Assembly: GCA_964187785.1 (NCBI GenBank)
Contig: OZ076409.1
Coordinates: 47,246,001 to 47,310,000, forward strand
Direction: 5' to 3'
Source: Amphiscolops sp. MND2022
Taxonomy: Eukaryota
Length of the DNA: 64,000 nt
Made by a program: the position numbers and the translations under genes. This document shows, one piece after another, positions 1 to 64,000 of the stretch. The notes under the pieces are model-generated. The model did no database searches and had not been told where the DNA came from. It saw nothing but the letters and a program-made list of their open reading frames with translations. The number at the start of each line of letters is the position of its first letter. The first letter of the stretch is position 1.

Positions 1-1042
1 CATGTAAAGTTGATGAATTCCCAAATAACATTTGAACTTATGTTCGTTTACGAAACCAGAGTTGGTGGGACATTTATAATATAAATAATAAAATATAAAT
101 GCAATAATCTTTGGACGAATCATTCTTTGGCATGAAAATATAATGAAAATATAATTGCACTCAGACTTTGTATTATTTCGTTTCAAAGTTCTACCCATTC
201 ATTTGAAAAAGAATATTTGAATTGATCTCAATTGAACTCAATGATTGTAATCAAAATGACAAAACTCAACCTAAAGTAAACCGCTAAACTTTTGTGTGCA
301 TGTTCTACCAATGCTCGTATTCAGAAACTTTGATTGTCAGAAAAAATGTCGGGCTGAAGTGAAAGTTATGATCAAAAATCACAACCTTGAAACACTGACA
401 CCCATTATCATGTATTTTCAAAGAGGCTCTCAGTTAGGGGATCACACGGTGTCGCCCATAACAAGACCCACGCCGAGAACGTGGCCTCTAAGGGGTCTCA
501 AAAATCTAAGTTTACAAATTCTAGTACAAAAATATGCTAACTGCCAGAGCTTCGGAAATTTTATTTGGGATCAAATATTTCAAACAAATTGAACCAAAAT
601 CAATGAATTGATAAGAGAAACTTGCAAATTCTTCATCACTTTTTCGCAAGAGCTGAAGCATTAATTTCGGTAATAAGACTTTCATGCCAAGATAGTCTAT
701 TCATCTTCGAAAATTTCACGGGTTCATTTGAAAATAACTCATCTAAAACCATCTAAGGCCTAATCCGCGGTAGTAAAGAAGTTTTTCATATAATTAGAGG
801 TCTATGAAATCAAAATCAATATAATTAGGCATTTTTGTGTTTTCCGTTTTTTCATCATTATTTCTAGTGTGCGTCACATTTTATTGCTTCATTCCAGGCA
901 AAAAATCACAATTAATTGTAAAAGTTTCAGTCAATTGATTGCCATTGACCTGTCTAAATCAATTAATTGCATCCTAATAATTACAGTTGAATAACTGCGA
1001 GTTAAAACTCGGAAGCCCTGCTAACTACACCTTTACAAAATT

Positions 1043-1339
1043 TTAATTGTACAAAATACAATTTACAGGTAATCTACAGTAAGGACATGTAACAACTGCA
1101 CTTGCGAAACTATCTAAATAATGTTTTATACAATCTCTACAGGCTAAATGTAGACTATGTTCTAGATGGAAGCTTTGAAGGTCTTCTACTCTAAAGTTTT
1201 CGAAGCAGATGAGGCAATCTTTTGTGCATTTTATAGCTTGAGGCTTCTTTTTCACCCTCATCGTTGTGACACCTAGAAACTCGAAACTAATAAACATGGT
1301 GCACGGACATACAAAGGATTTGCGACGGGGGTCCTTCAT
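1043..1339 (-). CDS. Small RING-finger protein (or exon)
   Basis: CLIC-x13-HSLH-x2-CRDC-x14-CPYC has RING spacing, with His in place of the third Cys ligand; no intron in the ORF. Confidence 0.6.
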   Translation of the reverse strand: MKDPRRKSFVCPCTMFISFEFLGVTTMRVKKKPQAIKCTKDCLICFENFRVEDLQSFHLEHSLHLACRDCIKHYLDSFASAVVTCPYCRLPVNCILYN

Positions 1340-1708
1340 TTACAGGGTGAGGTGTCACGAAGCAGAATATTCACTAAGCCGAAAAATGAAATTTTGCGAA
1401 AGTGAATTGGTTTCCTCAAGCCTTCGAACAATAAACCTACAATAACTTAAATTATTTATTTTCTTGATTATTCCCTTGGCCATACATTAATGGGAAACAT
1501 ATGTGTTCCATACATTAATGGAAAATAAAATAAACCATTAATGGCCATTATTTAAACATTATTAACCGGTCAAAATTAAAGCATTGTGTGCAAAATACTT
1601 ACAAATTCGTACATCAAATGCGATTTACATTAATTAAACCACGTTCCATTAATTTTTGATAGTCCCTGCGAACCTTACACCCTTGGCTGGAATTAATTAA
1701 CTGAACAT

Positions 1709-1853
1709 CACACCGCGTAGTTAATTCATATAATATTACCTGGAAATCACACCGCGTTGCTATTTCATTGAATATTACTCAAAATCACACCGCGTTGCTA
1801 TTTTATTGAATATTACTCAAAATCACACCGCGTTGCTATTTCATTGAATATTA
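1709..1853. repeat. 38-bp minisatellite (CACACCGCGTTGCTATTTCATTGAATATTACTCAAAAT), left part
   Basis: About 4 tandem copies. The array resumes in the same orientation at 4080-4143 and about 4502-4552, after the inserted elements. Confidence 0.9.
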
Positions 1854-4079
1854 CAGTAGCGTTCTAAAATATCGCAACCTCATTGCATAAAATAGCAAAT
1901 TTCAAATCCAAATATCTCGTAAACTGTCACAAATACGAAAAACTGTCAGCTAGGAAAGTTTCTTAGAATTCTATCTAGTTTACAAAATTGTTTGTTTGAA
2001 TTTTCTACGACCCTTACTGAAAAAGTTAGAATTTTCAATGTTTTGTTTTCATTAGATTAGGACTTCGTCAGCCGAATTTACTGGCTCTAGTTTTACTTCT
2101 TGTCCGCTTCCAAAGCTTCTCTAATATATAATTCATTTTCCTCTCTGCGCGTTTCTCGGTCTACGTTAACTCAAACAATTTAGAGCTTTGTTCTACAGAA
2201 AATGACTGTATATGAAAAAATTAATTGATCATCTAAATACAAAAATATATATGAAAAGGTCAAATCAACAAGTTTCTTCTGTTGAAGCAGTAGTGAAAGA
2301 GTGGCTCGAGAGGGCTTATAATTTCTTCTTTCTGCTGTACTGGATTTGATTTGAGGGGTACTGGTTGTGTTTAGAGCTGAGCCCTAAAAGGCTTAACGTG
2401 AAGATTATTGTTCGGTCTCCAGATGTCATCGAAAATGATCTCTTCATCGTACGTGTTTTTTTGTGTAACTTCGTACTTTGTTTTCCCGTTGGGGTAGAAC
2501 ACTTTGCAGTAGTAGCAAAACCCAACTTTGCGTGGGGTATTCGACTTTCCATGTATTTTAATAACTGCGTTTTCGCTGTTTTGTGAGATGAGTTTATCCA
2601 TTGACCTGGCAAGAGAGGCTGATTGATGGCAGAATGAGAACAGAAGGAGGCGAGAGATTGAATGATGACAAAAAAGAATAGAGACTGGATTGTTTGAGTT
2701 TGTTTGGCAACAATGAAAGAAATGTAATTGAAAGCCAAACTTTTTGGTTAACCCTTATTGGTTGAAATACTGTTTTGATGTCAGAATAAAGTTATAATAA
2801 AGTGTTTGGTTCTAATTATTTAATTGTAAATGGCTTTTACCATGCCGTCTTTTTCGTACTAAAATTTGACGTACTACAATACAGTCAGAATTAAACCTTG
2901 TGTCTTTTTTTCCCTTGCGGTCGCTTGGGGAGGGGGCATTTTGCGCAATTAATGACAAAATACAATTACCTTTGAAAAAGACGGCATGGTAAAAGCCATT
3001 TACAATTAAATAATTAGAACGAAACACTTTAATATAACTTTATCCTGACATCAAAGCAGTATTTCAACCAATAAGGATTAACCAAAAAGTTTGGCTTTCA
3101 ATTACATTTCTTTCATTGTTGCCAAACAAACTCAAACAATCCAGTCTCTATTCTTTTTTGTCATCATTCAATCTCTCGCCTCCTTCTGTTCTCATTCTGC
3201 CATCAATCAGCCTCTCTTGCCAGGTCAATGGATAAACTCATCTCACAAAACAGCGAAAACGCAGTTATTAAATTACATGGAAAGTCGAATACCCCACGCA
3301 AAGTTGGGTTTTGCTACTACTGCAAAGTGTTCTACCCCAACGGGAAAACAAAGTACGAAGTTACACAAAAAAACACGTACGATGAAGAGATCATTTTCGA
3401 TGACATCTGGAGACCGAACAATAATCTTCACGTTAAGCCTTTTAGGGCTCAGCTCTAAACACAACCAGTACCCCTCAAATCAAATCCAGTACAGCAGAAA
3501 GAAGAAATTATAAGCCCTCTCGGGCCACTCTTTCACTACTGCTTCAACAGAAGAAACTTGTTGATTTGACCTTTTCATATATATTTTTGTATTTAGATGA
3601 TCAATTAATTTTTTCATATACAGTCATTTTCTGTACAAAGCTCTAAATTGTTTGAGTTAACGTAGACCGTCCCACCAAGGCCTAGTAAAAAAGGGGGTCT
3701 AGGTCCCACCAACTCTGGTTTCGTAAACGCCGAGAAACGCGCAGAGAGAGGAAAATGAATTATATATTACACAAATATTCGTGTTTTTCAAAAAGAGGGT
3801 ATTAGCCAACAGAGAAGCTTTGGAAGCGGACAAGAAGTAAAACTAGAGCCAGTAAATTCGGCTAACGAAGTCCTAATCTAATGAAAACAAAACATTGAAA
3901 ATTCTAACTTTTTCAGTAAGGGTCGTAGAAATTTCAAACAAACATTTTTGTAAACTAGATAGAATTCTAAGAAACTTTCCTAGCTGACAAATTTTTGTAT
4001 TTGTGACAGTTTACGAGATATTTGGATTTGAAATTTGCTATTTTATGCAATGAGGTTGCGTTATTTTAGAAGGCTACTG
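1854..4079. mobile_element. Non-autonomous foldback DNA transposon with Tc1/mariner-type ends
   Basis: TA|CAGTAGC...GCTACTG|TA. Inverted arms about 1854-2855 and 2974-4079 flank a spacer of about 118 bp. Removing the element and one TA restores the minisatellite unit. No transposase is visible. Confidence 0.85.
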
Positions 4080-4159
4080 TACTCAAAATCACACCGCGTT
4101 GCTATTTCATTGAATATTACTAAAAATCACACCGCGTTGCTATTACAAGTCCGAAAATG

Positions 4160-4500
4160 AATTTGGGTTGCACAAGTCCGAAAAATACTTAGCATATTTG
4201 TTGTATGGCTCGGTCGCTTCGCTCCCTTCGGCAAGTAGCAACATTGAGGCATGGTCATGTGGCACGTTGTTCCGCTTCGCTTCGCTCCTGCATTTAGGGC
4301 ACTAGGAGTATGTGAATATATCTAACTGGGGGAAATTGAAAAATTCATTTTTTCAATCTTTGAACGGACTTCGTTCCTGTTCGACCACGTCAGCCAATCA
4401 GATTGCAGAGAAGTATGTGTGGTAAATCTTGAACGACGCTGGATTTCTGAAATCTTATTGGACGAGAAAATTTTAATTTTATCCTTCGGACTTGTGACCC
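4160..4500. mobile_element. Putative MITE
   Basis: Imperfect TIRs GGGTTGCACAAGTCCGAA / TTCGGACTTGTGACCC; internal CGCTTCGCT hairpin motifs; interrupts the same minisatellite. Confidence 0.5.
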
Positions 4501-5308
4501 GACACCGCTATTTCATTGAATATTACTCAAAATCACACCGCGTTGCTATTTTAATGGAAGTACGTGTACGTTTTGAAATACCATATGTAATAAATGAGCG
4601 AAAGCTGTAGTAAATAAAGCGAACTTTTTTGAAATGTCAATGATTTCAAAATTTGAACTGAAATAGGTTAGAAATGATTAGAATATAGGGATTCCATTCG
4701 TTTATCACCAGGGATGTAAAATATTGTATTTAAATATTTATCTTAAAAAAAATAAATATATTTAATAGTTGCTGACTAACAATGAATATATTAAATATAT
4801 TGCCCAATTTTGTGCGAGGAGAAAATATATTGTTTTTATAACCCTCAATAACTTTAACGAAACTTCCTGAAATGGCTCTTCGCGTATTTCGCGTGAAAGA
4901 TCAAAATTCTACATTTCTTTTAATACTTGCAAACATTAAAATGAATATCAAAATATAATGGCCCAAAACACAAATACATTGGATCAAAAAATAAATAAAT
5001 TGCCTTGTACAAAACCACAAATAACTATATTTTATTTATTCATTGTCAATATATTTAAATACAATATAATTTTTTACATCCCTGTTTATCCCCGGACTAT
5101 GTTATTTGGAAATTCACCATTACAAAATTACGTATTGAATCAAAAATTACGTACTGAATCAAAGACTAACAGATGATGAAAATCAATGATGGATTTCTAA
5201 CACAAAAGTTTCATTTCTAACGTTAGAAACATATTGATAACACTTTTGTTGAAAAAGATTTCTCACTAAGTTCAATGGAAAAATTAACTGATTTCGTGCA
5301 GCATTTTT

Positions 5309-5478
5309 GGATCTTTTCTGTTAATCCCCCCCCACCAGTTTAATTCCCCCCAGTTAAACGGTCAAGTGAAATTATCACTGAATTAATAGGAACAAACAAT
5401 CAAATTGCAGTATTTTATAGCTCTAACTGCAACTGAAACTCATCGCTGACAGTGGTGGGGAATTAACAGAAAAGATCC
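5309..5478. mobile_element. MITE with GG termini and 8-bp TSD (possibly Merlin-like)
   Basis: TIR GGATCTTTTCTGTTAAT...ATTAACAGAAAAGATCC; flanks GCATTTTT / TCATTTTT match at 7 of 8 positions. Confidence 0.65.
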
Positions 5479-5765
5479 TCATTTTTTTAATGGTAACGAC
5501 ATTCGGCCGTAAAGTTTCTCTATGAAATGTTTAAAATGGGAATTTTCCGCAACTGCAAAGTTTGTATTCGATGATAGGAATGTTATTAACGATTAGGTAT
5601 CAAATAAAATAAGAACAAATAGCACAAAATTAGGTTCAATTAAAATAAAAATGAAATTAATTTCGAACAACATAAAAATAAAACCTAATACCAGGTTGAG
5701 TAATCGAACTAACGAAACTTTATTTTTAATTTTCATACTTTTTTGAGTGAATCTTTTGAATTGTG

Positions 5766-5965
5766 NNNNNNNNNNNNNNNNNNNNNNNNNNNNNNNNNNN
5801 NNNNNNNNNNNNNNNNNNNNNNNNNNNNNNNNNNNNNNNNNNNNNNNNNNNNNNNNNNNNNNNNNNNNNNNNNNNNNNNNNNNNNNNNNNNNNNNNNNNN
5901 NNNNNNNNNNNNNNNNNNNNNNNNNNNNNNNNNNNNNNNNNNNNNNNNNNNNNNNNNNNNNNNNN
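5766..5965. other. Assembly gap (200 N)
   Basis: Run of N. Confidence 1.
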
Positions 5966-7019
5966 TGTAATAATTAGAGGTTTTGAATGACTACTGAATT
6001 AATATGAGTTGTTTGGTTCTCTCATGTCTAACAATGTAAATCTGCATAGATGTTGATTTTTGTTGACTTCCTTTCAGATTTTTTTCTGGTCAAATAGGAT
6101 TTTACAATAAAATTTTTCTTGGGAACATGGCTCTCTTGATAAGATCTTACCATGGCAAAATGAGTACCATGGCAAGATCTTGACAAGATCTTAGCCAAGA
6201 TTGTTCTAAGATCTTGACAAGATTTTGGCAAAATCTTAACAAGATATCCATGGAGGGTCAACTAAACCAAAAAGGTTTTTCCTATTGTAACGACCGGCTA
6301 GCGACGCACATCTAGGAAGAGGGACAATGCCTAGGGTGCTTAAACAGGAGACCGTTGTCTTACTACAGCCCTAGGCACTAGTTTTTAATCCCAAAATAGT
6401 CTCCAAGGGGGACTTTTCTATCGTCTAAGGAGGCTTCTCTAGTTAGAGCTCCGAAGCGACGTGCCAGCACTCTCAAAGTCCGGACACGCCCACAAGCCTG
6501 TAAAAACGTATCCTAGGTTCCTAATGCGTTCCTGCTATCTTCTACATACTTCCGAGGCCAAAAAACAGAAGTTTAGCTAAAGTACATCAATTTTGTGAAT
6601 AAGATCTAAAATGGGCAAAACAGGGATCTAATAGATCCTGAACCATCATAAATCTGCAAAATAAAGGGCAATAGCTACCAATGCACTGAAAATGATAAAA
6701 CATGCTGATTTTCATACAGTTTCCAAAGTCTTCGGGCAAACCACCGTCGAGTTGTCGATCTCCTTCGGACCTTCCAGGACATCCTTTGAGGGTATGACAC
6801 AACCTATGGTTTTGTTCTTTTTAGCCTCTTCTGGGTTTCTTCGGGTGTCAGGGACAACAAGGTCTGTCTCTCGGGCTGGGTCTGGCACCGTTCTGCCCTT
6901 TTTTGCTTCCTCTACGGTTTTCGTACCTGCCGGGTCGGCCATCTTGAATGTGCTTGTTTGATGTCGCACTTTTCGAATTTTGATCGAAATTTTCAAAAAC
7001 TTCTGCAACGTCTTTTGCC

Positions 7020-7342
7020 TGACGTTACATATATTTCCGCGTAACATACAATACCGGAAGAGACTAAAGGGTCCCCCCTTTTCAGTTTTTTCGGCATTGT
7101 GTGAGACTTTTTTCGGAATTTTTTCCACCAAAGGCCCCCTTCAATTTTTCGATGTTTTCCAGCAATGGATGTTAAAAAATGCGAAAGGATCCCCCTTTTA
7201 GCGCGCCAGTTCGGTTGTTCAGGTTTTTTGTGAGTTTGATACTCTTTTGTGAGTTTGGTACTTTGAGTTTTTTGACTTTCATGTCCTTCTGCTATTTTTG
7301 AGCATTAGATATGGCACCGACTTACGCCGTTCCCGGCTTGTT
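7020..7342 (-). mobile_element. Partial HINE/DINE-1-like (Helentron-derived) repeat
   Basis: Ends GCACCGACTTACGCCGTTCCCGGCTTGTT, the reverse complement of the family start seen at 38403 and 41832; shares the GGGTCCCCCTTT core. Confidence 0.6.
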
Positions 7343-7809
7343 CGCTCTTCTTTAAGAAACATTTCAAATCTTATTGGATTTTTCAGGACAACTAGTAAGC
7401 TAGAAAACCAACAACATTTACTGAGGGTCCTGAAATAGCAGTTTCAAAGGCGTCTCAACCCAATTCCGCCTCGATAAAGGCCGAATATTTCATTAATTAC
7501 CCAAACGGCTTTCTCCTCGAAACCATAGGATGCTTGAAACTTCTGACAGAATCTCTTCGATCTCAGTTGACGTCTGCTTGTGTCTAACTAGATCGCCTTA
7601 GATACAAATTCATACTTTTTTAGGGTTGATTTAAGCTGTGTTATTTGAGTGTCATAAAACAAACAATAGGTCTGTTTTTTGAAAGACTGAGAAACTAGAA
7701 AACTAACTGAGAAACTGAAAATTTGAACTCCAAACCGCAAATAACCGGAAGTTGCACATCAATTTAAACATTAATAATTTAACTAGTTCCAACTTTTCAT
7801 TTCTTTCAG

Positions 7810-8248
7810 ACCCTCTTCCAAACAACTGGCTGTTGCAACTAACATATTTCTCGGGCTCCGAAAATGACATCATCTCGGAGCTCCAAGGGAAACAAAGTCA
7901 AGAAGATGCTCGAAACTTTGTCAATGACGGTCGTCTAGAAAACTTAACGGATGCTAGTCAGATTTTATTGGTAGTGTACAATCTTCGAGGTGAAATTGAC
8001 GCCCAGTTAATGTTCAGTGGAACCTGTAACTTCGAAACCTGGTTTTCGGGTGAAAACCTAATCAGTTCGTTTCCTTGGAATTTAGAACCACTGACGTCTT
8101 CTGATGCATTCCAAACTCATCAGAAGAGTGGAAAATTGGGGTTGGAAGTAGGAACAAACTTGCTGGGAGATAATTGTGACGACGCAAAGTATCTCAGAGT
8201 CCTCTGTCATGATCCTCCGATGGACTGTGGCGATGGTAACACAGAAAG
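7810..8248 (+). CDS. Exon encoding an uncharacterised Cys/Trp-containing repeat domain
   Basis: Acceptor tttcattctttcag and donor AAG|gtac. Motifs WLLQLTY..GS and FSGTCNFETWFSGENLISSFPW recur in the 14777, 31010 and 31297 ORFs. A probable next exon starts near 8620. Confidence 0.6.
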
Positions 8249-9658
8249 GTACCACACATTTTTTCGAAACTTGTGTTTTTCACTTTCAAACGGATGCAAA
8301 AATTATCTTGTTGCATTAGCGATATAACTCCTTCCCATACTGAATGATCATCGTCTGCTATGATAAAAACAGATTGGTTTCAAATTGATCAGAGTCTGTG
8401 ATCATTATTACTGTATGGTTCTAGATTGATCATTAACTGGTCATACATATTCATGAGATTCAAGCGGACCATAGTCTGAGCCATATAAATCTCACTCTTT
8501 GTGTTGTCTTGGTTTATATAGAGAACATTATATGTTCAACTTGACTCCGTGAAATGTCCATCTAATTGAAAGCAAGAGTCTTAACAATATTCTTCTTCCT
8601 ATAAAATTCTATATTCAGATACCTACATGGTTTTGGGTTCCTACAATTCGGTTGCTATACTCTTCGATTACCGCAGACGCGAAATACTACTTTTGAACAG
8701 TTTCCTGATGCTGTTTTTGCCATGAATAGTTTTACAAGGGTTAGAAAAGCGACTTTAGCTGGTTTCCTTCTAATGAAACTTTTCTTATTGCATCCAATGC
8801 TTTCAGCCTGTGAAATTTTACTATTCGATTATGATACATTTTGGCTCTGGCATTTCATACCTATTGTTAGAACACGGTATCATTCCGGTACGATTTAGAA
8901 ATATATATTCTTTGTCGTTTACGGGATTCGAAACTTTGCTGGAATTGAATTTAAAAACTTTGATCCAAAAAACGAATATTATCCACTACACCATTTACTT
9001 TTCAGTGGCTTAGATTTCTACCAGGCATTGCCGTGATAAAACTTTCAAAAAAAGAAACCGCTGCAACTAGGATTCCCTATCTTCCGAAAAGTAATAATGG
9101 GCCCAAATTTAACCCATGTTTTGCAAATTTTTTACTCAATTGTTACAAAAAGACCTAACCGAGATTAGATTTTGCAGGAGCAAGAACCACTGTTTATTCG
9201 ATCTCTACTAAAGTCACTGAAAGACAGTAGACTTTCAATCAAGATGTTTGCAAAGGTTCCGCAAACGTTCACCGAAGGAATGTTTGTGATTTCGCACGAG
9301 ATTTTGTTAAACATCGAGTGGAACTACCTACTGGAAGGTCTCTACGATTTAACGTTATTTTGTCTTGTAATTTCCGAATAAATCACGATTTCATCTAAAC
9401 AATATTTTTCAACCGAACATGAATTCATGTTGAGCCGGATGATACTCAGTCGGTTTTCATTCGTTTCCGCCAGGATTTTGGGGGGTTTGAATAGCCCTTT
9501 TTCTATTCGGGAAAATTCTCATTTCAGTCCATTGTAAAACCGAATCCGATAGTGAACAGCTTGGGACTTGATTACCTTGTAGGTTGGATTCTTACCCGAT
9601 GATAGGTTTCTTCATTGATTGGAGATTGTTATCTCGACCGATCGAATGCTAGTGTGTA

Positions 9659-9879
9659 CGGCTCTACGACAATTCGGACCAAAATACAAATTCGGACCAA
9701 AGCCAGATTCGGATCAAATACATAAATTCGGACCAAATTACCCCTGTAATTAGCCTGTAACCCTTGGTCCGAATATATAATTTTGGTCCGAATATCTAAA
9801 TTTGCTCCGAATTTATATATTTGGTCCGAATCTGTCTTTGGTCCGAATTTGGCGCGTGGTCCGAATTGTCGCTTCACCG
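9659..9879. mobile_element. MITE (Mutator-like) with TTCGGACCA subterminal repeats
   Basis: CGG...CGACAATTCGGACC / GGTCCGAATTGTCG...CCG; direct flanking repeat GTGTGTA on both sides. Confidence 0.8.
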
Positions 9880-9999
9880 GTGTGTACATTGGCGATACAC
9901 CGTACTTCATTTCAATATTGTTTTGTTCCTATTGTAGTTTGGACTTGAGTTGAATATTGGTTCGTTTTTGTAGTAAACAGCAATTAGTATATTTTTTAG

Positions 10000-12900
10000 C
10001 TGTGAAAACGCATCCACAGTCCAATTGAATTGCTTTGGGTTCTACATTAACGTTGAAAACAAAACCCTCAATATAACTTACCACTGCCGGTGTCCTTACA
10101 ACTTTTCAGAGTCGTCCAGCATCTGTTTTTGTCAATTGCTAAAAAATGACGGCGTGTTATTTACACTTTTATTGTTCAAATTATCTGCTAATCGATTTGA
10201 GTTTCTTCAACCTATGTTGGAAAACGAGTTCTGTTGATAGGCGCTATTTGACAGTTCGAATTTTTACTAGCGTTTAGACATGCTGAACAGTTTTTTTTTG
10301 ACTTTCTGTCTTTATCTGCACGCATATTCGGCCAGAAGATTTCTGCCTCGGTGTTGGACGACCGTACCGCGAACGAAGATGTTGCGGCATTGGTATCCGT
10401 TTGTCTATTTCTCTCCTCGTTTTGTTCTAGCAACCTTTCCATCATAGCTTTCAGCATAGACATTTCTGATTGTAAGTGGCTAAACCTTTCGTCATTTGTC
10501 CTCTGAGGATCTATCTCAGGATCCGATGAACTTTGTCCTGACTGGGCTTGTTCATTTGCATTTTCATTGTTATTTTCCATGTTAACGATTTCTTCTTCGT
10601 GAGTAAGTTTCGTTGAATCTACTGAAGTAGTGCAAGTTAGTGTTTTCCCGTTTCTCAATGTTATTTGGGAATTAGAACTCATATGATGAAGAAGAGATGG
10701 CTATTACGGATAAGAGTTGAATTGTTGCAAAAGCTGGAGTAAGATACGTATAAAGGATAAGTAATACAAGTACTTGTACAAGGTAGCGTTAGTTATCTTC
10801 TGTGTCTCTCAGGTAGCCTTCTACCAGTTCGATGGTAAGACTCAATTCTTACCATCGTTTCGTTCTTTTTGGTTGGTTAGCAAGGTGCTAATTAGCACTT
10901 GGTCACGAGACCGGTTGTACTGCATGTCGCTGGAGGGCTACCAAACTGAAATTGCGCGCTAAATCTATTTAAACCAATTACTATGAATATTTAATGCATT
11001 CAAATTAGTAACTCGTAATAAGCACCGTCTGAGTCACGGCAAGTGTCGAAATTACATCAAACTGGGGTACAATCTAACGGGGGATCGATTAAATCAATTT
11101 CAAACAAATGTGATGTAAAAACGATGAATCAATAGCGCTAAGTTAACTGGAGACACGGGATTCAGTAGTTTTGTCGTTTTGACATTTTTCACTAGTTGAT
11201 TCTGTTTGTGTGGCTGCGGGTGCAGTAATGATGAATGAGCTTCGCTCTAGTGTTAAAGCGATCAACTAGATGTGAAAACGATGAAATGAGTTGTGGGGGA
11301 GAGCACTGCATATAGTTCTGGAGTGGTTACATCACTTTATCATCATTATAGGTGAATTTTGACTATAGATGAGAAAACGATGAAAGATTTCCATCGTTTT
11401 TCCATCGTTCTCGATTTTAGCACTATTTTCAGGTCTTGGAAGCGTGATTTAGCTATAGATGAGGAAACGATGAAAGATTTCCATCGTTTATTCATCGTTA
11501 GTTATTCTAGCACCGTTTTCAGGTTTTGGAAGCGTGAGTGATGCACAAATGATGAAACATATGGCAACAAGTATTCAATCAAGTAGTTTTATCGCTTTTA
11601 CATCGTTTTCCAACTCTCTCGTTTTCTGGCGTTCTGGTCACGGTTAAACGATGTAATATGGATGAAACTTGTTAGATTGAGTTAAATTATGAGTTCTAGC
11701 ACCAATAACATCGTTATTTCATCGTTTCGTGTGTTTCAAAGAGAGGAGGCTTGTCGCGCTGTGGGTTTGCAGGAGTTTCGTGTTTGTTTTCTGCAATTTC
11801 CTTGGTAGATCTTGGATGGCGTTGAGTAATGCGGTCTCCGTTGAGTTGCTTGGTGTGTCTTCGTAATCTTCTTCATCTTCTTCGTCGTGGAAGTAGTTGC
11901 GTTGGTTTCTCTGAGTCCTGTTGACTCCTGTCACCATGTTGGACGACCGTACCGCGAACGAAGATGTTGCGGCATTGGTATCCGTTTGTCTGTTTCTCTC
12001 CTCGTTTTGTTCTAGCAATCTTTCCATCATAGCTTTCAGCATAGACATTTCTGATTGTAAGTGGCTTAACCTTTCGTCATTTGTCCTCTGAGGATCTATC
12101 TCAGGATCCGATGAACTTTGTCCTGACTGGGCTTGTTCATTTGCATTTTCATTGTTTTTTTCCATGTTAACGATTTCTTCTTCGTAAGTAAGTTTCGTTG
12201 AATCTACTGAAGTAGTGCAAGATAGTGTTTTCCCGTTTCTCAATGTTATTTGGGAATTAGAACTCATATGATGAAGAAGAGATGGCTATTGCGGATAAGA
12301 GTTGAATTGTTGCAAAAGCTGGAGTAAGATACGTATAAAGGATAATAATACAAGTACTTGTACAATGTAGCGTTAGTTATCTTCTGTGTCTCTCAGGTAG
12401 CCTTCCACCAGTTCGATGGTAAGACTCAATTCTTACCATCGTTTCGTTCTTTTTGGTTGGTTAGCAAGGTGCTAATTAGCACTTGGTCACGAGACCGGTT
12501 GTACTGCATGTCGCTGGAGGGCTACCAAACTGAAATTGCGCGCTAAATCTATTTAAACCAATTACTATGAATATTTAATGCATTCAAATTAGTAACTCGT
12601 AATAAGCACCGTCTGAGTCACGGCAAGTGTCGAAATTACATCAAACTGGGGTACAATCTAACGAGGGATCGAATAAATCAATTTTAAACAAATGTGATGT
12701 AAAAACGAGGAATCAATAGCGCTAAGTTAACTGGAGACACGGGATTCAGTAGTTTTGTCGTTTTGACATCGTTTTTCACTAGTTGATTCTGTTTGTGTGG
12801 CTGCGGGTGCAGTAATGATGAATGAGCGTCGCTCTAGTGTTAAAGCGATCAACTAGATGTGAAAACGATGAAATGAGTTGTGGGGAGAGCACTGCATATA

Positions 12901-13444
12901 GTTCTGGAGTGGTTACATCGCTTTATCATCATTATAGGTGAATTTTGACTAAAGATGAGAAAAAGATGAAAGATTTCCATCGTTTTTCCGTCGTTCTCGA
13001 TTTTAGCACAATTTTCAGGTCTTGGAAGCGTGATTTAGCTATAGATGAGGAAACGATGAAAGATTTCCATCGTTTATTCATCGTTAGTTATTCTAGCACT
13101 GTTTTCAGGTTTTGGAAGCGTGAGTGATGCACAAATGATGAAACATATGGCAACAAGTATTCAATCAAGTAGTTTTATCGCTTTTACATCGTTTTCCAAC
13201 TCTCTCGTTTTCTGGCGTTCTGGTCACGGTCAAACGATGTAATATGGATGAAACTTGTTAGATTGAGTTAAATTATGAGTTCTAGCACCAATAACATCGT
13301 TATTTCATCGTTTCGTGTGTTTCAAAGAGAGGAGGCTTGTCGCGCTAGTTTCCTCTGAGGCGGGAGTTCCCTAGCGAGTGTCAATCTCGTCTATTCGTTA
13401 TGGCGGTCCAGTTTGACCGAGAAACTACTTTCTTTTCTCGTGAC
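10000..13444 (-). mobile_element. Decayed, internally deleted LTR retrotransposon (Ty3/Gypsy-like) with a duplicated 5' region
   Basis: Gag-like ORFs at 11719-12267 and 10212-10682; the latter runs into an integrase Zn-finger remnant (FWPNMRAD..CSAC). Short TG-initiated LTR-like segment at about 13349-13444, followed by PBS-like TAGCGCGACAAG. Confidence 0.6.
10353..13346. repeat. Near-identical direct duplication, period about 1585 bp
   Basis: ORF pairs 10682/12267, 10774/12358 and 11359/12945 are offset by 1584-1586 bp with few substitutions. Confidence 0.95.
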
Positions 13445-14223
13445 AAGCCATTAAATGTAGAAAAGCATCATTTGCTTATTAGCACGATCATGAATTGCGG
13501 ACAAACGGAACTAGAATGCTCAGTATTAAATAGATAAATAGCTCAAAACTCACTGGGGAAATAGGGGGTTAGGTACAAGTAACGTAGGGTTGCTCACAAC
13601 CATAGGTCTTATTATATGACATCATATTGCCCATATCTAAGTACATAAGACATATTATTTACATTACAGATATTTAGTAGATTATATTTCCATCATGCTG
13701 GCATGACACTCGGCGCACAATTCGTTAACTCCGGGGTGACTGACATGAAGTGCACTGATTGATTCTGTGCATAAGTTTTTTTCACTATTTGCTTGTAGTC
13801 TCCGGGGAACTGCTGGTTAACCCACCTTATCAGAATGCCGTGTAAAAATCTTTACTTGGTTTCGATAAAAAGCAAGTTGGTAGTTTGCTCATACGCATGA
13901 GTTCCGCCACGAAACAAAGAGGTTAGCAAAAATGACGATGTCAAACTGAGAGACCACTGGGGAGATGGTGTAGACGATCCACTCATGCGAATTATTCAAT
14001 CCAGAGCAAACACCCCAAACCAAAGAAATAATGAACCTCCGGATTCAGTTGATCAAAACAAAGCACATGAAAACTCAATTGAATTAAAAGCTTTCAAGAG
14101 AATTTTCGAGGAGGCTAGAAATTAAGAAAAATTAGGCATATAATGCCGCGATCAACAAAGTCAAATTAGCTAGAGATACCAAAGATTTTTCCATCTTTAC
14201 CAAAGTTTTTCCATCTTTTTACC

Positions 14224-14289
14224 AAAGTAGTTAATTGCGTGAACCTGGAATAGGAATTCCTATTCCAGGTTCACGCAATTAACTACTTT
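14224..14289. repeat. Perfect 66-bp palindrome
   Basis: AAAGTAGTTAATTGCGTGAACCTGGAATAGGAA is followed directly by its reverse complement. Confidence 0.95.
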
Positions 14290-14502
14290 TTTATTCATAA
14301 GTTTGTTTCCAGTTTTTGCTGAAAATTCGTTACCTGTGGTGGAATAGCAAAAGCTCCAAAACAAGAGACGGGCTAAATGTTTTCAGACACCCTTTCAAAA
14401 TCTTCCAGTTAGTAGTTTTTTGTCCAGCCTCATACTCAACTTTTGTGTTCAATTTGTTCATTATCATTTATTCCAGGAGCAAGCCTGAAGTGCATCGATG
14501 GG

Positions 14503-14670
14503 TGTTTTTTCAATGAAAATTCTAAAATCTTACAGCGCCGAAAAAACATGTCAAAAAAGTGTATAAAAGATATTTTATACACTTTTTGACATTTTGAATT
14601 AGCAAAAGCATTTTAAACCCCTTTGTGTTTTTTCGGCGCTGTAAGATTTTAGAATTTTCATTAAAAAACA
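14503..14670. repeat. Nested inverted repeat (MITE-like)
   Basis: Outer arms of about 45 bp (AATGAAAATTCTAAAATCTTACAGCGCCGAAAAAACA) enclose an inner hairpin at 14548-14592. Confidence 0.8.
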
Positions 14671-14776
14671 GCCTTCTAGCATATCTGGGCTTTAACCAGG
14701 GAGTCGATTTCCGTCTTGTTTCATACTATGCTGTTTCAGGTGTCTGATACTGTATTCAATTTCATCGGAACCTGTT

Positions 14777-15352
14777 TTGCCTATCTTGATGAAACATGCA
14801 TTGAAATTGGAGCTATACACTCGAAAAATTGACGAAATTGGTGGAAAACGAGGCCAACTAGTTTTCCAGTACACTGTAATGACAAACCTACATGTTTTTG
14901 ACTTCTACGAGGGAAAAGTTTCAAAAGTTCGAACAACTGATCAAAACTTCCGACATGTAAACATTGAACAACTTCTAAGAGACTCAGTTTTCACCATACT
15001 TACGGTTCTCGACAGCGATTCCAACGTTTTGGGTGACTTTGTTTTTGACCACAGCAGACAGAGACATGATTCGACTAATTGGATGTCAAATGGGGACCTT
15101 GTTCTAGAAAATTCTAGAAATTTCTATCTGAACGAGGATTCAAGGGGGCACGTTTTGTTTGATCCAACAGCCATGTACAACAAGGAGTTTTATTTTGTCG
15201 TGGGCCAACGCGATGTTGGGTGTAATCTGGAATTCGGGTGGTTCTCAGTTATGTGTTTAAAGGGAAACGAAAGGTGCGCATGGTACAATAACTTTGTTCC
15301 GTTTTTGATAATTCATTTTTTGATGATCAGGAAAATATGTCGAAAGACTTAG
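14777..15352 (+). CDS. Exon encoding the same uncharacterised repeat domain (boundaries approximate)
   Basis: QLVFQY, NFRH, FVFD..TNWMS and GCNLEFGWFSVMC..CAW are colinear with motifs in the 7810 and 31297 ORFs. Confidence 0.55.
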   Translation: MPILMKHALKLELYTRKIDEIGGKRGQLVFQYTVMTNLHVFDFYEGKVSKVRTTDQNFRHVNIEQLLRDSVFTILTVLDSDSNVLGDFVFDHSRQRHDSTNWMSNGDLVLENSRNFYLNEDSRGHVLFDPTAMYNKEFYFVVGQRDVGCNLEFGWFSVMCLKGNERCAWYNNFVPFLIIHFLMIRKICRKT

Positions 15353-16405
15353 AAAAACATGACTCTAAAAACAATTGATTTACCTATTCTTTTACTTGAA
15401 ATATTTTTATTACTGGGTACTTTATTCGGTGTCAGGTTAGAATGACTGTAAATAAGCTGGGTATGGTCACACCTTCAGTTTTTCCTTGGTGAAAAATGCC
15501 AACAGTGAAAATGCAAAGTTTCCGAAATATTTGGTAGTGAAAACACTGCAATGCGCATCTCGATGACAGAAATAGTGGAAAGCGGTTTGTGGGAAAGAGA
15601 ATTGGTTCACTAACTCTACATGTGGTGCCGTCGATCAATGCATGATACTATACTCTCAAGAAGGTCAGATCGTTATTTATGATGATGATGATGCTTTACT
15701 TTAAAAAAACGTCATAAAACAGTTCGTCTCAAGATTTTATGTGTTTTGAGCTAAGAACGAGACTTAGGATCCAGATTTATTCATTAAAGGCTAATATGAG
15801 CTTCACTGGGCTACGATAAAAACTGAAAACACTGAAAACTGAATTCTAGAATAAAAATATTGAATACGAAATAAAATTTTCTATAATCATTTTACAAAGA
15901 AGTCGCAGGTGCAGAAATAACGAAAATGTTTTGTTTCGAAATGTGACAAATTAGAAAAGCAACACCGCTTTGTATTTTTGAATACTGGAGTTTTCGCAAA
16001 CTAGCATTATATTGCAAACCGTTGGCCATAACGAGAAACACCAGCGAAAAAATCGTTACGTTTGAATGTGTTCCCTAATTTTTGCTTACGAAACTTCTTC
16101 GCTAAAAACGCTCTCTTGATGAATTTAGACAGCAAAGTGATCTCACAATGCACCGTTTACTCCGTTGAATAATGGTTTCGCAACTGTTTTTGGGTATTTG
16201 TTTTTAAAGGGGGCGTTTTCTAAGGAAGTGTTAATCAGAAGACGCCCTTTGAGCAGCACTCGCTAATTCTTTTCAACCCTGTTTGAAAATTTTCTTAGAG
16301 AATCTGCTGGAACTTTTTCATTGGTTTTTTAACACTGCAGTAATTCATACCCACAAAAACCTCCGAAAATTATATTATTTTCAGCGTGTAAAATCGACGT
16401 TTGGT

Positions 16406-19400
16406 TGTTATGGAGTAAAATAACTATGTAACTCAAATGAAAAGATTTCAGATTGATGCAACTGTATTTGATGAATAGACCAAATGGTGAATGATATTTG
16501 TTTTTTCTCAGATAAGCACAGTTGTGTTAGTACTCAACATGTTATTCTTTTTTTGTTACATTGAGGGAGGTCTGCAAGGTGTGAACGATCTACCACATCC
16601 CCCACAGTAAATAAACAAGCATGGTATACAAATGTAAAACAATCTGTTTTACAACTAAACTGGTAAAAAGTATATAAAATAGGGATGTATTGTATCTACA
16701 TTAAAGTTAATTCAACCTACATACAACAAGTTCTGTTTTAATGCTATACGTGCATTGTTAGTTTTTTGGTGAGTTTTCTTTTCTTCAGTACTCGGGTGAT
16801 TCCCCCCGTCTCTCTTCGCTTCGTTCTTTTGATGATGATACTTGTGTGCCCATTACACTGTGCCCATAAAAGTTGGGCGTTGTGCAGCATCATTGTCCTA
16901 GTCTATTGTCCTTTGGTCATTCTGTTATTGCTGTTCCCTTTTACATTTCGGTTTGGGTTTTGTTTTGTTCTACTTGTTGCTCCTCTTCCCCTTTTTCTCG
17001 TATGTCTCCTCCTTCTGACTGTGACATGCTTTCTTGTACTTCGATAATTTCGGTATGAGTTACTTTCTTCTTCTTTTGTTTCTCGCTCGTCAGTTGTTCT
17101 GTCCTCAGCTTTTGCTTTAGTGCGGCTAAAGCTGGCAGCTGCTTCTTTTTGATTGGTTCATTCGTTGTTGGCAAAAACTTTGTTATTTTCCGACCCCACA
17201 AAAAAATTTGGGGGAGGAAATTCATGATCTGTGATGCGTTTTTTTCCAAATTTTGCCAAATCTCCTGTCCTCACTTAGTTATTTTACTGATTTTAGTTAC
17301 TTGACTATTTTAGTTGCTAAAATAGTCAAGTAACTAACTATCTTACAGTGGGGAATCTAAAGTCAAAAATGGGAATAAAATCCAACGGGAATGGGATTTA
17401 AAATTTCAGGACATAATTAAAATCTAAAGCGAATAAGATCTTAAATCACTGAATTTTACATCTTATTCTTTAAATCCTATTCCGCCTTCCCAAAACAGCT
17501 AGGGCTTAGTTGGTGAAGGCAAAAAGGCGGAAAAGGTCCCGGTGGTTAGCGGGCGTCTTGTTCATGTATAATTTCACTTTCTGGTGGCTCGCTGGTTTTT
17601 GTCACTTTTGTAATTTTCTGTTCACCTGTTCCTCTTTGCTATCTGCTTTTCTCGCGACTCGTTTGGACTCGGAGATGATTGTCGATTGTCTTTTGCGATC
17701 GCCCGCTGGTAAAAACCTAGAGGTATGATTGCTCTGTTCGAGAAGTACCCCCGTCTTCCTCAGCTGGTACGTTCGTTCTAGTTTTGAGCCTCTTGCTCGT
17801 TCTCAAACCAGAACGGTAGAATCTTGTCCAGAATCGAAACCGTCTTCCGTCAGAGTGAATTCCGGCGTTTCTGAAATTTTTTTTATACTTGGTTGTTGTC
17901 CTGTATATCGTTCGCATGGGGGCAAATTCATGACTGATGGATTCAATCGGGTGCGCTAATAGTATTTGCGAAAACCCTGATGTATCCTTCTGGATTACTT
18001 CTGGATTACTACTTTCTTATAGGCCCTTTTCTGGCCCCCTTTATAGGCCTCCGTTTTTTCCTGATTAGGCTTTCTATTTTTCCGTGTTTTAGGGTCCTTG
18101 ATGGGACATTCTACGTGTTTTATCAGTCGTTTCTCGCAAAATTCTTTTGAATTTGTCACTCCTCAAGGTAGTGTCTGGGTTCTTTCGTATGGTTCGGGGA
18201 ATAACGTGTCGTGTTATTTTTTCCTTTAGCAACTCAATTACCCGTTCGGTGTTCGGTTTTCTTAACAACAGTGCTTCTCGCCATCCGTTAAAATGATCTA
18301 TTGGTACTAGCAAGTATTGCTTAGCTTTAGCGGTGTCTTTGAAAAGGCCACGCCTCATCTATTGCTATTTCTTGATTATTCTCTACTCATTTTGGCAGCT
18401 TTCCTATTTGGCTTTGCTTTAGTAGTGGTTTCATTTTCTTACGGGCTGACTGGGCAGCTATTACCACAACTTCGCGGTGTAATCTCGGCTACCACACATT
18501 TGAAACCGTGGCTAGGCTTGCTTCCTGTCTCTGCAAGGGTGTCCGTAATGCAGGCCTCGAAACATAAATGGCCGCAACGCATTTGGAACAACTAGCTGCT
18601 CGTCGCTATAAGAATAGTCGTTGCTGTCCAAGCTGAAACACCTTGACGTCTCTCGTCAAGGTGCTGGCAGTCAAATATTCTGGGTGGTGCCTGGCTTTTT
18701 CACTAAAGTAATTACTTTCTGCTTGCACTCATCAGCTTCGAAGTGCGCGGCGAACGTGCAAGTTCCCAATGATTGCATGATCTCTTGATTTATCGAGAAA
18801 CAAATTGGTGTTTTTATTGTGGTTTGCTTGCAAATTCAATAGTACTATTGTTGCTTTCCGAGTCAGTTGAACGAATGCAGTTTCTCACAATCAATTTTAT
18901 CGATGTTTTTTTTCGCTCGAATTAATCGAGGCAATGATGCTCCATAATGTTTGTGCGCGTTGTTCAATTTCTACGATCTCACTTGCCACTTCACGTTTGT
19001 CCGTCCGTTCGCTTGTGATTGCCAACTCCCCTCTGATTGGCTGATATTTTGCACCACTCTGAGTGTCCGCTTCATTTAAAACCGGCTTTTGATGTTTTAT
19101 TTCTTTCACCGTAAACTAGGTATTTCAAAGTTCCTCAGTCTTTAGTTAGTTAGTTTTATTGGTTGCTGACGAATGTCCAGCTAAGTAATCCACTACTCCC
19201 TATGTTCTTCCTGGTTCACTTTTTATTGTGAGTTGGAATGGCCACAACCTATCTGCCCAGCTGGTAAGCCTACTAGAAAATGTTTGTTTTCTCTATTTCC
19301 TTATGTTAGATCTTTGTGATCAGATACTATTTCGAAATTTATCCCGCATACCTAAATTCTAAAATATCCTACTGACCAGACTGCTGCTAGAAATTCTAAT

Positions 19401-22102
19401 TCATTTATTGAAAACTTCTGCTCAAAGGTTGTCAGGAATCTCGATGCAAATTGGACCGCTCTCCAACCTTGCTCTGTCTTCTGCTGCTGCACTTCTCCCA
19501 GTCCGTCTCTACTGGCATCACACACAATTCTCATCGGTTGGTTCATTTGAAGTGTTTTATTGTTCTTACCTTTTGTATTGCTCTTTTAAGTTTTTGGAAA
19601 GCCTGCTCGTGCTCCTCTGTCCATTCTCACTACTTTTCGTTGCACAGTAGTGGTCGTAAAGTTGCGCTTGGTTGAGCTAGATTTTGAATGAATTTATTGA
19701 ATTCGATTTATAGCGCCCATGAACGACCTCAGTTCCATCAAGTTATTTGGATTTTTTTCATTTTATCTGTGATTCCTTGAACTCTTCCATCCAGTAGTTT
19801 GGTTCTTTCTACAGTTTTTCGCTATGTGCAAAACTGCATTTTCTCATTTTAGTCGGATCACTGCGTCATCCCGTGTTGCTACTTGGTGATCTTTGTTTTG
19901 TCACTATTAAGATTTCGTCGGTGAAAGCAAAAGTGTTTGATTTATCTTGGAGAAATTTTTTCATGAACTTCTGGAACTCGGGCGTCATTATCGTTAATTC
20001 ATAATAGCCCGTATTGGACGCATACGTTCCAGTGGCTCTACCCTCCATAAGTTGAAAATGACGTAGTTTGGCAGATTCCGTGTGCAGTTCTGTTTGGCCG
20101 TATACGTACAACATATCGAAGTACGTGAACGTTACTGTACCTTTTACTTGTGTATTGATTATTTCAGCGACATGTTCCATTAAATTCTCAAAGTTGAACA
20201 TTTCATCTTTTCATTTGTTTTATTAGGTGATCTGGCATCTTAGGCTATTTTGATATTTTTATCCTTCTTTACTGTAATCACTATCGGTTGGATAAAGACT
20301 TCATTGCTCACCTTCTCCACTAGTTTGATGTGTCCATCTGTTAACAATTTTTCGATTTCAATATCCACAGCCTCTATTAGTCGTAGAAGCACTCTTCTTC
20401 CCTTTTGTTGGGTTGTTTGGCGTCTTTTTTTGGCTCGTTTTTAATTGTTATCCGTTTCTTTTCCATTCCGAGTAAATAAGTTTCCCAATTGAGAAATTTT
20501 TGTTTCCACTTTTCGTTTTCTAGTTCTTTTATGTTACAAACAATAATATTGTACTAACTGTTTGTTTTCCTTTGCAGTTCAAACTCTGAAGGTTAATTGC
20601 ACAAGCCAGTCCCTTCTAGCCAGTGATTTGGTACCGTTTCTGGGTACGCTTTAATACCTGTTTCCCCACTTTTACTTCTGCATTGAGGTATCCCACCAGA
20701 TTGATTTAACGGTTGGCCGTTGTAATCCCCATATGTTTTTTTTGGGCATCGGTCCGCTTGAGTGAAAACAGGGATTGGTGAACCTGAATCTATCTTGCAG
20801 TGAATGGTTCTTTGTTTTTTCTACCTTTCGTTACAAAAGTTGTCGCTGCCATTTACATGAAGGACCATGTTGTCTTCTTCTGTCTCAGTTCTTGTTTCTG
20901 ATTGGTCACCCTTTCGTCCAATCACTTTAACACGTCGCTTTCCGACACGGTTGTTGTTTCTGCGTCTTCCTTTGAAGACGCCAGGTTTTCCTTTCTTGCA
21001 TATTCTTGCGAAATGTCCAGTCGTACCACAGCTTCTACATTGTTCAATTTTTGCTTTGCAGCTAGCTAGATGATCTTTTGTGATTTGTAATGTAAGTTCT
21101 GTGTTGGTTCAACCCCCTTGATAGGCTACTGCAAGCCTCGAAGCTTCTTGTGGGTAATTTTTCGGCTTCGTAGACAGACGCTCTTGTACGTTTTATTGTT
21201 CATATTATTGTTCATATATTGTTGTATGAACGCGTCATTTTCCGGCTTCGTACATAGACGCACTCGTACGATTATATTGTTAATATTGTTGTTCATATAT
21301 TGTTGTATGAACGCGTTCATAATTGAGCTGTAATTTGATCTCCAAAATCGAACTCAACTCAAGGTGTCCCAAAGTTGTTCGAAATTGAGGTAATGTTTCC
21401 TTGTCCTTCTGCTTTCGTGAGAAGAATTTGAATCTTTCTAATGTTCGATTGCCTGGTTTGCTAAGTGCCTGCTCGCAATTTTCTTTTAATTCCCTCAGAG
21501 ATACCATTGACAGTATCATCTGCGGAAATTTGTCGGTTAGACTTTTCTTGGCTGCTGTTCCCAGCGGTAGAAACTTTCTACCGCTGGGAACAGCAGCCAA
21601 GAAAAGTATAACGGACAAATTTCCGCAGATGATAGTGTCAATGGTCAGTATCTTCTTGAAGAAGATACTGACCAGTTTTCTCTCGGCAGCTTGTCCATTT
21701 AACTTATTGATTAGTGCTACGTTTTGTATTCTCCATCACTGTTCTCAATAACTCGTCCACAGAGATCGAATATTTTGCATTCACTACGACCATAAAAAGG
21801 AACCACCCACATTGTTTCTGCGGGCACATCTGCAGAATTGCAGTATGCTGGGAATCCGGATACAGCTGATGTCCATCCTGCTATTGCCACATCTCCGCTG
21901 GTTGACGAATCACGCAGCGCCTTGTTATGGAATAAAGTAAGTATGTAACACAATGGAGAATATTTCAGATTGAGGCAACTGTATTTGATGAACAGACCAT
22001 AGAGTGATTGATTTTTGTTGTTTCTCAGATAAGCCAAGTTGTCTTTTTTATCACATTGAGGGAGGTCTGCAACGTGTGAACGCACGCTAGCGCTCTACCA
22101 CA
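16406..22102 (-). mobile_element. Full-length but decayed Ty3/Gypsy LTR retrotransposon
   Basis: LTRs at 16406-16597 and 21923-22102 (TG...CA). PBS-like AGGCGCTGCGTG after the 5' LTR, PPT GGGGGA before the 3' LTR, TSD TTGGT/TTTGT. Fragments of gag (LERFKFFSRKQ), RT (19866-20201), RNase H (CDAS..FASRFL..ELE) and integrase (18089-18358). Confidence 0.9.
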
Positions 22103-23282
22103 TTTGTCTCAGTGCTAGTGGTTGCTTCCTTCATCTTTGTTTTCTCTTCTGAGTGTGTTTTTTCGCAAGACCAAGGTAAGCTAAGGGCAAAGAAATAGCC
22201 AGCCAGAATACCCCGACCAGAAAAAGTTACACAGATTTGAACCTGGACCAGCACCTCTACGAATCGGAGGTTTCCACCACCAAAGGAATGCTTTAAAAAT
22301 GTTTCAACATAGGCCTTATCATCTAACCACTGCACCACAATCCCCGAAAACCATAGTTTCAAATGTTTTGAACTTCTGTTGATTGAAAACTGAGAGAAGC
22401 GAATTTGGTAACCTAAGACATCTCTGGATCTTCATAGCTATGGAAAGATTGGTTCAACAAGTTCAAACAGTAATTTTTTAGGACGCATAGGGTCCACATT
22501 TTTGTTCATTGTTTCAACATCTTGAACTACGGAGGTTCAAAACATTCGAAACTTCAGAACCTTGTCCAAAACAAAAAAAAACAAACTCGCGTCCAGAGCC
22601 TCCAAAACATACTGAGCTATCCCCATTAGCTATCTTGGTGTTTTTCATTTTTTCGGCACTATGAGTCCTTTTCCCCTTCATTTGTTCCCCCTTCATTTGT
22701 ATCGATATTTTGCAACGGAATGGATTAAAAAAATCTCAACAGGTCCCCTTTCTACATTTTTTGGCTCTGTGACATTGTTCAAAAATCACATTAAGGGGAC
22801 CGAAGGGTCTCCTTTTAACAAATTATAAACATTGCGCTTTCTGAGCTTTAGATATAGCACCGACTTTGGCCGTTCAAAAATATTTTTTTGATTTCACACT
22901 TCTGTTGATTGAAACCTGAAAAAAAATGAATTTGGTAATCCAAGACATCTCTGGATTTTCATAGCCACGGAAAGAAAGGTTCGAAAAACTGCATTAAACT
23001 TACGAAGGATGTTTTCTTGTTCATTGCGGCCGTTTCACTGAAGAAATTATCAATGATTTTTTGTACTTCCTATGTAGCCAAACGAACCAAATTACAAAAA
23101 TCAACAATCAAACATGAGATTGTTGGAAAGTTTTGGTGCATATCTCGCAATTTTTATATTACAAAATTTTAATTTAAAAATAGAAACAGTAGCCAGAGTT
23201 TTTAGTTTTTTTTTCAAACTCACAAATGTGTAGGTATTAAACAAAATTGGCTTAGAATGACAGTTTTCGGCCGTTTTTATTG

Positions 23283-24050
23283 TTTTTAGTCAGCGCTTTT
23301 GATGCAAAGTGTCTTTGCTAAGACGCGTAAGTTCCACATTTTTGTTCATTTGTTCAAGAACTTGAACTACGCAGGTTCAAAACAATCGGAACCTCAGAAC
23401 CTTGTCCAAAACAAAAACAAACCAAAACAGACGTCCAGAACCTCGAAAACAAAATGAGTATCCCCCATAAGCTGTCTTGGTGTTTTTCATTTTTTTCGGC
23501 ACAATGAGTCTTTTTTGAAAAGTATTGGATTGTACCAGAGAGTTCCCCGTTCATTAATTTCGATATTTTGCAACGGAATGGATTTTAAAAAATCTCAACA
23601 GGTCCCCTTCTACATATTTTGACCGTGACCTTAGTCAAAAATCACATTTTTGGTTTTTTTTCGAAACTTTTTTAAAGTCTCCAAACGGTCCACCGTTCAA
23701 TTTTGAAAATTTTATCCTGTGGAACTGATGCGTTTTCCTAATGATTGTGAAATTGATAAGTTATCATAACGATTAGATTGTAGAAAATACCTTTTTTTCG
23801 CTTTTTTTCGGCTAAGGTTGAGAAAAGGTAGTTTTGTGAGCTGAAACGTTTTTCCACACTATGAGACTCTCTGGAAAGCTTCAAAACACAAATTTTTGTT
23901 TTGCTTGTTGAAAAAAAGTGGTTAATGAGTCTCAGGTGTAATTGTTGGCTTATTATTATTACGGAGAAAATAGAAGCAGTTCGGAACGAGTGTCCTTTTC
24001 AAGTTTAAGAAACTTGAGCTGGCGCCAACTTTCGCAGCTACAGGCTTGTT
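23283..24050 (-). mobile_element. HINE/DINE-1-like element; a related partial copy lies at about 22490-22877
   Basis: Begins TTTTTAGTCAGCGCTT and ends GGCGCCAACTT..GGCTTGTT, the reverse complement of the family termini. Confidence 0.6.
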
Positions 24051-26043
24051 GTATTATCGCACATAAGGTCATCAGATGTGCCAAGTTTGGAAAAAGTGAG
24101 TACGTTTGACAACTTTGGTGTCAATTCGAAGAATCTTTTTCTAGCACGAAACTACAGATGTCTGTTCTAAAAAGCCTACTGGACACCAGATTCAGTTCAT
24201 GTTGAAAATTACACCAGTCAAACTCACGCTATGGCTCGACATTTCAACAAATTGCAAGAAAACGTCATTTTTTTTGATTTTTTGGTTTTCCGGTCTTATG
24301 GTTTCTTCCTAGGTGGGAAACTACAAAAACAATTTCCTCTTCAGAGCGTACTCCATAGCTACTGAATTTGCTTGGAGACTATTGAATATTAAACATTTGA
24401 CACATATTTCAAAGGTGTGCAAAAAAATCTTGTCCGACATCTTTTAGAAACACTACTAGCTACACGTTTCAATCCTGTGCCTTTGGGCATTCTGATTGAA
24501 CTAAATTATCGGAAATTGTCCAAAATAGGAAAAATTTGGAAATTTTGACACCTTTGGTTTCAAATTTGAAGAACTTTATCTTACATTCTTTATCAAATTG
24601 CGTTTTGAATACTTTATTGATTCAACGTTCCTGTCAAGGTTCTATTTCACAAAACTTTTCATTTGAATTAGGTTAAATTGTCAAAAAACGTGGTTTTCTG
24701 TCCTTTTCTGGATTTTGCGGCGTTTGAAAACAAGTCCAACAACAAAACGCAGTTATATCTCTTTAAAAGCGCTCATTGTATACCAATATTAGTCGTTGCT
24801 GAGAGTTCCAAATAATAGATGCAAGGAAATTGCTGAAAATTATACAAAAACACTGCATTTCCGCATGTTTGGGTCATTCTGAGTAATCTTTTTTCAATGA
24901 AAATTGCATAGTGCTAACTTATACGCGTGCCACGGACCTATTTATATCATCTGGAAATTTCATTGAAGCTTTTATCACACTAAAGTTTTCTAATCTCAAA
25001 GAAAACAATACTGAGGTTGTCAGAAATCAATAAAACTTTGACATTTTTGTTTTGTTGCGGTCATATTTGACGCATTTGTCAACAGAAGTGTGCATAATGT
25101 CGTCTACGAGCCCACTGGATAACGCGTTCAATATTTGTTGAACGTTATTTTTATTACGACGCCAAAAAATTCAAGTAAGTTGCATGAAAACGTGAAGATT
25201 CCGATTCATTCTGAAATGTTTTACAAGCAAAACGCTGCAACGATCTCTTCAAAAAGAAACTGTATATCTTGTTTTTTTTGTTTTTGAAAGTTTTGGAACT
25301 TCTAACTTATGATATCTTTCGGTAAATATACAGAAATTGCAATGAAAACGACAAAAACGTATACTTATCTCTTGACAGGAGCTTACTGAAACAACGAAAT
25401 CTTCCATTGTTAACAGTCTTAACAATCTAATATAGAAACAAAATTACAAAACAAAAACAAAAACGGTAATAATTAGAAAAATTTTAGAAATTTTGTCTTG
25501 TTCGTTGTCCATTCGAGACAATATTTAAAGAAAACACAACATATATTTGTTCACCAAGCCTGCTGGACAACAAACTGGTTTCTGGTTGACTCTTTTCAGC
25601 ATTCCAATCCAGGAAGTATGTCGAAAATTTGCCAAAATGGCATTTAATTTTCGGATTTTTCGTAATTTATCTTTTCGGAATAGCTTTTTGCAAAATGAAT
25701 TCTTGCCTTTTTGAACGGTTTCAACTTTATATTCCAGGATGTCTATCGATATATTGACAAAAATCGCAAAAAAAACGTTGAAAATCGGGAAGATTAGGAA
25801 ATTTTGGCAATTTCGGGGTCACTTTGGGTCATTATGAGGTCATTTTCGTCACTCCCAAAAAACCAAAAACCTATACAAATACATATCGCACGAAGCTAAA
25901 ATGATGTGAGTTGAATTATGTGGTTAACACCCTAACATTTGAGTATTAATTATGATGATACACAGCAAATTTTGTAAAAAAAAAACAGTTGATTTAAATA
26001 TTTTCTTTTACCATATGGAAAACGGACAGAAATAAAAAAGACG

Positions 26044-29000
26044 AGCCCAGAGTTGAAAAGCTGAAAATATTATCACTCTGTCTTTGAAATCTGTGGATGG
26101 TAATCTTCGTCAAAACTTCCAGACAAAGATCTGAAGTTAAAACTAAAACAGCATTTTTTGCTCGTTGTTGCGCAATTTCTTTGAATATTAGGCTAAAGGA
26201 GCATTTTCTTTAAAGGAGCATTTCTTCTACTGGAGCATATCTGTCGTAAACACCTTCCTCACTAAAGTTAGAAACAAATGAAATCTGTCTAAAGTGAGCC
26301 TCCTGGTTACTACCATTTGTAATCATCTCAGGAAAAATTCCTGCATTGTGTTGGTCTACTTTACAAGTTTTTTTGCTGCCGTCCGTCTGACTCATGGTCA
26401 TGAACTTGGGGCATCTGACTAGTCATATTCGGATGCCGTCAATCTGACCGAGGGCCCCATTTTGTGCTTTTAGCTCCTTCACTGTCTTCTACAACACTCC
26501 TAATAGTTGGTGACACCTTTTCTTCTATTGCTGCATTTAATACCTCTAATATGTGAGAATTTAAGTTAGATTTGATTTCCTCAAACCTCCTTGACATTCG
26601 AGGAGAAATTTCTGAATTGATTGCTCGACTGGACTCAGCAGTAATTTCACTATTCACACTCATATTCGCGTTCAGTGATGACCTAATATTTTCACCAACA
26701 AGATCAGTATTTTCTCGACGTCTCCCAGACCCTAGGTCCATTTCTAACCCACTATTATTTTCTCGTTCATCTAATTCGTTCCGTGTGTAAGTTCCTATCA
26801 TAACATCAAGATTTTCTACATCTGACATTACGTCTGATTGTCTCGCTCGCTTCTCTCTAGCTTTTTGCTTTCTAGTAAAAGGCACAACAAGAAGAAATAT
26901 TGTCAACAGTGAATTGAGTTTAATCTGCCAAATCGCAAGTTGTGTTTACAGCAAATACTGCAAATAGATCAAACGTCACCATAAAAACCACGTCATTCAC
27001 TAACAAGTTCTAAAAATAGCAACTGCTTTTATATGAATGGGTAATATTGGTCACCCAATGAAATGGCATCATGCACTAAATTTCATGTTTGTAATTGGAG
27101 ATACTGCTAGAATGAATAGCTTCATGCCAGTCAAAACATAGAAGTAGCGTCAACTAAATAGCAACAATGATGGATTTGTTGTACAAATAGAGCACAAATA
27201 GACTTTGTGTCCACTTTACGGCAAAGGAGTAATAAGTTTGGAGCACTGTGATTGGTTAATAAATAAAAGACGTTGCGTCAACTGGACGGCAACAAAGTAC
27301 CAGTTAAACGCGTTTCCTGATAAAATTAGGCCATTTATCTGATTATTAATTCATTGAGATTGTTGTATCATTGATTAGCACTTTCAAATAATATAGTACA
27401 GCAAAGTAATAGCATTTCTGTGATACTTGTTCATTTTTAGAGTGTTGCCTGAAAATCAGTCAAAAGTTTATTGTACATTGTAGTAATATAAATATGGTTG
27501 TGCCGTCTAGATGACCTTAGGTCCAAGTACTGAAATTTTACAGTAAACGGTTAACTATTGCTAAGCTATTCTAGTTTTACATAAACTAATACTAGAAGCA
27601 ACATAAAAAACGTAACGTACAGTGTTTTAAGCGTTTTCATATCGGCAGTATTCCTGATCCCACGTTACTTTGGCCATTTTCTGGTGCGATTTGGTATTGC
27701 ACTCCGTCGCAAGCGGAAGCCTGCGACATTATCCAAGCTAAGTGGATGATTAATTCACGAAATCGGTGAAACACAATGATAAAACTTGGAAAATTATTGA
27801 AGAAATTGCCTCAAACGGTCGAAATAAAAAATATTTCGATTTTTGGGAGTCTTCCTGACGTGTTGTTTATTACTTTGCTGCGGAGCCCTGTTTCTTTCCT
27901 AATTATCGATAACGTAAAAAAACTGTACAAAAATGCATAGAGGGTCAAAACCATTGGGATTTGTGTGGTGTCAACTCGAGGGACCATTGGAAAGCATTTT
28001 TTTGAAAAAAGTACAAATATTTCGGTATATACTTATACTACGAACATATTTTGAATGTATTTTTTTTCTGAATATTACCCTCACTTCATAAATTGCGTAT
28101 AAATATAGAGTTTTTTTGGGGGAGGGGGGGGGTCAAAACGCGGCTCAGTTAGCAGTTTTCTTTTTCCACATGGAAGCATGGGATGAAAACAAAAACGTTA
28201 GGGTTCAGTTTCAAAGCCCAGAGTTAAAAAGCTGAAAATAGTATCACTCTGTCTTTAAAATCTGTGGATGGTAAACTTCGTCAAAACTTCCAGACAAAGA
28301 TCTGAAGTTAAAACTATAACAGTATTTTTTGCTCGTTGTTGCGCAATTTTTTGAATATTAGGCTAAAGGAGCATTCTCTCTAATGGAGCATTTCTTCTAC
28401 TGGAGCATATCTGTCGTAAACGTCTTCCTCACTAAAGTTAGAATCAAATGAAATCTGTCTAAAGTAAGCCTCCTGGTTACTATTAATTGTAATCATCCCA
28501 GGAAAATTTCCTGCATTGTTTTGGTCTACTTTACAAGTTTTTTTGCTGCCGTCCGTCTGACTCATGGTCATGAACTTGGGGCATCTGACTAGTCATATTC
28601 GGATGTCGTCCATCTGACCGAAGATCTCATTTTGTGCTTTTAGCTCCTTCACTGACTTCTACAACACTCCTAATACTGGGTAACACCTTTTCTTCAATTG
28701 CTGTATTTAATACCTCTGATATGTGAGAATTTAAGTTAGATTTGATTTCCTCAAACCTCCTTGACATTTGGGGGGAATTTTCTGAATTGAATGCTCGACT
28801 GGACACATCAGTAATTTCACTATTCACAATCATATTCGCGTTCAGTGATGACCTAATATTTTCACCAACAAGATTAGTATTTTCTCGACGTCTCCCAGAC
28901 CCTAGGTCCATTTCTAACTCACTATTATTTTCTCGTTCATCTAATTCGTTCCGTGTGTAAGTTCCTATCATAACATCAAGATTTTCTACATGTGACATGA

Positions 29001-30483
29001 CGTGTGATTGTCTCGCTCGCTTCTCTCTAGCTTTTTGCTTCCTAGTAGAAGGCATAACAAGAAGAGGTATTGTCAACAGTGAATTGAGTTTAATCTGTCA
29101 ATTCGCAAGTTGTGTTTACAGCTTCAATAATATCGCAAGAATGATCCTTTTTACATACAGTTCCTGATATATATACTAATAGAAACATGACCCGCACAAT
29201 TGTGGGTGTAATCTAGCTAAATATAGGAATTATGTCATATTTGACCTTATCTCATACTAAAAATAGATCAAACGTCACCATAAAAACTACGTCATTCACT
29301 AATAAGTTCTAAAAAATTCAACTGCTTTATTATGAATGGGAAATATTGGTCACCCAATGAAATGGCATCATGCACTAAATTTCATGTTTGTAATTGGAGA
29401 TACTGCTAGAATGAATAGCTTCATGCCAGTCAAAACATAGAAGTAGCGTCAACTAAATAGCAACAATGATGGATTTGTTGTACAAATAGAGCACAAATAG
29501 ACTTTGTGTCCACTTTACGGCAAAGGAGTAATAAATTTGGAGCACTGTGATTGGTTAATAAATAAAAGACGTTGCGTCAACTGGACGGCAACAAAGTACC
29601 AGTTAAACGCGTTTCCTGATAAAATTAGGCCATACATCTGATTATTATTTCATTGAGATTGTTGTATCCTTGATTAGCACTTTCAACTATTATAGTACAG
29701 CAAAGTAATAGTTTTTCTATGATACTAGTTCACTTTTAGAGTGTTGCCTGTAAATCTGTCATTGGTTTATTGTACAATGTAGTAATATAAATATGGTTGT
29801 GCCGTCTAGATGACCTAAGGTCCAAGTACTGAAATATTACAGTAAACGATTAACTATTGCTAATCTATTCTAATTTTACATAAACTAATACCAGAAGCAA
29901 CATAAAAAACGTAACGTACAGTGTCTTAAGCGTGTTTTATATCGGCAGTATTCCTGGTCCCACGTTACTTTGGTCATTTTCTGGTGCGATATGGTAGTAC
30001 ACCCCGTCGCAGGCGGCAGTCTGCAACATTATCCAAGTGCAGGATGATAAAATTTGGAAATATTGCAGAAATTGCTTTAATCGGTCAAAATATAAAATAT
30101 TTCGAGTTTTGGGAGGCTTCTTGACGTATTGTTTATTGCTTTGCTGCGGAGACCTGTTTATTTCCTAAATATCGATAACGTAAAAGAACTGTAGAAAAAT
30201 GCACAGAGGGTCAAAACTACTGGGATTTGTGTGGTGTCAACTCGAGGGACCTTTGGAAAGCTTTTTTTTCAAAAAAAGTTCAAATCTCTCGGTATATGCT
30301 TATACCACGAACTTATTTTGAATGTAATTTTTTTCTAAATAATAACCTTTTTTATAAATTCTTCATAAATTGCGTATAAAATTGGATTTTTTGGGGGGTC
30401 AAAACGCGGCTCAGTTAGCAGTTTTCTTTTTCAACTTGGAAGTATGGGGTGAAAATAAAAAACGTTAGGGTTCAGTTTCAAAG
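26044..30483. repeat. Tandem duplication, unit about 2170 bp, each unit carrying a gag-like ORF fragment
   Basis: ORFs 26439-26906 and 28627-29076 (PSTRKQKAREKRARQS.VMS.VENLDVMIG) and 26210/28380 are offset by 2170 bp. The second unit has an insert of about 140 bp near 29120-29260. The gag-like assignment is an inference. Confidence 0.85.
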
Positions 30484-30864
30484 CTACAAAATTAATCCAA
30501 GAAGTTTTTTTGATTGAAAGTTCTTGAGATTTTTTTGTCATTCAGTTTTTTTCAAGATTTCGAAAAAAAAGAAATTCTGCCGTAGTTGTGAAATTTGAGT
30601 TATTTGCTCTCGAGAATTTTTTTGTCAAATTGCGTTCTCAAATGTTTGGCTTGCAATTTGGCCTTTTAAGAATAGTCCTTCTAAGATTTTTGAATTTTTG
30701 AGCTGGTTAGGTCTAGCAACAATTTCTCATCGTATATGACGTTGTACTTGAAAAAGATCGGAATCAGATTTCACCTCTGTTGCCATTACAATATACTGAT
30801 TTTAAAATCATCGAAAATATGGTAAGGCAAGAATAGAACCTTTTATTTCTCTTCTCCTATCAAG

Positions 30865-32037
30865 GTACTTTGTGGAGCAAAGGAGACGCAAGAACGGCAA
30901 CGTCGATGACAATTCATGCAGTTTCTATGACTAAAGTTGCCAGGTACGAAACAGGATCCGATATTGACCTCTTCAACTTTCTGCAATTGGAGTCGACGAT
31001 GGTTCCCAGGTGGGAATGTTTAGCGCCCATAACCTGTTAAACATGTTACGGGAGTGTTACACTTTGAAACTCAAGCTCTTCAAAGAAAGCGATGAAAGAG
31101 AAATATTTGAGTTGTATTTCGAATGTGACAGAGGACTCTCAGAATGGGGCTGGTTTTCCTACGACAAACTAATTGATTCTCCCTGGAAAAACTCACTTTT
31201 GCCATCGTTCGAGTTTTCTGTAAATTGTGATGGCAATTCTTCTCTCTGTATTCGAGAGACGCCGGATTGTGACCCCCATTCAAGCATCATCTCATAGTGT
31301 CATGTGCTTCTCAGTGTTCTTCGAACGACGACTCAAAGTGTGAAATCTTTTATCGGCCTAACGACACTGAACCCCTTACCCGTTCAAGCGCTCTTGAAGT
31401 CTGGATCAATCCTTTTCCAAACACCGATGCTGTTTTCCAAAAAGCATACATGATTGTCTTTCGAATGCATTCTTTCAGCGGCGTACATTTTCAGAAATAT
31501 TTCTTGGAAGGAATCATTGAGCCAGCTATACCCGAAGCCAGTGTTCACAAGGACACGATATTTCGAAATCCAAATCTCTTGAGTCTATTGAAACAGGCAG
31601 AAAAAATATCCATAACTTACACCGACTTTGAAACCTCGCACATAAAACAGCAGACGTTTTTCAACGGCAATGGGCATGAGACGTCATGGTTTGATTTCAA
31701 CAATGTATTCTATTCGACTTTTTGGAACTTTACTGTCAACACTACTTCCATTTTGGACACCGTTTTTTATAGCGAATGGGGTGATCAAAACGAGTTTGGA
31801 ACAGCTTTTCTGATGAAAAAAATATTGGATCAAAGTAATCCATATTTTATCTCTTTTTGGTCAGAAATTTTGACCAGTTACGGTACTTGTGTCACTAACT
31901 GGACCACATTGCCGGAGTTGTCCCAATTCCCTCCAGAGAACATCCAGCCCCCATTCATCGTCTATTCGCAAGACCAAGGACCTAGAATGTGCGGGGGTCA
32001 CAAAATGGCAGAAATGATATCAATTTCTGTTCTGTGA
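30865..32037 (+). CDS. Probable terminal exon with two tandem copies of the uncharacterised repeat domain (two apparent frameshifts)
   Basis: Copy 1: KVARYETGSDIDLFNF...FECDRGLSEWGWFSYDKLIDSPW. Copy 2: IVFRMHSFSG..FRNPNLL..FNGNGHETSWFDFNNVFYSTFW..PFIVYS..AEMISISVL*. Frame changes near 30980 and 31295. Confidence 0.6.
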
Positions 32038-33224
32038 AAATCATGGTTCAATAATTCTCCCATTGTGGAGCAAAAAATTCCTCCAACGAACATAGCCCCA
32101 CTTTGGATTGGTTTGGTAAGCTGGTGCAAAAACGGCAATAGTTGAATTTATTGAAAATCAATGCAACCAATTCTGCACAAATCAAACAACTATTTTTTGA
32201 GATTAATTATGCTGTGGCTAGCCCAACCTGCAGCAATGTTTTACATGCCGCATGGATGAACTAACATTTTATCTTGAAAAAAAAACAGCTATTGATTCTT
32301 TTTATATTAAATTTTCATTTGAACTTGGTTCAAGAGCTAGCTTCGTAGTTTAATTTACTCATGCTCATTTTGAAATAATACTGTGTCGGTTTTTTTGTTA
32401 ACTGTGACGACATTCTAATGAAATTGATTGTTTCATGAAAAAATTGTTCTGTGTATTTATTCTTCGCTGGTAGAAGTCTGTTTTCCAGAGAATTCAGGAA
32501 AATCTCATTACCAGTAGAGATCCAAACTTTTTTTGGGCTCATGTTTGTTTGGCTTCATTTGGAAATACCAAAAAAAAACAGAAATCAACGGGTCTTTGAC
32601 AAGACAAGTACAGGTTTTAAAAGATCTTACGGTCCCCATTTTTCAAAAATCACGAACATTGCAAAATTGGGCCGAAAATTTTGCCAGTTATGCATTTTTT
32701 GGCAAAATCACAAATTTTACAAGAGTATGAAGTATTTTCTTACAAGATCTTACAAAATTATTGCTAAGAATTTTGCAAAAATGTGTATTTTTTTCAATGA
32801 GGGGAACCATTTCATTTATTTTAAAACTGAACTTGGCAAACAAAACGCCCGCTAAGTACCATCAGAAAATTTTGGCCCTACATTTAAAAGGTTGTTCGAC
32901 GTTTTCAAAATTTGAAGTAACCATTTTTTTGCACTTATCAAAGAGTTCAATTTTCCAAAACTATATATTGTGTGAAATTTATTGAGATAAGAAAGCTCAA
33001 CTACACACCAAAATGCATTCTATTCTAACCACAGGAGTTTCTGAGATCTAAAGATATAACCTAAAAATAATTCAACTAACTTTAATGCGACAAATGACCA
33101 CGACCAAGGATTGGCTTCCTTGAGTCCAACGTATTCTGACTAATGACATACAAAAAATTCTTTGACAAACCAGAAAATTGATACAACGGAATGTGAAGTT
33201 TGTTTCGGCTACAATCAATATAGA

Positions 33225-33500
33225 AAAACTGTGTGGTGTACAGACCATATGTGAACAAACTTCGAGAATCTTTCTTGAAATGTTTATGTAAGCTGAAGCA
33301 CGATGGTGTCTTGTTTGGAGATTTCAACAGTGATACTTTGAAAGGCTAGATAAGGACAAAACAAACTCAAGAAATTTCAATCAGCAAAAATCAAAAGACG
33401 AAACCGTGAACCCTGAAAAACAGTGACTTCATCTACATGCATCGCCAATGGGATAACAAGTTATCAGGTTGAACATAAAACAGTCAATACTTGGTATAGA
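33225..33500 (+). pseudogene. Degraded LINE AP-endonuclease fragment
   Basis: Manual translation CVVYRP...VLFGDFNSDTL matches APE motifs. The preceding 250 bp or so are duplicated at about 36508-36760. Confidence 0.5.
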
Positions 33501-33559
33501 GCACTGAAGAATCATAGTAAAAACAATGAAGGTTGACAATGTTGAATTGCCTCTTTTTG

Positions 33560-36507
33560 AATGGATGTCTGTTCACTCCTACACTGATCTATTCGCTGAT
33601 CACTCGCTTCTACTTCTTTTTTTCTCTTCTTCTTCTTTTTCTTCTTCTTCTTCTGCTTTTCTGTTGTTTCAGCCCTCTTTTCTGTTTTGTGGACACTTGT
33701 GTCACATCTCTTTTTGAGTATATCTTCTGCTTACTGGACAGTTCAGGGAAGACGGGAAAAGTGTGTGCTGTCTCCTTCTATCACTTTGGCTGCTTCGCGG
33801 TCGAAAACCTTTCCAGTTTCGATCCTTTAGATCGTTCACGGACTAACACAGTGGAGTCAAAATCTTCTTGGAAACATATGGCTGGATTTTCAAAGTTTGA
33901 TCATCTGCTATAACATCCAGAATTTTTGCAACTACGTTAGATTTTACTGTATTTGGCTCCCTTCCCAAGTGCTTCTCGAACAGTGATTTCCCAACATTTT
34001 CATTCTTACTTGAAGTTTGTACAAGATTTCGGAGAGCCCCGTCTTTGGTTCATACTATTTGTTTATTTGCTCGCAACCGTTCATTTATTGTACGATTCAG
34101 CCGCTCTATTTTTCCATATCCCCTGTGATCACGCACTGGACAGATTTATGCTTTATGCCAAATGGTTCACATTTTTCAAAAAGTCGTCACTCACGAATAG
34201 TGTCTTTGATCAGTCCTTATTTTCTTCGGGAGCCCGTAGTATGCTATGTATTGCCTTAAAAACTGAATCACTTTCTTAATTCTTGGACTATGTAAAATTT
34301 TCGCGTCTAGCCATCCCGAAAAAAATCTATGGACACTAGCAAATATTTCTTCCCTTGTTTCATTGGTTTCCATATTCCGTTTTTTTGTTGTTGGATCTCT
34401 AGACCTCTTTTACTCGCAAATTATTCCAGTGTCTTGGTTTCTTTGAAATGTGAAAGTTCATCAACTCTTCTAACTTCAGCGTTGATTTTAATAAATGCTT
34501 TTTCATGTTTTGCTTCTTATTTACAGTCCGCGTCTTTTTTCAAAATAGTTTTACAGGGAAAACTAATAACAGCTAATTTCGTAATAAACGCGTTGAATTG
34601 GTTGACTGCACCCAAGAACGAACGCAGCTGTTTCAAAGTTATCGGATGTAATTTTTTGGTTAATCCCTAATTTGTGCAGTTACAGAGGAAATGCATGTTC
34701 TGGTCAATTTGTAACCCAATCAATCTATGCTATCTTGATCGAGCCCATACTTTTCCGCTTTCAATTGCATATTGTCCTCATCTAGTTTTTTCATGACTTT
34801 CCTCTCTTTATTCAAGAGTTAGTTCTTGGTTCCTTTCGTTACAGTTAGTATGTCGTCTATATACATAAAAACACTAATTACATTCACTATAGTGAGATCC
34901 ATCAATTTTTGAATTTCTGTGGGCATTACTGTAAGGCCATGTTATCCTGTCGTAAAACGATACGTTCCGGTGCTATGTCCGCTCAATAATTGAAAGTTAT
35001 ACTGTTTCTTTGTTCACTTATGCAATGGTACTAAACCATATGGAAATGTCAGATCCACCGATTAAAGCAAAGCTCTCCTTCATCCTTGTCTAATTTTTCT
35101 TCTATCATGTCTTTTAAGTTTTCTAGATTCGGCATTTGGTACCTATCTTTGAAGATTCACTCATTTGAGGCTCGCGCATCTAAGTCTATTTCAACCGACT
35201 TGTCTTTTTTACGGTTATTACAGTTGGTTTGATAAAAACATCACCTTGAATGTTTTCTACGCGTTCAATTTGGCTGTCTCTCAAATTTTTTTGAACTTCT
35301 TTGTCTACTTGTTGTTGCAGCTGAGTTGGTATTCTACGACCTATTTGTTGTGAAATTTTTGCATTTTTTTCATTTCAATTTTGATTTCGTAATTCTTACC
35401 GCGATCTTTTCTATTAAACAATTCAGGAAATACCCCCTTTACTTGCTGAACCCCGGGACCTGTCTTTTGTTTGTTCGGACTTTTTTTTGTTTACAAAGTT
35501 ATCAATATTAGCGGCTCTGAACTTTCTTTAGCATTCACTACTTTTTATCAGCTATTTGATTTGATAACGAAGTGCAATTAGCCAATCGCGTCCCACAATT
35601 GACTTTATTTGACTTGCCAGAAGTTGGAGCTACAAGCACTCTAGCCTTTGATACTGTCACCCTAGCTAATTCTAATTGCGGTACCAATACGGTACCACAG
35701 CAAACACAATGGTTGTTTGTTATAACCTACAAACTAATAGTATTCGATAATTTCTCGCACCAATCCTTATTTCTCCAATAATGTGCTGGAATTTTCTTTT
35801 TATTAAAATGGAAACAGGCGATCCAGTATCAATTACAGATTTGAACTGCTTTCAGCACATTAGTCCTTTCATGTAAAATGACTTGTGTCTTCTTCCATCC
35901 AGGCGTAAGACTAATTGCTCTTCATCGTCTTCTGTCTGTTCTTCCTAAATTAATCCTCAATGTAGTTAACTCGGCGCATTTGATTTTCTTTTGATTTCAA
36001 TCTTTGCATCATGTCTTTATGCTGTTACTTCTTGTTGCAGCAGTTTTCCATGTGACCCACTAATTTACAGTATTTACATTCGTAGTTAGCAGCTTTACAA
36101 TTCCTAACATGTTCCATTGTAACATTCAGCTCCCCACATCTGAAGCATTCTCTCTCGGATTCGTCTTCTCCACAGCAATTACATGTTCGCTCTTCAATGA
36201 TTTTTTGGTACATCTGCAATTTGTTTACCGTAAGCCCTTTGCCGTTTAACATTTTCTTTAAAGGCTATCGCAAATTCTAGGGTTTGAACAGTTTCCTTGG
36301 GTTCAGTGCATAACTTGTCTTGCACTTTTTTATTATTCATGTGTAAAATAAGCATATCTAACACCATGGTTGTCATGATCGCACTGAAGTCGCGAAGGGC
36401 TGCCAACCGGTTTAAGGAGTGCCAGACCTGTGATAAGTATTCTTCGGGTTGTTGCATTCTTGAAAAAATGGTGCCTATCCAGCGTTCTGTTCCTTTTCTT
36501 CAGAAAA
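33560..36507 (-). mobile_element. Decayed Ty3/Gypsy internal region (gag-pol)
   Basis: Gag (RNRTLDRH, Zn knuckles CFRCG and CKYCKLVGHMENCC), protease remnant (IDTGSPVS), RT YIDDIL-encoding sequence near 34850, integrase (YGLPKKIRTDQ). Confidence 0.8.
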
Positions 36508-37777
36508 CTACACACCAAAATGCATTCTATTCTAACCACAGGAGTTTCTGAGATCTAAAGATATAACCTAAAGGTAATTCTACTAACTTTAATGCGACAA
36601 ATGACCACGACCAATGATTGGCTTCCTTGAGTCCAACGTATTCTGACTAATGACCTACAAAAAATCTTTGACAAATCAGAAAATTGATACAACGGAATTT
36701 GAAGTGAGTTTGTTTCGGCTACAATCAATATAGAAAAATGCTGTGGTGTACAGACCCTATGTGATCGCTGAAGATTGGTTGAACTGCTTCGTGTTTCGGA
36801 AAAAAACAGTAAACTCGAGTCGATTTGCAGAGCGTAAAAAGTAGTTGATATTCGGCGGGCGCAGTTATCTCTTACTGAGCGATTCACGAGGCTGTTCTTC
36901 ACAAATACAGTACAAAATAAACATGAAAAGCTCGTAAACATGTAGCTCATACATGGTGGGGAGTTCGCCTTCAGTCTTGTTATCTCTGATACTATCAAAT
37001 TTAAGAAGAAAACAATGAGAGTGTACAATACGTGCATTGAAAAGAAGTTGGGTCCAATATCATTAAACTTTTTAATGTTTCAATTGGTTAAAACTGTTTC
37101 TTTATTTACTCTCTGGAAACCAAAATCATCGAATTTCAATTATAACGGTTGAAAGCCTTATGCTATTTACATTCATAGCAATATACAATCTTCATCAGTA
37201 GGAAAAATTTGTACCCAATCTGTATACATTTAAAAGTAGTTGGTTCTATCAGGAATGTTTTTTTTGTTTTGGCAATTATGAAGCTGAAAATCTCGGTCTC
37301 TTATAAAAGGGTGGTGACCATTTTGACGAACATCAAGTTGTGAAAATTGAAGCAAGTTTTGTACCTAAAAGTGAAGAAGAAGAAGAAGAAGACTTGAATT
37401 ATCATTTGTTACCCACTCGGGTGTACAAATTACAAACTTTGATTTCAAGTGATGAAATCGTATTTCAAGTCAAAACTCAATTCTGATCTGAGCATTTTCT
37501 ATGAAAGCTCGAAAGTGGATTAGATGAAAATCTTCGAGACTTGTTTAAAACGTTTCTCAAAAATCTTGATTGTTTTCGAGTATTCACCCAAAATCTTTGC
37601 GTCCAAAATATATCTCACAATAACGAGTGTGGATCATTTTCAGTCGGCGCTTCGTTAAAAGTAAAAAGCGCGATTTTTATAGTGGTTGTAGTCGGTTTTT
37701 CATTTTTTTTTCAATCAACACCGCCAATACAGGTATACAAAGGTATACATGTTTCGATGTTTTATTTCCTTTCAAAG

Positions 37778-38227
37778 CAGAGATTTGACTCGCTAATTTT
37801 TTTCTCTAATCGCTAACTAACGCTAATTATATATCGCTAATCGCTAACTTCGCTAATTGAGAGTCGCTAATCGCTAACGCTAATTAAAATCTATAGTGAA
37901 AATATTAATTCCCATTATGTTTAAAAATCGATCTGAAAAATAATTCACTACTGTTTACTGTGTAAAAATATGTTCAAGACATAGTAAGGTTCATAAATAT
38001 GATAATATATAACAGTTCTTGGGAGGAATCAGTATATGTAGAGACAATTTGTGATATATATGGAATGTTTGATGCAACAGCAAGCGTTGTTATAGAAAAT
38101 TTACCAATAGGAAAAGGCCATCGCTAAGCGGTCGCTAAATACTTTGTATTTCGCTAACTAATTTCCGCTAATGTAATCCCTCACTAACGCTAAAGCGGCG
38201 CTATTAGCGATTAGCGTCAAATCTCTG
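37778..38227. mobile_element. Non-autonomous hAT-type MITE
   Basis: TIR CAGAGATTTGAC / GTCAAATCTCTG, perfect 8-bp TSD TTTCAAAG, many CGCTAA subterminal repeats. Confidence 0.9.
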
Positions 38228-38402
38228 TTTCAAAGTCGAAAAAAGTTTCCCAAGTTTTTTACGTTATATCCGCAATAAATTACGTTTTACTGAGGAGGAA
38301 GCGGATGTTCGAATCTCTCCTTATTGATGTTTTGTTTCCTCCCAAAATCGAACAAAAAACACACTATATCTGATTTTTATTTGACCTTGTATCCGAAGTA
38401 AT

Positions 38403-38901
38403 AACAAGACGGGAACGTCTGAAGTCGGCGCTAAATCTAAGGCTCAAAAAGCGCAAAACATTTTTTTTGGAAAAAAACTTGAAATTTTCGAAAAAAAAAA
38501 TTCTTTCGGAAAATGTCGCACAGTGCCGAAAAATGTAAAAGGGGGGACCCTTTTTGATTTATAAACACGCATTCTGTAGCAAAATAACAAAAAATTCAAA
38601 GGGGGGACCCTTTGGGGACATTAAAAAAATTTCGAAAAAAAGTCTCACAGCGCCGAAAAAAAATCGAAAGGGGGGGGGAACTTTAGTCCCGTCCGGGCTT
38701 GTATGTAACGTTTAAAAAGTAAATGAATGCGCTCCCCGTTTGCCTTTAGCGGTCCAGTAGTCTAGTACTGTATTTAGTAGTTGAACGTTAATTTTAACGT
38801 TCGTCGCTTCGAGTCTGTCTTAAATAAAAAAAATAAAATAAAAAAAAAGCGAGTGACTGTAATAGTCGGGCTCTTTTCTTAAGAAAAGCGCCGACTAAAA
38901 A
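38403..38901 (+). mobile_element. HINE/DINE-1-like (Helentron-derived) element
   Basis: Starts AACAAG; subterminal inverted repeat AGTCGGCGC / GCGCCGACT; terminal stem-loop AGTCGGGCTCTTTTC..GAAAAGCGCCGACT then AAAAA. Confidence 0.75.
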
Positions 38902-40554
38902 CAGAAAGCCCTACTAGGCCCAAAAGGGCCCCCTTTCATTTTTTGGTAGTGTGGCATTGAGAATTTAGTTGGAGCACCGGCATTTGCCGTTCGCGTCTTG
39001 TTTCCATTTTTGTAACAAGGTCACGAAAATGATACCCTACTTAGTTCCTGGCCGATCCAAAGCTGAACGCGCGTCCAAGCAATTATCAGAAGACTTCATT
39101 CAGTCCTGGGCTACATGATACCAATTGTCTTGATCAATCGAGAAACCGATTCCCAATTCATAAGTCCCAGTAAGTTGATAAAGTTGATAATGCTTCGAAG
39201 AGTTTCGTTAGCTCATGCATTCAATAAAAATTGCTAGCGTCTAGCAAATTCACAGAATGATAAAAAAACGCAATGTTAATAAGATTATTTTGAAAAATGG
39301 CCAAGACATCCCTTGATTATCGTAAAAGATGATGTAACCCCGATATTACTGATATTAACAGGTATCTCATCAAAAGCTTGACCTCGATGCAGATTTGAGT
39401 GCTCATTCAACGATTAGAAAGCTGAATGTTTGAATATTCATATTAGCTGTTGTATATAGATGAACGAAATAATTTCAAGATTTTAATATACATTATTGTA
39501 CCAAACAGCTAAAGCTTCTATCACAGGCGAAAACTTTGAATGCACGTTTTTTCTTGAGACATGCATTTGACCAAAAAGTCCAAAAAGCAAAATGTCTCCG
39601 TTTTAAATCAGAATCGAAACAATGACTTTTGTTTTGGAATTGAACAAGAACTTGAAAAATTATCTCACATAACATTTCAAGAAGTTTTGGAATTTTCGAA
39701 CTTTGTCACTCAGTATCTCAAACACTAGTGGTGAGAAAAACAACATTGGATCATTTTTGTAGCCTTAACTCCGTTCTATAATTTTTGTATTTAACACTTT
39801 CTGAAATGTATTCTTGAAAAATGATCAGCCAAAAACAGTTATAACTCCGTCAAAACAAACAATTTTACGGAGTAAACATTGAAAGAAATCTTAATTTGTG
39901 ATAATTTTGCGGCGTTTCCAGAAATAGTCAAACTCAAAAGAAGGAAAACTGAATCAAAGGTACTAGGTTAGACTCCGGCATTTTTGGCTACGAACAGGGG
40001 TTTGAGATATTGCATGATATGTTTCGGAAAATGCCAAGAGTCAATTACGAGCTCAGTCTGATAACTTTTGATTTCAAAACAGAAGGTCCCTTTTATTGCT
40101 GATCGAAATTTGAGAAAGTTTTGTTCCTGGGACTTTTGGGGCAATTGATTATGAAAAAATTATCGCGATTTGACAAATTTTGTCAGCGAAACCCTAGTGC
40201 ATTAGGCGTTCAAACAAATATTGAACTGTAGTGAAAATGATTTACACTCGTGTCGAAACTTTGAACTTTATCAGACATTTGGATTTTGGAACTCATAAAT
40301 CCACGCCTCATTCAACAGTGAAAAATTACAAATTTGTGTATTTGTTCAATACCATACTACTCAAATCAAATTTTATCATTTCAATTTACCTTTTGACCGA
40401 GACAAGAATTTGTCTCAATATGAGATATTCGAATTGGTATTATTGAATAAACTTCGAACTTCCTGCTAATGACTTTCTATCAAATGATTCTCATCTCATT
40501 CCATGTTCAGCATCAACCAAGAATTGACTGCAACTAGTTAAGGGTAACAAAGCA

Positions 40555-40747
40555 ATGACGACTGTGGCCAAATTTGACCAACTTACCAACTGGGCAGAAC
40601 TGGTGTTTGAAAACGTCACAGAAAAAATCAACGACTATTTTCAAGGTCAACCCTCTTGGCAGGTAGCAGTGAAAACGGCAATTGCAACAGGCCTCATTAC
40701 TTACAGCTACTGCTGGATCAACCAGTATATTCACGAAGGAGATGAAG
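40555..40747 (+). CDS. SGPL1: Sphingosine-1-phosphate lyase-like, coding exon 1
   Basis: INDYFQGQPSWQ plus a hydrophobic anchor resembles the SGPL1 N-terminus (VNGHCTKYEPWQ); donor GAAG|gttaga, phase 1. Confidence 0.8.
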
Positions 40748-41831
40748 GTTAGAGTGTGACAACTTTTCTCCGGTCACGCATATCTAAATAGATTATCTTT
40801 CGGGTGCTTTTAAACCTTAGCAATCTTTCGGGTTCAACTTAAGCTTGACAATCCTTCGGATGCAACATATCTGTACATTTTTAACCATCAACAAATTTAT
40901 AACACGAGGAATTGATTTTGATTTTCATAATTTTTTCACTTGCCGAAGCTTTTCAACTGTATTTTTGGGAGGCTCTGTATCTTGCAGTGCATCGACACCC
41001 GAAAATGTAAACATGGCCCTCTAATACGGGCACATAAAACATTGCAGTTCTACGAACATGTGGTTCCGACAGAAACCTTACATTGATCGTTTCGCTTAAC
41101 TAAAGAATAAAGCTGCAACTACTAGAAATATATTCATTTTCCGCACATATTTCACATGGGAAAGGAAAATATTTAAATCAGCTGCATTTTTTAAAACAAA
41201 ATTTGCCATGTTCCAAACTCATATTCAAGGTAAAGGGCATCACCCATAGAATTCAAATGACGTAAATTTATGACGTTTCCTGCGATATGTATTTGTAGAG
41301 ATTTTTGGACCTTTTTGGTTGACCCCAAATCGATGGACTTCGTGGATTAGGAAGATAAAAACAATCAACAAGAAAGAATTCGTTGTCCAGGAAGATTTTT
41401 GAAAAAACAAATGCGGCTTTTTCTTCAAAAACAAAATGCCTCGAATTGAAACAAAAACTGTCGAAAACTCTAAAACTTTCAGATTCTATACAATTTTATG
41501 CAATTTTTGTCAAATTTTCGATAGACATCGCGGATTAAAATGTGAAAACGTTCAACAAAAAACGTATTCGTTGTCGCCTAGACTTTTTGGAGAACATAAA
41601 TACATTTGTCCGATGGAAAAATGCTTCAAAATGACCCAAAAATAACAAAGATCCAAAACTTTCAAATTTTGCCGTTTTTCATACAATTTGTGTACAATTT
41701 CTGAGAGTTTTAGTGAGTTAGAGGGTTCAAGACGAACCAAGTTGAAAGAACTTCTATGCAGTAGTCTTTTTTGCGAGAAATTTGCAGTGTTGGTGCTTCA
41801 AAAACAGTTCAAAATGACTCCAAATAAGACA

Positions 41832-42487
41832 AACAAGCCGGGACCGGCCCAAGTCGGCGCCATATCCAAGGCTCAAAAATAGCAAAAAGACTTCCAAGTG
41901 TCAAGTACTATTTTACAGTACTCGAAAATCGAAATTTTTTGAAAAAAAATTTTTCGAAAAAATTACATACTCAAAAAAAAATGGACCGAGTGGCGCGCTA
42001 AAGTCTCACAATGCCGAAAAACTGAAAGGGTGGACCCTTTGAGGTTTTTCAACATCCATTCTGTCGCAAAACATGAAAAAAATGACGAAAACAAAAATTT
42101 TCATTTTCGGGAAAAAATCTCACAATGCCGAAAAAAACTGAAAGGGGGGACCCTTTGGGATTTTGTAACATCCATTCTGTCGCAAAACATCAAAAAAAAT
42201 GCAGGGGGACCCTTTGGGAAAAATTTTTTTTCGAAAAAAAAAGTCTCGCAGTGCCGAAAAAAATGAAAGGGGGGAGTCTTTGGTCTCGCCCGGTATGGTA
42301 CGTTACGCGGAAAAACAGGAAAAACCTTTTTGGTTTTTTGGTTCAGTTCGCTAGACCAAATAGTGCATTTTGATGCAATAATATTTTGTAGAACATTTGT
42401 AGAACTATTTTGGTCAGTTCGTGTGGATAGAAAAAAAAAGAGTCACTATAATAGTCGCGTTTCACTTCATGAAGCGCCGACTAAAAA
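41832..42487 (+). mobile_element. HINE/DINE-1-like element in SGPL1 intron 1
   Basis: AACAAGCCGGGACCGGCCCAAGTCGGCGCC start and AGTCGCGTTTCA..TGAAGCGCCGACTAAAAA end, with internal subrepeats. Confidence 0.75.
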
Positions 42488-43567
42488 CGAACTTCGTTTT
42501 TTTTTCATTGTTTTTATGTATTTTTTGGGCGTCTTTTGAACCTTTTCGTAAATAGAATGTCGAAACTATTCACAAATGATTGAAATTGTTCTCAAGTAGG
42601 CTTCTCGAAGATACAACAGCATGCCTGTCAAAAAACCTTCAAATTGACCCCGAAACAAGCAAAAAAATTCAAATTGACACTTTATTGGTTTTTTGTGCAA
42701 TGTTTGATAAAATTTTGTAAGTTTGATGCGTTAAAAGTTTCATATCAATCCAGACAAAACAACTCGGTTCGCATCACGCTTTTAAAAGAGAATCTTGCGG
42801 GTTATATGGAAGGAAAACAACTCAGAATGACCCGTAATTTTAAAAAAACAGTTCTTTTGACGTTTTAATGCAACCTTTTTTGTAAATTTTTTTGAGCTAA
42901 TTCGTGGCATACAGTACATTAAATACTAAACAATGACTGTGGCTGGTATTCAATATTCCTTTCTGATGGTATAAACGCATTTCCTCGAGAGACCTCAAGA
43001 TCAGCCTCAAGATGACCCCAAAGTTTAAAAAAAACATCTTATTTATGAGTATCTACCAAGTATCTTTGCAGTATAAAGTATCTATGGAGTACACCTTTCA
43101 AAGGAAAATTTTGCAGTTTCCCAGGTAGAAGAAAAAAGCAGAAATACCTTCTAAAGTCTAAAACGGTTTGTCGTTTTCATGCAATTTTTGTAAAATATTT
43201 GAGGTATTTCGTGAATTAGATTGCTATAAATGTTCACCATCGACGGAGTCCGGTATCCAGTGGGCATTTTAGCAGAAATACGTGCAATTTCGTGTTTGAA
43301 AAGCGCGTCAAAATGACCCAAAAGTGTTGAAAATATCAAAAAAACTGAAAGTTTTGCTGACTTTTTGTGTATATAAACATGTAAAACTTTGGTAGGTTAT
43401 GTCCTGGTATTCCTTTAGTTCAACGACAAAACAATTCAGAGTGTATTACTAAATCAGGGTTTCCTTCAAAAATGAGATAAGATGAATAAAACAGTTTCGA
43501 AACTCTAATTCCTTCAAACTTATATGCATGATAATCGAATAATAATCGAATACGATTACATAATCGA

Positions 43568-44845
43568 ATGATACGATTCACTGAGAAAAACAACTTGATT
43601 TGTCCCATGCAATATGGATTCAGAAATAGCATGTCTTGTGTTGATGCTATCGCTGCAATAACAGAATTCGTTCGTACTGAAATAGATAAGAAAGCACAAG
43701 GCCAAGTTTGCTTTATTGATTTGCAAAAAGCTTTCGATACGTTGGATCATGACATTTTATTGAAGAAGTTGGTAGATTATGGTTTTAGAGGGAAAATTTT
43801 CGATATTTTAAAAAATTATCTCTCAGAGCGTTGGCAGTACATTAGTCATAACGGTGTTTGCACGAAAAAGCTTAAAATTGTGTCAGGTGTTCCCCAGGGC
43901 TCCGTCTTGGGTCCATTTCTGTTTCTTTTGTATATTAATGACATTCATTTGTGTATGGGAAATTGTACCATGGCCATGTTTGCAGATGATACAACAATTT
44001 GCAGTTCGAAACGCAAAGGTGTCTGTTCAATTCAATCAGATATAGACAATGTATCGCAGTGGTTTTGTCAAAATAGACTTAGTATAAACAGAGATAAATG
44101 CGAAGCAGTTGCATTCGGACGCGGTCATCCCAATGAAATTTTGATTTTAGACAAAAAACTACCTTATTCGAACGCGTGCAAGTATTTAGGTGTTTACGTG
44201 GACAAAACTTTGCGCTTCAGAGAACATATTGATTACGTCGAAAAAAAACTCAATAAGTTCTGTGGTCTGATATATCGCGTACGTCATATGTTCAACAAAA
44301 AGTGTCTACTGATGTTTTATAACTCCTTTGCAAAGTCCAAAATTTGTTATGGATTACTAATATACGGTTCTGCTGCCAAAACAAACTTGTTGAAAATTGA
44401 AAAAGCGCAACGAAGAATTTTACGAGCTATTTTTTTCAAGAAGAAATTTGATTCCCTACGTGATCTTTTTAGAACGAATAAAATTTTGACAGTTTTTGAA
44501 CTTTTCATTCTCGAGAACATCACAGAGCTTTTCAGGCAGCTGAGGTTTGAAGCACCTAAATCTTTCATAGTGCTAGATGCCAATGACGTGAGAACATATA
44601 CAACTCGTTGGAATATGAAAAAATTGATACCGGCGCAATACAATCGGACTGTTTTAAAGAGAAGATCCTTAGAAAATTTCCTTCGCTTAACTTATAATTG
44701 GTTAATGGAAGCAGAATTGATTCCAAAAGATGTGAGGAAACTATCAAGCTATCAAGTTAAAAAGCTCATCACAAGTATAACAACGAACTATGTAGTCGAT
44801 AACAAGTATCTCTTTGCATATTACTTTGAAAAGGAATTATGCTGA
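43568..44845 (+). CDS. Reverse transcriptase of a 5'-truncated CR1/L2-group LINE (element extends to about 45065)
   Basis: QYGFR, FIDLQKAFD, GVPQGSVLGP, FADD and KYLG motifs in an open 425-aa frame; 3' UTR stem-loop and AATAAA. Confidence 0.92.
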   Translation: MIRFTEKNNLICPMQYGFRNSMSCVDAIAAITEFVRTEIDKKAQGQVCFIDLQKAFDTLDHDILLKKLVDYGFRGKIFDILKNYLSERWQYISHNGVCTKKLKIVSGVPQGSVLGPFLFLLYINDIHLCMGNCTMAMFADDTTICSSKRKGVCSIQSDIDNVSQWFCQNRLSINRDKCEAVAFGRGHPNEILILDKKLPYSNACKYLGVYVDKTLRFREHIDYVEKKLNKFCGLIYRVRHMFNKKCLLMFYNSFAKSKICYGLLIYGSAAKTNLLKIEKAQRRILRAIFFKKKFDSLRDLFRTNKILTVFELFILENITELFRQLRFEAPKSFIVLDANDVRTYTTRWNMKKLIPAQYNRTVLKRRSLENFLRLTYNWLMEAELIPKDVRKLSSYQVKKLITSITTNYVVDNKYLFAYYFEKELC

Positions 44846-45223
44846 TAATGACATTTTTTCGGAAGTAGTGCTCAACGTAGGAAAAGTTCTTGAGGGCGGC
44901 AATTGTCTTAAAACATCATTTCAAATATGTTTTGAATTTGGTTCTTCAGGGCAGGAAATTTGACGAGCCAATAGGCTCTTTTCCTGTCCAGATTGGTTCT
45001 TTTCATTTCAATTTATGTATTTGGTTTTTCTGTGTAATGATCCCAATCGAATAAACTTTTCTTTTCTTCTTTTCATGTTCGTAGTGCATTGGCTGTTTTT
45101 GAGCCTCAAAATTATGTCGTAGTAGAACAGTTTGGGGCAGAAAAATATCTCGCTGGTCAGCGGGTGTCTTGTATATACAAAAAATCTGATTGATCCCAAG
45201 TAGTAAAGGCATTTGTGTTTTAG

Positions 45224-45291
45224 TCCTTCGAAAGCGGCTGCGAAAAAAATTTTTCTCTTTCGTGCGAAGTCTTCCCATCGTAAAGCAAAAG
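45224..45291 (+). CDS. SGPL1: SGPL1-like coding exon 2
   Basis: tttag|...AAG|gttagt; encodes VLRKRLRKKFFSFVRSLPIVKQK; frame is consistent with exon 1. Confidence 0.85.
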
Positions 45292-45367
45292 GTTAGTTTG
45301 TTTTATCAGACCATAACTGTCTCAGATGTCAATTTGGATAACAAAAAGTACGTGGTTATAAATTTAG

Positions 45368-45515
45368 ATCCAGGAAAAAGTAGCAGAAGTGAAGAAAGAT
45401 GTTGACGGCAGTTTGTTTCTCCTGAAGGACGGAATGACCTACTGTCAGGAGTTGCCCTGGGATGGGATGACTCAGGAACAAGTTATGAAGAAAATGGAGG
45501 AATATCAAGTTTTAG
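45368..45515 (+). CDS. SGPL1: SGPL1-like coding exon 3
   Basis: ttag|ATC...TTAG|gtgag; encodes IQEKVAEVKKDVDGSLFLLKDGMTYCQELPWDGMTQEQVMKKMEEYQVL, compare human IQDKLNKTKDD...LPSQGLS. Confidence 0.85.
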
Positions 45516-47018
45516 GTGAGTATACGACGGAACGCCTATAGTTAACAGTGAGATGAATATCCCTCATCATGAAACGTCAATGTAATATAAAATTTGAAAA
45601 CATTCTACCTTGAGCTCGTGATTCTATGGAGTTCATTAGTATGAACGCCCTGGTTTCCCTCTCATGCAAAAACCAGTTGATCATAGTCTGTCATAATGTT
45701 TTTTGTTATTTAAAAAATATATGATCCCAGGCTGATCATAGACAAGTCATACAGGTTTATGGTGACAACCTGAACATAGGCTGGACCATCTATGCAAATA
45801 ATTGAAATTGAGTAATTCTTAATAAATGAGCCTTTTTAATCTCAAAACTATAAAAATTGCAATGACTATTTTTGACATCTTAGGCTGATTTATCCACGAT
45901 TGGTGTCAAATGAAACACAAATCTCACTGAAAACTGAGGACTTCGGTAAAAGAAAAGTAGGCGTCCCGGTTAAGGCTCAAGATGCGAAAGTCGTTTAAAT
46001 ACGGTAAAGATTTGATTTTACGAGAGTTTGGAAAAATCTCACCGTGCCAAATAATTCCCCTAGGGGTTGTGCTTCGGTTTCAGAAAAGTGTTTTTCCTCC
46101 CCTAAAACTTCAAAAAAAGAGTACCCATTGGCTACATAAAAATTTTCCAAAAAAGTCGTGCAATCCCGGAGAAAACAAAACATCAAAAGATGACCCTCTT
46201 TTGCAAATCAATGAAAAAGGCGAAATTTTCAAAAGCTGACACTTTGGCTTCTTTGGATCTTAGGCCTGAAGTCTGTAGAAAGTATCGTTTTCAGTGTGAG
46301 CTGTGGTCTGAGGAAAAAATAGTCACCGTGATAGTCGCCCTAGTTGAAGCTGCAGGAACTTTTTACATGCTGCAGGCATGCATGCAGGGTAATTTTTTAT
46401 AGAACCTAGAAAATTCAGAGAACTTCGGTTGGTAAATCATGTACAATTACACTGCATTTTCCACTATTGCAATTAAATTTGAAAATAAATTACATTAAAA
46501 TACCGACACGATCACTTTGTTTTCACACGTTCTTTTCTCAACTACTCATCTGATGTGATTACCGCTTCTCAAATAGCACGCTAGACATGACGCTAACTTA
46601 CAATTTATTATGCGACTGAAGTTATTTTGCATTGATTTAGCGGTAAAATTGATAGCGCCTTATTTGCTTTCAAAATTATAACTGCTGCTTAATGAAACCT
46701 GCAAAACCTCAAGGCTTAAAATTGCCGCCAAAACACTGATGAATCTTTTAAGCAGCCTAATAAAAGTTAAATACAACAGGGACAAATTTTCGCATGAAAG
46801 TTTCCGTAAGAATTTTAGAAAATCATAATAAAAATTGCTGGCAACATTAAAGTACATGCAAAAAGTTCAAGCAGTTTCAACAAGGGCGGGCATATTTTTA
46901 TACAATGTGTTTGTATGATTTGAATGGTGCCATATAATGTCGAGACCATAATTAGCCTAGCCAGGAAACCTGGGTGCTTGACTGTAGGAACACAGCAGCA
47001 AGAGGTTGCAAATAATGC

Positions 47019-47669
47019 AGTAGTAGGGGAAATGCCGTTATTGGCCAACAAAAATTCAAAAAATCAAAGTTCACAAAATCCCCCCTTTTAGAGGCATTTT
47101 CACGAAACATATCATTAAAATTAGGGTTTTTACCATGAAGTAACAAACATCATGATGCATTTCCAAAAATAAATCATCAAAATCAACGTTTTTACCATAC
47201 CGATTTTGACCAAGATTTCAAAAGCCCCAAAACCCCCCCTTTAGAGGCACTTTTCAAAAAGAAATCAACAAAACTGGGTTTTTACCATGAAGCAAAAGGA
47301 CACGAACCTCTATGCTAAAAGCAATGCAATGTAAAAGCAATGCAATGTGAATGCAAGATTGTAGAAGCAATCCGGTATTTATACAACTAAAACTAACATT
47401 GTTTCGTCTCCTATAGCTTAGTGGTTATAGCATTGACTAAAGTTAAGGCTTCGGCCGGAGTGTTTGAGGTTCACTTCTATCCAACGTCCCCCAGTCTTTG
47501 TTATAACTTACATGCTATGGGAGAATAATCACCAATGGCACAGGTCTTAAAAAGGATAATCCCTGCTGTGGAAACTCTTAGTGGAACGGACTCCCGATGG
47601 GCTTTGAGTTTACCATAGGCATGTCAATGCGCGAAGCTGCGGGCATGCCTATGGGTTTTGTATTTTTCA
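47019..47669 (+). repeat. Polinton left TIR (about 651 bp)
   Basis: Reverse complement of 61488-62017, with about 125 extra bp (about 47196-47321). Confidence 0.95.
47407..47524 (+). ncRNA. Candidate structured Pol III-type RNA inside the TIR (mirror copy at 61632-61749, minus strand)
   Basis: A-box TAGCTTAGTGG, imperfect B-box GGTTCACTTCT, and stems TCTCCTATAGC/GCTATGGGAGA and GTTATAGCA/TGTTATAAC. Expression is not shown. Confidence 0.35.
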
Positions 47670-47729
47670 TACATGGGAAATAATTTTAGAAATGAGTATT
47701 CACACACAACAATGAAAAATAACTAATAA

Positions 47730-48155
47730 ATGAAATATTTGTCATGTCAATATCTCTCATTCAAAGAATTTGTTGAAAAATACAGACCAAAAAGCGAAGC
47801 AACTTCTAATATAAAAATAAAAGAAATCTTGAAACTCATGAACATAACCGAGTGTGGAATATACATGAGAGATGATAAATTTACGACTACCAGTGGTATT
47901 GTTAACTTACATCCAACTAAAGGAACACATTGGGTTATGTTTGTTAACGAGTTTTATTTTGATTCTTATGACTGTCCACCTCCAACTAATATACTTGATC
48001 ACATTAAAAAAGGTATCTATTCAGAATATCAAATTCAGAAAAATGATAGCTTTTGCGCGGCGTATTGTTTGTATGTGTTGTATCTCACAAATATAATTGG
48101 TTTCAAAAATGCAGTACTAAATTTGTACTATCAAACTTTCAAACCTAATAAATGA
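47730..48155 (+). CDS. Adenain-like virion maturation cysteine protease
   Basis: GTHWV (His), YFDSY (Asp), QIQ..SFCAAYC (Gln/Cys). Confidence 0.9.
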   Translation: MKYLSCQYLSFKEFVEKYRPKSEATSNIKIKEILKLMNITECGIYMRDDKFTTTSGIVNLHPTKGTHWVMFVNEFYFDSYDCPPPTNILDHIKKGIYSEYQIQKNDSFCAAYCLYVLYLTNIIGFKNAVLNLYYQTFKPNK

Positions 48156-48343
48156 AGACAATTAATACTTATTCAGCTCAATATAAATTTATCCCACAAA
48201 ACTTCACAGAACAACCCACCCAGAATCAAAATCGAAATCATACAAAAAATACAACAAAGCCGCATAAGAAAAAATTATCAAAAGATAGGCAAGAATTTAT
48301 AAATAACATTTCCGCCAGTGGATTCAAACAATTTCAAGTATAA
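48152..48343 (+). CDS. Small basic hypothetical protein
   Basis: TAAATG start; overlaps the protease stop codon; Lys-rich. Confidence 0.45.
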   Translation: MKTINTYSAQYKFIPQNFTEQPTQNQNRNHTKNTTKPHKKKLSKDRQEFINNISASGFKQFQV

Positions 48344-48376
48344 TGCACAGCTTAGAAAAAAGATTTTTTCTAATAA

Positions 48377-49668
48377 ATGGATCTATCAACCTTCGTAACA
48401 TATGATAAAAAAGAATCTCTTCTTTTAAATATTGCAAAATCTAATCAAGAAATTGTTGAAAATACTCATTCTAAACCACAAGAAACTCTAGAATTTAAAA
48501 TGACTAAACAAAAAGAATCTTTCGCATTTGATGTTCCTTTGGAATTACCTGAAAAATGGATGATGGGAGTAACAAGTTTAGAAGTGTATAATACAGTTTA
48601 TAATATCACTAACAGCAATAGCAAACTAGAGATTATTCTGAATGATCAACAACTCAAAGAACTTAACCTTGACAGTGAATTATTAGTGTTTGTTGAAGAT
48701 TTATACAAATCCTATTTTGTTAAACCTTACAAGTATAGTGAATTTTTAGAAAAGGTTAATAAGCTTATCACTAATAGTTATTCTAAAAAAAGAAACTTAC
48801 TAGATTAGATTTTACCTATTTAACAAAGATAATTGAATCACTCAATGAAATATATAAATAACGCCTCAATCAAGAAAAACTAAAACAAGAAATAAACCAA
48901 GAAAAAATGAACCAAGAAAAAATAAACCAAGAAAAAGAAAATCAGGAAAGAATAATTCAAGCATACAAAGATCACCTAAAACATGAAAAAATAATTTGGG
49001 AGGAAATAAAGTGGGAGGAAATAAATTGGGATGAAAAAAATCAGGACGAAACAACCCAAGAGGCAAAGCTACGCGAAACAACTCAAGAAAATCAAGAGGA
49101 TGAAGTAAACTAAATAAAGGAAATAAGTTTACCCCCCTTTGAAATTATTGAAAATGATTTCTTTGAAATAGAACTAACACCAGGAGTTTATGAACTAGTT
49201 GATATAAATAATGCTATTAAACTAAAAATTCATGAAAGTGATTATGATTTTAAAATTGATATGATACCCGACACAATATCAATGAAATCAGTTCTAACAA
49301 CCTCAAACCCTATTCATTCTAACTCCAGACTTAACATTCTTTTGGGTTTTACAAACAAGGATTACCCACCCGGAACTCACACTTCAGAAAAACCAGTTAT
49401 GATAACAACCACAGACAAAGTTCATCTGAAGTGTGATTGTGTAGATGGTTCAATTGTTAATGGTATACGGGAACAAAATTTATTTTCATTTAATTTAAGC
49501 GCACCTCCCGGATATAAAATTATAAAAGAACCCACAACTGTTTTGTACAAGCTGATAAATAAAACACGACTGGACACCATCCAATTTTTTCTTGAAGACT
49601 CCAACCACGACAGAGTTGATTTCAACGGGGAGACACTCACCTTCACAATTCAAATTATCAAGATTTAA
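48377..49668 (+). pseudogene. Minor capsid (penton-like) protein, disrupted, with a low-complexity insertion
   Basis: N-part FDVPLELPEKWMMGVTSLEVYN; C-part LKCDCVDGSIVNG..LFSF..PPGYKI..VDFNGETLTFTIQI; split into three ORFs. Confidence 0.8.
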
Positions 49669-49731
49669 GCAATAAACTTAGATTTAATACTAATGCGAAG
49701 CTGGGAAAAAATGAAAATTCTTTTCTAATAA

Positions 49732-50152
49732 TTGAGTCACAATAAGCAAAGCGCCTTCGGTAAATATAAAAATAATTCATATTGTGTTGGTGCAAAACAT
49801 TATTCCGCTACCACAAATATTCGTGGAGATATTACACAAAATAAAAAAACTGGTATGTCAGTAAAACTATTAAGAGGTACTTGCACTACTTGCACTGTAT
49901 CAGATCAAACAATAAATGGGGAAGGATTAGGAGATTTCTTCAAACATTTGGGTTCTGCTGCCAAGAATGTTGGAAAGAAAATACTCAATAATCCACGCCG
50001 CGCATTGGAAATAGCAGCAAATATTGGAACGGCAGCAGCAAGTAGAAATCCAAAACTTATTGCTGCAACTGCTCCTGTTATCATAAAATTTGTTCATCAA
50101 GGAAAGGGTTTATATTTTGGGGAAAACTCATTAATGTGCGCAACTTCGCATT
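49732..50152 (+). CDS. Probable virion core protein with a Zn-ribbon-like N-part and an amphipathic helix after GEG
   Basis: YCVG...GTCTTC followed by GEG|LGDFFKHLGSAAKNVGKKIL; the 3' end is probably frameshifted. Confidence 0.55.
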
Positions 50153-50171
50153 CACTAAATATATTTAATAA

Positions 50172-51203
50172 ATGTATTCAATTCATAATCGCGATGACTT
50201 GGAAAAATTAAAAAAATTACAAGAAACAAAATCTTTACTACACAAAGAAAGAATAAAAGAGAAACTAGGGAAGCAAGATTTTCATTACGATATGGAAGAA
50301 GTTTTTGAACCTGTTACTACAAAGCAGGCGGAAGCTACTGAAAACCAGAAACAATTATCTGAAAAACAAATACAAGCACTACATGATTCTACCCGCGCAG
50401 CTTCACAAACAACAGTACAAGCAATAGAAAATCAAACACAGGCAATTCGAGAATCGAGTAACGCTTTGAAAAAAAATTTACAGACATCATTTAAAGAAGG
50501 AATACAAGAATATGATGAAATTACGAATCGTAATAATCAGCTCCCTACAAGTCTTGTTAATTCCAACCTGGTTGATTCTAGTATTGTAAAAACAGTTTCT
50601 AATTTACTTAATGACAAAAACAAAAGTCAATTTAGTTGAGAACCAATTACACAAGACAACCCGCGCAGCTCCGCGAATTTATTCACAATTAACCCTCATA
50701 ACCCACAACAAGTAATATTCAAAGGTTCAACGATGACTTTCGAGAATGGGCAATCATATGATTTAAATGACCCAGATCTTCAATATTTTATAAATAATAC
50801 TCAATTTAACAGAGAAATATTAAATATGAACATAATTTATAATTTCTTAAATGATATGAAATATAACATAAATTATGGGGATAAAAAATCAAATAGATAT
50901 AATTTCATTAAAAATTTGCATACTGCTTATCAAGAGTTGCGAAGCCAGTCGAGAAGCCAATTACAGGGCTTCACAGGAAGTGGATTGAATGGTGATGCTT
51001 TACAAATCATCTTCCTCCCATCTGATCCAGATGAATTAGTGGATCAATTAAAACTTCTTTATTTTGAAAAATTAGGAGGAAATGACAACCCCCAAATCAA
51101 TGAACAAATCATAGCAATTGTAGATAAACTAATAGAGTATGAATGCATTACAACAAATCAACACCAAAATCTGATCTCCTCGCAAAGCCCCTCAATTACT
51201 TAA
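50172..51203 (+). pseudogene. Polinton coiled-coil protein with C-terminal LPSDPDELVDQL motif, one in-frame stop
   Basis: ORFs 50172-50639 and 50733-51203 share a frame, separated by TGA; GSGL precedes the C-terminal motif. Confidence 0.6.
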
Positions 51204-52205
51204 AGGATCAGTTTGTGGATTAAAGACCTTATAATTTGGATTAGATTCATTACAAATCCTGAACCTACTCCCATTTTTAACTTCCAATCTATTTACTAAT
51301 AAATAATTGAATTTTTCGTTCCATGCTTCTCTGCACAAACTGTTGAATTCCTCATAAGACATATCAAATCCTGCTATGTCCCAATGAATGTGTTCTACAT
51401 CTTTCAGTGTTTGTTGAAAAAAAATTATTATATTCGAATTGTTTCTAACTGTCTTTTTTGGTGCATCAAAATAACTCTGACATAAATAATAAACATCACA
51501 CAACTTATGTCTTCCTCTGGTAAAAAATGGATCAATCAGTTTTTGGTTGGAGTCTAACATATCATCAAATACTACACAACACTCCCTATACTCTTCCAAA
51601 TCCCCCACATTTTCTTCCACACTTACACCACCAATATCAATGTCCTCATATTGTTCCGGACTCCTCCTAAAAACACAAATTTGTTTCTCTGGATCTTCCA
51701 AACGAATCAATTGTAATTTATTCAACAACAAATGAGTCTTACCACAAAAAGATGGACCAACTATAAATGTTTTATTACACTTATTATCATTATCATTATT
51801 ACGTTTATTATTATGTGTGTGGGAACCTGCGTGAAGCTGTGAATGCTCCTGCGCGGGAACCTGTGTTAGCTGTCGCACGGGAAGCATGTCACGCGCAGCT
51901 TCGCCCCCAGTATGTGCGTGAAGCTCTGCGGGAACCTGTGTGGGAACCTGCGTGGGAAGCTGCGGATACAACTGTTGTTTCTTAATGTGGGATCTTAAAT
52001 AACTCTTATTTAATTCCTTATTGCAAAATTCACACCTCACTTTTTTATTAAAACATTCTTTCCAAGTACTGTACAGTTTACCATTTTTGTATGAATAAAA
52101 AGTATCACAATTCTTCATAATATTACATTCCTCACATCTTTTTTTATGACTACAATTATCACACAGTGATTTTTCACTACTTTTATTACAAAATAAGCAG
52201 TTCAT
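51192..52205 (-). CDS. A32/FtsK-like packaging ATPase with N-terminal Zn fingers
   Basis: Walker A IVGPSFCGKT, Walker B VVFDD, TRGRH, LCQSY; several CxxC pairs at the N-terminus. Confidence 0.9.
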   Translation of the reverse strand: MNCLFCNKSSEKSLCDNCSHKKRCEECNIMKNCDTFYSYKNGKLYSTWKECFNKKVRCEFCNKELNKSYLRSHIKKQQLYPQLPTQVPTQVPAELHAHTGGEAARDMLPVRQLTQVPAQEHSQLHAGSHTHNNKRNNDNDNKCNKTFIVGPSFCGKTHLLLNKLQLIRLEDPEKQICVFRRSPEQYEDIDIGGVSVEENVGDLEEYRECCVVFDDMLDSNQKLIDPFFTRGRHKLCDVYYLCQSYFDAPKKTVRNNSNIIIFFQQTLKDVEHIHWDIAGFDMSYEEFNSLCREAWNEKFNYLLVNRLEVKNGSRFRICNESNPNYKVFNPQTDPLSN

Positions 52206-52492
52206 TTTTTTGGTAAAAAATCACTTAACTTCTCTAAACTTCACTAATAATCACTATGTAATCACTATGTAATAACTATGTAATCACTATGTATTCACTA
52301 AGCAAATTTCACTAAATCACTATGTATTCACTATACAATCACTAAGAGCATTTATTTCTCTAAGATTAAAGAGTATTGTGAAATTTAGAGAAAATAAATG
52401 CTCTTAGTAATGCTTGGTGATTGTCTAGTGTTTCTTAGTGTTTCTCAGATCCCTAAGAATCACTAAATAATCACTAATTACTCAAGAAATCA

Positions 52493-52741
52493 CTAAACAT
52501 TTTGCGAAGCCGTATTCAGCTTATTTTTAGGAAAACTTTTTGCATGATCATATATAATTTGCTTAAAGTCCTCTTTAACTGAATCACTAATTAGTGGTTG
52601 TTGCATACGCTCAACGTAGTTGTCTATTCTGGATTCATTCACTTTTATTTTGTTTTGTTTACAATAAGATACATAATAAAAAGCTATGTTGTATGGTGTT
52701 ACTTCAATTGTCTGGTCAGACATCTCCTCTAAAAGTATCAA
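52493..52741 (-). CDS. Hypothetical; possibly the frameshifted tail of the second ATPase
   Basis: Lies directly downstream of, and co-oriented with, the continuation of ORF 52984-53718. Confidence 0.4.
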   Translation of the reverse strand: MILLEEMSDQTIEVTPYNIAFYYVSYCKQNKIKVNESRIDNYVERMQQPLISDSVKEDFKQIIYDHAKSFPKNKLNTASQNV

Positions 52742-52983
52742 AGTATCTTCAATCTGTTGTATTCATCACCAGTGAAAACATAACTTTCATAAGCAACGCA
52801 GTCCTCTGGACTCCACTTATTCTGTTTGCTAGAATCATAAATTATATTGTAGTTGTTGATTAGTATTTTGTACTTTTGACTCCTAGTGTCAAATTCAATA
52901 ATACCAAATTCTAATTGATCGCGGAAATATTTCCACCTAAGAAGGAAACCAGGATGTTTAATTGAATAGGTTTGTTTTATGGT

Positions 52984-53718
52984 TTAAAAAAAGTTATCTG
53001 GGTTATTAATTGTTAAGTATATTTCGAAACAATTCTCTCTTACAACTGGGAGAACATCCTTTGCATAGTGAGCGAGATAAATTACTTGAATCTTGTGTTG
53101 TCTACCATATCTAAATAAGTCTTCTACTTTTGTTTTCAGGTTTTTATAGGCACCTGCATCATCCAGTATAACAATTTTATTAACAAGTTGTTCAATACTA
53201 ATAGTCTCCAACTGCAGTAGTGGTACAAAATTTTGAGAGGGAAACTCACGTTCATCTTGTCCAAATACTACGTAAGTTCGTGGAGTGGCGTTAGCTGTCG
53301 CGTTAGCTGTCGCGTTAGCTGTCGCATGTGCTAAATAATGCTTCAGGAAGGATGTCTTCCCAGAGTCACTACTGCCATAGATTATAAAATGTGAGTTATT
53401 GTTATGCGAAGCTACGCGAGAATCTTTGATAACTCCCAGTCCATCTTCGCGCTTGGCTTCAATTTCCTGGTTTGTCAGATGAGAGTATTTAAACCCTTCA
53501 AATTGTAGCAGTTTTTTATAAATTGTTTTATACTGTCTAGGGCGAATATAAGTCCAATATATTGCAACAACAATACATATAAATAAAATTAAACATACAA
53601 TAAACATCGGATTTGTGATTACTTTATAGATTCGTGTTTTCTGAAACCAATTGGCTTCGCGCCAGCTATGCACAGCTTCACCGCCTTGATCATTATTCAA
53701 GCTATAATCATTATTCAT
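52984..53718 (-). CDS. Second A32/FtsK-like ATPase with an N-terminal transmembrane helix (3' frameshifted)
   Basis: FIVCLILFICIVVAIYW; Walker A IIYGSSDSGKT, Walker B VILDD, RYGRQ, YLAHY, VREN. Confidence 0.8.
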   Translation of the reverse strand: MNNDYSLNNDQGGEAVHSWREANWFQKTRIYKVITNPMFIVCLILFICIVVAIYWTYIRPRQYKTIYKKLLQFEGFKYSHLTNQEIEAKREDGLGVIKDSRVASHNNNSHFIIYGSSDSGKTSFLKHYLAHATANATANATANATPRTYVVFGQDEREFPSQNFVPLLQLETISIEQLVNKIVILDDAGAYKNLKTKVEDLFRYGRQHKIQVIYLAHYAKDVLPVVRENCFEIYLTINNPDNFF

Positions 53719-53741
53719 TTATATAGAAAAAATTGTTATAA

Positions 53742-54608
53742 TTGAACCTAAAACATCAAATCACTGAAGAAATATTCTCTCCTGTAATCAAGAAGTTTCA
53801 AAGAATTCAAATACAAACTCACTATAAAGATGAGTGCTGGAGTATCGATTTGATTGATCGCTCAAGTTTAAGCAAATACAACAAAAACTTTAAGTTCATT
53901 TTCACAATAAGTGACAATCATACTAAATATGCATGGGCGATTCCCCTCAAAGATAAATCAGGAAAAAGTACCACAACTGCATTCAAGATTTTATTGGAAA
54001 CTAGTAAAAGAAAACCGCACAAAATTTGGAGTGATAGAGGTAAAGAGTTTTACAACCAGACATTTTTACACTACTTAAACGAGCAAAACATTCAAATATA
54101 TTCAACTAATTCAGATATAAAAGCAGTTTTTGTTGAACGTTTCAATAGAACACTACTGGACTTAATCAAAGAACCAATGTACATTGAGGGTAAAGGTAAC
54201 TGGTTGAATCACCTTGATGCTGCATTACAAAAGTATAATAATCGTGTCCATGGTACAACAAAAATGACACCATTTGATATGAGTTTTAACAATCTAATAC
54301 CACGAAGCTACGCCAATCCGATACCTAATGATAGTAAAAAAATACCTAAATTCCAAGTGGGAGATTTTGTAAGAGTTCCTGACAAACGCAGTGTGTATAG
54401 TAAAGGTTATACAACAAAATGGAATAGAGATCTTTTCAAACTACACAGCATCAACAAAACAAACTCAGTAACATACACTCTAAATGATGAAAACGGAGAA
54501 ATTATTCAAGGAAAACACTATGAACAAGAACTCTTAGGAAGTAAATTCAACTTTGACTCCAACAACAAAACGTTAGAAAGTATGAAAATTTTCCACAAAA
54601 TAGAGTAG
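53742..54608 (+). CDS. Retroviral-like (rve) integrase
   Basis: DDE motifs WSIDLID, WSDRGKEF and VERFNRTL; C-terminal FQVGDFVRV..KGY..W; no chromodomain visible. Confidence 0.95.
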   Translation: MNLKHQITEEIFSPVIKKFQRIQIQTHYKDECWSIDLIDRSSLSKYNKNFKFIFTISDNHTKYAWAIPLKDKSGKSTTTAFKILLETSKRKPHKIWSDRGKEFYNQTFLHYLNEQNIQIYSTNSDIKAVFVERFNRTLLDLIKEPMYIEGKGNWLNHLDAALQKYNNRVHGTTKMTPFDMSFNNLIPRSYANPIPNDSKKIPKFQVGDFVRVPDKRSVYSKGYTTKWNRDLFKLHSINKTNSVTYTLNDENGEIIQGKHYEQELLGSKFNFDSNNKTLESMKIFHKIE

Positions 54609-54644
54609 TGTTCCACGTAGTTTCACAATAATTTTCTATTAAAA

Positions 54645-55886
54645 ATGAATTTCAATGATTCAATGCTTTCTTTGAAAAGTAAATACACACTCGAAAAACC
54701 TATTAATAAAATTGATTTTATTAAATACTCGCCTAGTAGTTTTGCGACAGTCAATAACGCCAACTCGAATATAAGTATCAGTTTACCAAGAGGAGATGCT
54801 TATGTTTGTTTACAAAATAGTTTCATAAGTCTAGAATTTGAAGTACCTTAAAACAATAATACAAGGTACAATGATGGTGATGAAATAAGTTTAGTCAACT
54901 TTCGGCCTGTTGCTTTATTTAGTGAAGCTAAGCTGACAACATCATCAGGCAAACACCTGGAAAAAATTGATAATTTGCACCCCATCTCTTTATTGATTAA
55001 ACTTCTAACTAGCAGTCAACAAACTTCTCAATTGATGTATGGGTTTGAAGAAAGTACTACTATCAGAAGACAAGAACTAACAAACAATAAAACAGAGAAA
55101 ACAACCTTTTTTGTGAGAATAAAACTAAAAGACTTGTTTGGATTTGCTGATCAAGAAAAAATAACTTATGGGTTGGGCTACACTCTTACGTTAAAACGGA
55201 ACACTAGCAATGATATGATTTTAAGAGGTGCTGGAGTGGATGCTGCAAAAGTAGTTGTAAAAGACATTTCATGGTATATTCCACACTATGTACCAAACTT
55301 AGAAAACCAACAACTTGTCATGGATCAGCTACTGAATAAAGACCCAACTGAGTTGTTTTACACGGAACGAATTATTTTTAGAAAAGTTGTTAACACCAAT
55401 AATAACTGGACATTTGAATTAGGCACTTCAGGAATATCGACACCAACTTTTGTGATTGTTGGATTTCAAGCCAGAAATAAAATTGATTCACAAACACACA
55501 ATAATGCACTATTTGATAAACTCCCAATTAGTAATGCTGTCTGTAAAATAGGATCAGAAAAATATCCCGATGATGGAATAAAATGTGACTTCGACCGCGA
55601 TAAATATGATCAAGCATACAGTGAAATTGAAAACTTTTATACTTTGCATTCTGATTGCATTCTACTCAATCCGTTTTTTGATTTGCATAAATTCAGAACA
55701 AATTATAATTTTTATGTATTTGACCTAAGCAAACAAAAAGACCAAATAGCTTCTCAACCAATCAGATTAGAATTTAATTTTAATGCTGCCATTGATGTAG
55801 CAGACTACATAGCATATGCATTAGTTCTAACCCCAAAACTAATAAGTATTAGTAGTGATGGACAAAGGCATTTTGACCTGATTTAA
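54645..55886 (+). pseudogene. Major capsid protein (double jelly-roll), interrupted near 54849
   Basis: MCP-like motifs IKLKDLFGF, ISWYIPHY.P, PTFVIVGFQ and FYVFDLSKQ; total size about 410 codons. Confidence 0.85.
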
Positions 55887-56054
55887 CATGATTTGATATG
55901 AGAAGAATGCTGGAGGAATGATAATGCCAATATTATAATAAATGATGATAATAATGTTATGATAATAAAAATGATAAATCATATTGCTAATAGTGTAATA
56001 AATGATAATAATAATAATTATAAAATATGTGTGTGTCAGTTATTACGCCAGTTA

Positions 56055-59000
56055 TCACAAAAAATGGGCCCGATCACATATCAGATTTAAAAGGTCTTGA
56101 TGATTCAATTTTTCTTTCAGAGTCCAAATATTATAGTATATTTCCTCATCCCGAATTGGCTTGCCATCCGTTTCACTAGTGCTCAATTCTTTATAATACA
56201 AACCCACTATTTTCAAACAATATATACAAGGACAATCACCTTGCTGGGTGTGTTTGTCCCATGGTAAACTTTGTATTGGATTTAAGTACAGTCTTTTGTC
56301 ATCAAAAGGATTCAAAGCTAGTTTATCTTGTTTCTGAAAAGTTAAATTGTGCGCATTCGAACGGATAGAATAATTAGTTGCAGTTGTTGAAACTGAGTTA
56401 AACAAACAATCCGTGTAGTCATTTAATTTTGGGGCTTTTGTATTCCTTTTTGTTTGGATTTTTGGATATTATTATAACTAAAAGAATATGATTTAGATCT
56501 CAAAGCTACGAAGTTGTCTAATTCAATAATTGGTGATGTTTCTATTTTCATTTTACCTATAACTTTCTTGTTAATAGTATCATACAACTCTTGACTGGGA
56601 TCTAATTCACTGAAATCAAAATCATTTTTAAAATATTCCAAGTCTTTTATAAGGTCTCCAGTTTTAATACTTAGAATGAATGAGTTTGTATCCATGTAAT
56701 GCAGTTTAATTTTATTGTTATAATATGGTTGTAATTTGTGATATTAAAACTCATACATTAACAATTTACTCAGTTCTAAAACAGAGAATCCCAAGTAAAT
56801 TGGTTTATCAAAGACTGTCTTTTCTTTATCAAACTTGTAAACACTGAATTCGGAGAAATGATTTACAATACCTTTAAAGCTTAACTTAGATTGTCTTTTT
56901 TTATTTGCTCAATATTGGTGTGGGGGATAAACTCTAAATTAGTCCGGTCTCTAACATTTTCCATAGTCTTACCAAAGAAAGCATTATTCATTAATTTGTA
57001 CAAACCTTTTTTAAAGTCTGTTTTTGCTAATGTGCGTTGTTGGGTGTTATAATCAATGTATTGTGCTAACCATGGACTTTGCTTGAAGCGGTAAACACAG
57101 TGAATCTTTGTTACTTTCATCCACAAATTCGTGTAAAACTTGAACATCCTGTAGTGCATCATACAATTATATTTGTTTGTTAGGTCACACACAAGCTTTT
57201 GGGTTGGTTTATAATTGGGCTGTTTTACACTATTCATATAATCTGAGAATAAATTTGAATCCGCTTTTGTTTGATATGGACATAGTGGAAAGTTTTCGGT
57301 TTTTTCTTTAATTTCTGCTGGATATTCAAAATCACATTCTATGAAGAATCCATGTGGGTTGTTGTCTGGAATAAATCTCAAATCTTCTACTATTTGTTCT
57401 AGTATATACTCTTCAGGAAAATATAGCTTTTCGAATTCTCCAGTAGGAAGGTATTGACTCATTGCCCATCCATACAAGTTATTTGCATCAATGTACAAAT
57501 GTTTAGTGTTTTCATCAGATTCAATATAACGAGGTCCCATTACACTTGAAATTCCTCCACAGATATTATTTTCAAGTAGTAGTAGTAGGTCTTCATCTTT
57601 TATGAAATCTAATTTAATATCAGTAAGTTTTAAACCAGCTTTCCATGTATAACCAGGTAGAGAGTAGGAGTACAAAGGATTGATGCCATACATAAGGGTG
57701 CTTGTTTCAACAAAGTTTTCGAACACGTCAGTGATTGTAGAACATCCATTTTTAAGTATAACATAGTAAGTTGTAGAGGTGTTGTAATGTTGTATTTGTC
57801 AATCAAATGTTGGGTTCTTTTGATATCATCATCACACGGGTAAGATTGTTGTAATGTTGACCAAAAGTCTTCTTTTGTTAGATTCAATGGTTCTTGGAAA
57901 TTATTAGGATTGAATTTCTCGTATGGATAGGCTAACTTCTTCTTAAACAAATCATCAATTAAACCCTCACTATTCATATACTTGAGAGTATCTAGCGATG
58001 CTATAAGTTTTTGTAGACTACTACTCAAAAATCTGTATGAGTCTAAAAACCTTAAACAGCCTACTTGAACTGATACATAGTTTTCTATTGACTTTGTTAT
58101 AATATTTATTGGCAACTTTAGATTATAAGCTGATGTTAAGAGTCCTTCAAAAATTAAATGACAATCATAACCACTGAAATTATGGAAAAATATAGGAACA
58201 AACGAACTTGACTTTTTTTTACAATTTAAATTACACTTTTTGTGGGCTGCTCCTCGGTACTTGCCTGTAAGATGATCGTGATCTCGAACTGTATCCTCAC
58301 CGAGTGGATTTTCACAAAGCCAGCATATGGTAAACTGTTGAAATGATTCTTGCGGAGCTACGCCTTCTTCTTCTTCGGGGGTCATTTCAAGAGGAATATT
58401 AGTTTCGAAATATTCCAATGCCAATTCTTCTAAAGTCAACATTTCATTTACAAACCATGTTACACAATCTACTCCAAAGTATGAGCTGAAATTATTGCCA
58501 AATGGTGAAATTAGATAAAAGCCTACTGGAATTGGAATTTGTTTAAATAATACTTTGGGCGCGATAGCTACCGCAGCTTCGCGGTCATCTGTTGGTTGAA
58601 TAATACATTCGAAATCTGCATATACTCTTATTGGTACGGGAACTTTCATATGATAATCTTCGAACTTTAAGTGATCCTTCCAACTGAATGTGATATTAGT
58701 TGGTTGTTGTTTTTGACAACGGTCAATGTGTTGATTGAGAATATCCTCAGAACTGAATGCAGTTAGACATCTTCTACACACCCATTTCATGTGTGAACTT
58801 TTATTTATTAGACAATGCAACTTTGTTAATAGGCAATAATGATTTTCAAATAACAGCAAGTCTATTTGTGGTTGATCATAATTCACGTTCGTGTGAATTG
58901 GTGTTAAAACTGTTTTTGTGAGTTCAAAAACATTTACGTTTAAATAATTTAGGTTTTCGAACTTCGGAATGTCTTTAACTTTCATGGGGAATTCTAAACC

Positions 59001-59861
59001 ATTTAAAATGAGTTTGTTTGTGTGCATTGAATAACTTGATGTTCTATTTTTATGATCCTCAACGGGAAAAAAGTGTGCTAGGATGCACCATAAAAAACAA
59101 AATTGATCATCATTTTTTATATTTATAATTGATTTATTATTCTTGTATTTTTCTGGCAACTCAACCCACGAAGAGGCTTGAATATCATTGATTTTGTATA
59201 TTTCTAATAAAACTTCTTTTATTTCTTGAAACACAAAACCTGATCCTTCTAATTGTTCATCATCTAATTTCTGCATTAATGTGTTGTGCAAAGCTGCGCG
59301 AATTGAATCTTGTGTGTGATTGTAATTAAAATCTGACTTAACCCATTTGTGAAATACAACTTCTTCTGCGAAGCCCTGCACAATAACTATTTTTGAAAAC
59401 TTAGCTAAATAACTCAATTGATATTTATATCGGGGAAAGTAATTTTTATTCAGTAAATCATTAATCTGTTCTTCAAGATGATTTGTTGGATTTACTCTCA
59501 GTTTAATGTATGTTTTTTCGTTCACAATTACTTCTACTCCAGACTGCATACTGAAGGCGAGAGCTGGTGCGAAAGCTGGTGCATTTCATGTAGCTTGACT
59601 TCTTAGCGTGTGGATTTCACTTTGGAAATGTCTTGTTTTATCATTAATGTATTTACCACAATCTTCACATCAAACTTGTTGTTTAGTTTTGTTCTTGTGT
59701 TGGTCAGAATTTAAATGATTTGACTTCTCTGATAGGGGCATAAATTTACTACAATTTTTACAATAATATTGATTTAATTTTTCTAAATGTTTTACTGATT
59801 TCAGATGATCAGACTTGAAAGCTTTTTCATAATCAGAATTACAGATAATACAGTTCTCCAT
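56055..59861 (-). pseudogene. Protein-primed family B DNA polymerase with N-terminal Zn finger and an endonuclease VII-like insert, fragmented
   Basis: Exonuclease motifs YADFE and FHNFSGYD; CWLC..DHDH.TGKYRG..H..CN; polymerase motifs YIDANNLYGWAM, KLMNNAFFGK and YMDTNS; several frameshifts. Confidence 0.95.
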
Positions 59862-60005
59862 TTATTTATAATAAATTTACGAATTTAATAGCAGTATATT
59901 TTTCAATAGTATGTTTTTCAATTAATGAGTAGTAATTTTTTATTTTACTTTTTATGTTAAAAATAGTGTATTTTCAATTATTGGTGTTAATTTTTGTTTT
60001 ATTTT

Positions 60006-60665
60006 TTATGTTAAAATTGAATAAATTAATAATAAATTATTGTGTGGTTTAAGTGGTATTGTTGGTGGTGTGTGGGAAGTTGCGGTAGCTGTCGCGCGTG
60101 AAGCTACGTGTGATTTTGTATGTGATGTTGTGTGTGAAGCTGCGCGCGAAGCTACCTGATATTTTTCAAATTGAGTCACAAATCGGTGATATTCTTTTTC
60201 ATCTATGTACTTATCTAGTGGTAAATAATTGTCTAAAGTCGCAAGTGTCTTCTGAATAATAGTGTACTCAAGTTTATAATTTTGCTCCTTTTTCTTCAAA
60301 TAACTGGAACAAATTTTAACAAGAATACCAGTTACACAACCAACTCCTGCAGTGATTGGAACAACTATAATGCCCACACCAGTGATACTTAGTGTAACGG
60401 ATGCTGAAGTTGTTCCTGTTCTTATGAGACAATCTGTTGAGTTAATCATGTTATTTATTAGCTTGTATTTGGTGTATTTCTTCTTATATTTATTTTCTTC
60501 CAATTCATAATATTTCATCATTAGACTAATGTTTTGAATAGAATTATTGAAACTATTTACTATTTGTAATTCGCTTTGCAATCGCTTATCTATCTTTGAT
60601 TCTACATCATATGGTGCAGAGGGGCTCATTAGTGAAGCCGTTGGAGGATAGAGTTTTTGTTCCAT
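60006..60665 (-). CDS. Coiled-coil protein with a hydrophobic helical hairpin
   Basis: SASVTLSITGVGIIVVPITAGVGCVTGILV flanked by Lys-rich helices; N-terminal LYPPTASL and PSAP. Confidence 0.65.
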   Translation of the reverse strand: MEQKLYPPTASLMSPSAPYDVESKIDKRLQSELQIVNSFNNSIQNISLMMKYYELEENKYKKKYTKYKLINNMINSTDCLIRTGTTSASVTLSITGVGIIVVPITAGVGCVTGILVKICSSYLKKKEQNYKLEYTIIQKTLATLDNYLPLDKYIDEKEYHRFVTQFEKYQVASRAASHTTSHTKSHVASRATATATSHTPPTIPLKPHNNLLLIYSILT

Positions 60666-60721
60666 TTATTAATCATATAAAATGAAATTTACTTCCGTTG
60701 GTGTTAATTTCATTCTGTGTT

Positions 60722-61469
60722 TCATATCAACAAGGTCTTTATAGGAATTTTTTTCAATGACTCCAGAATTGATTGTCTGGTAGAATATTCTAAATCAGAC
60801 AGATAATATTCACCATCTGAAGTAGGTATTGTTTTTCCATACTTTTCCAATAAGTATGTTTCACTGAAAGTTAGATAATTTGCAAAAGCTTGATCTTTAT
60901 TGGGAAAAGAATCAAACAAACCTTTGTTATAAAACAGTTGAATTATTTTGTTAGTTATAGTAATTTTATTGTGATCTAGGCTATTAAGAATATTATTTAT
61001 TTCATTTTCATTTAAAATCATTCCAGCTTGACCCACTGAACTCAGAAACTTTAGGTTACGGACTGTTAACTTTTCAAAACTATTGTTGTGTATTAAATTT
61101 AGTACTTCATTTACTAAAGCAGTTCTTTGATCGGTGAAAGATTTTTTCATATTTTGTTCTAAATTATTTATGGTTTTTGAAAGGTCTGAAAACTGGGAAA
61201 CTAATATCATTGAATAACTTTGTGTTTAATAAAACATCTTGAATTTCCTGTGGGTCTAGCATTTGTTCCAGCATTTTTTCTTCTATTAATTTCTCTTGAT
61301 TTTCTAGGTCATTTTCAAAATCACGTTGCAAATCTTCTTTTAATTTGGAATGGGTTATTTGGACTTTTTTTTCTTGACTTTGTATCATATCTTTTAGCTC
61401 CTGATATTCCCTCAGTTTTAGCTGGTCACTAGAATAACCAAACTTATGAAGAGACGGAGTTTCATACAT
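60722..61469 (-). pseudogene. Hypothetical coiled-coil protein split by a frameshift
   Basis: Overlapping ORFs 61164-61469 and 60722-61210; TAAATG start next to the TIR. Confidence 0.55.
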
Positions 61470-61487
61470 TTATTAAGATGAAAAAGT

Positions 61488-62017
61488 TGAAAAATGCAAA
61501 ACCCATAGGCATGCCCGCAGCTTCGCGCATTGACATGCCTATGGTAAACTCAAAGCCCATCGGGAGTCGTTCCACTAAGAGTTTCCACAGCAGGGATTAT
61601 CCTTTTTAAGAACTGTGCCATTGGTGATTATTCTCCCATAGCATTTAAGTTATAACAAAGACTGGGGGACGTTGGATAGAAGTGAACCCCAAACACTCCG
61701 GTCGAAGCCCTAACTTTAGTCAATGCTATAACCACTAAGCTATAGGAGACGAATCAATGTTAGTTTTACTTGTATAAATACCGGATTGCTTCTACAATCT
61801 TGCATTCACATTGCATTGCTTTTACATTGCATTAGAATCGGTATGGTAAAAACGTTGATTTTGATGATTTATTTTTGAAAAATACATGTTTGTTACTTCA
61901 TGGTAAAAACCCTAATTTTAATGATATATTTTGTGAAAATGCCTTTAAAAGGGGGGATTTTGTGAACTTTGATTTTTTGAATTTTTGTTGGCCAATAACG
62001 GCATTTCCCCTACTACT
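61488..62017 (-). repeat. Polinton right TIR (about 530 bp)
   Basis: Reverse complement of the left TIR. Confidence 0.95.
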
Positions 62018-62438
62018 TAATGCGAATGACACCTTTACACGTTAAAGCTTAGTTCAAACCTCTAATAATTACAAGATAATCTCGATGCTACTATTGTCAA
62101 CGAAGATAGATTTTTTTAAAAGCTTGAAGGAGCTCTCAATTTTAAAAACTGTTTCGCATTAACAGAATTTTTTGAAAATGTTGATTTTGTTCCATTGCAA
62201 GTGAACTTCGCCTATTTAATTTCATGCAAGAAACGATTAGATAAACAAACATGCGTGAATTTTTGACCTCCAGAAATTTTTATAAAAGAGCCTGCCTATT
62301 TTAGTTAGAGATTAATAAGATAGAATTTTCAATACTTTATAATGTTTAGGTAATTATTTTTAAAAATAAAATTCAAACTTACATTGACACGAATATTTTT
62401 ATAAGAAAATACAAGCTGAGTTTGATTTCATTGTTCAG

Positions 62439-62512
62439 ATGATTACACCGAAACGAAACTCTCCGGACAAGTTTATCAAGCCGACAAGAACTTGAAAAAA
62501 CTAAATGGACAG
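62439..62512 (+). CDS. SGPL1: SGPL1-like coding exon 4
   Basis: ttgttcag|AT...CAG|gttaac; encodes DDYTETKLSGQVYQADKNLKKLNGQ, compare human WQEGRASGTVYSGEEKL; phase matches exon 3. Confidence 0.75.
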
Positions 62513-62999
62513 GTTAACACTTTCTCATTGCTCTTCATTTGGTGATACTATTCTAATGGTAATCCAACCATCATGTTGAGACCTATTTGAACTAATAACA
62601 AGCCCAAGTCGGCGCCCCGCTCAAAGTTCAAAAAGGAACAAAGTGTTTAAAATATTTGGGGACCAACTATTGAAACTTTTTAATTATTACACAGTGCTAA
62701 AAATACCCAAAGGATTACCTCGAAACTAGCTTTTTCTGATCTGAAAACAATAGAAAAACGTATACATAACAAAACATATGCCCGAAAAACTCAGAAGGAG
62801 ACAACTTTTTTGAAATCTGCAAAGGGATTCTATTGTCAAAATTCAATCACATTTACTGAGCCAAAAAAACCCAAAGGAACACCCATAAGACTCAAAAACT
62901 GTTTTTTAGCCGGCGCTTTTCGTATAAAACGCAAACTATAGCTCTGGCTTTTTTAAAGATCAACGAGATGACAGGTTTTATGAGCTTTATAAGATTTTT

Positions 63000-63270
63000 G
63001 ATCGGATATAAAGTTTTCAAAGTTCGCATATAGCGTTTTCAAAGTTCGCATATAGCGTTTTCAAAGTTCGGATGTAACGTTTTCAAAGATCGGATATAAC
63101 GATTTCAAAGTTTGGATATAACGTTTTCACAGTTCGGATATAACGTTTTGAAGTTCGGATATAACGTTTTAAAAGTTCGGATACAGCATTTTCAAAGCTC
63201 GGATGTAACGTTTTCAAAGTTCGGATATAAAGTTTTCAATGTTTTGGTATAGCGTTTTCAGAGTTCAGAT
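63000..63270. repeat. Minisatellite of about 22-23 bp (GTTTTCAAAGTTCGGATATAAC)
   Basis: About a dozen degenerate tandem copies. Confidence 0.85.
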
Positions 63271-63545
63271 GTAATTTCGGCTTTGTGAAATTTTTTCGAT
63301 TTTTTTTCGATACACCTGAAGTGACCAAAATAGTTCTACCAAAGTTCCACGGAATTTTAAATTGTACCCGTTTGCCCAGGGAACTGAACCAAAGAAGTTT
63401 TCTTTTTTTCCTGCGTAACATACAATACCGGGCGAGACTAAAGGGTTCCCCTTCCAGTTTTTTCGGCATAGTGCGACTTTTTTTCGACAAAAAAAATTCC
63501 TCGAAGAACCCCTTCAATTTTTTTGGATTTTTGCGGCAGAAAGGA

Positions 63546-64000
63546 TGTGAGAGAGAGCTAACTTAACGTCTCTGTCTAGAAAAGACAAATTGTTGTCTAA
63601 ACTTTATTATATATTTGTAAACAAGAATCGAACTGAAGCATAATCAAAAATAGATCATTTGCCACATGGTCTTAGTACAGCTCAGCAGTACATTCTTGTC
63701 ATCAATTACCATTCATCAGTATTTACCAGAATAGCTAAAAGTGTCCTCCAACATGGCGCTGCGAGAAACAACAGAAGCAGGCGGGAAGCCAGGAGCAGGC
63801 GGAGCATCAGCTTTAGCAGGACTGCCAGCATATTGGGATATGCCAGAATACCCTCCTAAAAAAGAATGGGGAAAATGGTGGAATTTGTTCCTGATGGCAG
63901 TAAATGCAAAATATTCCATTTAGGTTACAGAACTAACAAGAGTCCCGACACAACAACGACCACGCCAAGCAGCATTGATAAACAACCTCAACGAGGAAGC
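63546..64000 (+). mobile_element. 5' end of a Ty3/Gypsy element (LTR 63546-63753, PBS, gag start), inserted in a HINE-family repeat
   Basis: TG...ACA followed by TGGCGCTGCGAG; gag-like GLPAYWD..EW.KWW.LFLMAV.AK, related to the 16406-22102 element. Confidence 0.75.

Follow-up and report, generated by a model that had tools for sequence, protein, structure and literature searches.

The Polinton integrated in the window, the 64,000-nucleotide stretch of genomic DNA analysed here, carries GC-rich islets that are probably ultra-short insertions, likely selfish, copied to new sites during extrachromosomal Polinton replication; we give this reading a probability of about 75%. If they copy themselves during viral replication, they would rank among the smallest selfish DNAs. 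The carrier has the hallmarks of a Polinton, with terminal inverted repeats (TIRs) ending in AG...CT and 6-bp target-site duplications in the window copy and its siblings, and with rve integrase, A32 ATPase and double jelly-roll (DJR) capsid genes, the ATPase matches lying below the Pfam cut-off. The window copy, about 15 kb long with 32% GC, is broken, several genes containing stops and frameshifts. Its parts are listed here, strand being unassigned where none is given.

47013..47018, +: left target-site duplication, 6 bp, TAATGC, read from the sequence
47019..62017: Polinton/Maverick-type element, ends AGTAGT...ACTACT, with TIR arms and rve, Pox_A32 and DJR-like matches
47019..47669, +: left TIR
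51192..52205, -: Zn-finger and A32-like ATPase gene (weak PF04665 match), linker islet-rich by density
52984..53718, -: second A32-like ATPase gene (weak PF04665 match), hydrophobic N-terminal stretch, islet-rich
53832..54608, +: rve integrase gene, split (PF00665)
55035..55886, +: DJR major capsid gene, C-terminal open frame (PF21738), nearly islet-free by density (1 site)
56060..59900, -: predicted protein-primed DNA polymerase B (pPolB) gene, fragmented here, limits approximate
58227..58337, -: HNH / endonuclease VII-type domain within pPolB (PF02945, E=2e-4, below cut-off), C..C / DHDH / H..CN motif intact
61488..62017, -: right TIR
62018..62023, +: right target-site duplication, 6 bp, TAATGC, read from the sequence

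The pPolB pieces of the window gave no Pfam match to DNA_pol_B_2; most PF03175-positive polymerases in this genome share 25-33% identity with the N-terminal frame, and sibling copies hold pPolB frames of 1272-1302 amino acids.

The original prediction took the mini-hairpin heptamer GCGAAGC as the dispersed unit. All 11 exact GCGAAGC/GCTTCGC positions that it listed were verified, as were the variants GCGGAGC at 58352 and 50668 and GCGAAAGC at 59569, and a copy at 47794 had been overlooked. The 12 copies in 47019-62017 compare with 0.36, 0.23, 0.40 and 0.86 expected under Markov orders 0 to 3, an enrichment that thus persists against background composition, and GCGAAGC is the top-enriched 7-mer of the element; 49 kb of host DNA holds 6 copies (2.0-2.7 expected), of which three cluster at 4216-4279. 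The additional copy (47794..47800, +) was rejected as an insert, since 20 of 22 siblings have equal length there and 2 are one base shorter, which marks it as a coding coincidence. While the enrichment stands, the heptamer is only half of the true unit, a doublet of 12 or 14 nt centred on AGCT in which two mini-hairpins lie on opposite strands. Type A reads GCG-N-AGCT-N-CGC and type B GCG-NN-AGCT-NN-CGC, and hybrids between them are rare (36 versus 704). The islets of the window copy are as follows, again with strand only where assigned.

47631..47642, +: A-like islet in the inner TIR stem loop, mirrored at 61515-61526; in alignment with copies L059 and L063 it takes the place of an A-rich loop about as long
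49063..49074: type A doublet
49743..49762: type C doublet, a 16-nt core flanked by two TA; net +18 against empty siblings
50395..50406: type A doublet with one CpG-type change
50663..50674: type A doublet
51831..51965: A/B cluster in the Zn-finger ATPase linker (A 51893-51904, 51918-51929; B 51863-51876)
53288..53325: three type B units in tandem with 12-nt period, second ATPase gene
53406..53417: type A doublet, second ATPase gene
53654..53681: A and B units, one nested in the other, close to where the second ATPase gene starts
58352..58363: pPolB type A doublet (EGVAPQES), carried by 14 copies and missing from 12 siblings
58559..58582: type B unit (58561-58574) at GC inside an older type A, pPolB (REAAVAIAP)
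59288..59299: type A doublet in pPolB (IRAALH); small net change, a replacement
59368..59379: type A variant in pPolB (QGFAEEV); 16 carriers, 13 empty
59557..59582: two degenerate type B units in tandem, pPolB N-terminal region
60082..60153: B/A array at the 3' end of a membrane-protein ORF (B 60082-60095; A 60134-60145 and from 60146)

Arrays with 10-nt and 12-nt periods also exist.

Substitutions in the doublets fall only at loop positions, apart from CpG-type changes, and the letters that vary coincide exactly with those tolerated in the loops of GCGNAGC and GCGNNAGC, which bears out the suggested link to the GNA mini-hairpin. According to portions of a review (PMC13037366), only GNA among the 64 triloops folds, with GC-GC and CC-GG stems working; the fold is weak as RNA, is bound poorly by SSB, resists exonucleases and has a stability that standard models fail to explain. 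The doublets follow the rule of a GNA or GNNA loop on a GC-GC or CC-GG stem, and GNA loops are enriched on GC..GC and CC..GG stems but not on CG..CG or GG..CC; GC-ANA-GC variants, frequent in type C and found in some A, lie outside the published GNA rule. The RNA GNRA rule fits only 65 of 196 B half-sites, and the loop letters obey DNA rather than RNA rules. Perfect palindromes, which would fold into a competing ordinary hairpin, are avoided, at 3 of 58 A sites against 17.7 expected and 0 of 98 B sites against 14.1. ViennaRNA with DNA parameters predicted no mini-hairpin in either A or B.

Comparison of sibling copies carries the argument for insertion. Among 31 copies, 128 of 611 indel events measure 12 nt, with more peaks at 24, 36 and 48. 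Scored by one method, ten clade-1 copies yielded 137 12-nt events among 496 indels, 113 of them containing an islet; in ten clade-2 copies 12 nt accounts for 15 of 334, and the peak lies at 18 instead (26/334). Clade 2, the sister clade, has the same genes, is almost without A/B and bears its own doublets, C and D. Relative to the empty allele, type A adds a net 12 nt at 49 of 53 sites in one analysis and 59 of 65 in another, type B adds 12 at 23 of 28 and 15 of 25, type C, invariably placed at TA or TG, adds 18 at 15 of 16, and type D adds 21 at 4 of 5. Inserts occur in genes and in terminal repeats; the A unit at 51893 is +12 against 18 siblings, and the B unit at 58561-58574 is present in 16 copies and missing from 13. 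The islets thus share with ultra-short invasive elements a short palindromic unit that is optional at many unrelated sites, and these polymorphic +12 inserts strongly support the self-propagating micro-insertion that had been proposed as one of two readings. Two islets named at that time brought no 12-bp gain, having replaced stretches of similar length: the GCGAAGC of the inner TIR stem loop (47631/61520) and the IRAALH doublet (59288). Set beside a MITE or DDE transposon footprint, with its perfect TIRs and constant target-site duplication, C and D are bordered by TA and B by GC, while type A shows no duplication; some C/D junctions pair a TA border with a TG border, consistent with blunt insertion. 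Type A carries GC at both ends yet adds 12 rather than 10 nt, even at GC-free sites, and adenine is avoided on its 5' side (2 of 118 ends).

The same events bear on an account without mobility, in which a handful of old GC-rich patches change only through slippage and gene conversion, and which would suit the 10-nt and 12-nt periodic arrays and the many tandem expansions, an islet already standing at the empty site in 32 of 88 12-nt islet events. The other 56 lie at motif-free sites, so that the slippage signature of an insert duplicating its neighbouring sequence is missing there; they include single-copy inserts without flanking similarity, and single-copy A inserts in the TIR are likewise +12 without tandem duplication. 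Such non-tandem inserts largely refute the idea already, and we consider it very improbable. Hairpin-caused sequencing or assembly artefacts have the least claim of all: mini-hairpins do disturb gel-based Sanger reads (in the sections used of PMC13037366), but the inserts are common to related copies, usually in both TIRs, leave the reading frame intact and agree with the copy tree, and capsid proteins from ENA assemblies, possibly not independent of this genome, have matching short insertions (EAAQ, DRYR).

As had been anticipated, islets are denser in the element than in the host. In the 24 of 31 copies with both TIRs located, A and B units number 0 in 73,806 bp of host flanks and 704 in 357,850 bp of element. 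One exact 12-mer has 1611 copies genome-wide against 15 for its reversed control, and 27 of its first 30 matches lie within this Polinton family, which comprises 1391 candidate copies; the type C sequence occurs 548 times against 0 for the control, with all 30 checked loci in the family. In a second Polinton group, 132,723 bp contained neither A nor B units. Counts of A/B/C/D are 329/451/6/2 in 30 clade-1 copies and 0/2/30/34 in 10 clade-2 copies, with A+B ranging from 3 to 44 per clade-1 copy, reaching 33-43 in a young burst family, and C+D at about 6 per clade-2 copy.

This distribution weakens the other reading originally offered, a dispersed cis-acting code, under which doublets are a selected viral signal (for single-strand protection, second-strand priming, packaging or protein loading) and more would be better. 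Doublets are present independently in both clades, are carried at 33-43 A+B per copy by the young burst family, and in one case occupy the inner TIR stem loop; a doublet could give either displaced strand a nuclease-resistant, SSB-poor hairpin, and the origins of phage G4 and RSF1010 and the promoters of N4 have such hairpins (PMC13037366, in part). As the cause, it is contradicted by sites that are not conserved, by the 3-44 spread per copy and the sister clade nearly without A/B, by the empty second Polinton group, and by the restriction of shared sites to variable regions, a pattern expected of inserts that are tolerated and not favoured; it also leaves the origin of exact 12-bp units unexplained. 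We regard it as unlikely, while doublets may confer a secondary benefit on the virus.

Less likely again is a host process, in which a repair polymerase, topoisomerase or trans-acting transposase adds units to copies already integrated. Pyrimidine 5' and TA target preferences are known from topoisomerase I and Tc1/mariner, and the target bias of the islets (pyrimidine 5'; TA for C/D) is like such enzyme preferences. After 10 more copies were added, 2 of 17 private events reappeared and 15 stayed private (the timing test comprising these 17 events), and copy L043 has two private inserts, in the right TIR only, which fits a last-round event and also post-integration insertion. Against a host process, units are absent from host flanks and the second Polinton group, an abundant GCGAAGC-bearing host repeat matches through point variation with no insertion, and the types are clade-specific though the host is one. 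Most events are moreover common to copies at different loci (35 of 56 primary events in at least 2 separately integrated copies), and private inserts do not rise with copy decay (Spearman 0.10, p=0.63). They are bursty (p=0.009), and 12 young copies had 8 of them for 436 private substitutions, versus 9 for 1723 in 13 old copies (p=0.012).

For copying during Polinton replication, the larger part of our probability falls on template switching by a polymerase, for which we infer pPolB as the candidate enzyme. The doublet would be a self-unzipping duplex, because each strand can form an exceptionally stable hairpin, and the outer ends of the unit would mark the bubble. When the viral protein-primed polymerase stalls, its nascent 3' end might jump to the bubble or to an exposed single strand and copy across it, with microhomology of 0-2 nt helping (GC in the case of B, TA in that of C/D, whereas A would need none); the new end could then fold into an exonuclease-resistant hairpin, release and return to the old template. 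Type B, requiring a GC step, would land in older inserts, because GC steps in this AT-rich DNA are mostly found there, and arrays would grow and proteins lengthen. Three observations sit badly with this scheme: the 5' adenine avoidance of type A, which a nuclease would explain and a pure template switch does not, the +12 rather than +10 gain of type A despite its GC ends, and the looser sizes of B (10 of 25 not +12). A search for donors in cis gave a null result, a second copy of the same variant being found in 35 of 65 carrier genomes where 37.9 were expected, so same-molecule copying is not supported as the donor route.

The smaller part of that probability goes to a nick or break made by the pPolB HNH domain or by a host nuclease or topoisomerase, followed by capture of a hairpin-protected oligonucleotide. 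The HNH domain is a candidate nuclease by its motif. It occurs in 104 of 150 distant pPolB homologs, which show 8 islet peptides in 132,239 residues versus 14 in 8,533 here, and therefore cannot be sufficient; EGVAPQES falls in a gap (net 6 residues) in 97 of 144 alignments, away from the conserved residues with which the islets might have coincided. No RAYT-type tyrosine transposase was found by Pfam among the element's ORF clusters (18 window ORFs, several without assignment). A bolder version, possible but rather doubtful in our view, is that these are enzyme-free self-propagating DNAs of 12-21 bp whose back-to-back mini-hairpin shape alone drives copying by a protein-primed polymerase, a design that would have arisen at least twice (A/B and C/D) in sister viruses, rewriting proteins by four to seven residues each time.

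The islets work like known ultra-short invasive elements, with which we do not class them. MUSE1 of Podospora (11 bp, over 100 copies) and the kindred Neurospora PstI palindromes and Allomyces double-hairpin elements, known to us second-hand from portions of PMC7218506 and PMC1864894, are likewise very short, GC-rich or palindromic, dispersed, optional, without an encoded enzyme and thought mobile. Unlike these mitochondrial elements, the islets reside in a nuclear DNA virus, a chromosome-integrated Polinton, and are opposite-strand DNA mini-hairpin pairs of fixed net sizes in multiples of three, in frame within proteins, with four types divided between two clades. Yeast mitochondrial GC42 (PMC4478555, consulted sections) shares presence/absence polymorphism, loop-concentrated substitutions, fusion into arrays, a putative 2-nt target duplication and a proposed endonuclease helper, but is 42 nt long and mostly intergenic with a suspected RNA route, whereas the islets are 12-21 bp, mostly in genes, without duplication in type A and in breach of the RNA GNRA rule (65/196 fit). 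REPINs are also mobile inverted doublets of imperfect palindromes whose groups do not mix, yet they are larger and extragenic, with a spacer and a dedicated RAYT tyrosine transposase (PMC3337134, in part); islet halves overlap or abut, lie mostly in genes, and have no RAYT-type gene among the ORF clusters. The mini-hairpins of G4, RSF1010 and N4 (GCGNAGC / GCGNNAGC) have the same GNA/GNNA loops and GC-GC/CC-GG stems but are single functional sites, in contrast to the paired, dispersed and polymorphic islets, and the portions of the review at hand describe no mobile form (PMC13037366). The element resembles Polintons with HNH-bearing pPolB in its TIRs, 6-bp duplication, rve, A32, DJR and inserted HNH (10.1101/2023.08.22.554363 and PMC11071308, in part), and differs in its two A32-like ATPase genes and its micro-insertions, of which we found no report for Polintons in the literature searched.

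The present system has 1391 candidate copies, alleles with and without inserts, four types, few genes, a sister clade as a near-free control and a second Polinton group as a free one. With these, the way in which ultra-short palindromic elements such as MUSE1, GC clusters and double-hairpin elements spread could be put to the test using a single polymerase and short oligonucleotides. The islets likely give d(GCGAAGC), long a chemical oddity, a role in nature as the core of a mobile unit, and they point indirectly to an extrachromosomal phase of these Polintons that is under selection and exposes single strands. The inserts can also serve as lineage markers for recombination among copies.

As a route to in-frame protein lengthening, the islets would be retained in loops and linkers by purifying selection on the virus. 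The 12 private sites match background conservation (p=0.33), and the 30 shared sites lie at variable places (p=6e-4 versus private). Site density is 0.8/kb in the capsid gene versus 21-28/kb in the ATPase, integrase and PZ-like genes. One insert in a conserved part of pPolB, first scored as private, was then found in 8 of 10 new copies, and some inserts are therefore tolerated at conserved sites.

The GC-rich islets of the window's Polinton belong to a set of four ultra-short, structure-defined insertion elements, types A to D, specific to clades of one Polinton group. The copy in the window is a single Polinton/Maverick-type element with inverted repeats at its ends (TIRs), AGTAGT...ACTACT termini and a TAATGC target duplication; it contains an rve integrase, a double jelly-roll capsid, two weak A32 ATPase matches and an endonuclease VII-type match located within its polymerase, and several of its genes are broken. 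Other genes of the family are presumably protease, penton, pVII-like and PZ-like, labels based on motifs. The features of the window are as follows.

1700-4550: nested long inverted repeats with 665-nt and 271-nt arms and 38-nt tandem units, foldback/MITE-like
10212-13181 and 26044-30348: two direct-repeat pairs, spacing about 1585 and 2170-2300 bp, associated with gag-like N-terminal ORFs and probably left by LTR retroelements
43568-44845: RVT_1 ORF, non-LTR-type reverse transcriptase, upstream of the Polinton
47019-62017: the Polinton
49743-49762: the one type C insert of the window
51192-52205 and 52984-53718: two A32-like ATPase genes
52249-52490: between the ATPase genes, 10-11-nt repeats of the AATCACTATGT type, which differ in length from copy to copy and are unrelated to the islets

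Paired A32-like ATPase genes occur in each element of both clades, one having N-terminal zinc fingers and the other a hydrophobic N-terminal stretch. The polymerase region has 1391 candidate matches in its own genome assembly (1.07 Gb), and our sibling set comprises 30 of the 39 non-self polymerase-region matches listed, taken whole; 10 of 11 capsid loci free of types A and B and 10 more copies were added later. TIR length spreads widely among siblings, from about 150 to 690 bp, and an inner 300-bp TIR block with a CCATAGGCATG stem is found at the right end only in many copies.

The original prediction described islets of the 7-mer GCGAAGC scattered through the element. All 11 exact GCGAAGC/GCTTCGC positions were confirmed and a twelfth was found at 47794, which is ruled out as an insert and is a coincidence; Markov orders 0-3 predict 0.23-0.86 copies where these 12 were counted, and the host DNA of the window holds 6 versus 2.0-2.7 expected. 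Three of the host's GCTTCGC copies (4216-4279) fall within the nested inverted repeats at 1700-4550. While the islets are real, the 7-mer did not hold up as the whole unit, as a listing of all AGCT sites revealed a longer doublet: type A is GCG-N-AGCT-N-CGC (12 nt) and type B is GCG-NN-AGCT-NN-CGC (14 nt), each comprising two opposite-strand mini-hairpin sequences, GCGNAGC or GCGNNAGC, that overlap by GC. The doublets are a real feature that goes beyond what was first observed. Equal density in host DNA, raised as a possible objection, was not found: the 24 of 31 copies with both TIRs located contain 311 A, 393 B and 36 hybrid units in 357,850 bp of element, versus 0, 0 and 1 in 73,806 bp of flank. 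Across the genome, one exact A variant gives 1611 matches versus 15 for its reversed control, and 27 of the first 30 loci examined belong to the window's Polinton family. Of the three remaining matches, two lie in an abundant host repeat, where point variation of a fixed tract produces the match, and the third resembles that same GCGAAGC-bearing repeat. The host repeat itself (L088-L090 and L254-L273; 2527 candidates) is about 250 bp long, sometimes occurs as inverted pairs, and has fixed GCGAAGC tracts that vary in length by 5 and 10 nt; no 12-bp inserts were found in these loci.

Comparison of the window copy with its 30 siblings indicates that the doublets are added sequence. Events of 12 nt make up 128 of 611 indels, with more peaks at 24, 36 and 48 nt, these counts being partly redundant within tandem arrays. 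At isolated units for which some sibling retains an empty allele, the net gain is 12 bp at 49 of 53 A sites and 23 of 28 B sites (39 A and 24 B sites are without any empty allele); in a larger locus set it is 12 bp at 59 of 65 A and 15 of 25 B sites. Type A inserts without duplicating its target, and an adenine is avoided on its 5' side (2 of 118 ends); the empty site of type B is usually GC or a CpG-type variant of it. Single-copy A inserts within the TIR, which we assume to be non-coding, are also +12, so the size does not reflect frame selection only. Among the islet peptides of the polymerase (pPolB), EGVAPQES is not conserved in distant homologs, where a net 6-residue gap takes its place in 97 of 144 polymerase alignments, and 8 residues of REAAVAIAP are absent from the sister clade, clade 2; the islets in the TIR loop and at IRAALH are indeed present, but both are replacements and not additions. 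Independent addition of two half-hairpins was rejected: perfect palindromes are lacking, A-B hybrids are rare, and the 5-6-nt indels listed include no insert of half a hairpin.

What is conserved in the doublets is the predicted mini-hairpin fold. Loop letters vary freely at 58 A and 98 B sites, and changes at the remaining positions are mainly CpG-type transitions, as seen with a one-mismatch profile that, unlike the strict A/B patterns, does not fix these positions by construction. According to PMC13037366, mini-hairpins are defined by these same two sequences, GNA alone folds out of 64 triloops, stems of GC-GC or CC-GG support the fold but those of CG-CG or GG-CC fail to, its RNA counterpart is weak, and the fold is exonuclease-resistant and binds SSB poorly. 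The stems enriched in the two clades are exactly the two permitted, in counts that include homologous sites. The GC-ANA-GC variants common in type C lie outside the published rule. An RNA route for spread was rejected, as only 65 of 196 B halves satisfy the RNA GNRA rule. Perfect palindromes are rare (3 versus 17.7 expected for A; 0 versus 14.1 for B); with standard DNA parameters, an ordinary hairpin competes in them and is stronger by about 1-2 kcal/mol.

The types are partitioned between lineages. A second Polinton group, with polymerases 25-33% identical where aligned, is free of both A and B across 132,723 bp at 30 polymerase loci; it (L101-L130) consists of about seven subfamilies of 40% GC, with many near-identical copies and long, open polymerase frames. 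Within the window's own group, 11 of 30 capsid loci are A/B-free, and the 10 taken whole constitute a sister clade whose ORF clusters are the same. In this clade 2 (L180-L199 and L200-L229), indels peak at 18 nt and the inserts, at TA/TG steps, are different hairpin doublets. Type C, CC-GRA-GG plus opposite-strand GC-RNA-GC flanked by two TA, is net +18 at 15 of 16 sites; type D, CC-GGA-GG or GC-RAA-GC plus CAGC-NNN-GCTG, is net +21 at 4 of 5. The middle pyrimidine and end purine of type C mostly co-vary in a base-pair-like manner (T..A or C..G). Counts of A/B/C/D are 329/451/6/2 in 30 copies of clade 1, the window's clade, and 0/2/30/34 in 10 copies of clade 2. The C pattern matches the genome 548 times versus 0 for its control, with 30 of 30 matches examined lying in the window's Polinton group; three matches in the second group represent one site in three near-identical copies. 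One clade-2 copy (L194+L195) carries two B units in its second ATPase gene (oriented about 6428 and 6795), and a few clade-1 copies carry C units (site near window 58294); such cross-overs may reflect recombination or insertion in trans. Gene content was rejected as the cause of the clade difference, as every main ORF cluster occurs in both clades. Of two ORFs that seemed exclusive to clade 1, one runs antisense across the end of pPolB and the other is a short ORF lengthened by inserts; clade 2 has the corresponding region in each case.

The islets work like mitochondrial MUSE1, GC clusters and double-hairpin elements (PMC7218506, PMC1864894, PMC4478555) and like REPIN doublets (PMC3337134), but fall outside these kinds in location and helper enzyme. 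A literature search, conducted largely outside subscription journals, turned up no description of inserts like these from Polintons or any other virus, and no capsid relatives were found in viral or metagenome contigs. Pattern scans for other hosts gave 19, 2, 9 and 13 stretches, in which the matches were local or isolated and fell mostly in GC-rich DNA, and proteins of the window element were absent from the last 24. ENA capsid proteins of 82-88% identity do have matching short insertions and, with no other host found in these scans, the known range is this genome plus these proteins.

We favor selfish spread of the inserts in the viral phase, at a probability of roughly 75%. Primary events are common to copies at different loci in 35 of 56 cases, most TIR islets are present in both TIRs, and 2 of 17 private events, seen in one copy only, recurred in 10 new copies. 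Private inserts show no increase with frameshift load (rho 0.10); they cluster in few copies (p=0.009) and, relative to private substitutions, are commoner in young (8/436) than in old copies (9/1723, p=0.012). Conservation at private sites equals background, whereas shared sites lie at variable places (p=6e-4), and with approximate gene limits the capsid holds 1 site in 1.24 kb, while genes rich in linkers reach 21-28 per kb. Such a distribution matches inserts that land nearly at random while the viral lineage replicates and are then filtered by purifying selection. Three points run against it: two private inserts of one copy (L043) are confined to a single TIR, a conserved-site pPolB insert is common to 8 of 10 young copies, and the private set is small. 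That the doublets are instead a selected signal of the virus is unlikely, and insertion by the host after integration is more improbable again. Slippage is very improbable, with 56 of 88 12-nt islet events at motif-free sites, and an artefact even more so.

The ends of a unit coincide with the 5' ends of its two hairpins, and therefore both strands define it. Polintons replicate by strand displacement. In the favored mechanism, the viral protein-primed polymerase would switch template onto a doublet, unzipped because both strands can fold, and copy the unit, the new end being shielded as a hairpin before returning to the old template. Alternatively, the polymerase's own HNH domain, which is intact, or an enzyme of the host might cut and capture units, a route that would account for the target bias better than template switching. 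A cis-donor test was null (35 of 65 cases versus 37.9 expected), and flank co-conversion was rejected, as 4-nt flanks are identical between carrier and empty alleles at 37 of 59 A sites, about the copy-divergence level by an estimated expectation. HNH-bearing pPolBs have already been described (10.1101/2023.08.22.554363 and PMC11071308). The domain was rejected as a sufficient cause, as it occurs in both clades and also in distant homologs (104 of 150) that lack islet peptides; A-type peptides number 8 in 132,239 residues of distant homologs versus 14 in 8,533 of clade 1, so HNH alone is not enough. The HNH motif was unmatched in 30 of 30 second-group frames, which are partial (391-1194 aa) and do not prove absence.

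CpG density is lower in element DNA (47019-62017; about 7-25 per kb) than in host DNA (mostly 25-50). The GC of clade 2 is lower still, at 0.27-0.29, and much of the extra CpG of clade 1 comes from inserts.

What the first reader, a model, noticed from the sequence alone, without database searches (positions are those of the whole stretch)
47407..47524. VA-RNA-like structured Pol III candidate in both TIRs
Seen: tRNA-like head TCTCCTA-TAGCTTAGTGGTTATAGCA (A-box) and a weak B-box at about 47468-47478. An extended fold-back is possible: 47407-47417 with 47514-47524 (11 bp), 47424-47432 with 47499-47507 (9 bp), GACT/AGTC, and internal hairpins GGC-TTCG-GCC and GGAGTG/CACTTC. It is not a normal cloverleaf. 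Known: adenoviruses, relatives of Polintons, make Pol III VA RNAs with terminal stems that counter host defences. Inference: a viral ncRNA, or a captured tRNA-derived SINE head. The nearest T4 run is at about 47656, so the 3' end is uncertain.
Basis: partly seen in the sequence, partly recalled or inferred. Interest (0 to 1): 0.7.

Follow-up and report, generated by a model that had tools for sequence, protein, structure and literature searches.

The report
Polinton ends carry VA-like RNA gene
A virus-like jumping gene with hundreds of copies in an animal genome carries at both ends an unusually well conserved, strongly folding stretch with tRNA-type promoter signals, likely a gene for a small RNA of the sort adenoviruses use against host defences, although no transcript has been seen.

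Summary
A Polinton (47019-62017) carries in both terminal inverted repeats a ~290-bp cassette: TATA-like box at -30, full A-box, B-box matching 10 of 11 consensus positions 43 nt later, the 118-nt rod (z -4.96; opposite strand -2.11), three further hairpins, then T4/T5 at the inner end of the repeat. All 136 full-length genomic copies examined lie in Polinton ends; none is a free SINE. The rod is 97-98% identical between elements, against 82-93% for fourfold sites of adjacent genes and 84% for the outer repeat (position-ordered subset). Against: no significant covariation, one inherited A-C mismatch in 95 of 136 copies, no VA-type GGGU/ACCC stem, no homologue outside this family, expression untested. 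Best reading (0.55): a Pol III-transcribed ~250-nt structured RNA, laid out like adenovirus VA RNA with a TMER-like 3' extension, not a member of either family. Rivals: Pol II leader, cis-acting DNA element, swept relic. Ten literature searches listed no Polinton Pol III RNA; this scan's unchecked notes report similar units at Polinton ends in two other genomes.

The parts
47019..62017 (.). Polinton/Maverick element, AGTAGT...ACTACT termini, 6-bp target duplication TAATGC (47013-47018, 62018-62023); several genes are split over more than one frame
47019..47669 (+). left terminal inverted repeat (~650 bp)
61488..62017 (-). right terminal inverted repeat (~530 bp; lacks 115 bp of the variable middle part)
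47019..47375 (+). outer TIR: terminus plus subfamily-specific tandem repeats; 84% identical between elements in the terminal ~110 bp, largely unalignable further in
47376..47385 (+). TATA-like box about 30 nt before the fold; conservation between subfamilies starts here; spacing to the fold unchanged in 133 of 136 copies
47407..47524 (+). rod domain: 11 bp + 5x5 loop + 10 bp + 2x2 loop + 4 bp, capped by a flexible multi-branched apex; predicted start at G47406 or T47407 (inferred)
47414..47424 (+). A-box, full match to TRGYNNARNNG, 8th nucleotide of the fold as in tRNA; part of a 23-nt tRNA D-arm-like stretch (47412-47433)
   Evidence: consensus from PMC12498455
47468..47478 (+). B-box-like element, 10 of 11 to GGTTCRANYCY (C in place of the usually invariant A), 43 nt after the A-box; unchanged in 127 of 136 copies (10 positions counted)
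47532..47611 (+). two further predicted hairpins (47532-47571, 47572-47611), 95-99% identical between elements
47613..47654 (+). last hairpin: 11-13 bp stem kept (11 of 11 pairs in 111 of 136 copies) around a loop of 8-44 nt with 59 different sequences
47656..47667 (+). T4 and T5 runs, predicted Pol III terminator, ending 2 nt before the inner TIR border
61488..61780 (-). second copy of the whole cassette in the right TIR (rod 61632-61749), pointing inward
47730..48155 (+). first gene at the left end, adenain-like cysteine protease (named from recalled His/Asp/Gln/Cys motifs; no Pfam hit), with its own AATAAATG start motif
61164..61469 (-). first ORF at the right end, with the same AATAAATG start motif about 20 nt after the TIR

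Best explanation
The inner half of each terminal repeat of this Polinton family holds a conserved cassette that is likely a gene transcribed by host RNA polymerase III into a structured non-coding RNA of about 250 nt. Shown: TATA-like box, A-box and near-consensus B-box in tRNA-like register, a strand-biased fold, absence of T4 until the inner end of the repeat, and conservation above that of the neighbouring genes. Inferred: TFIIIC binds the A/B boxes, the upstream TATA offsets the one-base B-box defect (EBER-like hybrid promoter), Pol III starts near 47406 and stops at 47656-47667. The 5' 32 nt, probably taken from a tRNA 5' half, pair with a near-mirror copy at 47493-47524 (23 of 32 identical), giving a pre-miRNA-sized interrupted helix instead of a cloverleaf. 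Most likely use (inferred, about half of this reading's weight): the rod acts in trans as an abundant double-stranded decoy or Dicer substrate that blunts host RNA-silencing or dsRNA sensing while the element is active, possibly after release from the 3' hairpins; placement in the repeat gives two copies per element and keeps them alike.
For: Fold z -4.96 on the inward strand against -2.11 on the other; 255-nt unit -4.65 against -2.54; plus strand stronger in 13 of 14 natural copies, which are not independent. A-box plus B-box at 30-60 nt occurs 0.4 times per 64 kb in shuffles; the window has 3, two of them these copies. An A-box with an 11-nt terminal stem in this register: 2 of 16 A-box hits in the window (both TIR copies), 2 of 119 non-family hits near other Polintons, 1 of 93 in viral contigs. 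Host tRNA-Lys found by an independent Rfam search aligns to the head better than 991 of 1000 shuffles, tRNA-Ile better than 999. A-box consensus kept in 129 of 136 copies, including two inherited changes at degenerate positions. No T4 inside in 129 of 136 copies and T4 right after the last stem in 132 of 136, while 10 of 108 equal tiles of the element lack T4. Rod 96.4-98.1% identical between elements against 75-93% at fourfold sites of four adjacent ORFs and 83.7% at the termini; 97.0-97.7% against 82-93% and 83.7% in the position-ordered subset with the anchor removed. All 3 inherited changes in the terminal stem keep pairing through G-U, against 4 of 17 private ones (Fisher p 0.03, chosen after looking). 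Last stem kept around 59 different loops. VA RNA has box A in the terminal stem and box B in the apical stem (PMC7589676, passages).
Against: Covariation is not significant: 2 pairs with two-sided change, reached by 64 of 500 shuffles; covariation score reached by 20 of 500. The commonest subfamily has an A-C mismatch in the middle helix (95 of 136 copies), and a helix-end pair is broken in 11 copies; over rod and last stem 5 of 10 inherited changes keep pairing against 19 of 90 private ones, p 0.057. Substitutions are not depleted in paired positions of the rod (inherited 8 in 68 paired, 4 in 50 unpaired): conservation is of sequence, not visibly of structure. The B-box lacks the normally invariant A. 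Four of six host tRNAs tested gave no significant match, and the tRNA-Ile query came from a pattern modelled on the head. The cassette is absent from the ends of 9 other Polintons of the same genome with recognisable ends and from 41 loci of distant relatives. A TATA box at -30 fits Pol II equally well, and an AATAAA lies 20-60 nt after each TIR.
Confidence: 0.55

Rival explanations
1. The cassette is a Pol II core promoter with a long structured 5' leader (or a Pol II non-coding RNA ending at the next AATAAA) that serves the first gene at each end; the A/B boxes are leftovers of a captured tRNA piece.
For: TATA-like box 30 nt upstream; both copies point inward and an ORF starts 20 and 60 nt after the repeat; a leader would also be strand-biased and conserved.
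Against: The first genes carry the same AATAAATG start motif as internal genes; the leader would hold 8 upstream ATGs within the repeat; A-box changes stay within consensus, T4 is avoided for 249 nt and appears exactly at the repeat border.
Confidence: 0.17
2. The cassette works mainly in cis as DNA: TFIIIC/Pol III-bound boxes at both ends insulate the integrated element from flanking chromatin, or the hairpins act in the single strand displaced during protein-primed replication (origin, packaging or template-switch signals).
For: Symmetric position at both ends; sequence-level rather than pair-level conservation; B-box/TFIIIC boundaries in inverted repeats are described for fission yeast (PMC4502379, PMC7474672; search listing and start of abstract only); a cis effect of the promoter is left open even for TMERs (PMC4337559, passages); near-perfect palindromic last stem and GCGAAGC motifs enriched in this family.
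Against: As DNA the rod folds weakly (-13.2 and -11.3 kcal/mol); inherited changes are mostly G-U type on the inward strand; a barrier does not need a 32-bp rod; other Polintons of the genome lack it.
Confidence: 0.16
3. A tRNA- or SINE-derived piece with a chance inverted duplication was captured once, has no function, and looks conserved because it recently spread among subfamilies by recombination and repeat homogenisation.
For: Only one family has it; no two-sided covariation; copies 97% alike; paired TIR cassettes 92.5-100% alike in 33 elements; no older diverged class found (next best match to the most diverged copy is 85%, among ordinary copies).
Against: Both flanks (outer repeat, first genes) are more diverged in the same pairs of elements: rod more alike than the protease gene in 315 of 325 pairs and than the terminus in 884 of 903; boundaries coincide with TATA and terminator; no free SINE family, poly-A tail or internal target duplication seen.
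Confidence: 0.12

Closest known systems
Adenovirus VA RNAI/II (PMC7589676, passages read)
   Same: Intragenic A and B boxes, A-box in the terminal stem and B-box in the apical part, 5'-3' terminal stem, long interrupted helix, carried by a linear dsDNA element with protein-primed polymerase and jelly-roll capsid. The VA B-box consensus in PMC12498455 Table 1 allows C at the position where this one has C.
   Different: No GGGU/ACCC stem, terminator about 130 nt beyond the terminal stem, three extra hairpins, upstream TATA, two copies in the terminal repeats, no Rfam VA match, non-mammalian host context unknown.
Murine gammaherpesvirus 68 TMERs (PMC4337559, PMC8223928, passages read)
   Same: tRNA-like 5' part followed by 3' hairpins in one Pol III unit, near a genome end.
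   Different: 5' part is predicted to be a rod, not a cloverleaf (D and anticodon pairs at probability 0.004 or less); anticodon loop would have 4 nt; 3' stems of 6-13 bp are short for pre-miRNAs; single A-box.
EBV EBER1/2 (PMC8223928, figure legend passage read)
   Same: Hybrid promoter: upstream TATA-like box plus internal A/B boxes.
   Different: No sequence or Rfam similarity; ATF/Sp1 upstream sites not tested; longer.
tRNA-derived SINE heads; rodent BC1 RNA; vault RNA/nc886 (recalled, no call)
   Same: tRNA-type boxes retained while the RNA refolds into a rod or panhandle.
   Different: No free copies, no poly-A or LINE-like tail; no Rfam match to vault or tRNA models at E up to 10.
Polinton/Maverick elements, adintoviruses (PMC8502044, passages read)
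   Same: Integrase, pPolB, double jelly-roll capsid, A32-like ATPases, protease, AGTAGT termini, 6-bp target duplication.
   Different: No non-coding RNA gene is mentioned in the passages seen (the whole word 'RNA' occurs once in that paper); this family's polymerase is only about 25% identical to those of other Polintons in the same genome.

Membership tests
Pol III type 2 (tRNA-type) transcription unit | A-box TRGYNNARNNG close to the start | tested here: met
   Full match at the 8th nucleotide of the fold; 129 of 136 copies
Pol III type 2 (tRNA-type) transcription unit | B-box GGTTCRANYCY 30-60 nt downstream | tested here: inconclusive
   10 of 11, 43 nt; the mismatch hits the conserved A; C occurs there in the VA consensus of PMC12498455 Table 1
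Pol III type 2 (tRNA-type) transcription unit | oligo-T terminator, none inside | tested here: met
   129 of 136 without internal T4; 132 of 136 with T4 after the last stem
Pol III type 2 (tRNA-type) transcription unit | transcription by Pol III | not testable with these tools
   needs RNA data or in vitro transcription
Adenovirus VA RNA | box A in terminal stem, box B in apical stem | tested here: met
   fold; definition PMC7589676; the apical fold is ambiguous
Adenovirus VA RNA | complementary GGGU-ACCC in central domain | tested here: not met
   ACCC in 1 of 136 rods
Adenovirus VA RNA | U4 terminator at the 3' end of the terminal stem | tested here: not met
   first T4 is 132 nt after 47524
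Adenovirus VA RNA | Rfam VA model match | tested here: not met
   none at E up to 10
Adenovirus VA RNA | PKR/Dicer/Exportin-5 binding | not testable with these tools
   biochemistry
TMER (tRNA-miRNA-encoded RNA) | 5' tRNA-like cloverleaf | tested here: not met
   ARAGORN 0; D and anticodon pair probability 0.004 or less; an inherited change breaks a D-stem pair in 11 copies; pair counts alone do not separate the two folds
TMER (tRNA-miRNA-encoded RNA) | 3' pre-miRNA hairpins giving mature miRNAs | tested here: inconclusive
   three hairpins present but stems 6-13 bp; no small-RNA data
tRNA-derived SINE | dispersed free copies with own tail and target duplications | tested here: not met
   30 of 30 first head matches by position and 136 of 136 full-length copies are in Polinton ends; 298 of the 398 exact head matches were not listed
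tRNA-derived SINE | tRNA-related head | tested here: met
   20 of 23 to host tRNA-Ile, 2 of 6 tRNAs significant; limited to the 5' quarter
Polinton/Maverick (carrier element) | TIRs, 6-bp TSD, pPolB, rve integrase, capsid, ATPase, protease | tested here: met
   TIR/TSD; DJR capsid E 2e-22 and A32 ATPases below cut-off; polymerase by tblastn to PF03175-positive loci, E to 7e-42; integrase and protease by recalled motifs

The most novel reading that the evidence does not exclude
Polintons, relatives and proposed ancestors of adenoviruses, have independently built a VA/TMER-like Pol III RNA gene from half a host tRNA, duplicated it in their terminal repeats, and use the rod-shaped RNA in trans to blunt small-RNA or dsRNA defences of an animal host; this would be the first non-coding RNA gene of a Polinton and a cause of this family's expansion to hundreds of copies.
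Probability: 0.3. Interest if true: 0.85.

Novelty: new variant of a known kind. Interest (0 to 1): 0.62.

Why it matters
Polintons are described as protein-coding virus-like elements. A selected Pol III RNA gene in their termini would extend the VA/EBER/TMER strategy to integrating linear DNA viruses of animals, offer a living model for the hypothesis that VA RNA arose from tRNA (stated in PMC7589676), and give an easy marker and a direct test (one northern blot, one promoter reporter) of whether integrated Polintons are transcriptionally active and how they cope with host silencing.

Tried and rejected
Expression: no RNA holder was listed for 47300-48200; no evidence either way. Homologues: capsid query found nothing in viral contigs or metagenomes; a head pattern gave one unrelated phage hit; a protease alignment gave 38 distant viral loci (23-41%) and 3 metagenome contigs (46-55%) in which the protease is internal and no terminus is held; blastn and nhmmer with the window cassette found nothing in these 41 loci. 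No covariance-model search was run, so remote structural homologues could be missed. Other Polinton families: ends were recognised in 9 of 10 loci fetched, none has the cassette; the one hit (L132) is a neighbouring copy of this family. Older subfamilies: the most diverged copy (L229) has no close kin. Cloverleaf: rejected on energy, not on pair counts. tRNA-Lys anticodon arm split by an intron-like insert: noticed by eye, weak, dropped. 27-codon ORF at 47535: shared changes are non-synonymous and 1-nt deletions occur, so rejected. My first reading of three 'consistent' changes misread columns and was corrected in entry 3; the H7 rows were off register and replaced. Rows dropped: of 153 loci, L211 (tail without rod) and L257 (internal deletion) gave no hit of 200 nt; 151 hits collapsed to 136 distinct copies in 103 elements; the pair-count alignment used 66 of the 122 indel-free rods, picked by hand to favour distinct rows. 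Copies were ranked by likeness to the query, hence the separate subset. Literature: searches (Polinton with Pol III, tRNA-like, VA RNA, small RNA, noncoding) listed no paper on a Polinton-encoded RNA, judged from listings and abstract starts only; subscription journals and Repbase reports are not covered; no supplements were read.

Full report
Setting. The finding lies in the left terminal inverted repeat (TIR) of a 15-kb Polinton, 47019-62017, with AGTAGT termini and a 6-bp target duplication. It encodes a double jelly-roll capsid protein (Pfam E 2e-22), two A32-like ATPases (below cut-off), a protein-primed polymerase, an integrase and a protease; the last two are named from recalled motifs, and several genes are split over frames. 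The TIRs are about 650 and 530 bp.

Observation. The 118-nt fold is as described: -43.3 kcal/mol, z -4.96, 0 of 200 shuffles, against z -2.11 for the opposite strand. The terminal, middle and short third helices are near certain in the ensemble; the apex has several folds. The ends were chosen to fit the fold, and 2 of 120 arbitrary windows nearby reach a similar z, so other evidence is needed. ARAGORN and Rfam give nothing.

The real unit. Comparison of sibling TIRs shows a sharply bounded block from a TATA-like box at 47376-47385 to T4/T5 runs at 47656-47667, two bases before the inner TIR border; upstream of it subfamilies carry different tandem repeats. The 255-nt stretch folds into the rod plus three hairpins (z -4.65; opposite strand -2.54). 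The A-box matches TRGYNNARNNG fully and starts at the 8th nucleotide of the fold, the tRNA register; the B-box matches 10 of 11 of GGTTCRANYCY 43 nt later (consensus from PMC12498455, passages). Such a pair arises 0.4 times per 64 kb in shuffles, and two of the three hits in the window are these copies. An A-box with an 11-nt terminal stem in register is seen in 2 of 16 A-box hits in the window, 3 of 120 near other Polintons (one being this family) and 1 of 93 in viral contigs. The head aligns with host tRNA-Ile at 20 of 23 (1 of 1000 shuffles; query found by a pattern modelled on the head) and tRNA-Lys (9 of 1000; found independently); four other tRNAs gave 74-242 of 1000. The last 32 nt of the rod are a near mirror image of the first 32 (23 identical, no gap).

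Copies. The genome holds 398 exact matches to an 18-nt head motif, 488 to an 18-nt tail motif and 661-664 candidates by DNA search. The first 30 head matches by position are all in Polinton ends. Of 136 distinct full-length copies (103 elements), 133 are followed by sequence matching the window element's interior, 2 by interior shared with siblings, and 1 has the outer TIR upstream and foreign sequence downstream. No free SINE was seen; most exact matches were not inspected. Nine other Polintons of the genome with recognisable ends lack the cassette, and no homologue was found in 41 loci of distant relatives, which hold no comparable terminus or are very remote.

Selection. Between elements the rod is 96.4-98.1% identical, against 75.3, 82.3, 92.9 and 91.1% at fourfold sites of four adjacent ORFs and 83.7% at the terminus. 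In the position-ordered subset of 10-19 elements, with the anchor removed, the figures are 97.0-97.7% against 82.0, 84.4, 93.2, 88.8 and 83.7%. TATA spacing is fixed in 133 of 136, the A-box consensus in 129, the B-box in 127; T4 is absent inside in 129 and present after the last stem in 132, while 10 of 108 equal tiles of the element lack T4. The last stem is kept around 59 different loops of 8-44 nt.

Structure-level evidence is weak. On 59 distinct rods there are 2 pairs with a two-sided change (64 of 500 shuffles reach this) and the covariation score is reached by 20 of 500. All three inherited changes in the terminal stem keep pairing (against 4 of 17 private ones, p 0.03, post hoc), but the commonest subfamily has an A-C mismatch in the middle helix (95 of 136) and a helix-end pair is lost in 11 copies; overall 5 of 10 inherited against 19 of 90 private changes keep pairing (p 0.057). 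A cloverleaf-like alternative scores equally on pair counts but has negligible probability. The copies are too alike for this test to have power.

Mechanism. The best reading is a hybrid Pol III gene: upstream TATA plus internal A/B boxes, start near 47406, stop at 47656-47667, giving a ~250-nt RNA whose 5' domain is a 32-nt-long interrupted helix with a branched apex. The layout matches VA RNA (box A in the terminal stem, box B apical; PMC7589676, passages), the upstream box recalls EBER (PMC8223928, passages), and the 3' hairpins recall TMERs (PMC4337559, passages). It fails membership of VA (no GGGU/ACCC, no terminator at the stem, no Rfam match) and of TMER (no cloverleaf). A role as dsRNA decoy or Dicer substrate is inferred from analogy only. 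Rivals are a Pol II leader for the inward first genes (but these have the same start motif as internal genes, and the leader would hold 8 upstream ATGs), a cis-acting DNA element such as a TFIIIC barrier (fission-yeast precedent seen as search listing only) or single-strand signal (DNA fold weak), and a swept relic.

Novelty. Six searches combining Polinton or Maverick with Pol III, tRNA-like, VA RNA, small RNA or noncoding listed no paper on a Polinton-encoded RNA (listings and abstract starts only). The adintovirus paper (PMC8502044, passages) mentions none in what I saw. This scan's earlier, unchecked notes describe Pol III units and a folded RNA candidate at Polinton ends in two other genomes; no sequence look-alike was found, and I could not test them. 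A note on gene-by-gene promoters in a Polinton of this genome prompted the check.

Verdict. A real, selected, promoter-bearing structured cassette in Polinton termini; likely a Pol III non-coding RNA gene (0.55); a new variant of a known kind; interest 0.62, limited by missing expression data and missing covariation.

Noticed in passing
window 47631, 49695, 51897, 53406, 58575, 60146, 61519; sibling TIRs L077, L087, L015, L231, L211: A 12-nt near-palindrome containing GCGAAGC occurs as a presence/absence insertion at several unrelated sites of sibling copies and in frame inside ORFs. The 7-mer occurs 7.9 times per 10 kb in this family's capsid loci against 0.7 and 1.5 near other Polintons. GCGNAGC/GCGNNAGC is the known ultra-stable DNA mini-hairpin (PMC13037366, start of abstract); a family-specific micro-insertion mechanism is unexplained.
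   Followed up: partly
window 47727, 48149, 48374, 50169, 53721, 59864, 60668, 61472: Many genes of the element begin with (T)AATAAATG or ATATAAATG, a polyadenylation-like hexamer overlapping a TAAATG start that recalls poxvirus late promoters (recalled).
   Followed up: partly
window 51192-52205 and 52984-53718 (minus): Two A32-like ATPase genes in one Polinton, both below the Pfam cut-off; the polymerase N-terminal part has an endonuclease-VII-like zinc finger hit (E 2e-4).
   Followed up: no
G000, L092-L161: At least eight further Polinton families of 13.5-17 kb share AGTAGT termini followed by a G run; their polymerases are 62-77% alike in DNA and about 25% identical in protein to the window family. 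One is inserted into a copy of the window family (L132).
   Followed up: partly
window about 8930-9000 (minus); L141, L145, L153: Other degenerate tRNA-like A/B-box heads lie outside Polintons, two of them next to a common repeat; the L153 head has a TATA-like box about 30 nt upstream.
   Followed up: no
G000:C3 from 50.90 Mb (L164-L176); C7 5.23-5.34 Mb (L180-L201): Long tandem arrays of tRNA-Ile and tRNA-Lys genes with many anticodon variants, including TTA suppressor-type anticodons (9 calls in overlapping loci).
   Followed up: no
window 2191-3638 within 1852-4081: Large fold-back element: 665-nt arms, 99% complementary, 118 nt apart, inside further inverted arms.
   Followed up: no
window 43568-44845: Reverse transcriptase ORF (RVT_1, E 2e-29) 2 kb left of the Polinton.
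   Followed up: no
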